Below are positions 1 to 32,966 of a DNA stretch of 32,966 nt, in pieces. Source of the stretch: an uncultured Bacillota bacterium (GTDB lineage Bacteria > Bacillota > UBA994 > UBA5500); assembly GCA_937874815.1 (NCBI GenBank), contig CALNBW010000374.1:1-32966 (forward strand), read 5' to 3'. The position numbers and the translations under genes were made by a program. How positions within the stretch are numbered: position 1 is the first letter of the stretch; every line of letters begins with the position of its first letter. The notes beneath the pieces were generated by a model. That model had not been told where the DNA came from, did not search any database, and was given only the letters and a program-made list of their open reading frames with translations.

Positions 1-329
1 TTTAGCCATTCCATCCTTACAGTCTCTATGTTGAATTTATTGCTGGGCAGATCATCATAAGGATAATACAGGTATATGGTTCTATCGCCAAACCTTTTGT
101 CACTCATGGAATCAACTCCGACCCTAACCATGTCGCTAGACAACGAACCCCCTGAAATAACATACAAGTTAGCCCTATATCCCTGGTTGGGAGACTCTAC
201 TGTATACTGATAATCGCCTTTTCCTTTTAAAAGACATAAAGGCGGGTTGATGAGGAGAAACGAGACAAAAAGCAACATGGCTAATACGATTAAGGCGCAT
301 ACCAAACAGACCTTTGCCGACCTTTTCAT
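1..329 (-). CDS. small membrane-anchored protein, 3' end cut by the window edge; DUF5412-like; candidate partner or immunity protein of the adjacent toxin-like gene
   Basis: This ORF is absent from the track because it runs off the window. Hand translation of the reverse strand from the ATG at 329..327 gives MKRSAKVCLVCALIVLAMLLFVSFLLINPPLCLLKGKGDYQYTVESPNQGYRANLYVISGGSLSSDMVRVGVDSMSDKRFGDRTIYLYYPYDDLPSNKFNIETVRMEWL, with no stop before position 1. It has an N-terminal hydrophobic helix and starts 23 nt after the stop of 352..1263. The layout (TM helix, then SPxxxY, then GGxxxxxxV) matches my memory of Firmicutes DUF5412 proteins; this is untested. Confidence 0.5.
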   Translation of the reverse strand, partial: MKRSAKVCLVCALIVLAMLLFVSFLLINPPLCLLKGKGDYQYTVESPNQGYRANLYVISGGSLSSDMVRVGVDSMSDKRFGDRTIYLYYPYDDLPSNKFNIETVRMEWL

Positions 330-351
330 CCTATCACCCTCAAAAGGCCAA

Positions 352-1263
352 CTACCAGAATACCCCTTCACCAAAGTCTATATTAACATCACGAATACCA
401 TCATTTATCGCTATTTGGTCATTTGGATCATCAAAATAGCTAGACATGAATTCCCAGTGCGAGGTGCCAGACCATACTTGATAAGCGCCAGCGGCAACTC
501 GGAGAACAAAGCTCGAATACCCTGCTACAGTCCCCATATAGCCATAATGATGATTTCCAATATATTCGCCATCTCTTAACTGATATAGAAAGCTATACTT
601 CGTATTCACACCCAACGGTATCTTTAGGTCCCAGTCCCCTCCCGATCTTACTTTGCTCGCAAAATATGCAGCCCTATACCCTTCCGCTAGAGGAAGCGCG
701 TCCTCTCCTAACTTCCAATCTGTCAAGATCCCCAGATAATCCTGATACAACTGTTCTGCCTCCAGCCGATTCTGCACATAAGTAGCGCGCAACCTAAGGT
801 CTGTACCATCAATAACAGGTGTGCTGTCTAAACCAAGAGTCTCTAGTAGGTAATCGCACATTTCTAAAGTCAGGATGTTTTGCCGGATAAAACTGGCTTC
901 CCTGTTTCTAATCGCCATCAGTTTACACAGGAATAACAAATCCTCATCGCTTGCACCTTCTATCGAACTCAGCAGTTCGCGGCACCATAACTCCTCCGCA
1001 TTTAATGAGAATTCTATATCCATTCCTGGAGTCATTTCTATTTCTGCCAGAATAATGTCCCTAACATCGGAGTATTCGCTATACAGATTTCCAAAATCGC
1101 TACTACCCAAGGTTTCTGCGTATCCGATTGTGCCAAACGACATCAACATGATCATTACCATAACCAAACCAACTATTCTTCTCACAAATATCCTCCCCTT
1201 CTCAGCAAAATGGTGTAAAGTGCCCATATCCGCTAATATGATAGATTTATCCAAATCCATCAT
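352..1263 (-). CDS. secreted or membrane-anchored protein whose C-terminal region resembles a polymorphic-toxin type 44 (Ntox44-like) domain
   Basis: 303-aa ORF. The N-terminus carries a hydrophobic signal or anchor (RRIVGLVMVMIMLMSFGTIGYAE). The C-terminal motifs GGDWDLK, GNHHYGYMGTVAGYS, AAGAYQ and DDPNDQIAINDG resemble what I recall of type-44 polymorphic toxin domains (xWDxK, GNxxYGxxGxxxG, DDPxD). The true start may be an internal Met (MGTLHH...). The domain call is from memory only. Confidence 0.55.
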   Translation of the reverse strand: MMDLDKSIILADMGTLHHFAEKGRIFVRRIVGLVMVMIMLMSFGTIGYAETLGSSDFGNLYSEYSDVRDIILAEIEMTPGMDIEFSLNAEELWCRELLSSIEGASDEDLLFLCKLMAIRNREASFIRQNILTLEMCDYLLETLGLDSTPVIDGTDLRLRATYVQNRLEAEQLYQDYLGILTDWKLGEDALPLAEGYRAAYFASKVRSGGDWDLKIPLGVNTKYSFLYQLRDGEYIGNHHYGYMGTVAGYSSFVLRVAAGAYQVWSGTSHWEFMSSYFDDPNDQIAINDGIRDVNIDFGEGVFW

Positions 1264-1837
1264 CTATGCCCCACATACGGAAATAGAAAAGCTAGCCCAT
1301 GCCGCTACCCGTTTTACAGCCCACCACAGCAGGTAGCAGACTATCCAATGGCATCTTTATGACTGAGAAATACTAATTCCTCACGACGCTATATCTAATC
1401 CTGTCTTAACTATTCTGCATGGAGCAGCACTTTCCTTCCTAATTCATGCAAAGCGTTAATTTTTCTTTACAACCATTTTGAGCAGCCTTTTGAGCTTTCC
1501 ATTTTCAGAGCCATAAAATGGCCTAATGATTATTTACCTAAGCGTGCCGCAGTAGAATATACTCTGCTCAATCCAGCCCGCCTCGAAACAGCTGCCATAC
1601 TACAGAAGACAAGGTATGATACTTGTTTTTTCCTATTGACGAAAGACAAGGGTATTACCACCTGAAAAACTAGGCGGGAATACCCTTGTTTCATGTTAAT
1701 CTAGTCCCCATAGGCCCACTGCGCGAGAGTTCTCCAGTCTCTGATAGCAGCAAATTGCTGTTTCCGCGACTAACCTGTTCTAAGCCCCGTTGGAAGAGCA
1801 GTAATTAACGAAACAGACCAACCAGTTCATTTTTCCA

Positions 1838-2212
1838 ATGTGGAACAGTCTGGCGCCGTGTTATTTCCTCGAAACTATCATAACGCTGGTCAATAAACTA
1901 TTCGAAAAAGTCCTCTGGCAAAAAGCTTTAAAAACGGCTGACACTACTAGGCGAATAACACCTGAACCTTTTTCAGGCCCTGTTTCTATACTCCGAAACA
2001 GCGATGGTTATTATGTCGTGCAGAGATCTGCTGAGGGAGTTTATGTGCGCTTCGCCGATCTGACTGGGGAGGAAACCTCGAGGGCAGAAGTGGTATTGTC
2101 CCGGCTCTGGCGGGGTCATCTCAGCAGTACAGCCATGCTCTTAAGGATACCTGGCTGCCGGAATCGAAACAGGGGTTCCGGACGAGGTAACTATGCTATC
2201 AAGCACTGGTGA
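1838..2212 (+). CDS. hypothetical protein; possibly the 5' fragment of a disrupted gene
   Basis: 124-aa ORF with no recognisable motif. Its tail (RIPGCRNRNRGSGRGNYAIKHW) looks non-native. It overlaps the next ORF by 20 nt in a different frame. Confidence 0.3.
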   Translation: MWNSLAPCYFLETIITLVNKLFEKVLWQKALKTADTTRRITPEPFSGPVSILRNSDGYYVVQRSAEGVYVRFADLTGEETSRAEVVLSRLWRGHLSSTAMLLRIPGCRNRNRGSGRGNYAIKHW

Positions 2213-2633
2213 ATGTCTGTTCAGCGTTAACCTGCCAGCTCCTGTTTATGCGACATGTGTTACTAGCGATTGGGGCAACGAGTCCTATTGGTGTCTTTCT
2301 GGGGTTGGCGAGGCAATAGGCCCCATATCAAAAAACGCCCTGTATAAGGTTGATTCGCAAGGCGCAGAACTACGTTTCGATGGGGTAGCATATCAGGGAC
2401 CAACAAGCCTCCTGCCAGTTTCAGGCTATGCCCTTATTTGCGGATACGATGATGGGCAGTTGCACCTGGTGGATGCCAGCGGAAGCATACGATCGGTTAC
2501 GTTTGCGAAGGCCGGTGAATTCCTAAACCCGATGCTTATGTGTGTAAATAACGGCGTTGCCTATATAGCTGTGCGTCGCAACTATGGCCCTGACTACGAC
2601 ACCATATTAGCCGTCGATTTAGGCTTAAAATGA
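2193..2633 (+). CDS. hypothetical protein with beta-strand-rich, propeller-like repeats
   Basis: 146-aa ORF. Segments such as YKVDSQGAELRFDGVAY and GYDDGQLHLVDASGSIRSVTF resemble PQQ/WD-like beta-propeller blades. No clear ribosome-binding site. The frame opens at 2145. Confidence 0.4.
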   Translation: MLSSTGECLFSVNLPAPVYATCVTSDWGNESYWCLSGVGEAIGPISKNALYKVDSQGAELRFDGVAYQGPTSLLPVSGYALICGYDDGQLHLVDASGSIRSVTFAKAGEFLNPMLMCVNNGVAYIAVRRNYGPDYDTILAVDLGLK

Positions 2634-2665
2634 CAGCTAGAAACTAAAATGAACACAGAATAGGA

Positions 2666-2714
2666 TATTGGGGCTGTCGCGCACGTATAAGAAAACGTTT
2701 TGCGACAGCCCCAA
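2666..2714. terminator. stem-loop between convergent genes; probable bidirectional terminator
   Basis: Perfect 14-bp arms: attggggctgtcgc (2666..2679) and gcgacagccccaat (2701..2714). It lies between the + ORF ending at 2633 and the ppdK stop at 2737. The loop is long (21 nt) and the T-tracts are weak. Confidence 0.55.
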
Positions 2715-2736
2715 TACCCTGTTTCATATTACGCAG

Positions 2737-5385
2737 TTAGTCTTTTTTCTTGAGCGCGGCCTGGGCTGCGGCTAAGCGAGCGATGGGCACGCGGTAAGGT
2801 GAGCAACTGACGTAGTCTAGCCCTATCTCGTGGCAGAACTCGATCGAGTTGGGGTTACCACCATGCTCGCCGCAAATGCCTATGGAGATTTCGGGCTTGG
2901 CGCTGCGTCCTCTTTCTACGGCAATGCGCATCAGTTCGCCCACGCCTTCACGGTCGATGACAGCGAAGGGATTCTCGGTGAGAATGCCGGCTTCTAGATA
3001 CTGAGGCAAGAATTTACCCTCAGCGTCATCACGGCTAAAACCGAATGTGGTCTGTGTCAGGTCGTTAGTACCAAAGGTGAAGAAGCCTGATTCGGCCGCG
3101 ATTTGGTCTGCTATGAGGCAGGCGCGTGGCAGTTCGATCATGGTGCCCACGTGGTAGTCGAGCGTCACGCCGGTTTCGGCCTGCACCGCATCGGCTATCT
3201 GGGTAACTTCTTGTTTGAGCAAGGTCAACTCCTTGATGTTGCCCACTAAAGGTAGCTCTACTTCTGTGGTTACCTGATGGCCTTCCTGCACAAGCCGGGC
3301 CATTGCGTTGAAAATTGCCCGCGCTTGCATCTGATAAATCTCGGGGAAGGTAACGCCTAGGCGGCAACCACGGTGCCCCAGCATTGGGTTAAATTCGGAG
3401 AGGCTACGCACCTTGGCCAGCAAGGCCTCCTTGGCTGCTAGCTCCTCTTTGTCTCCATCGGTCAGTTTTAGCGTGGTAATATCCACTAGCAACTGCTCTG
3501 CCTGCGGCAAGAACTCGTGCAGTGGTGGATCTAGCAGGCGGATGCAGACTGGGTAGCCAGACATGACTTTAAGGATGCCATAGAAGTCGTCCTCTTGCAT
3601 AACTTGCAGTTGCTCTAGGGCAGCTGCCCGCTCCTCTTTATTCTCGGCCAAAATCATGCGTTGGGCTAGGGGTAGCCGGTCTGTTGCCATGAACATATGC
3701 TCAGTGCGGACTAAGCCAATGCCCTTGGCCCCGAATTCTCTCGCCTTAAGGGCATCGGCCGGTGTATCGGCATTGGCGCGCACCCCGAGGCCGGGAACCT
3801 CATCGGCCCAAGCGAGTAAGGTGTTGAAATCGGCACTTAACTCGGGCTCTATCATTTTGATCTCGCCAGCCATTACACGGCCGGTTGCGCCATCGATAGA
3901 GACGATGTCGCCCTTCTTGAATACACGGCCATCGGCTGTGAATTGTTCGCTAGCATAGTCGATTTTAATTGCTTCGCAACCGCTGACGCAGGGTTTGCCC
4001 ATACCGCGGGCTACTACGGCGGCGTGACTGGTCATACCACCGCGGGCAGTGAGAACGCCTTCGGCGACTACCATGCCATGAATATCGTCGGGAGTTGTTT
4101 CCGTACGAACAAGTAGCACCTTGTGGCCTTGCTGACCAAGGGCCTCGGCCTCATCAGCATCAAATACTATAGCTCCATACGCTGCCCCCGGGGATGCCGG
4201 TAGTCCTTTTGCTATGACATCAACAGTAGCTGCTGGGTCTATCCGACGATGTAACAGCTGGTCTAGCTGAGCGGGCTCAACCCTGAGCAGCGCTTCTTCC
4301 TTGGTTATGGCTCCTTCCTGCACCATTTCCACCGCGATGCGGATGGCGGCGGCAGTGGTCCGCTTGCCCGATCTAGTCTGTAAGATATAGAGTTTGCCCT
4401 TTTCAACGGTAAACTCGATGTCCTGCATATCATGATAGTGTTTTTCTAAAATGCCGCAGATACGTACGAATTCTTCGTAAATCTTAGGCATGTCGTTGGC
4501 TAAGCTGGCAATCGGCTCTGGCGTGCGAATACCGGCGACAACATCTTCGCCTTGGGCGTTAATCAGATACTCGCCATAGATTCGCTTCTCACCGGTGGCA
4601 GGGTTGCGGGTAAAGGCTACGCCGGTGCCACTGTCGTTACCCATGTTACCAAAGACCATTGTCTGCACGTTAACAGCCGTGCCCAAATGGTCAGGTATGT
4701 TGTTGATCTTACGATAGACAATAGCACGCTGGTTGTTCCAAGAACCGAACACTGCGCGCACTGCCATCAGTAGTTGTTCAAAGGGTTCCTGCGGGAACGC
4801 CTGCCCAGTTCGCTTAACCACAACCTGCTTGAAGCTAGCAACCAGTTGTCGCAAATCTGCTGCCGGCAGTTCATGGTCAAATTGGACCTGTCTATTATGC
4901 TTAAGCTCGGTTAGAATTGCTTCAAACTCATATTGCTCAATGCCCAGCACTACATCGCTATACATCTGAATAAAGCGCCGGTAACAGTCAAAGGCGAATC
5001 TTTCATCGCCCGTGGCCTGGGCTAGGCCTTCCACGGTGCGGTCATTGAGACCCAAGTTCAAAATAGTATCCATCATGCCAGGCATGGAAATAGCTGCGCC
5101 GGAACGTACAGAAACAAGCAGAGGATTGGCATCGTCACCAAAGACTTTGCCCGTGTCATGTTCTAGCTTCCGCAATTCGTCCTGCAATTGAGCTTCCAAT
5201 CCCTCTGGGAATTGGCCCTCGCCTGCCAGGTATTCATTACAGGCCTCGGTGGTGATAGTGAGGCCTGGAGGCACTGGGAGACCAATACTGGTCATAATCG
5301 CTAAGTTTGCTCCCTTACCTCCTAAAAGCATTTTATCTTTTGTTTCCGTTGCGTCGAACGCATAGACATATGTCTTACTTTGCAT
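2737..5385 (-). CDS. ppdK: pyruvate, phosphate dikinase
   Basis: 882 aa. Contains GGKGANLAIM near the N-terminus, the phospho-histidine loop TARGGMTSHAAVVARGMGKPCV, and the C-terminal PEP/pyruvate domain motifs GTNDLTQ and GICGEHGG. GGAGGG ribosome-binding site ahead of the ATG. Confidence 0.97.
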   Translation of the reverse strand: MQSKTYVYAFDATETKDKMLLGGKGANLAIMTSIGLPVPPGLTITTEACNEYLAGEGQFPEGLEAQLQDELRKLEHDTGKVFGDDANPLLVSVRSGAAISMPGMMDTILNLGLNDRTVEGLAQATGDERFAFDCYRRFIQMYSDVVLGIEQYEFEAILTELKHNRQVQFDHELPAADLRQLVASFKQVVVKRTGQAFPQEPFEQLLMAVRAVFGSWNNQRAIVYRKINNIPDHLGTAVNVQTMVFGNMGNDSGTGVAFTRNPATGEKRIYGEYLINAQGEDVVAGIRTPEPIASLANDMPKIYEEFVRICGILEKHYHDMQDIEFTVEKGKLYILQTRSGKRTTAAAIRIAVEMVQEGAITKEEALLRVEPAQLDQLLHRRIDPAATVDVIAKGLPASPGAAYGAIVFDADEAEALGQQGHKVLLVRTETTPDDIHGMVVAEGVLTARGGMTSHAAVVARGMGKPCVSGCEAIKIDYASEQFTADGRVFKKGDIVSIDGATGRVMAGEIKMIEPELSADFNTLLAWADEVPGLGVRANADTPADALKAREFGAKGIGLVRTEHMFMATDRLPLAQRMILAENKEERAAALEQLQVMQEDDFYGILKVMSGYPVCIRLLDPPLHEFLPQAEQLLVDITTLKLTDGDKEELAAKEALLAKVRSLSEFNPMLGHRGCRLGVTFPEIYQMQARAIFNAMARLVQEGHQVTTEVELPLVGNIKELTLLKQEVTQIADAVQAETGVTLDYHVGTMIELPRACLIADQIAAESGFFTFGTNDLTQTTFGFSRDDAEGKFLPQYLEAGILTENPFAVIDREGVGELMRIAVERGRSAKPEISIGICGEHGGNPNSIEFCHEIGLDYVSCSPYRVPIARLAAAQAALKKKD

Positions 5386-6172
5386 GCCTTTCCCTCCTGT
5401 AATGGATTTCTAGCACCTTACTAGCGGTCTCTTCAACTGCTCGATTGGTGACATCGATCACGGGACAGCCTAATTTCTTCATGACAGCTTCTGAATACTC
5501 CAACTCGGCCAGAATACGCCGTAGGCTAGCGTAATCGGCATTAGCTGCCAGCCCCAAGGTTTTTAATCTTTCAGCGCGAATTTCGTTGAGGAAATTGGGA
5601 TTGATAGTGAGGCCAACGATACGGCCTGGCGGCAACTCGAATAATTCTTGCGGCAGCTCCACCTCTGGCACTAAAGGCACATTTGCTGCCTTTACGCCTT
5701 TGTGAGCTAAATACATGCAGACTGGAGTCTTTGAAGTGCGAGAGACACCAATCAGCACTATCTCTGCCCTCAGAATACCGCGGGGATCCTTCCCATCATC
5801 GTACTTGACAGCAAACTCTACTGCCTCCACCTTGCGGAAATACTCTTCATCCAACTTGCGTAACAGCCCAGCTCGCATCTGGGGTGTTTCCTTAGCAACA
5901 TCTGACATAGTCTGCAGCATCGGCCCCATGATATCAATTGTGGGGACATCATATTCTGCTGCCGCACTAACCATTTCCTGCCTGAGCTCGTCAACCACCA
6001 GTGTATAGGCAAAAATACACCGTTCTTTTGAGGCTTCGGCCACAATTTTCCTAATGTACTGCCTGTCATTGACATACGGCATGCGGACAATGTCCATTTC
6101 TGTACCGTAAAATTGACTGGCCGCCGCCCTTACCACAAACTCGGCAGTTTCTCCTAAGGCATCGGAAACCAC
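5375..6172 (-). CDS. pyruvate, phosphate dikinase regulatory protein (bifunctional kinase/pyrophosphorylase, DUF299/YqfL family)
   Basis: VVSDALGETAEFVVRAAASQF at the N-terminus and the P-loop GVSRTSKTP. It overlaps the ppdK start by 11 nt. The track start is a GTG. The frame stays open upstream (..IPTESSRIKVY-VVSD), and an ATT at 6205..6203 lies 8 nt after AAGGAGGGG, so the real start may be up to 33 nt upstream. Confidence 0.92.
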   Translation of the reverse strand: MVSDALGETAEFVVRAAASQFYGTEMDIVRMPYVNDRQYIRKIVAEASKERCIFAYTLVVDELRQEMVSAAAEYDVPTIDIMGPMLQTMSDVAKETPQMRAGLLRKLDEEYFRKVEAVEFAVKYDDGKDPRGILRAEIVLIGVSRTSKTPVCMYLAHKGVKAANVPLVPEVELPQELFELPPGRIVGLTINPNFLNEIRAERLKTLGLAANADYASLRRILAELEYSEAVMKKLGCPVIDVTNRAVEETASKVLEIHYRRERHAK

Positions 6173-6226
6173 ATAAACCTTGATCCGGGAACTCTCAGTG
6201 GGAATAAGCGCCCCCTCCTTTAATGG

Positions 6227-6251
6227 CCCGTAACGCTAAAAGCGTTACGGG
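6227..6251 (-). terminator. 11-bp perfect hairpin downstream of the 4Fe-4S gene and just upstream of the PDRP ribosome-binding site
   Basis: Arms cccgtaacgct (6227..6237) and agcgttacggg (6241..6251) with a 3-nt loop. There is no U-tract on the minus strand, so it may act as a weak terminator or an RNA-processing or stability element. Confidence 0.4.
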
Positions 6252-6321
6252 TTATTGTGCAGCCTATATTAGTGCCTTTGCCTTAATTGTGCCATACTAT
6301 ATCGCAATCATTATATACTAT

Positions 6322-7206
6322 TTACTTATTGATGTCCTGTTTAGAAACAAAAACTAAATGCTGCTGCTTCCTTGTAGAAGCTGGGGCTTTGGCTGCAAAG
6401 GTTAGAGCCCGGGTTGGACAAACATCAACACACTCCAAGCAGCGGACACAAGCGCTGCTGTTTTGCTTTATTTGTGGCTGCAAGGCGGCCTTGCACTGGC
6501 GAGCACAAGCGCCGCAGTCAATACAACGCCCGTGATCCAAACGCAGCCGCCAAATACTCAGCCCGTTGAGTAAACCGTAGAAGGCTCCTAGAGGGCAAAG
6601 CACTCGGCAAAAGGGCCGCCAATAAAAGACAGCGGCAATTAGCACCAGGACTAGCACCAGTAGCTTCCAGCTAAACAACCAGCCGACTAAGGCAGCTAAC
6701 TGGGGGTTCATGCTTACTAAAGGAATACCCCCAGCTAACGTGCCCGCAGGGCATACATATTTGCAGAAGTAGGGCTCGGCCAAGCCCGTTATATCGCGCC
6801 AGAAAAATGGTAGCACTACAGTAAGCCCTAATACCACAAACTTCATTTTTTCTAGGTAGCGCGGCAGCCGGCGGCGGCCCTGCTTGCCGCGATGCACCAG
6901 CTCCTGCACCAGGCCAAAAGGGCAGAGCCAGCCGCAGACAAAACGCCCACCGAGAGAACCAACTGCCAATAAGAACCCTACTAGATACAAAGACAGCGTT
7001 CGGCTAAAGCCAGCCGCCATTGACTGAAACGCCCCCACAGGGCAGGCCCCTAAGGCACCGGGGCATGAATAACAGTTGAGAAATGGCACACAGGCTGCCT
7101 TCAGCTTACCCTGATAGATCCTGCCCTGTAGCCAGCCTGGCAGATAACTATTGCTAAGAATAGCTGCAGCCCATTGACTGAGTTTACGCTTCTTCATCGC
7201 GGACAA
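6322..7206 (-). CDS. polytopic membrane 4Fe-4S binding protein, NapH/MauN/YccM-like
   Basis: Repeated CxxxCPxG motifs lie next to hydrophobic helices: CYSCPGALGACPVG, CGWLCPFG, CKYVCPAG, CRVLCPLG. Two ferredoxin-type clusters follow at the C-terminus: CIDCGACARQC and CVRCLECVDVCP. The likely true start is the ATG at 7197 (MKKRKLSQ...). Confidence 0.85.
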   Translation of the reverse strand: MSAMKKRKLSQWAAAILSNSYLPGWLQGRIYQGKLKAACVPFLNCYSCPGALGACPVGAFQSMAAGFSRTLSLYLVGFLLAVGSLGGRFVCGWLCPFGLVQELVHRGKQGRRRLPRYLEKMKFVVLGLTVVLPFFWRDITGLAEPYFCKYVCPAGTLAGGIPLVSMNPQLAALVGWLFSWKLLVLVLVLIAAVFYWRPFCRVLCPLGAFYGLLNGLSIWRLRLDHGRCIDCGACARQCKAALQPQIKQNSSACVRCLECVDVCPTRALTFAAKAPASTRKQQHLVFVSKQDINK

Positions 7207-7209
7207 TCC

Positions 7210-7347
7210 CTAGCCAATGCCGATGCACTGCAAGCAGATAGTAATGGCCTTCTCCAGCACTTGCAGGGCCTCCTGCCGCAGCAGGCCGAACAGCATTAGC
7301 ACAACACCTAGCCCAAAGAGCAGTTGGCCAGATTTCTCTCGCAACAT
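7210..7347 (-). CDS. 45-aa membrane mini-protein with a C-terminal CxxC motif (CD1871A-family-like)
   Basis: Too short to appear in the track. Hand translation gives MLREKSGQLLFGLGVVLMLFGLLRQEALQVLEKAITICLQCIGIG followed by a TAG stop. It has one TM helix and ends in ICLxCIGIG, as I recall for the PGAP family CD1871A CXXC motif-containing protein. A G-rich ribosome-binding site (aaatggggg) lies upstream. The stop is 3 nt from the next gene. Confidence 0.7.
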   Translation of the reverse strand: MLREKSGQLLFGLGVVLMLFGLLRQEALQVLEKAITICLQCIGIG

Positions 7348-7395
7348 ACATCCCCCATTTCTCTAGTTTCCCCGGACATGGACAAAAACAGGCTT

Positions 7396-7962
7396 CTATT
7401 CTGCTAGCAAGGTAGTTAGTAACGGCATAACTGTCGCTTCATAGGTGTCGCCACCCCAACCCAGCTGAGCAAAGGCAACTCTGCCCTCTTTATCTATGAT
7501 CAAGACAAAAGGAACAGCCGTAACACCATATTGCCCACCTATTTTGTAGTCCTGGTCGTGTATCACTATGGCCTCCAGCTGATTACTATCAAAGAAATGC
7601 TCTACATCGGAGGTTTTGCCAGAGGCAACTACGTAAAGATCAACACCTTGTTCGCGCAGATCTGCTAATTCTGGCTGCAACTGCAGCATCTCTGATACGC
7701 AGGGGCGTCAGCCGGGTGAAAAGAACGAGAGCATACGCACTCGGTCCTGGCTATCAGCGCTAAATGATACCGCCTCGCCACTATATAGATCCTTACCCTC
7801 AAAAGGAATCACCGCAGGACGCTCTTCAACTGGCAGCAGGGTGCCTTCTTGTACCTTGAACGGTTGCTGTCCTTGTTTAGGCGCTGCTGGGCTGCAGCCT
7901 GCCACCATTACGGCCGCTAACAGCAACAGTAGCATCGGTGCCATCTTTCTGGTTATAGTCAA
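7396..7962 (-). CDS. TlpA/ResA-like thioredoxin-fold lipoprotein with predicted selenocysteine (UxxC) at codon 85
   Basis: Track ORFs 7708..7962 and 7396..7689 share one frame and are separated only by TGA (7710..7708) plus 6 sense codons. The joined product reads MTITRKMAPMLLLLLAAVMVAGC (lipobox) ...VRMLSFFSPG-U-RPCVSEMLQLQPEL...GVTAVPFVLIIDKEGRV (cis-Pro loop). It starts at a TTG with a GGGAGGG ribosome-binding site 7 nt upstream. Confidence 0.75.
7674..7687 (-). promoter_or_regulatory. candidate SECIS apical hairpin
   Basis: The RNA GCUGC-AGUU-GCAGC starts 21 nt 3' of the UGA. It forms a 5-bp GC-rich stem with a GU-containing tetraloop. The structure is short and I could not extend it convincingly by eye. 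Confidence 0.3.
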
Positions 7963-8135
7963 TGAACAACCCTCCCTCGAAATTTAAAAGTTATCTTGCT
8001 TATACTTACGATATTACTAGACCCCTTTAGTCACCACAAGTTTAATCAGAATGGCAGCAATAACAGGAATAGGGAGATGCGTGTAGAAGAGATGGATATA
8101 GCCGTTATTACATTCGAACTAAGGAGGTTTGACAA

Positions 8136-9677
8136 TTGATACCCTATCGCAATGAACCGTTAACCAACTTTGCGCTGCCTGAGAACAAGGCGGCCATGCA
8201 GGCAGCCTTGGACCACGTTAGACAGCAGCTTGGCCGCACCTATCCCCTGATAATTGGCGGAGAAGCTATTGCTACCGAGAAAACCCTGCCTTCGGTGAAC
8301 CCGTGCAACCACCAACAAGTTGTTGGCATAGTGGCGCAGGGCAACCGTGAACACGCTGATGCAGCCTTAGCTGCCGCGGAGAACGCTTTCACTAGCTGGA
8401 GCCGGACACCCATGCAAGTTAGGGCCGACTATCTGTTCAAACTGGCTGCAATCATGCGTCGCCAAAAGGCTGAACTTTCTGCTTGGCTGACCATGGAGGT
8501 GGGCAAGAACTGGGTGGAGGCCGATGCAGACGTGGCAGAGGCCATCGACTTCTGCGAGTACTACGGCCGACAAGCTATTGAGTTAAGTCATGGCAGAACA
8601 CCAATCCCATTACCTGGCGAGCGCAATAGTTTCACCTACATACCTCTGGGAGTAGGTCTGGTAATTTCGCCCTGGAACTTCCCCCTAGCAATCCTCTTGG
8701 GCATGACTGCGGCGGCTATTGTTGCTGGTAACACAGTGATTATCAAGCCCGCCAATACGGCCGCTGTAATTGGCGCGAAGGTTTTTGAACTGATCCAGGC
8801 AGCCGATCTGCCGGCAGGCGTTGTTAACTATTTGCCGGGCAGTGGCAGTGACGTTGGTGAATATCTGGTCAATCACCCACGTACTCGCTTCGTTAACTTC
8901 ACGGGTTCCATGGCCGTCGGCCTGCGGATTAACCAACAAGCCGCTATTGCTCAGCCAGGCCAAATTTGGATTAAGCGGGTTATAGCTGAAATGGGCGGTA
9001 AAGACTGCATCATCGTTGATGAAACGGCGGATCTCGAGGCTGCGGCGCGGGGTATAGTCCAGTCAGCCTTCGGTTTCCAAGGGCAGAAATGCTCGGCTTG
9101 TTCGCGAGCGATTATTGTTGACTCGGTCTATGACCAGGTCCTGGAGCGTGTCGTGGAACTGACTAACCAGCTTGCAGTTGGTCCTGCCGCTGATAACTAT
9201 GCGGTAGGGGCAGTCATTGATGCAGCTGCTTTTGCGAAGATTACCTCCTACATTAAGGAGTGTGGAGAGGAAGGCCGACTTGTCGCCGGCGGCGAATACG
9301 ATGATCAACAGGGTTACTTCATCAAGCCCACGGTATATGCTGATGTCAAACCGGATGCTCGCCTGGCACAAGAGGAGATTTTTGGACCGGTGCTAGCTAC
9401 CATTCGGGCTACTGACTTTGAGCACGCCCTGGCGATCGCTAATGATACGATCTACGGCCTCACTGGCTCCCTCTATAGCCAGAAACGCGAACGCATTGAG
9501 CAGGCTAAGCAAGAGTTCCATGTAGGCAATCTATATGTGAACCGCGGCTGCACTGGTGCCCTAGTGGGAGTGCATCCTTTCGGTGGCTTTAACATGAGCG
9601 GCACCGACAGTAAGGCCGGTGGCCCTGATTACGTGCAGTTGTTTATGCAAGCCAAGAGTATCAGCGAGCGGTTGTAA
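8136..9677 (+). CDS. pruA: L-glutamate gamma-semialdehyde (1-pyrroline-5-carboxylate) dehydrogenase
   Basis: 513 aa. The N-terminus YRNEPLTNF...YPLIIGGE and the catalytic region [12 protein letters not shown]...[13 protein letters not shown] closely parallel Bacillus RocA/PruA. TTG start with an AAGGAGG ribosome-binding site. Confidence 0.92.
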
Positions 9678-9704
9678 CAGTTTGATTTTGGATTTTGGGG
9701 CAAA

Positions 9705-9735
9705 GGGGCTGCACGGGCGTGCAGCCCCCTTGTTT
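9705..9735 (+). terminator. rho-independent terminator of pruA
   Basis: Stem ggggctgcac / gtgcagcccc with loop ggc, followed by cttgttt. Confidence 0.8.
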
Positions 9736-9745
9736 GGGCGCAATG

Positions 9746-9924
9746 CCCCTACAGAACATGGCCGGGAACCCGGGCGAGATAGATGTGCTTTCGCGACATC
9801 CCGGGATGTCGCTGCCGCACGCATTAACGTAGCGAATTGCTTACGCAATTCACTCGGTCTCGCCCCTACGGGTGCCCCCAAACCCTTGGGAGAACTGTAG
9901 GGGTCGGATCCTATCCGACCCGGG
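9746..9924. repeat. palindrome-dense structured intergenic element (REP/MITE-like or structured RNA), unclassified
   Basis: The ends are inverted: cccctacag (9747..9755) and ctgtagggg (9895..9903). A nested long-range pair joins ggcgaga (9774..9780) with tctcgcc (9858..9864). Internal perfect hairpins are gccgggaacccggc, the 20-nt palindrome gcgacatcccgggatgtcgc (9792..9811), gaattgc-ttac-gcaattc, and gggtcggat-cct-atccgaccc (9901..9921). CCCGGG occurs three times. Confidence 0.4.
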
Positions 9925-9935
9925 TGCAGCAGCCC

Positions 9936-11150
9936 TTACCGCTGTCTGCTTAGCCCGAGGTCGAGCATGAGTTGCTCTAAAAGGGCGCTATGGTCATCAC
10001 GGCAGATCAGGTGATGGTTACCCAGCGGGTGCCTGAGGAAATAGTTGGCATCTTCATCAAGGGCGACGCGCAATTGGGTGCGGCAAAGGTTGGTGCGCTC
10101 TAGATTTTCCAAAATCTCGCCACCGGAGACAAAGTAGCGGGCGCAATCGTTGCTCAGCTTGAAGACGGTGCAACGACCGGGTCGAATTTTCCCCCGTACA
10201 CCAATGCCTAAATCGGACTCGAAGTGAGTATGCAAACTGTATGATTCTGTCATGGCCAGGGGCACAGTGCAGTGGGCGACTAACAGTTGGTTGTTGGCGA
10301 CGTCTATTTCCGATGGATTAGCCATGAACACCGGCTCATCTGTCAGTGCTTGCATGATCACCATGGAAAGCAGTGCCGGCACGTCACCTTCACATCCAGC
10401 TGGGATCCCCGCATCATTCAATAGAGACAAACCGATGCACCCCGTATTCCGATAGGGCCCGAGCAAATCGAAGCAGCGTACTGTCAGTGCGCCCAGCTCG
10501 TATCTGTCCACGAGCGACTTAAGTGCCAAGTAAATGCGTATAGCACCTTCGGTGACGCTTGGGTCCATAGTTTTCGCCAAGGAATCAATGAGCTCACCGG
10601 GCACCTCAGTAACTTCATCAATGGCCTGCTTTAGCTCGTTAATGTCGATATCAATTAGGGATAGGCCCAGACGCTTATGAGCCAGCTCGGGGTCTACATG
10701 GCTAGCGATCAACCAATCGGATGGCTGACCAATAACACCAACGCGCAGACCGGCTAGCTTCTGCCTCGCCCTCTCCAGCCGAGCAATCTCTTTCAGCCTG
10801 TGGGCGATGCTAGCAGGAGAACCATGCAGAATTTCAGCCCGTTTGCCTTGTTGCTGCAAGAAAGTAAGAATCTCTAGCGACGCAGCCAGCGAGTTGTTCT
10901 GGCCGGTTGTCAGTAGCAAGTAAGGCTCGCGCAACTCTTGATAAAGCTGTTTGAAAATTCCTTCTGTACCACCCGATTGGATGAAAATGAGGGGAAGGGC
11001 AGATTGCGGCAACTGCTCCAACTTAGTCCCCTGAAGTGGCTGATCCAAGAGTTTTCCCAGCTCCTGCAAGAAACTGGCGGTCTCGGCATCATGGCTGCGA
11101 TTTGCGTGCAGATCGGCAATGACCTCATAAAGGGCAAATTTCATCGTCAT
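9936..11150 (-). CDS. L-fucose/L-arabinose isomerase family-like protein, function unknown
   Basis: 404 aa. The motif GCEGDVPALLSMVIMQAL resembles the metal-binding and catalytic CE(G/A)D segment of the FucI/AraA superfamily. The region VAHCTVP...GNHHLICRDDH near the C-terminus also fits. It lies 63 nt downstream of proC with no intervening hairpin. Confidence 0.55.
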   Translation of the reverse strand: MTMKFALYEVIADLHANRSHDAETASFLQELGKLLDQPLQGTKLEQLPQSALPLIFIQSGGTEGIFKQLYQELREPYLLLTTGQNNSLAASLEILTFLQQQGKRAEILHGSPASIAHRLKEIARLERARQKLAGLRVGVIGQPSDWLIASHVDPELAHKRLGLSLIDIDINELKQAIDEVTEVPGELIDSLAKTMDPSVTEGAIRIYLALKSLVDRYELGALTVRCFDLLGPYRNTGCIGLSLLNDAGIPAGCEGDVPALLSMVIMQALTDEPVFMANPSEIDVANNQLLVAHCTVPLAMTESYSLHTHFESDLGIGVRGKIRPGRCTVFKLSNDCARYFVSGGEILENLERTNLCRTQLRVALDEDANYFLRHPLGNHHLICRDDHSALLEQLMLDLGLSRQR

Positions 11151-11213
11151 TCACTCCATTCCGTAATACCCATAACAGTTCTTCTAGCTTCATCCTCCAG
11201 ATACCTGCCCCGA

Positions 11214-12050
11214 TTAATTAGTTCCAAAAGTAGCTGCTCGCGCTAGGTCGCGAGAACGTTCTGTAGCACGCAAAATGGCATCCTGAACTGCCTCAGTGAA
11301 ATGATGCTCCGTCAGCGCTTGTAGGCCCGCTATGGTGGTACCTCCAGGGCTACTCACTTGCTGCCTTAGTTCAGCTGGGGTATGGTCGCTTACCTGCAAC
11401 ATGCGCGCAGCTCCAAGTAGCGTTTGTTCCGTTAAAGCACGGGCAGTGCTACCATCAAGGCCGGCGGCCATACCACCTGCTAACATGGCCTCGGCTAACA
11501 GATAGACATAGGCCGGGCCACTACCAGACAGCCCCGTGACCGCATCCATCATCGGCTCAGCCACTTGTTGCACAATGCCCATAGCCGCAAAAAGGGTTTC
11601 AGCTAGGGCCAGATGCTCTGGTTTTGCATGTTGGCCCGCGCAGATAGCGGTTGCTGCCAGGCCAACGGATGCCGCTGTATTAGGCATGGCACGCACTACA
11701 GGTGTCTGCTCCGGCAGATACTGTCCGATTTGTTGCGTGGGCATGCCCGCTAGTAACGAAATTACCAATTGATCCTCATGCAAATACGCTCGGTAAGTGG
11801 CCAATGCGGAGGCCAGATCCTTAGGCTTGAAAGCTAATATAACAATAGTCGCCTGCGCTAGGCGCTCTGCTGTAGCTTGACATTCTGTAGCAATACCGTA
11901 TTTCTCGGCTATCTCTAAGCAGCGCCCTGGCCTGATATCTGTAGCCGTGATCTGCTCGCGAGGCAAGACTTGCTGCTCTAGCAGACCTTTGATCATGGCT
12001 TCGGCCATAGCACCGGCACCAAGGAAATAAACTAGATTGTCACTGCTCAT
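11214..12050 (-). CDS. proC: pyrroline-5-carboxylate reductase
   Basis: Rossmann motif FLGAGAMAEAMIKGL at the N-terminus and SPGGTTIAGL near the C-terminus. 278 aa. Confidence 0.93.
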   Translation of the reverse strand: MSSDNLVYFLGAGAMAEAMIKGLLEQQVLPREQITATDIRPGRCLEIAEKYGIATECQATAERLAQATIVILAFKPKDLASALATYRAYLHEDQLVISLLAGMPTQQIGQYLPEQTPVVRAMPNTAASVGLAATAICAGQHAKPEHLALAETLFAAMGIVQQVAEPMMDAVTGLSGSGPAYVYLLAEAMLAGGMAAGLDGSTARALTEQTLLGAARMLQVSDHTPAELRQQVSSPGGTTIAGLQALTEHHFTEAVQDAILRATERSRDLARAATFGTN

Positions 12051-12078
12051 GCTGCTATTCCTCCTTTTCCGGGCAAGA

Positions 12079-13326
12079 CTACCTGGTCTGCCCAGCGCCG
12101 CTAATAAGATATTTATACGTCGTTAACCCCAATACTCCAGTCGGCCCCCGGGCATGCAGTTTCTGCGTGCTAATGCCAATCTCCGCCCCTAAGCCCAGGG
12201 CATACCCATCACTGAAACGAGTAGAGGCATTATGATAGAGACAAGCTGCATCTACGCTGGCAAAAAAACGGCTAACACTGTTCTCATCCGTGGAAACGAT
12301 TGCCTCCGAGTGGCGAGTGCCATATTGATTAATGTGCCGAATGGCCTCATCCACACTAGCCACTTGCTTGATTGCTACTGTCAAACCCAGATACTCGTGC
12401 GCCCAATCATCATCAACGGCCAAAACACTTGCAGGAGCTTGCTGCTGTAACTGGGGGCAGAGTCTAAGTTCAACACCGGCTGCCTGTAGCTCAGTGGCTA
12501 GGCGAAGGAAATGCTGCTTTGCCCACGCCTGATGCAGCAGAATAGTCTCCACCGCATTGCAGACCCCCGGACGGCTACACTTGCTATTCAAAGCTAGTGC
12601 CACTGCCATGTCTACTGGCGCTGAAGCATCAATATATAAATGGCAATTACCGACCCCGGTTTCCAGAACGGGCACAGTAGCCGACTCGAGCACAGTGCGA
12701 ATCAGATCCGCGCCGCCCCGGGGTACAATCATGTCAATTAAGCCTCGCGCTTGAGCCATCTCCAAGACAGATTGCCGACTAGTAGCTGGCACTATTTGCA
12801 CTAAGTCACTAGGTAAGCCCAGGGCGTTGAGCGTTTCCGCAATGATGCTGACTAGATAGGCATTAGTTTGAGCCGCCATGCGACTGCCGCGTAGCAGAAC
12901 AGCATTACCGCTCTTCAAACAGAGTGCTGCCGCGTCAACGGTGACATTAGGGCGGGCTTCGTAGATAATCCCAACCACACCTAGGGGCACGCGCACTTGG
13001 CGCACCCACAGCCCATTAGGTTGCTGCCAGCTAGCAATTGTTTCGCCTAGAATGTCTTGAGCCTCCGCTATCTGCCGCACACCCTCAATCATGCTAGCGA
13101 TGCGTTCGGCGTCGAGAGTCAATCTATCCAGCAACGCATCGGCTAAGCCAAGCTGCGCCTGCTCTGCAACCTCAACAGCATTAACGGAGATAATGTCTGC
13201 CTGCCTCTTGCTTAGTGCAGCTGCTAAATCAAGCAATATCTGCCGCCTTGCTTCTGCTGTACTCGCCTGCAAATAGGGAGCGGCTGCCTGGGCTCGCTGG
13301 GCTTGCTCCTTCACTGTTAGGTTCAT
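12079..13326 (-). CDS. proA: glutamate-5-semialdehyde dehydrogenase (gamma-glutamyl phosphate reductase)
   Basis: 415 aa with the typical ProA segments IYEARPNVTVDAA, VLLRGS, GVCNAVETILLH, HNASTRFSDG and TYKY. Confidence 0.95.
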   Translation of the reverse strand: MNLTVKEQAQRAQAAAPYLQASTAEARRQILLDLAAALSKRQADIISVNAVEVAEQAQLGLADALLDRLTLDAERIASMIEGVRQIAEAQDILGETIASWQQPNGLWVRQVRVPLGVVGIIYEARPNVTVDAAALCLKSGNAVLLRGSRMAAQTNAYLVSIIAETLNALGLPSDLVQIVPATSRQSVLEMAQARGLIDMIVPRGGADLIRTVLESATVPVLETGVGNCHLYIDASAPVDMAVALALNSKCSRPGVCNAVETILLHQAWAKQHFLRLATELQAAGVELRLCPQLQQQAPASVLAVDDDWAHEYLGLTVAIKQVASVDEAIRHINQYGTRHSEAIVSTDENSVSRFFASVDAACLYHNASTRFSDGYALGLGAEIGISTQKLHARGPTGVLGLTTYKYLISGAGQTR

Positions 13327-13338
13327 ATCTATCCCCTC

Positions 13339-14160
13339 TCAATTAGCTGGCCTGGGCTGCACCCCAAAATCGGGGTTAGAGAAAAACAGCTCAATCTGCT
13401 CGGTCGTACCAAAATAGGTACCATTGCCTCGGCCAGAGAATATGGCCAGAAACTCGCTCGTAGTTTGGGCCTTGCCAATAAAGCAGGCCCCTCCCCTACG
13501 TAACACCTTAGCTACAGCCTGCAATTTACTGGACATACCGCCGGTGCCTAGCGCACTACTGCCGCTGGCCATTGCCAAGAGCTGGTCATCCCAGGCAGTA
13601 ACCCGCTTAATACGTCGGGCGGTAACACACTGGTTGGGGTTCTGATCATACAGACCGTCTGTATCGGTAATGATCACCAATACGGGGGCAGCGATAGCCT
13701 CTGCTACTAAGGCAGAAAGCTGGTCATTATCACCGAAAGTGAGCTCTTCCACGGCGACAGTGTCATTCTCATTGACGATTGGGATAATCGGCTGTCGCAA
13801 CAGGTAATTGAGCATGTTCACAGCGTTTTGCGCCCTCTCCCCGTCCTTTAAGTCAGCCGCGGTCAGTAATAATTGCGCTACACTCAGCCCATAGGGTGCC
13901 AAGAACTGATGATAGGCCTGTATCAACTGGCTTTGCCCTACGGCGGCGGCAGCCTGTCTTTCTATCAGGGCCCTTGGCCTCTCGGCAAAGCCAGCCAGCC
14001 GATAGCCAGCGGCTACCGCTCCTGAAGTGACAAGAACTACTTGCTGACCATCAAGCCGTAGCTGGGCGAGGCCCGAAACATACGGCAGCATCCTCTCGGT
14101 TGCCAAGGAGCCATCGGTGTGGGTCAGCGAGCTACTACCGATTTTCACTACGTATCTCAT
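13339..14160 (-). CDS. proB: glutamate 5-kinase (short form without PUA domain)
   Basis: RYVVKIGSSSLT at the N-terminus, NENDTVAV, and an amino-acid kinase fold. The track start is 14166. The second ATG at 14160 has better spacing (7 nt) from the AAAGGTG ribosome-binding site. Confidence 0.92.
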   Translation of the reverse strand: MRYVVKIGSSSLTHTDGSLATERMLPYVSGLAQLRLDGQQVVLVTSGAVAAGYRLAGFAERPRALIERQAAAAVGQSQLIQAYHQFLAPYGLSVAQLLLTAADLKDGERAQNAVNMLNYLLRQPIIPIVNENDTVAVEELTFGDNDQLSALVAEAIAAPVLVIITDTDGLYDQNPNQCVTARRIKRVTAWDDQLLAMASGSSALGTGGMSSKLQAVAKVLRRGGACFIGKAQTTSEFLAIFSGRGNGTYFGTTEQIELFFSNPDFGVQPRPAN

Positions 14161-14225
14161 CCACATACACCTTTCTCTTTTTTGGAGCAGCCATCCAGCG
14201 TATTGCCTTCAGCCACTGCCAAATG

Positions 14226-14500
14226 CAAAAAAGCCCTTTCGCCCCTACTCATGAAGGGCGAAAGAGCTTTGCTTCCGCGGTACCACCTTAATTGGGCATG
14301 TTCATGCCCCACTCTAACCCGTTAACGGAGGCCAACCGACCTAAGTTTGGTGCCTAGGTTGCTCTTAGGGTAGGTTCAACTGCACATGGGGAGGCACTTT
14401 ACAGCCTATGAGTGCCTCTCTCTGGCTCCCAGAGGTACTAGTCTACTAGTCCTAGTCTTAGCATTTAACAGGCGTGCCGAACGGCACCCTTGCTTATAAT
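14226..14500 (-). promoter_or_regulatory. T-box riboswitch leader, proline-specific (CCU specifier)
   Basis: The reverse strand carries the conserved T-box sequence AAGGUGGUACCGCGG (14289..14275), overlapping an antiterminator/terminator switch. An AGAGAG GA-motif is present in stem I. The specifier-loop context GAA-CCU-A places the codon at 14374..14372. The leader sits directly upstream of proB, as in the Bacillus proBA T-box. Confidence 0.88.
14227..14264 (-). terminator. T-box attenuator terminator
   Basis: 9-bp stem ctttcgccc (14236..14244) / gggcgaaag (14256..14264), followed on the minus strand by GGCUUUUUUGC. Confidence 0.85.
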
Positions 14501-14505
14501 GTATA

Positions 14506-14534
14506 AATATACACCAAAGTAGCTATCTAGGCAA
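14506..14534 (-). promoter_or_regulatory. sigma-A-type promoter of the pro T-box operon
   Basis: On the reverse strand: TTGCCT (14534..14529), a 17-nt spacer, then TATATT (14511..14506). Confidence 0.5.
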
Positions 14535-14567
14535 GGCCTCCGACCGACAACCTGCAGGTAATCTGTT

Positions 14568-15518
14568 CTATACTCCAATTAACCCCACCAGACTAGAAAG
14601 GTCCAAATTAGCACCACTAACTACGCACGCAACCGTTTCAATCTCTGCTGGTAACTGCGCAGCCAGCAGACCAGCAACCGAAACTGCTCCTGCTGTTTCT
14701 ACAATTAGCTTCGTTTCCCGCAACAGCAGTTTCTGAGCAGCTAAGATATCTATATCTGTAACCTGCCACATCCTAGGGGTAAACTGGCTAATTATCTCTA
14801 GATTGAGATTCCCAGGTGTACGCACAGCTACCCCATCAGCTATGGTATCCATGGTAACCAAAGAAGTCGCTTGACCAGCAGCTAAAGATGCCTGCATGCT
14901 AGCAGCACCAACCGGCTCTACCCCTACTATTTCCGCAGTCGCCTGAGCTTGCTCTTTAGCCACTAGGAGACCAGCGAGCAATCCACCACCACCTACTGGT
15001 GCCACCACCATGTCTACTTGTGGTAACTCGCCCAGAATCTCATTAAGTATAGTACCCTGTCCTTCAATGATAGCCCGATGGTTAAAACTAGGCACATAGA
15101 TATAGCCATGCCGCTCTGCTAGTTGCTGTGCATGTTGTTGGGCCTCATCATAGTCAGCCCCATGCAATACCAAGGTAGCACCATACGCTTTAGCCTGCTC
15201 CTGCTTTGTCACTGGAGCTGACACAGGCATGACCACAGTGCACTTAACGCCTTTCAACTTACTACCTAAAGACATGCCTAAGCCGTGATTGCCGCTCGAG
15301 GCAGTTATCACGCCCCGCTTGGCCTCTTCTTCATCTAAAGCAAGCATGTAGTTCATTGCACCACGGAACTTAAAGGCACCCGTTCGCTGCAAACTTTCTA
15401 GCTTAAGATATACCTTTTTTCCGGTCCGCTCACTTAATGCTTCAATTTCCACAAGTGGAGTTTTGATGATCCAAGGGTCTATCCGCTTAGCGCATTGCCT
15501 GATATCAAAGCTAGTCAT
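14568..15518 (-). CDS. PLP-dependent threonine/serine dehydratase family enzyme (TdcB/serine-racemase-like, no regulatory domain)
   Basis: 316 aa. Lysine motif GAFKFRGA, ASSGNHG, and the glycine loop PVGGGGLLAG. Substrate and stereochemistry cannot be deduced from the sequence. Confidence 0.8.
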   Translation of the reverse strand: MTSFDIRQCAKRIDPWIIKTPLVEIEALSERTGKKVYLKLESLQRTGAFKFRGAMNYMLALDEEEAKRGVITASSGNHGLGMSLGSKLKGVKCTVVMPVSAPVTKQEQAKAYGATLVLHGADYDEAQQHAQQLAERHGYIYVPSFNHRAIIEGQGTILNEILGELPQVDMVVAPVGGGGLLAGLLVAKEQAQATAEIVGVEPVGAASMQASLAAGQATSLVTMDTIADGVAVRTPGNLNLEIISQFTPRMWQVTDIDILAAQKLLLRETKLIVETAGAVSVAGLLAAQLPAEIETVACVVSGANLDLSSLVGLIGV

Positions 15519-15569
15519 TACGAAATCGCCTCACATTTTAATGCTGGTTGTCTATTGGGTGCACGATAC

Positions 15570-16985
15570 TCAAGACTTCTGGTATATACGACTCCCCACA
15601 CTTACCATTTCGCATTGCCCATTGTAAGCATGAAACTGTAACACTAGCCCGGGTGGCAGTACCTCGCCTGATCCTGAAGATATAAATACATTGCCACCAC
15701 AGAAGACTATCGGTTCGCTGCCCTTTTCTCCCTGGCAAATCAGTTTACCGCTATCATTGGTGCTGATGATGATCTGTTCCTGCCTACTTTCTCTGGAACT
15801 ATAGACTCCGGTATAGATCAAAGGCTCTTCGAGTTTATCAGCCCAAACCTCTTCAGCCCACATGTGGCTTTGTTCCAAAGGCAAACCGAGCCGCATGTTG
15901 AAAGCAGCGTTTGTCAGCGGCGAGCAATCGATTCCACTAAGGTTTGTCAACAGTGTAACTGCATATGCGCCATCTCTGATGAAACCGCCCCTAGAAGAAA
16001 CTCCAGTTAACCCGCCAGAGTGTTCGCAAATGGCAACGTCCTCAAATAAGCGTTTACTCAGGCCATAGCAGTAGGTACCTTTCTTGGTTTCCGCAAAGCT
16101 GCGGCCAATAACACGCTCGATACAGCTTTCAGGGAACACGCGGCTGCCCTCATGAATGCCTCTACCAGCCAACGCCATATAATACTTGTTCATATCCAAG
16201 GCTGTTGACTTGATCCAACCGCAGCCTCTATAAGGAGGGGCGTTATCCCAGTTATCTGAACAACGTAGAACTCCGTCTCCATCTTTTATGAAAAGACTAG
16301 TAATATTCCCTTTGGCCATCACCGTGTTCAGGGCAAAGCTGCTGCGATCCATGCCGAGAGGCTGAAAAATGCGTCGGTCTACATAGCTTTCCAAGGTTTC
16401 TCCAGCTGCTTTGTCAATTATGCTAGAGAGCAGGGCGTAACCATCGTTAAGATAACTCATATATTTTCCAGGAGGCCCAAGGACCCTAAGCTCGCCATCT
16501 TGAGCAATGAAATCAATGATATCGTTTACATGCTCTACCCTAGTCTTCGATTCAGCCCTATATTGCTCCAAAATCTGCTTGTTCCACGGCTCAGATGCAG
16601 TGTTCCAAGCTAGTGACCAAGATAAGGTCGGCAAAGGCGGAATCCCTGTTGTGTGATTCGCCAAGTGGTGTACCTGAACGGTTTCCTGAGGAGTCCCTGG
16701 AATACGGAAGCTGGGGAGATACTTGGTCACGGGGTCATCAAAACTAAGCTTCCCCTCATGTTCTAGTAATGCTGCTGCCATGCAGGTAATCGACTTACTC
16801 ATGGAGGCTACGACGAAAACTGTTTCAGGCGTTACCGGTTTGCGCCCATCAGCATCGCGGTGACCAAATCCCCTACTATATAGAACTCCTGTATCATCGC
16901 TAACGCAAATTGCTGCGCCTGGTACAGCGTGCTTCTGAAGAATCTCAGTCAAGAATGATTCTAACTTATCCCAGTCGTATCTCAT
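15570..16985 (-). CDS. cytoplasmic serine hydrolase of the beta-lactamase / D-aminopeptidase (DAP-like) family with an extra C-terminal beta domain
   Basis: SxxK motif ASMSKS and Y-x-N (SYLNDG). No signal peptide. About 110 extra C-terminal residues. The start is moved to the ATG at 16985 (MRYDWDKLE) because GGAGGA lies 6 nt upstream; the track start at 17015 is a TTG. Confidence 0.82.
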   Translation of the reverse strand: MRYDWDKLESFLTEILQKHAVPGAAICVSDDTGVLYSRGFGHRDADGRKPVTPETVFVVASMSKSITCMAAALLEHEGKLSFDDPVTKYLPSFRIPGTPQETVQVHHLANHTTGIPPLPTLSWSLAWNTASEPWNKQILEQYRAESKTRVEHVNDIIDFIAQDGELRVLGPPGKYMSYLNDGYALLSSIIDKAAGETLESYVDRRIFQPLGMDRSSFALNTVMAKGNITSLFIKDGDGVLRCSDNWDNAPPYRGCGWIKSTALDMNKYYMALAGRGIHEGSRVFPESCIERVIGRSFAETKKGTYCYGLSKRLFEDVAICEHSGGLTGVSSRGGFIRDGAYAVTLLTNLSGIDCSPLTNAAFNMRLGLPLEQSHMWAEEVWADKLEEPLIYTGVYSSRESRQEQIIISTNDSGKLICQGEKGSEPIVFCGGNVFISSGSGEVLPPGLVLQFHAYNGQCEMVSVGSRIYQKS

Positions 16986-17063
16986 TACGGTTCCTCCAAT
17001 TTCTGTGCCATCCAATGGCCTACAATCCGATACCTAGCAGTTTGACGCGTTACAAAAGCTAGG

Positions 17064-17861
17064 TTATAACACCCATTTTAGAGTTCGCAGTACCTCATAA
17101 TAGCAAGCGCTTTCAAAGGTTACAATGTTAGAGGTTTCTCTTTTTACTCCGGGAAAATATGACACCTTTTCAGCGTAAGTATGCTCTTTGAAGCAGATTT
17201 CTACGGCAAAATGATCGGGTAGCTTGATCTTGGCTGCGTCGAGATCCTGACGCATAGCGTTTTGGGCGGCTAAGCGGATATTCTTGACCACTAAGTCGGG
17301 GGAATAATTCTTAGTGAGGCTTCCTAGGCCGCTCTTAGTGGGTACAGTCAACAGACTAGGGTGCAATTCACTTTCATCCCTACACAGCATTTCGTCGCCG
17401 GAAAGCAAGACCGTAGGTACGCCTTCAAGCGCACAAGCCCAACTATACATCATGAATTCGGAAGCATAACGGCCGTTAATCTTGACCCATACTGGTCGTC
17501 CCGTCAAAGTATGGGAGAGAGGGTTTCCCGCCCTGCCTGCTGCGGAATGGTAGCCAATGAACATAGCACAATCAAAGCTACTGTCGACTCCCTCTACCAT
17601 AAGATAAGGGTGACCAGACCAGTTACGTAGCAGGACCACGTTTTCTGGCATGAGCGCTACATCAATATTCTGACCTGACCCATGAGCATCTTTGATGTAA
17701 ACCTCGTTGGCACCACCAGTAAATGCCCCTTCGCAGGCAGCAAGTACTTCCCGTGTCATTTGCTTAGCGTGTGGAGCAGCCAAAGGATCTTGGGTATGCG
17801 TCTCCCTCCAATCAGTCGTAGTGGCGATGCCTTCGATATCCGCGCTTATAAATACTTTCAT
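17064..17861 (-). CDS. dppA: M55 family metallopeptidase (D-aminopeptidase, DppA of Bacillus nomenclature)
   Basis: MKVFISADIEGI at the N-terminus and KDAHGSG closely follow Bacillus subtilis DppA (MKLYMSVDMEGISG...NDSH). The start is set at the ATG at 17861, preceded by GAGAGGATGG. Confidence 0.88.
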   Translation of the reverse strand: MKVFISADIEGIATTTDWRETHTQDPLAAPHAKQMTREVLAACEGAFTGGANEVYIKDAHGSGQNIDVALMPENVVLLRNWSGHPYLMVEGVDSSFDCAMFIGYHSAAGRAGNPLSHTLTGRPVWVKINGRYASEFMMYSWACALEGVPTVLLSGDEMLCRDESELHPSLLTVPTKSGLGSLTKNYSPDLVVKNIRLAAQNAMRQDLDAAKIKLPDHFAVEICFKEHTYAEKVSYFPGVKRETSNIVTFESACYYEVLRTLKWVL

Positions 17862-18017
17862 CAATACCATCCTCTCACTGCAATCTTTTATCCACATTCT
17901 AGCTACAAGCTTCTAGTTGCTTCGCAACCATCGTTTCATCACCCGCAACGCTAAAGCGTAACTAGCAATTGGCCCAAATAGATAATCCGTTAACGGCTGT
18001 ATAGATGGGCATCTGGC

Positions 18018-19139
18018 CTATTTGGAGGAGCATAGAACGTTCATGATAGCAGACGCCAAGGCATCTACAGAACCATTGTTATTGGCCAACACGATAACAC
18101 CAGCACCTGCTTGAGGGCAGATGATGTTGCTTGAGCAATAGCCACCCACTAAGCCGTTATGGTCGTAGATCTTGCCGTATGGCCTAACTCCTGCATGCCA
18201 TCCAAGACCAATAGTTCGCTGCCCAGAGAGATGAGATTGCTGAGCTAAGGCCATGGCCTCTGCTAGCCGCAAATCAACTGTGAAACCACCCACATTAGCT
18301 GCCAAGTAGCGAATCATATCTCTAGCGGTACTCTTGATTCCACCAGCCGCCTGCATGGCATCAAAATCCCACTCCTTGGCCGATGTGCCACTGGCCAAGT
18401 GGGGTTTTGCTTTTCGGGCTTGTAGAGCTTCGTCAGGGAAAACAGTCGTTGAGGACATACCCAACTTGTCGCAAATTAGCTCCCTCAGCATTGTGTCGTA
18501 GGGCTTGCCGTACGCGTCCGACAAACACTCACCTAAGACACCCATGCCCAGATTGGAGTACTCATACACCGTACCGGGTGTTCTACGCAATATGTGGGCC
18601 CTCATGAAGTTGTTCATATCCTGTCTACTGAAATCAGAAAACGGGTTAAGGGGGTTGGTAGTTGCAGGGTCTCGCGGTAAGCCGGAAGTATGGGTGGCTA
18701 AATGCTTCAATGTCATCTTCACGCCGTCCAACTCCCCTGATTTACTCTCATCAAAGAAGCTATTTACTGTGGTATCTAGTGAAACTAGACCCTGTAGCGA
18801 CAGATCAGCTAACAACGTGCCAGTAAACGTCTTTGTCAACGATGCAATTTCGAAAAGCGTATTCTCGTTAATGGGCTTCCCTTTTTTTTCGGTGCTTCCA
18901 TAATTGAAATAGGCTACACCTCCGTCTTTTACCACCGCAACTGCCATGCCCGTGAAACCCTTGGCATCGAAGTAAGCCGCACATTCCTTGCCAATCTTAT
19001 CAAGAAGCTCGCCATCCTTAATTGGGGGTAGCTCACCAGCCCTTGCATTCACTGCCGACCGCAAGGCAGGCAATGCAAGAACCCCAACAAGAACTACCAT
19101 TGCAATGCATAGCCAATAATTCTTACGGGTTAGCTGCAT
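18018..19139 (-). CDS. exported class-C beta-lactamase-fold serine hydrolase
   Basis: Signal peptide (WLCIAMVVLVGVLALPALRSAVNA), SxxK motif ASLTKT, and YSN (YEYSNLG). 373 aa. Confidence 0.85.
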   Translation of the reverse strand: MQLTRKNYWLCIAMVVLVGVLALPALRSAVNARAGELPPIKDGELLDKIGKECAAYFDAKGFTGMAVAVVKDGGVAYFNYGSTEKKGKPINENTLFEIASLTKTFTGTLLADLSLQGLVSLDTTVNSFFDESKSGELDGVKMTLKHLATHTSGLPRDPATTNPLNPFSDFSRQDMNNFMRAHILRRTPGTVYEYSNLGMGVLGECLSDAYGKPYDTMLRELICDKLGMSSTTVFPDEALQARKAKPHLASGTSAKEWDFDAMQAAGGIKSTARDMIRYLAANVGGFTVDLRLAEAMALAQQSHLSGQRTIGLGWHAGVRPYGKIYDHNGLVGGYCSSNIICPQAGAGVIVLANNNGSVDALASAIMNVLCSSK

Positions 19140-19198
19140 CTACTAATCGCACCTCCTAGCTTCCTCGCATACTTAGGCAGTGGGATGTTGAACTAACT

Positions 19199-20176
19199 CT
19201 ATACCATAAGGCAGGATACCCAGTGGCCCGGTTCAATCTCCCGTAGTTGCGGCTCCATTATGGAACACTGGCCCACGCAAACTGGACACCGGGTATGAAA
19301 TGTACAGCCTGCTGGCGGATTAATGGGACTAGGCATGTCACCTTCTAGACGTACCCTCTCCCCTTTTTCACCACTAATCTTCGGAACAGAAGATAGCAGC
19401 GCCCTCGTGTATGGGTGTAACGGGTTGCGGTAAATGTCTTTCTTGCCGCCAAGCTCTACAATCTTGCCCAAGTACATTACAGCTACCCTATCCGAAATAT
19501 GGTGCACAACCGCTAAGTCGTGGGAGATGAAAACGAGCGATAACTCGTATCTCTCTTGGATGCGACGCAAAAGGTTAACTATCTGCGACTGGATGGATAC
19601 GTCAAGAGCCGAAACTGGCTCGTCGCAGACAATTAGCTTAGGGCTTAGGGACAGCGCCCGAGCAATACCGATCCGCTGGCGCTGGCCGCCAGAGAACTCA
19701 TGTGGGTAGCGGTTAAGATAAGCCCGCTCCAGTCCACACTCGTCCATAAGTTCCAAGACACGCAACAAGACTTCTTTCTCCGACTGAAAAACCTGCTGCG
19801 TCCTAATGGGCTCGGCAATAATATCGCCCACAGTCATGCGTGGATCTAGCGAAGCGTACGGATCTTGAAAAATGATCTGGATATCCCGCCTAATGCTGCG
19901 CATCTGTTTATGGCTATAATCCGTGATATCGTTGCCTTCAAAGATAATTCGGCCAGTTGTTGGTTCAAGTAGCTTCATTATGGTTAAGCCCAAAGTGGAT
20001 TTCCCGCACCCCGATTCGCCAACAATACCTAAGGTCTCACCCGCATTGACTGACAGGCTGACACCATTAACTGCCTTTACCGTTCTTCGTTTTTCAAAGT
20101 ATGATTTCCTAGGCACAGGGAAATAGGTCTTCAGGTCCCTAATTTCCAACAGTGGGCCATTTGCTCTAGAGCTCAT
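19199..20176 (-). CDS. oligopeptide/dipeptide ABC transporter ATP-binding protein (OppF/DppF type)
   Basis: Walker A GESGCGKST, signature FSGGQRQR, Walker B LIVCDEP, and a C-terminal Opp-type extension with Cys residues. Confidence 0.93.
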   Translation of the reverse strand: MSSRANGPLLEIRDLKTYFPVPRKSYFEKRRTVKAVNGVSLSVNAGETLGIVGESGCGKSTLGLTIMKLLEPTTGRIIFEGNDITDYSHKQMRSIRRDIQIIFQDPYASLDPRMTVGDIIAEPIRTQQVFQSEKEVLLRVLELMDECGLERAYLNRYPHEFSGGQRQRIGIARALSLSPKLIVCDEPVSALDVSIQSQIVNLLRRIQERYELSLVFISHDLAVVHHISDRVAVMYLGKIVELGGKKDIYRNPLHPYTRALLSSVPKISGEKGERVRLEGDMPSPINPPAGCTFHTRCPVCVGQCSIMEPQLREIEPGHWVSCLMV

Positions 20177-21173
20177 TGAAGTTCACCTCCGGATCATACC
20201 TGTGGCAGCGCACTTTACCATTGCCAACATCATGAAGTTCTGAGGGCTTTTCAAAGCAATAGAGCTTAGCGTAGTCACAACGCGGCGCAAATAGGCAACC
20301 GGCATGTATCTTCATTAAGTTGGGCACCATACCGCGGATCTGATAAAGCTCCTGATCTTCGTTTTCATCGGAAATCTGAGGGACCGAGTTCAGCAGCGCC
20401 TCAGCATAAGGGTGCATTGGCTGGGAAAAGACAACCTGGGTAATGTTCTGCTCAACAACTTGACCGGCATACATAATGCACACCTTGTCGGCGATCTCCG
20501 CAACCACGCCCAGGTTATGAGTAATCATGATTATTGACATGCCTAACTTGCTTCTTAATTCTACGAGCAGATCGAGTATCTGGGCCTGCACTGTTACGTC
20601 AAGAGCGGTCGTAGGCTCGTCACAAATAAGCAAGTCTGGATTGCAGGCCAAAGCCATGGCAATGACAACCTGCTGTCGCATGCCACCCGAAAGCTGGTGT
20701 GGGTACTCGTGGAAGCGCTGCTCTGGTAAAGGAATACGCAACAAATCAAGCAGTTCGATCGCGCGCGCCTTAGCCTGAGACCGGTTGAGATGCTTTTGGT
20801 GGTATTTTAAAGTCTCCACAATCTGCCACCCAACTGTAAAAACCGGGTTAAGTGCAGTCATGGGCTCCTGAAAGATCATGGTGATGCGAGACCCCCTTAT
20901 GGCCCTCATCTGCTTTTGAGTCTTGGCCAGCAGGTTTTCTCCATCAAACATGATGGTCCCTCCAACGATCTTGCCAGGAACAGGCACCAACCTCATTATT
21001 GAGGCTGCCGTTAGGCTCTTACCACAGCCTGACTCACCCACTAAAGCCAGCGTCTCACCTTTATGTACTTCGAAAGAGATGCCGTCAATTGCCTTCAGAA
21101 TCCCATCCTCAAGGTAGAAATGGGTCTGCAGATTCTCAACTGAGAGCAATTTTTCTTCCTTCAATTGTTTCAC
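20166..21173 (-). CDS. oligopeptide/dipeptide ABC transporter ATP-binding protein (OppD/DppD type)
   Basis: Walker A GESGCGKS, signature LSGGMRQQ, and Walker B LLICDEPTTALD. It overlaps the next gene by 11 nt. Confidence 0.93.
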   Translation of the reverse strand: MKQLKEEKLLSVENLQTHFYLEDGILKAIDGISFEVHKGETLALVGESGCGKSLTAASIMRLVPVPGKIVGGTIMFDGENLLAKTQKQMRAIRGSRITMIFQEPMTALNPVFTVGWQIVETLKYHQKHLNRSQAKARAIELLDLLRIPLPEQRFHEYPHQLSGGMRQQVVIAMALACNPDLLICDEPTTALDVTVQAQILDLLVELRSKLGMSIIMITHNLGVVAEIADKVCIMYAGQVVEQNITQVVFSQPMHPYAEALLNSVPQISDENEDQELYQIRGMVPNLMKIHAGCLFAPRCDYAKLYCFEKPSELHDVGNGKVRCHRYDPEVNFNEL

Positions 21174-21177
21174 CGCC

Positions 21178-22086
21178 CTATTTGTTTTTCAGCCGTGGAT
21201 CGAGGGCGTCGCGTAGTGCATCACCGCAAGTGTTAAAGGCCAGCACGGTAAGCATCAGCATCAGGCCTGAAAAGATACTATAGGTGGGAGCAGAACGCAT
21301 GTGTACCCGAGATTCAGCCAGCATTTTGCCCCAGCTCGGGTTGGGCGGCTGTACCCCCATACCAATATAGCTAAAGAAAGTTTCGGTCATTATGCAGCCG
21401 GGGATATCCATGGTCAGAATAACAATAATTGTGGACATGCAGTTAGGAATTAGATGCCTAAAAATAATACTCCATTCGCTAGCACCCGCAGCCCGAGCGG
21501 CTAGGACATAATCGCTTTGCTTTAGGCGCATTATTTGTCCCCGGATCAGGCGCGCTACGTTGGTCCAACCAAGGAGGCCAATAGCGATGAAGATGTTGAT
21601 GATGCCTTGTCCCAAAACCATCATTATGGCCAGAGCAAACAACAGGAAAGGGAAGGAGCTTAGGATCTCCATCAGGCGGGAAATAATCTTATCCACCCAC
21701 CCGCCGTAGAAACCAGCGATGGAGCCCATAATTACGCCTATGGTTAGGGCTATCAACTCAGCTACTACGCCTATGAACAAGGATATCCGTGTGCCCGCCA
21801 CAACCCTGGAAAAGATGTCACGGCCCAACTCGTCGGTGCCAAACCAGTGTGTAGCAGAGGGTCCCTGCAGCATAATGGAAATATCATTATAGTTCGGATC
21901 ATGTGGCACTAACCAGGGCCCTACAATAGCCAGCAGAATAATGAACCCAATGAAGCCCAGGGAGATAAGGGCCTGGGGGGATTTTTTCAAACGCTTCCAT
22001 GCGTCTTTGTAAAGCCCGCTGTCGCTGAGGACATCGGCAACCCCGACCTCCTCGTAGAGCCTTTTGTTGCTTTTGAAGAATCTCAT
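21178..22086 (-). CDS. peptide ABC transporter permease (OppC/DppC type)
   Basis: 302 aa, multiple TM helices, N-terminal OppC-type extension, GTDELGRD motif and an EAA-like loop (ARAAGASEW). Confidence 0.92.
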   Translation of the reverse strand: MRFFKSNKRLYEEVGVADVLSDSGLYKDAWKRLKKSPQALISLGFIGFIILLAIVGPWLVPHDPNYNDISIMLQGPSATHWFGTDELGRDIFSRVVAGTRISLFIGVVAELIALTIGVIMGSIAGFYGGWVDKIISRLMEILSSFPFLLFALAIMMVLGQGIINIFIAIGLLGWTNVARLIRGQIMRLKQSDYVLAARAAGASEWSIIFRHLIPNCMSTIIVILTMDIPGCIMTETFFSYIGMGVQPPNPSWGKMLAESRVHMRSAPTYSIFSGLMLMLTVLAFNTCGDALRDALDPRLKNK

Positions 22087-23027
22087 GTACGTTCACCGCC
22101 TGCAAGCCTAACTCTGGGGTCAAGTAACCCGTAGACTAAATCAACAGCAAGGTTAATAATGACAAAGACGACTGCAGTATAAACTACATTGCCCTGGATC
22201 AGCGGCATATCCCGGGAGTTAATAGCATCGATGGCCAGTTTACCAAGACCATGCATGGAGAAAATGGTCTCAATAATCATGGCACCGCCTAACACAGAAC
22301 GAAGCTGGATACCGATCAGGGTTACGATAGGTATGGCTGCATTCTTGAGCACATGCTGCATCACTACAAAGAACTCTGGAACGCCTTTAGAGCGAGCTGT
22401 GTTTACATAATCCTGACCTAGGGAATCGATAATATTGTTTCGAATCAGCCTAGAGGCCCCGCCCGCGTAACCAATGGCTAGAACAAGCACAGGTAGTACG
22501 TAGTGTTGTATAGTTGAGTTACCTGATATCGGCAACCACCCCAACCGAACACCCAAAATGAGCTGCAGCACCATTGCAATCCATAAGCCCGGCAGGGACA
22601 TAAACAGCATGGCAAAAAACATGATGACTTTGTCGATAAGCGTACCTCGAAAGACGGCAGCCAGAATCCCCATTGAGATACTCAAAATTAACGAGACGCC
22701 AAGCGTCAGGAGTCCTAGCTTAGCGGTAGAAGAGAAGGCCTTGGTCAATAGCTCGGTAACTGGACGGTTCTTGAAATAAGATTTGCCTAGATCCCCCCTG
22801 ACCGCCTTAGCCAAAAAGTCTACATACTGCGTAGTCAAGGGGCGGTCCAGCCCAAGCTCATGACGGACACGATCTATGGTCTGCTGGTCAGCCCGTTTGT
22901 CTAGCATGATGACTACCGGGTCACCGGGGACCACATTAAGCAAGATAAAGGTGATCAGCGTCACGCCGAGCAACACGATAAGCGATTGTAAAATCCGTTC
23001 AAGCGCATATTTGATCATAGTACACAT
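22083..23027 (-). CDS. peptide ABC transporter permease (OppB/DppB type)
   Basis: IKYALERILQSLIVLLGVTLITF...PGDP at the N-terminus and the loop ARSKGVPE. Overlaps the next gene by 4 nt. The start is ambiguous between 23027 and 23018. Confidence 0.92.
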   Translation of the reverse strand: MCTMIKYALERILQSLIVLLGVTLITFILLNVVPGDPVVIMLDKRADQQTIDRVRHELGLDRPLTTQYVDFLAKAVRGDLGKSYFKNRPVTELLTKAFSSTAKLGLLTLGVSLILSISMGILAAVFRGTLIDKVIMFFAMLFMSLPGLWIAMVLQLILGVRLGWLPISGNSTIQHYVLPVLVLAIGYAGGASRLIRNNIIDSLGQDYVNTARSKGVPEFFVVMQHVLKNAAIPIVTLIGIQLRSVLGGAMIIETIFSMHGLGKLAIDAINSRDMPLIQGNVVYTAVVFVIINLAVDLVYGLLDPRVRLAGGERT

Positions 23028-23063
23028 TCGCCTCCCAGCAGATGTTCTTCACCCAAAAGGAAG

Positions 23064-23101
23064 GCATTGCGCAAGCAAGCAAATGCCTGTTTGCGCAATG
23101 C
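23064..23101 (-). promoter_or_regulatory. intra-operon stem-loop between the binding-protein and permease genes
   Basis: 11-bp arms gcattgcgcaa (23064..23074) and ttgcgcaatgc (23091..23101). The position is typical of partial terminators or mRNA stabilisers that raise binding-protein expression relative to the permeases. Confidence 0.45.
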
Positions 23102-23141
23102 TTCGCTGTTGCTGGAGCTTGGCCAGTCTGGCTTATACTAA

Positions 23142-24746
23142 TTAGTCAATGATGACAAACATTAGCCCATCCCTGTTGCCATCAACCCAGTTATGAACAC
23201 GGTCTTGGAGCAGAAAGACGGAAGGGATGTTAAAGCCAGGCACGCCAATGAAAGCCTCTTGGCTTAGGTAACGTTCTAATTCAGCATAAGCCTCCTGCTG
23301 CTGGTCTGGATCAGTGATAGCGCGGGCCGCCATGACCTTTTTGTCAAACTCAGGGTTGCGATGGCCCGTGGAGAGGAAGTCAGCTGATGCACTGTGAAAG
23401 AAGCCGTACATGAAGGTGTCAGCATTAGGGAAGCTTGGTCCCCAATCACACAAGAAGGACTGGACATTGCCGGTGGTCCGCTTGTCAAACCACACACCGC
23501 TTTCCACTTGATCGATCTTAGCTGTCATATTACATTCTGCGAAATCCTGCTGCATGATCTGATAGACCTGATAGAAAATGCCTGTGCCTACGCAAGTCAT
23601 CTCAAACTCAATGCCATTTGGATAACCAGCCTCAGCAAGCAATGCCTTAGCTTTCTCAGGGTTATACTCAAAAGCTGGTAGGCTGGGATCGTAACCCGGG
23701 ACACCCTCGGGCAGAATGGTATTTACCGCCGGCCACAGGTTTTTGAAATAGCTCTCAGCTATTTTCTTGTTATCAAAGGCATAGGCCACTGCCTCTCTGA
23801 CCTTGGGATTGTCGAATGGCTTCTTACCGTTGTTCATGACAAAGAAAACTTGGGAGAGGGAGTTCTGCACCTTGACACAATCTGCGAAATTAGGATTGTC
23901 CAAGTACTCTTGAGCCATGGTCAGACCAAGACCAGTGTAGTCGATGTTGCCTGCCTCAAACTCTAAGTATCTAGTGTTCTCGTCCATGTTATAGAATTCA
24001 AAGGCATCCACGTTAGGCTTCAGAGTCCGACCGTTATAGACGTTATGGTTATAACTTGGGTTAGCTTTCATAACGATTTTGGTCTCGGGATCAAAAGACT
24101 CCAAAATGTAGGGGCCCGTACCGATTAGGATATCAATGCCCCAGCGGTCGCCAGCCGCCTCGTAGGCATGTTTAGGCACGATACCTAAATATGTGTTTGC
24201 TAAGGCATTAGCAAAGCTAGCATAGGGGCTTGCCAAAGTGATTTCGAACTTGTAGTCATCAATCACCTTGAAACCTGCTAAAGTTTCGGCTTCGCCGTTC
24301 ATCATTTCCTCGGCGCCAAGAATGAAGTCTATCATCCAAGTATTGAGACATTTGGTGGCTGGATCGAAGAAACGGTTGAAAGTGAATTCGACGTCTTTGC
24401 TAGTCAACTCTACACCATCGCTGAACTTAATACCCTGCTTAAGCTCAAAGCTGTAGGTTAGGCCATCATCGCTGACAGTCGGAATATCCTTGACTAGCAG
24501 CGGGTACATTTCATACGTAAAGGGGCGCTGTCCCATAAGGGGTTCGCAGATGAAGCTATAAGGGGTAGCAACGCGAGGATAAGTAGATTTCATCGCGTCA
24601 ATGTGACCGTCGGTGCCGTAGTCTCCGCCCAGCCTCATGATCTTGTCACCGGTGGAAGGGCCGGGGGCAGGAGTTTTCGGGCTACAGCCAGTAAGGACTG
24701 CCAAGAGCATAATCACCACTAAGAACCATGCTGAAAGTCTTTTCAT
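23142..24746 (-). CDS. family-5 peptide-binding lipoprotein of the ABC transporter
   Basis: 534 aa. Lipobox LAVLTGCSP. The size and sequence pattern fit the SBP_bac_5 (OppA/DppA/NikA) class. AGAGGAGGAAG ribosome-binding site. Confidence 0.9.
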   Translation of the reverse strand: MKRLSAWFLVVIMLLAVLTGCSPKTPAPGPSTGDKIMRLGGDYGTDGHIDAMKSTYPRVATPYSFICEPLMGQRPFTYEMYPLLVKDIPTVSDDGLTYSFELKQGIKFSDGVELTSKDVEFTFNRFFDPATKCLNTWMIDFILGAEEMMNGEAETLAGFKVIDDYKFEITLASPYASFANALANTYLGIVPKHAYEAAGDRWGIDILIGTGPYILESFDPETKIVMKANPSYNHNVYNGRTLKPNVDAFEFYNMDENTRYLEFEAGNIDYTGLGLTMAQEYLDNPNFADCVKVQNSLSQVFFVMNNGKKPFDNPKVREAVAYAFDNKKIAESYFKNLWPAVNTILPEGVPGYDPSLPAFEYNPEKAKALLAEAGYPNGIEFEMTCVGTGIFYQVYQIMQQDFAECNMTAKIDQVESGVWFDKRTTGNVQSFLCDWGPSFPNADTFMYGFFHSASADFLSTGHRNPEFDKKVMAARAITDPDQQQEAYAELERYLSQEAFIGVPGFNIPSVFLLQDRVHNWVDGNRDGLMFVIID

Positions 24747-24987
24747 ATACTTCCTCCTCTAATGTTCAGCATCCAATGGCAATAGAGCGACGTTATTGCT
24801 GGGGTTCATGCCCAGCCACACAAAAGTAAGATCTCTGTATTTCCCCCCCTAACAAACAGTTATCTGTAGGTTAATCATAATACTGCGATTACCTCGTAAG
24901 CCATCCGAGGATTCTAACTAGAATTGTAAAGACGAAAAGAGCCCCCAACCTTTCAGCAGGAGGCCCTCTATGCTATTCCGTGCTAAT

Positions 24988-25017
24988 TTGACGCTCTTAC
25001 TGCCACTATGGTATAAA
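24988..25017 (+). promoter_or_regulatory. candidate sigma-A promoter for the TetR-like gene
   Basis: TTGACG (24988..24993), an 18-nt spacer, then TATAAA (25012..25017), about 33 nt upstream of the TTG start. Confidence 0.45.
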
Positions 25018-25050
25018 ATATCTGACAAAGCTGGGGAAGGGGGGTTCTAA

Positions 25051-25680
25051 TTGACACACAATTATTCACGCACCGAACTTATTTTCAACGCGATAGAGAA
25101 CCTCTTACTAGAGGAAGGCAGGGAGAGCTTAACCTACGCCAAGATATCTGAACGGTGCTATCTACACACCAATACCATTACCTACTATTTCAACGGCAAA
25201 GAAGACATGATGATACAGTTCTTTCAGTATATCGTGGACCGTGATAACGCTAACATGCCTGAATTTTTTACCCGTGTACCAGCCGGATTAACACCAGTAG
25301 AGGCTTTCAATGAGTTAATCGATTACATAGTAGAAGGTGGACACTTGGTGTCCAAAACACGTCGGCTGCTCAACCTTTACCTTCTGCCTTACGTCGACAT
25401 TAGTGATGCTGTAAAAAAACTACTGTCCAGTGTTCATAATGCTTCTAGTGCGTCCGAGTATGCGGCCATACAGATGTACAATGCCTTAGGCATCATAGAG
25501 GAGAGTAGAATAAGGGAGTCTTTTGCAGACCTGACTCTAGCATCCTCTGGGTATTCGCTAATTCAGCTTTTCGGAGTGAAGTGCATTGATCATCGGCTGG
25601 CTCTGCATCATACAAAAGAGCGCCTAAGGAGGAGCTTCTTGAAGGATGAATACTACCGCGAGAGAGAGTATAGAGAGTGA
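25051..25680 (+). CDS. TetR/AcrR-like transcriptional regulator, divergent from the peptide ABC operon
   Basis: The N-terminal helix-turn-helix-like segment LTYAKISERCYLHTNTITYYFNGKEDM follows an alpha-helical opening (LIFNAIENLLLEEG). 209 aa. TTG start after GGAAGGGGGG. Confidence 0.65.
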   Translation: MTHNYSRTELIFNAIENLLLEEGRESLTYAKISERCYLHTNTITYYFNGKEDMMIQFFQYIVDRDNANMPEFFTRVPAGLTPVEAFNELIDYIVEGGHLVSKTRRLLNLYLLPYVDISDAVKKLLSSVHNASSASEYAAIQMYNALGIIEESRIRESFADLTLASSGYSLIQLFGVKCIDHRLALHHTKERLRRSFLKDEYYREREYRE

Positions 25681-25697
25681 CTCACTACGACCAAAAG

Positions 25698-25741
25698 GGG
25701 GCGCGTCGCAGAACGTTATCCAGAACGTATGCTACGCGCCC
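25698..25741. terminator. stem-loop between convergent TetR-like gene and pyrD
   Basis: Arms gggcgcgt (25699..25706) and acgcgccc (25734..25741). The minus-strand version is followed by CCUUUUGG. The large loop contains a cagaacgt direct repeat. Confidence 0.45.
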
Positions 25742-25773
25742 TTCGCTTGCAAACTGTCAACACGGATCGTGAG

Positions 25774-26685
25774 TTAGATCTGCAGGCTGCCAACTAACTC
25801 CTGAACTGAGGCCATCCCCTGTTCCTGCAAGTAGCTGGAGATGCCCTCGATGACTTGCCAGGCAGTTTCCGGCTCCACAAAATTGGCGGCACCAATCTGC
25901 ACCGCGCTGGCTCCACAAATGAGGAACTCCAAGGCGTCACTGGCGGTCATAATGCCTCCGAGGCCAATAACTGGCACTTTGACAGCCTGAGCTACTTGCC
26001 AGACCATGCGTAAAGCAACTGGTTTGATAGCCGGACCAGAGAGCCCGCCCACTATGTTCCCCAGGATTGGCCGCCTGGTACGCGGGTCAACTGCCATACC
26101 CAGCAGAGTATTGATTAGAGAAATGGCATCAGCTCCAGCGGCTTCAGCCACTTGGGCGATACGGGCGATGTCAGCCACATTAGGCGAAAGCTTGACGATT
26201 AAGGGGAGGCGCGTGCTCTGCCGTACCCGGGTCACTACTTCATGCACTGCGGCCTCACTGGTACCAAAAGCCATGCCGCCTGCCGCCACATTGGGGCAGG
26301 AGATATTGAGTTCCAGCGCAGCTACGCCTGGTTGCTGTAGGCGCTCTGCCAACTCGCAATACTCATCCACAGTGTTGCCAGATACATTCACAATAGTGGT
26401 TACGCCCAGGTCGCGCAGTTGCGGTAGGTAATTTGCCAGGAAATACTCCACTCCCGGGTTCTCCAGCCCGATGGAGTTAAGCATGCCGGCAGCCGTTTCC
26501 ACTATCCGCTGGGGCTGGTTACCAGCCCTAGGCTTAAGGGTAGTGCCCTTGACCACTACGCCACCTAAGGCGCTGATATCGCCAAAGGAGCGGTACTCTA
26601 GTCCATAACCAAATGTGCCCGAGGCTGTCAAAACAGGATTTTGCAGCTGCAGACCGCCAATATTGACACTAAGGTCGACTGGCAT
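25774..26685 (-). CDS. pyrD: dihydroorotate dehydrogenase B, catalytic subunit
   Basis: LQNPVLTASGTFGYG, NSIGLENPG, and LSPNV...GADAISLINT. 303 aa, class 1B type, paired with pyrK. Confidence 0.95.
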   Translation of the reverse strand: MPVDLSVNIGGLQLQNPVLTASGTFGYGLEYRSFGDISALGGVVVKGTTLKPRAGNQPQRIVETAAGMLNSIGLENPGVEYFLANYLPQLRDLGVTTIVNVSGNTVDEYCELAERLQQPGVAALELNISCPNVAAGGMAFGTSEAAVHEVVTRVRQSTRLPLIVKLSPNVADIARIAQVAEAAGADAISLINTLLGMAVDPRTRRPILGNIVGGLSGPAIKPVALRMVWQVAQAVKVPVIGLGGIMTASDALEFLICGASAVQIGAANFVEPETAWQVIEGISSYLQEQGMASVQELVGSLQI

Positions 26686-27467
26686 TATAGCACCACCTCG
26701 CTCTCTTTAAAAACGGGCCCATCGGTGCAGACATGCACGTAGCCCCCGCCGGGCGCTGCCACGGCGCATCCCAAACAAACCCCCAGGCCACAAGCCATGT
26801 AAGCCTCCAACGAAAGCTGGGCTGAGAACTGTCTCTGTCCCGCCAGCCTTTGCAATGCCTTAAGCATGGGGTTCGGCCCACAGGCAAATACTTCGCCGGC
26901 TGCTCCCGACTGCAGAAAGCCTGCCAGTAGGTCTACAACATTCCCCGCGATTCCATAACTGCCGTCGTCGGTGCAGCAGGCCACAGCGACACCCAGCCGT
27001 TCGAATGCATCAATGCCTACTAAATCAGTGGCGGTGCGGGCACCGTAGAGCAAACGCACGTTAATCCCATTGGCTACTAAATCGCGAGCCAACAGGAGCA
27101 AAGGGGCCACACCAATACCGCCAGCCACAAGTATCGCGAAACCATTGGCAGACGGTTGCGGCAAAGCAAAGCCGCGCCCCAGTGGGCCGACGATGCTGAG
27201 CTCTGTCTTAGCTTGACGCTGACTAAGCAGCTGGGTGGAGGTGCCTACCGTTTGGTAGAGCAAGTCGATAGTGCCTTGGCCTGGATCGCAATCATGCACG
27301 CTTAGCGGAGTGCGTAACAATGGGTCGTAGGTGTCGGCTACGCGCACTTGCACAAACTGACCGGGGCGAACCTCCCGGGCAATTGCCGGTGCCTTCACTC
27401 GTAAGCGCCAAACACTTGGACTAAGCCGCTCGTTACTGATGATCAAGGTCTTATGCGTCGCTGGCAT
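26685..27467 (-). CDS. pyrK: dihydroorotate dehydrogenase B, electron-transfer (FAD/2Fe-2S) subunit
   Basis: FNR-like fold (RPGQFVQV, GGIGVAPL) with the C-terminal cluster CGLGVCLGC...C. The start is set at the ATG at 27467, preceded by AGGAGGG; the track start at 27524 lies inside pyrC. Confidence 0.92.
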   Translation of the reverse strand: MPATHKTLIISNERLSPSVWRLRVKAPAIAREVRPGQFVQVRVADTYDPLLRTPLSVHDCDPGQGTIDLLYQTVGTSTQLLSQRQAKTELSIVGPLGRGFALPQPSANGFAILVAGGIGVAPLLLLARDLVANGINVRLLYGARTATDLVGIDAFERLGVAVACCTDDGSYGIAGNVVDLLAGFLQSGAAGEVFACGPNPMLKALQRLAGQRQFSAQLSLEAYMACGLGVCLGCAVAAPGGGYVHVCTDGPVFKESEVVL

Positions 27468-28749
27468 CCCTATCCCTCCTGAAAACAATGCTGCCGTCAA
27501 CCATGGTGAGTACGGCTTGTCCAATTAATTCCTGATTTAGGTAAGGCGTATTTTTGCCTTGGGAACGCAAATTATCTGGGTTTACATACCAACGTTTCTG
27601 GGGTGCCAGCACCACTAGATCGGCCGGGGTACCGACAGCCAGGCGTCCCTGCGGCAGCCCCAAGATTGCTGCTGGTCTGCAGGTTAGGGCGGGCAGCAGC
27701 TCTGCCAGCGTCAATAAGCCTGGTTGCACTAGGGCTGCCTGTGCTACCGCAAAAGCAACTTCTAGACCGCTAAACCCAAAAGCAGCCTGGCTGAGTGGCA
27801 CGTCCTTTTCGTGGGCTGCATGGGGGGCATGATCGGTGGCAATGATGTCGATGGTGCCGTCCAACATTCCGGTTATCAATGCTTCCCGGTCGGCCTCGCT
27901 GCGCAGAGGTGGGTTAACTTTGGCCTGACCAAGCAAAGCAGGCACTACAGCCTCCGTTAAATGCAAGTGGTGAGGGGTAACCTCCGCCGTAACCTGGATG
28001 CCGCGAGCCTTGGCCGCTCGAATCAGGTGTACGGATTCAGCCGAGCTCACATGGCAGACGTGGAGGTGCCCCCCGGTTAATTCAGCTAAGTAAAGATCCC
28101 GCGCCAGCATGATGAATTCTGAGGCAGCAGGGATACCCTCATCCCCCAGTTGTTGGCTAATCCTACCGGCGTTTATGCTACCCCTACCAGCGAGCTCCGC
28201 GTCTTCTTCATGGGCCATGATTGGTACGGCTAGAGCCTGAGCCGCCTGCAGGGCTAGCAGCATCATTTTGCTGCTCATCACACCCCGCCCATCATCGGAG
28301 AAAGCAACTGCGCCGCTGGCCTGCAAAGCGGCAAAATCTGTTAACTCACGGCCGGTTTGCTCTACAGATATAGCGCCTATCGGCAACACCTTCACTATGC
28401 TAGTAGCTGCTGCCTGCTCTTTGACCCAAGCCACTCTCGCTGCGGTATCGAGGGCCGGCCTAGTGTTGGGCATGCAGGCGATCGTCGTAAATCCACCGGC
28501 AGCGGCTGCTTGCGCCCCGCTAGCGATAGTCTCTTTGTGCTCATATCCGGGCTCCCGCAAGTGCGTATGCAGATCAATAAAACCTGGGGCCAAGACGGCA
28601 TCAGCTAAGTCGATCTCCTCCGCCGTCTCGCAAGTAATCCTAGGAGCAATAGCCGTTATCCGTTTATCCTCTACTAACAATTCGCCCCGCACTAGTCGGC
28701 GCTGCTCTACATCAGCAAGCCAACCATTACGGAAGATAGTTTTTCCCAT
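27451..28749 (-). CDS. pyrC: dihydroorotase
   Basis: FIDLHTHLREPG, the HxH metal site, DHAPH, and the overall 432-aa multifunctional-type DHOase pattern. Confidence 0.95.
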   Translation of the reverse strand: MGKTIFRNGWLADVEQRRLVRGELLVEDKRITAIAPRITCETAEEIDLADAVLAPGFIDLHTHLREPGYEHKETIASGAQAAAAGGFTTIACMPNTRPALDTAARVAWVKEQAAATSIVKVLPIGAISVEQTGRELTDFAALQASGAVAFSDDGRGVMSSKMMLLALQAAQALAVPIMAHEEDAELAGRGSINAGRISQQLGDEGIPAASEFIMLARDLYLAELTGGHLHVCHVSSAESVHLIRAAKARGIQVTAEVTPHHLHLTEAVVPALLGQAKVNPPLRSEADREALITGMLDGTIDIIATDHAPHAAHEKDVPLSQAAFGFSGLEVAFAVAQAALVQPGLLTLAELLPALTCRPAAILGLPQGRLAVGTPADLVVLAPQKRWYVNPDNLRSQGKNTPYLNQELIGQAVLTMVDGSIVFRRDRDASDA

Positions 28750-28769
28750 AAGGTCTCCCCCTCTAGCTT

Positions 28770-30062
28770 CTATTGCTCGTTCGATTGAGCTGTCTGTTCT
28801 GTAATACGTTTGGGTAGGACCAGATTTAGCAGCACACCAACCACCGCGCCTAACCCCATGCCGCTCAGGAAGAAAATTTCCAAGCCGCTGATGCCGAGAA
28901 TGAGCACGGTGCTGACGATAATAAGGTTGCGGGTATCGCTTAAATCAACCTGCCGCTCTACTAACGTGCGTATCCCGATAGCGGCAATCATGCCGAAGAG
29001 CAGCACCGTGACGCCCCCCATCACGGGCGAGGGCACGGTGGCGATCAGGGCTCCAACTTTCGGGAACATGCTAAAGATGAGCACAAAGACGGCGGCTACT
29101 TGTACTACGATGGGGTTATAAACACCGGTAATAGCTAATACCCCTACGTTCTCGCCATAGGTAGTATTGGGTGGGCCGCCGAAGAAGGCAGCCAATGAGG
29201 TGGCAATACCGTCGCCCAACAGGGTGCGGTGCAGCCCCGGGCTAGCTAGGAAATCGCGGCCAGTAGTCCGGCCAATGGTTAGCACATCCCCCAAATGCTC
29301 AATCATGGTCACGATAGCCACTGGAGCCACCATCAGGATTGCCCCCAGCTGCCAGTTAGCGGGATTCAATAGGGTATCTGCCTTAGCATGAAAAAGAGTG
29401 TTAAAATATGCGGGCAAGGCTGGGGTCCAAGGAGTTTGCTTCAGTATTTGAAACAGGTCTTGGCCTTGGCTATTGAGAAATAGCCCCAGTTCGGGGTAAC
29501 GCCAGTTAGCCACAAGGGCAAAAGCATAACCGGAGATAATGCCTAGCAAGATGGGGATGATTTTCACCATCCCTTTGCCGTAATAGCTGATGAGTATAAC
29601 GGCAGCAAGGGTGAACATCGCAGTCGGGAGATGTACGGCAGACATATCTTTGGCAGCGCCAGCCAAGCCCAAACCGATGGTCATAATCACCGGCCCTACA
29701 ACTACAGGGGGAAAGAGCTTATCAATAAAAGCGATACCGATACGAGAAATGATCAAGCCCATCACTACATATGCCAGGCCAGCCACGAAACAGCCCGCCA
29801 AAGCACCGGCGGTTCCATACTGCTCGCTAGCAGCGATGATGGGAGCAATGAAGGCAAAGGAAGACCCCAGATAGGCTGGCACCTGACCACCAGTGATGAG
29901 CTGAAAGACTAAGGTGCCGAGCCCTGAGGTAAATAGGGCCGTGGAAGTATCAAGACCGGTTAGCATTGGCACTAACACTGTGGCCCCAAACATAGCGAAC
30001 ACGTGCTGAATACCGAGCGGTAATAATCTGCCGAGTGGCACTGGATCATATGGTTTCTGCAT
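28770..30062 (-). CDS. pyrP: uracil permease (NCS2 family)
   Basis: 430 aa and about 12 TM helices. The N-terminus LGIQHVFAMFGATVLVP and the motif PNTTYGENVGV are typical of UraA/PyrP. Its position after pyrR matches Bacillus. Confidence 0.9.
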   Translation of the reverse strand: MQKPYDPVPLGRLLPLGIQHVFAMFGATVLVPMLTGLDTSTALFTSGLGTLVFQLITGGQVPAYLGSSFAFIAPIIAASEQYGTAGALAGCFVAGLAYVVMGLIISRIGIAFIDKLFPPVVVGPVIMTIGLGLAGAAKDMSAVHLPTAMFTLAAVILISYYGKGMVKIIPILLGIISGYAFALVANWRYPELGLFLNSQGQDLFQILKQTPWTPALPAYFNTLFHAKADTLLNPANWQLGAILMVAPVAIVTMIEHLGDVLTIGRTTGRDFLASPGLHRTLLGDGIATSLAAFFGGPPNTTYGENVGVLAITGVYNPIVVQVAAVFVLIFSMFPKVGALIATVPSPVMGGVTVLLFGMIAAIGIRTLVERQVDLSDTRNLIIVSTVLILGISGLEIFFLSGMGLGAVVGVLLNLVLPKRITEQTAQSNEQ

Positions 30063-30099
30063 TAACTTCTCCCCCTTCTACTGAGCAAATCTGTCATGA

Positions 30100-30139
30100 A
30101 GGTCGTGGTCCTTCTCGCGCGCGAGCAGGGCCAACGACC
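30100..30139 (-). promoter_or_regulatory. long imperfect hairpin in the pyrR-pyrP spacer; candidate second PyrR-controlled attenuator
   Basis: Minus-strand RNA: AGGUCGUUGGCCCUGCUCGCGCGCGAGAAGGACCACGACCU. The outer 7 bp pair perfectly and the core is the palindrome CUCGCGCGCGAG. The segment CCCUGC...GAGAAGGA loosely resembles the pyrR-leader site. There is no clear U-tract. Confidence 0.35.
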
Positions 30140-30727
<588 letters not shown>

Positions 30728-30731
30728 TTAA

Positions 30732-30760
30732 GGGCCCTCCTGCAAGATACAGGAAGGCCC
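30732..30760 (-). terminator. pyrR leader attenuator terminator
   Basis: 11-bp stem on the minus strand, GGGCCUUCCUG / CAGGAGGGCCC, followed by UUAAUUAUGCCUUUU just before the pyrR ribosome-binding site. Confidence 0.6.
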
Positions 30761-30789
30761 TGGAAAGCTATTGGGGCGTACTCCTTGCT

Positions 30790-30803
30790 AGTCTCGCAGG
30801 ACT
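30790..30803 (-). promoter_or_regulatory. candidate PyrR binding loop
   Basis: Minus-strand AGUCCUGCGAGACU followed by AGCAAGGAG. This resembles the Bacillus PyrR box (A/G)UCCAGAGAGGCU...AAGG and lies upstream of the attenuator terminator. Confidence 0.5.
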
Positions 30804-30823
30804 AACTTAAAGGGTTCTCGCTT

Positions 30824-30853
30824 AGATTAGCAGTTTAACATTAGCTCTGTCAA
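30824..30853 (-). promoter_or_regulatory. candidate sigma-A promoter of the pyr operon
   Basis: On the reverse strand: TTGACA (30853..30848), an 18-nt spacer, then TAATCT (30829..30824). Confidence 0.5.
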
Positions 30854-30949
30854 CCATTGCCCAGGTTCGGTACATTGCGAGGCTACTAATGAAGGTCATG
30901 ATCCTTCTCCCGAACTCCGAGGAACTTCCTCAGTGATCTCGTACATCCC

Positions 30950-31864
30950 CTAAGCTTGGCGTAACCTATCCAGAACCTGCTGAAACTGAGGCGGCACATC
31001 TGCCGTAAACTGCATTATTTCCTGGGTAATAGGATGCTGAAAACCGAGGCACCAGGCATGCAACAACTGTCCCTGCAGCCCAAAGGCTATTTTACGGGGT
31101 CCATAGACGCTATCTCCCACAACGGGATGGCCGAGATGGGCCATGTGTACACGTATCTGATGGGTACGCCCGGTTTCCAACTGCAGCTCCATAAAGGTGT
31201 AATGGCCAAAGCGCTCCCTGACTTGGTAATGGGTAATTGCCTCGCGCCCCGAGGCCACTACAGCCATTTGCTTACGCAATACGGGGTGACGCGCTAACGG
31301 GGCATTGACTGTCCCCTGATCCTGCCGTACGTTGCCATACACCAGAGCCAAATATCTGCGTTCTATTTGTCTAGCTTTAAGCTGTTCCGAAAGCCTGCGA
31401 TGGGCCAGATCACTTTTAGCCACTACTAATAGACCCGAAGTGTCTTTGTCTAGGCGATGCACAATGCCAGGCCGCAATATACCATTAATACCTGATAGGT
31501 CGCCCATGTGGTAGAGCAGGGCATTGACCAAGGTGCCCGAATAATTGCCTTGGGCGGGATGGGTTACCATCCCTTGCGGCTTGTTTATAACCGCCAGGTA
31601 CGCGTCCTCATAGATGATAGTCAGGGGGATGTTCTCAGCCACCACCTCTAGCGGGCGGGGTGCGGAAACAGCGATAGTAATGCGCTCGCCACCCCGTAGG
31701 CGATGGTTACTTTTAGTAATAACGCGCCCGTCTACTTTAACTTGCTCCTCACGAATAAGGCGCTGAATCTGGGACCGCGTTAACTCCAGGTCCTGTAAAG
31801 CGAGCCAAGCGTCAACCCGTTGGCCTGCATGTTCGACAGCTACCACCAATTCGTACTCTTGCAT
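30950..31864 (-). CDS. rluD: 23S rRNA pseudouridine synthase, RluD subfamily
   Basis: N-terminal S4 domain (RVDAWL...TRSQIQRLI), catalytic HRLDKDTSGLLV, and TGRTHQIRVH. 304 aa. Confidence 0.93.
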   Translation of the reverse strand: MQEYELVVAVEHAGQRVDAWLALQDLELTRSQIQRLIREEQVKVDGRVITKSNHRLRGGERITIAVSAPRPLEVVAENIPLTIIYEDAYLAVINKPQGMVTHPAQGNYSGTLVNALLYHMGDLSGINGILRPGIVHRLDKDTSGLLVVAKSDLAHRRLSEQLKARQIERRYLALVYGNVRQDQGTVNAPLARHPVLRKQMAVVASGREAITHYQVRERFGHYTFMELQLETGRTHQIRVHMAHLGHPVVGDSVYGPRKIAFGLQGQLLHAWCLGFQHPITQEIMQFTADVPPQFQQVLDRLRQA

Positions 31865-31868
31865 GGCT

Positions 31869-32309
31869 TTAACCGGCTAACTCCTGCTGCCACATAACTA
31901 CAATTAGCAGTATAGCTCCTATCACTACAGCGCAATCAGCTAAATTGAACACCGGCCATACCTTGAAATCAATGAAATCAACTACGTAGCCATAAACTAG
32001 CCGATCATAGAGATTGCCGAAAGCCCCGCCAGCAATGAGGGCTAGGGCAAGTTTGCCCCATATACCTAAATGGCTGAATAGGTCCCGCCACAAGAACAAG
32101 CCGACAAAAAGCACTATGCTAACAATTGCTAGGGGCAAAGCTTTCCCACTAAAGAGGCCGAAAGCAGCCCCAGTGTTTCTTACATGGGTTAGGTTTAACC
32201 AGTTCCCCAGCAGTGGCCGACTCGTCCACAGTGGCAGCGACTTTACAACCCAGATTTTCAACAGGCGGTCTAATACCCAGATTGCCAAAGCTAGTAGCAC
32301 GTATGCCAC
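31869..32309 (-). CDS. lspA: lipoprotein signal peptidase II
   Basis: 146 aa, four TM helices, motifs NTGAAFG and FNLADCAVVIG. GTG start after AAGGAGG. Confidence 0.93.
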   Translation of the reverse strand: MAYVLLALAIWVLDRLLKIWVVKSLPLWTSRPLLGNWLNLTHVRNTGAAFGLFSGKALPLAIVSIVLFVGLFLWRDLFSHLGIWGKLALALIAGGAFGNLYDRLVYGYVVDFIDFKVWPVFNLADCAVVIGAILLIVVMWQQELAG

Positions 32310-32338
32310 GCAAATACCTCCTTACCCGGTTGGGAACC

Positions 32339-32367
32339 AAAAAAGGCTGTCCGACTACTGGACAGCC
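32339..32367 (-). terminator. rho-independent terminator downstream of the YteA/YlyA-like gene
   Basis: 8-bp stem ggctgtcc (32345..32352) / ggacagcc (32360..32367), followed on the minus strand by UUUUUU (32344..32339). Confidence 0.8.
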
Positions 32368-32392
32368 TAAAGTAATTCTAGCACGCAAGGAA

Positions 32393-32737
32393 TCAATGCT
32401 CAAGGGGCCCCGGCCGCAGCGGGTTTTTTTGCGAACCTGTGCGTCGGCCCTTTTTGACAAACTGGTCGCGACTGCGATCATAGGATGCCGGTAATGCTTC
32501 TTCTTCAAAGACAACGCCAATAGGCTCATCGTGATCGATATATACGTCATTATAGTCTTCCACCTGGCGGAAATCCCCAGGGGTATTTGAAGTACCATAA
32601 CGAGCTACTGCCTGCCAAGCATCTTCACCGTCGAAACCAACATTTTCGTTGGCAGCATCATCAGTAAAGCTGTGCTGCAAAAGCTCGTTGACTGCTAGCC
32701 CCTCATCGGGGCGTCGCCGCACCCTTTCCTGCTCCCC
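32393..32737 (-). CDS. C-terminal acidic region of a YteA/YlyA-family protein, in frame behind an internal TAG
   Basis: The translation GEQERVRRRPDEG...FDGEDAWQAVARYGTSNTPGDF...EEEALPASYD parallels the B. subtilis YteA tail (DRPIEEE...DSEDSYQDVEKYGNSQTPQD). The track begins it at the GTG at 32722, with no convincing ribosome-binding site. The frame is continuous with 32741..32966. Confidence 0.6.
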   Translation of the reverse strand, partial: GEQERVRRRPDEGLAVNELLQHSFTDDAANENVGFDGEDAWQAVARYGTSNTPGDFRQVEDYNDVYIDHDEPIGVVFEEEALPASYDRSRDQFVKKGRRTGSQKNPLRPGPLEH

Positions 32738-32966
32738 CTATGCGCAACCCAAACAACGTGCCGCGTAGGGCAGGGCAGACAGACGCTCTTCCGGAATAGG
32801 CCGACCACAATCCACACACCAACCGTAGGTGCCCTGCTCCATGCGCTCCAGGGCTGACTCGATCTGCTCTAGCAAGTGTTCCTGGTCCTTCTGTAAACCT
32901 AAGTCCTTGCTGCGCTCGTAGGTCTCGGAAGCTACATCGGCCGGGTGGTTATCGTAAGTCGAAAAT
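32738..32966 (-). CDS. DksA/TraR C4 zinc-finger protein (YteA/YlyA family), 5' end outside the window, terminated by TAG at 32740..32738
   Basis: Hand translation: FSTYDNHPADVASETYERSKDLGLQKDQEHLLEQIESALERMEQGTYGWCVDCGRPIPEERLSALPYAARCLGCA, then a stop. It contains a CxxC-x17-CxxC finger. Its position upstream of lspA-rluD-pyrR mirrors B. subtilis ylyA. Confidence 0.8.
   Translation of the reverse strand, partial: FSTYDNHPADVASETYERSKDLGLQKDQEHLLEQIESALERMEQGTYGWCVDCGRPIPEERLSALPYAARCLGCA

Follow-up and report, generated by a model that had tools for sequence, protein, structure and literature searches.

Extracytoplasmic thioredoxin-like proteins repair and mature surface proteins, and to our knowledge the only established power source for the exported ones is the thiol relay from cytoplasmic thioredoxin through DsbD or CcdA. 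A contig of an uncultured Bacillota bacterium, analysed here as a window of 32,966 nucleotides, encodes a TlpA/ResA-like lipoprotein beside a CXXC mini-protein and a NapH-like iron-sulfur (Fe-S) membrane protein, which raises the question of how the exported protein would be kept reduced. The original prediction proposed a candidate redox relay in which cytoplasmic electrons pass through the mini-protein CXXC to the outside. Here we explore gene content, conservation and motif structure of this module. With moderate confidence we favour the reading that the three genes form one functional unit, in which an Fe-S conduit would reduce the exported thioredoxin via outward-facing Cys, by analogy with CcdA and DsbD.

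Re-reading of the open reading frames with translation placed three co-directional genes, all on the minus strand, where they had been predicted (Table 1). The gap of 48 nt between the lipoprotein and mini-protein genes agrees with the ORF coordinates. The second gap, predicted as 3 nt, holds if the NapH-like gene starts at TTG 7206 (294 aa, end 6322), but ATG 7197 (291 aa) is the likelier start because an identical database protein uses it and homologues agree, and the gap then is 12 nt. Downstream, the module had been said to meet no terminator before the hairpin at 6227..6251; this hairpin is real but lacks a U-tract, and no intrinsic terminator was called there. The hairpin may mark the end of the operon or stabilise the RNA, and the gene downstream of the module could be served by a promoter-like site at 6338..6310.

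Table 1. Coordinates of the genes and RNA features of the module, as positions in the window.
Feature	Position	Strand	Remark
TlpA/ResA-like thioredoxin-fold lipoprotein gene	7396..7962	minus	188 codons incl. Sec; ORF and read-through translation
In-frame UGA read as Sec	7708..7710	minus	nucleophilic first position of CxxC-type active site
SECIS-like hairpin GCUGC-AGUU-GCAGC	7674..7687	minus	starts 20 nt past UGA (+23..+36)
CXXC mini-protein gene, 45 aa	7210..7347	minus	NF040920 match
NapH-like polytopic Fe-S protein gene	6322..7197	minus	Fer4_5 x2 and Fer4 matches
Strong hairpin, 11-bp stem, 3-nt loop	6227..6251	minus	70 nt past NapH-like gene; fold z = -2.45

The lipoprotein frame starts at a TTG preceded by GAGGGAGGG, whereas gene callers take ATG 7944 instead and split the protein into 78 + 97 aa. 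Its N-terminus, MTITRKMAPMLLLLLAAVMVAGC, has the lipobox VAGC and provides an export signal. The frame runs through TGA 7710..7708 into FFSPG-U-RPC, which gives the active site U-R-P-C, in the context S-P-G-U-R-P-C and with selenocysteine (Sec) for the first Cys; the cis-Pro region reads TAVPF. One thioredoxin-fold model spans both sides of the UGA (Pfam AhpC-TSA, 49.6 bits, cutoff 26), Pfam Redoxin scores 41.6 bits (cutoff 26.6) and sequence comparison with the PDB gives ResA and thioredoxin-like proteins as top matches. NCBIfam matches to ResA (over residues 70-165), MauD and StoA are weak. The protein is not assigned to ResA proper (NF002854, 49 bits against a cutoff of 170), and the 33-kb window contains no genes for ResB, ResC or CcdA. 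Identification as a peroxiredoxin, given the top Pfam match AhpC-TSA, was set aside because the active-site context is as in TlpA and ResA, namely F-x-x-x-x-U-x-P-C and not the peroxiredoxin P-x-x-x-T-x-x-C; a peroxidase-like end use is conceivable. A word-indexed search with the U-to-C version of the lipoprotein gave a single match. Among the TlpA-like homologous fragments all 74 have a hydrophobic N-terminus and at least 56 a lipobox, and the active sites are either of the reductive C-x-P-C type (WCSPC, FCGPC and similar) or U-x-x-C. In the long TlpA-like partners, about 200 aa at the N-terminus lack Pfam matches and show no Msr fusion.

Comparison of homologues argues that the UGA most probably is a Sec codon and the lipoprotein a well-supported, SECIS-bearing selenoprotein. 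In the alignment this column holds Cys in 65 homologues and UGA in ten forms, which include seven other loci and the two closest relatives (L084, L085). Sec and Cys forms thus alternate across genomes at the first active-site position, as the original prediction had proposed to check. A SECIS-like hairpin with GUU loop at fixed offset is essentially confined to the Sec forms (9/10, versus 1/65 Cys forms), and the tenth Sec form retains the stem with a larger loop. The hairpin occurs in two compensatory sequence classes, GCUGC/GCAGC and UCCUGC/GCAGGA, which are offset in register by one base in an alignment of eight sequences. The SECIS call rests on this comparative evidence, since the Rfam SECIS model found no match at gathering or permissive thresholds and single-sequence folding of the region was no better than that of shuffles. 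There are no tRNA genes in the 33-kb window.

Gene neighbourhoods were compared in a sample of 80 species-level genomes. In 80/80 loci the mini-protein gene immediately precedes the NapH-like gene, and a TlpA-like gene with signal peptide adjoins this pair on the same strand, up- or downstream, in 69/80, an arrangement far beyond chance. Co-occurrence of the trio in relatives, proposed as a check of the relay, was found across several phyla; hosts that combine TlpA-like gene and pair include Lachnospiraceae, Oscillospiraceae, Christensenellaceae, Phascolarctobacterium, Treponema, Synergistaceae and Eggerthellaceae. The module is common: at least 599 genomes at species level are counted, and homologues of the NapH-like protein number more than 5,900. 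Apart from the pair itself, only the TlpA-like family recurs in most loci within a distance of 4.5 kb, the next most frequent being a histidine kinase (14 loci). In two of the loci examined (L050 and L058) a gene for a class I pyridine-nucleotide disulfide oxidoreductase, a candidate cytoplasmic donor, directly precedes the mini-protein gene. At least five loci whose flanks are complete carry the pair with no adjoining TlpA-like gene, so that its core function may be wider.

The invariance of the pair could also mean that the TlpA-like protein is not its client but a maturation or maintenance factor that would hold its outward Cys in the proper redox state, be it for metal or cofactor loading or for activity. 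The output of the pair would then be elsewhere, for instance in the reduction of an extracellular substrate, and the TlpA-like protein would draw on a CcdA encoded elsewhere. This would be in line with the mode of action of characterised TlpA and ResA proteins, which act on Cys-containing assembly intermediates (ResA on apocytochrome c; TlpA on Sco and CoxB), and L071 shows that CcdA and TlpA can coexist with the pair in one genome. We nevertheless consider it unlikely, given that no other conserved candidate output protein is found near the pair, that TlpA-like genes adjoining the pair never bring CcdA while the non-adjoining one does, and that Sec in a thioredoxin suggests a high-turnover catalyst over an occasional assembly factor.

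We return to the reading in which the lipoprotein is the client of the Fe-S conduit, for which the distribution of CcdA is important. The original prediction that the module operates without CcdA or DsbD was upheld by tblastn for the 33-kb window and the locus, which does not extend to the genome: with a CcdA query from L087, neither the window nor any of the adjacent trios yielded a significant match. The sole CcdA match, in L071, is beside a separate TlpA-like gene, the only one in the fetched loci that does not adjoin the pair, so this one genome has both a CcdA system and the pair. The only full-length database homologue of the lipoprotein that was found (31% identity) is encoded in an operon of TrxB-like, DsbD_TM (CcdA) and TlpA genes. 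In our module the NapH-like protein occupies the place where CcdA would normally be, and therefore probably supplies reducing power to the cell surface.

That position also bears on the direction of flow. In a reversed scheme the lipoprotein would oxidise exported Cys, as DsbA does, and the pair would dispose of the electrons in the manner of DsbB or VKOR. Thioredoxin-fold lipoproteins such as BdbD and MdbA can indeed be oxidants. NapH in Nap systems is described as drawing electrons from quinol (PMC3475470), and the family is therefore not restricted to one direction. Yet a canonical CcdA, a supplier of reductant, holds the equivalent operon position, the active sites are of the C-x-P-C type of TlpA, ResA and CcmG and not of the DsbA type CPHC, reductases typically are the enzymes with an attacking Sec, and low-potential ferredoxin-type clusters would be poor sinks for thiol electrons. 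Taken with these points, reversed flow appears highly improbable, and reduction of the lipoprotein by the pair is the reading pursued below.

The mini-protein consists of a single predicted membrane helix with the C-terminal end ICLQCIGIG. Positive charge on the N-side flank and neutrality on the C-side predict an orientation with the N-terminus in and the C-terminus out. Its homologues end in C-x-x-C-x-G-x-G in 80/80 loci, with a near-invariant KA-x-x-IC-x-EC-x-G-x-G at the extreme C-terminus. Residues 9-45 match the CD1871A family CXXC motif-containing protein (NCBIfam NF040920, 51.6 bits, cutoff 32). The family comprises 841 representative clusters, all of small proteins (29-112 aa among the clusters listed); a word-indexed search with the 45-aa sequence gave six matches. 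The wiring had been put forward as uncharacterised. Our literature search retrieved no paper on the module, in agreement with this, but the mini-protein family had already been named by NCBI curators. In the papers retrieved, CD1871 is only assigned to a conjugative transposon, or an ABC permease is named.

The NapH-like protein contains two Fer4_5 repeats and two ferredoxin-type CxxCxxCxxxC motifs, the latter in line with the two predicted 4Fe-4S clusters. The four CxxxCPxG motifs that had been counted are in fact three canonical ones (C88, C145 and C197, 291-aa numbering) and a variant, CYSCPGALGACPVG. NapH is characterised by two CX3CP and two 4Fe-4S motifs and a 4-TM core (PMC3475470), and our protein has both motif pairs on such a core, while its scores are far under the NapH cutoffs (TIGR02163, 72.5 versus 213.05 bits; PRK09477, 65.9 versus 234 bits). 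The NapH partners NapG and NapA are absent from the window and do not recur in the 80 loci, and neither the NapH-like protein nor the scanned window genes match FMN_bind or ApbE. Two long NapH-like relatives were inspected for a thioredoxin fusion and have none: of P0044 and P0091, one has an internal duplication and one a low-complexity tail.

Eighteen Cys are 100% conserved in 71 NapH-like sequences, distributed over two inner CX3CP motifs, the 2x[4Fe-4S] ferredoxin domain at the C-terminus and six loop positions specific to the family. E. coli NapH, when aligned, shares C88/C92, C197/C201 and the eight Cys of the ferredoxin motifs, whereas the six added Cys, C36/C42/C45/C52 in the TM0-TM1 loop and C145/C149 in the TM2-TM3 loop, come as insertions. 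The two loops that bear them are predicted to face outward. According to charge analysis loop B is strongly positive, hence inside, and loop C is neutral. Four of the six extra Cys are in loop A, whose net charge is +3.6, and helix 0 is only weakly hydrophobic; the loop is placed outside because this fits the remaining segments and the homologous 4-TM model of NapH. Because loop A is this rich in positive charge, we only infer the topology. An AF2 model has low confidence exactly in loop A, and PDB sequence and fold searches matched the ferredoxin domain alone, with nothing for the membrane core.

Conserved Cys of this kind could also handle metal. The NapH-like protein would then be a CcoG-like metal reductase or handler, its Cys motifs and the mini-protein CXXC binding a metal such as copper, and the TlpA-like protein would act in metal trafficking or keep the metal-binding thiols reduced. 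CXXC and CX3CP are plausible soft-metal ligands, and the CX3CP motifs presumably are the Cu sites of CcoG. That protein, of the same Fer4_5 superfamily, is a cupric reductase for which two Cu sites are reported besides two [4Fe-4S] clusters (PMC7558416). The NapH-like protein does match the NCBIfam CcoG model, but weakly (21.9 bits, far under the cutoff of 316.7), genes for a copper ATPase, chaperone or cuproenzyme do not recur around the module, and the hosts are mostly strict anaerobes, in which heme-copper oxidases are not expected. This makes a role in metal handling quite improbable.

In the mechanism that we propose, the C-terminal 2x[4Fe-4S] domain of the NapH-like protein would take up electrons in the cytoplasm, most likely from reduced ferredoxin or a flavoenzyme, given that the anaerobes are quinone-poor. 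Electrons would cross via the membrane-embedded CX3CP region to the family-added Cys in the two outward loops, which together with the C-terminal CXXC of the mini-protein may reduce the U/CxxC site of the TlpA-like lipoprotein. The lipoprotein could then reduce disulfides or other oxidised groups on surface proteins. The mini-protein and NapH-like pair would in this way do for TlpA/ResA the job of CcdA/DsbD, driven by Fe-S clusters. Such a role is consistent with the description of NapH-like proteins as modular conduits that connect pools of electrons in the cytosol or membrane with acceptors outside the cytosol (PMC8238504).

As in systems of CcdA or DsbD with TlpA, ResA, CcmG or Etrx, the acceptor is a membrane-anchored or lipoprotein thioredoxin fold of the C-x-P-C type, the membrane protein is encoded beside it (there seen in L087 and L071) and the presumed purpose is delivery of cytoplasmic reducing power to the outside. 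The membrane component of the module, however, is unrelated to DsbD_TM and has two [4Fe-4S] motifs, CX3CP motifs and a 45-aa CXXC subunit, so that ferredoxin or a flavoenzyme, and not thioredoxin, is expected as donor. With NapH (NapGH), NosR and PceC/RdhC it shares Fer4_5 repeats, two CX3CP motifs and a 2x[4Fe-4S] domain at the C-terminus, all colinear with the E. coli NapH sequence, and this family has been described as a modular transmembrane electron-transfer apparatus (PMC8238504). It differs from them in lacking NapG, NapA, NosZ or RdhA neighbours and an FMN-binding domain, from E. coli NapH in the six extra invariant Cys of its two loop insertions, and from NapH-type systems in its obligate CXXC mini-subunit and in a partner that is a thioredoxin fold instead of a flavinylated or Fe-S periplasmic protein. 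CcoG, FixG and YccM likewise belong to the Fer4_5 superfamily and have a polytopic core with two [4Fe-4S] clusters, and among the relatives compared here CcoG is the only one with defined biochemistry (PMC7558416). The module departs from these in its weak match, the lack of an Ig-like domain and of ccoHIS or copper genes nearby, and its anaerobic hosts.

Ferredoxin:thioredoxin reductase and heterodisulfide reductase provide a chemical parallel, as one-electron Fe-S carriers there reduce a two-electron disulfide by a cluster, but they have no sequence relationship to the module and are soluble or cytoplasm-facing, whereas the disulfide of the module is expected outside. The mau cluster, with TlpA-like MauD and the ferredoxin and NapH-like proteins MauM/MauN, is the only other one known to us that combines TlpA-like and NapH-family proteins. 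The lipoprotein matches MauD weakly and the NapH-like protein matches the 'NapH/MauN family' model, yet far under cutoffs, and the module has no methylamine dehydrogenase genes. In clusters of DsbD, DUF3570, thioredoxin-like and DUF4266 proteins, a small protein with a conserved C-terminal CXC has been proposed to redox-cycle (PMC8238504). Like our module, these clusters serve extracytosolic electron transfer and join a membrane conduit to a thioredoxin-like protein and a very small one, but they use DsbD, a secreted rather than membrane-anchored small protein and ApbE flavinylation.

As a more tentative generalisation, which we regard as possible but somewhat less probable than not, the pair might represent a second class of transmembrane disulfide reductase with a mechanism of its own, Fe-S-driven (ferredoxin- or flavoenzyme-fed), with an outward Cys relay that recharges exported thioredoxin folds. 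In a large part of the Clostridia, among them the dominant gut Lachnospiraceae and Oscillospiraceae, it would take the place of CcdA/DsbD or work alongside it. The locus adds a Sec-containing lipoprotein, at present split in two by annotation, to the known cases, and the module offers a tractable starting point for solving how membrane proteins of the NapH family work. If the proposed mechanism is true, the enigmatic CX3CP motifs of the NapH superfamily would gain a defined role and surface thiol chemistry would couple directly to the low-potential ferredoxin pool of anaerobes. Since the module is present in major gut commensal families, it could bear on cell-surface tolerance to oxygen and oxidants.

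The redox module occupies 7962..6322 on the minus strand and consists of three co-directional genes, encoding a TlpA-like lipoprotein, a 45-aa mini-protein and a NapH-like protein, the latter two hereafter called the pair. The original prediction gave intergenic gaps of 48 and 3 nt; the first stands, whereas the second, which holds for a start at TTG 7206, is more plausibly 12 nt, since ATG 7197 is the start of an identical protein in the databases and suits the N-terminal ends of homologues. Its claim that no terminator interrupts the module is in line with the absence of any terminator-like site in the intergenic gaps on that strand. The mini-protein and NapH-like genes share a reading frame (7197..7212, minus strand), separated by TAG and four codons (TAG GGA TTG TCC GCG ATG); none of 80 related loci showed the two naturally fused.

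Features in the window and, for the last three rows, in related loci fetched from other genomes (L-handles)
Feature	Position	Strand	Remark
Gene 1, TlpA-like lipoprotein	7962..7396	-	lipoprotein signal at N-terminus (MTITRKMAPMLLLLLAAVMVAGC)
Gene 1 internal TGA	7710..7708	-	interrupts reading frame
Gene 2, mini-protein	7347..7210	-	
Gene 3, NapH-like protein	start TTG 7206 or ATG 7197, end 6322	-	
Strong hairpin without U-tract	6227..6251		downstream of module
P5C-dehydrogenase-like gene	8136..9677	+	divergent from redox module
T-box leader	14251..14468	-	107.8 bits; upstream of amino-acid kinase/aldehyde dehydrogenase/P5C reductase operon
Operon looking like proB-proA-proC	13339..14166, 12079..13326, 11214..12050	-	
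303-aa ORF	352..1263	-	C-terminal Ntox44 bacterial toxin domain, E = 2e-11
Two small ORFs near Ntox44 ORF	1838..2212, 2193..2633	+	no Pfam match
Two beta-lactamase-family proteins, Peptidase_M55 D-aminopeptidase, five-gene Opp/Dpp-type ABC transporter	15570..24746	-	
404-aa ORF	9936..11150	-	no Pfam match at E <= 1e-5
209-aa ORF	25051..25680	+	no Pfam match at E <= 1e-5
Long TlpA-like partner, L007	4567..5841		
Long TlpA-like partner, L064	6660..7871		
Long TlpA-like partner, L004	4700..5776		

Elsewhere in the window, the T-box and the pro-like operon suggest tRNA-sensed control of proline synthesis, the Ntox44 ORF and its small neighbours may form a polymorphic toxin/immunity locus, and the peptidase and transporter cluster suggests that D-amino-acid-containing peptides are taken up and cleaved. 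The 404-aa ORF is kept in the syntenic locus L085 (6282..7487).

When its TGA is read through, gene 1 encodes one continuous thioredoxin-fold protein with active site S-P-G-U-R-P-C; public gene calls split it into pieces of 78 and 97 aa. Both halves lie inside single AhpC-TSA/Redoxin matches, accompanied by weak matches to ResA, MauD and StoA, and by sequence its nearest solved structures are ResA and thioredoxin-like proteins related to it. When the 80 loci were searched with an iterated profile and TGA was left open, the UGA column proved to be Cys in 65 homologues, mostly as W/F-C-x-P-C, and UGA in seven other loci plus the two closest relatives, L084 and L085. Forms with a putative selenocysteine (Sec) and forms with Cys alternate across genomes, a check that the original prediction had proposed; there are ten Sec forms including that of the window. 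In all Sec forms a hairpin begins 19-20 nt past the UGA, in two sequence classes (GCUGC-AGUU-GCAGC and UCCUGC-GUU-GCAGGA; L008 has the variant UGCCUG-AGUUG-CAGGCA) that differ in bases but keep the pairing and an invariant G-U-U in the loop. At fixed offset it is present in nine of the ten Sec forms versus 1 of 65 Cys forms, the tenth Sec form retaining the stem with a loop of 7 nt. The case for this hairpin as a putative SECIS is comparative, since an Rfam search did not recognise the element and single-sequence folding of the region was unremarkable.

All TlpA-like partners of the pair have a hydrophobic N-terminus and most a lipobox. Sixteen are 320-425 aa long, with a region of about 200 aa between lipobox and thioredoxin domain that gave no Pfam match in the ten scanned. 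In a Gemmiger MAG (L058, 1490..5416) the partner is a rhodanese-TlpA fusion, which hints at sulfane-sulfur chemistry. In the close relative L084, whose NapH-like protein is 66% identical to the window's, a gene for a 135-aa MsrB (SelR; 8661..9068, minus strand) adjoins the Sec-TlpA gene divergently; from this single instance, the module may be connected with the repair of methionine sulfoxide.

The mini-protein consists of a single hydrophobic helix preceded by a basic N-terminus and ends in ICLQCIGIG. Its score clears the curated threshold of the NCBIfam model NF040920 ('CD1871A family CXXC motif-containing protein'), so the family is already named; no function attached to NF040920 was found. 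An exhaustive profile search gave 841 representative clusters, those listed measuring 29-112 aa and nearly all matching at the C-terminus, where K-A-x-x-I-C-x-E-C-x-G-x-G is near-invariant and always forms the last residues. Flank charges (N +3, C neutral) predict that the CXXC lies outside the membrane. The namesake, C. difficile CD1871, falls within a stretch catalogued as a conjugative transposon and neighbours an ABC transporter permease (PMC12772354, PMC11326576). FtsX-type permease and histidine kinase genes are likewise found near the pair in some of the fetched loci, such as L008.

The NapH-like protein combines two Fer4_5 repeats with two ferredoxin-type motifs and falls far below the cutoffs of NapH models; 18 Cys are fully conserved among 71 family sequences. 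NapH itself is described as having four TM segments, two Cx3CP motifs and two [4Fe-4S] clusters (PMC3475470). Aligned with NapH of E. coli MG1655, the protein (numbered in its 291-aa form) shares the CX3CP motifs C88/C92 and C197/C201 and eight ferredoxin Cys, whereas C36, C42, C45 and C52, where 11 residues are missing from E. coli NapH at NCYSCPGALGAC, and C145/C149, where it is shorter by about 24 residues, occur only in the NapH-like protein. Hydropathy shows three clear helices (~70-90, 121-138 and 175-197) and a weakly hydrophobic helix 0. A ferredoxin domain without Tat signal must be cytoplasmic; this and the charge of loop B (+4.5) would fix TM1-TM3 and place loops A (TM0-TM1) and C (TM2-TM3) outside. 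The neutrality of loop C is as expected for a predicted outside loop, and the charge of loop A (+3.6) is the weak point of this predicted topology. The AF2 model is moderate (pLDDT 76) and worst in loop A, which might fit a missing partner or cofactor; its structural neighbours cover the ferredoxin domain only. In one homologue, P0044 (418 aa), the TM1-CX3CP-TM2-loop C unit is duplicated internally, whether through faulty assembly or as a natural expansion of the repeat.

Of 8,000 candidates scored, 5,943 were NapH-like homologues at E <= 0.001. A scan of one genome per species gave at least 599 relatives, the best 80 of which were fetched. The predicted co-occurrence of the trio was borne out: all 80 loci have a CD1871A-type ORF whose end lies immediately upstream of the NapH-like gene (in 72, no more than about 50 nt from the tblastn match, which it often overlaps), and a TlpA-like gene adjoins the pair on the same strand in 69, more commonly upstream than downstream and in two copies at two loci; a seventieth locus, L071, carries it 4.3 kb away. 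The pair stands without a TlpA-like neighbour in at least five loci whose flanks are complete. When all ORFs within 4.5 kb of the pair were clustered, no further family came up in most loci; a histidine kinase ranked next, with 14 loci. Carriers among the fetched loci include Lachnospiraceae (Dorea, Blautia, Roseburia), Oscillospiraceae, Christensenellaceae, Phascolarctobacterium, Treponema, Synergistaceae and Eggerthellaceae. Judged from gene neighbourhoods, this conservation effectively excludes independent function of the three genes.

Pfam scans of 25 larger ORFs in the window found no DsbD/CcdA. Among database homologues of the lipoprotein, the index returned a single full-length one (31% identity), which lies in a textbook operon ordered thioredoxin-reductase-like, DsbD_TM, TlpA. 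As a tblastn query, the CcdA of that operon was run on the entire window and on all 87 fetched loci (915 kb) and, its source locus aside, matched significantly only in L071, directly upstream of the non-adjacent TlpA-like gene. This Christensenellaceae locus (5852..11697) has the pair, then a second Fer4_5 membrane protein (6893..7735) and, 3.6 kb downstream, a separate CcdA-TlpA pair (10417..11697). Both systems can thus coexist in one genome, and the prediction of a relay without CcdA/DsbD is limited to the locus. Within this sample, TlpA-like genes have either CcdA or the mini-protein and NapH-like genes beside them, never both; of the indirect arguments that the pair may fill the CcdA role, this is the strongest.

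As the most likely mechanism, we propose that the ferredoxin domain would take electrons in the cytoplasm, which would cross the inner CX3CP region to eight outward-facing Cys, six from the two NapH-like insertions and two from the mini-protein; these would reduce the U/CxxC of the lipoprotein, which would then act on surface substrates. Reduction of disulfides via Fe-S is known from ferredoxin:thioredoxin reductase and heterodisulfide reductase. NapH-like proteins are described as modular conduits to extracytosolic acceptors, and DsbD/thioredoxin clusters include small proteins with C-terminal Cys motifs (PMC8238504). A class I pyridine-nucleotide disulfide oxidoreductase gene directly before the mini-protein gene in L050 and L058 (in L058 between lipoprotein and mini-protein genes) suggests that in some lineages the donor may be linked to NAD(P)H. 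The lipoprotein may instead maintain the pair's own Cys rather than receive its electrons, electron flow may be oxidative, or the pair may handle a metal as does CcoG (PMC7558416). As to the proposed relay, a full-text literature search turned up no account of such wiring; the survey of NapH-like systems that comes closest covers flavinylated ones only (PMC8238504). The components belong to known superfamilies; the module would be a NapH-type conduit remodelled on its output side, where added Cys and a CXXC subunit would serve a thioredoxin-fold protein, making the pair a candidate analogue of CcdA/DsbD.
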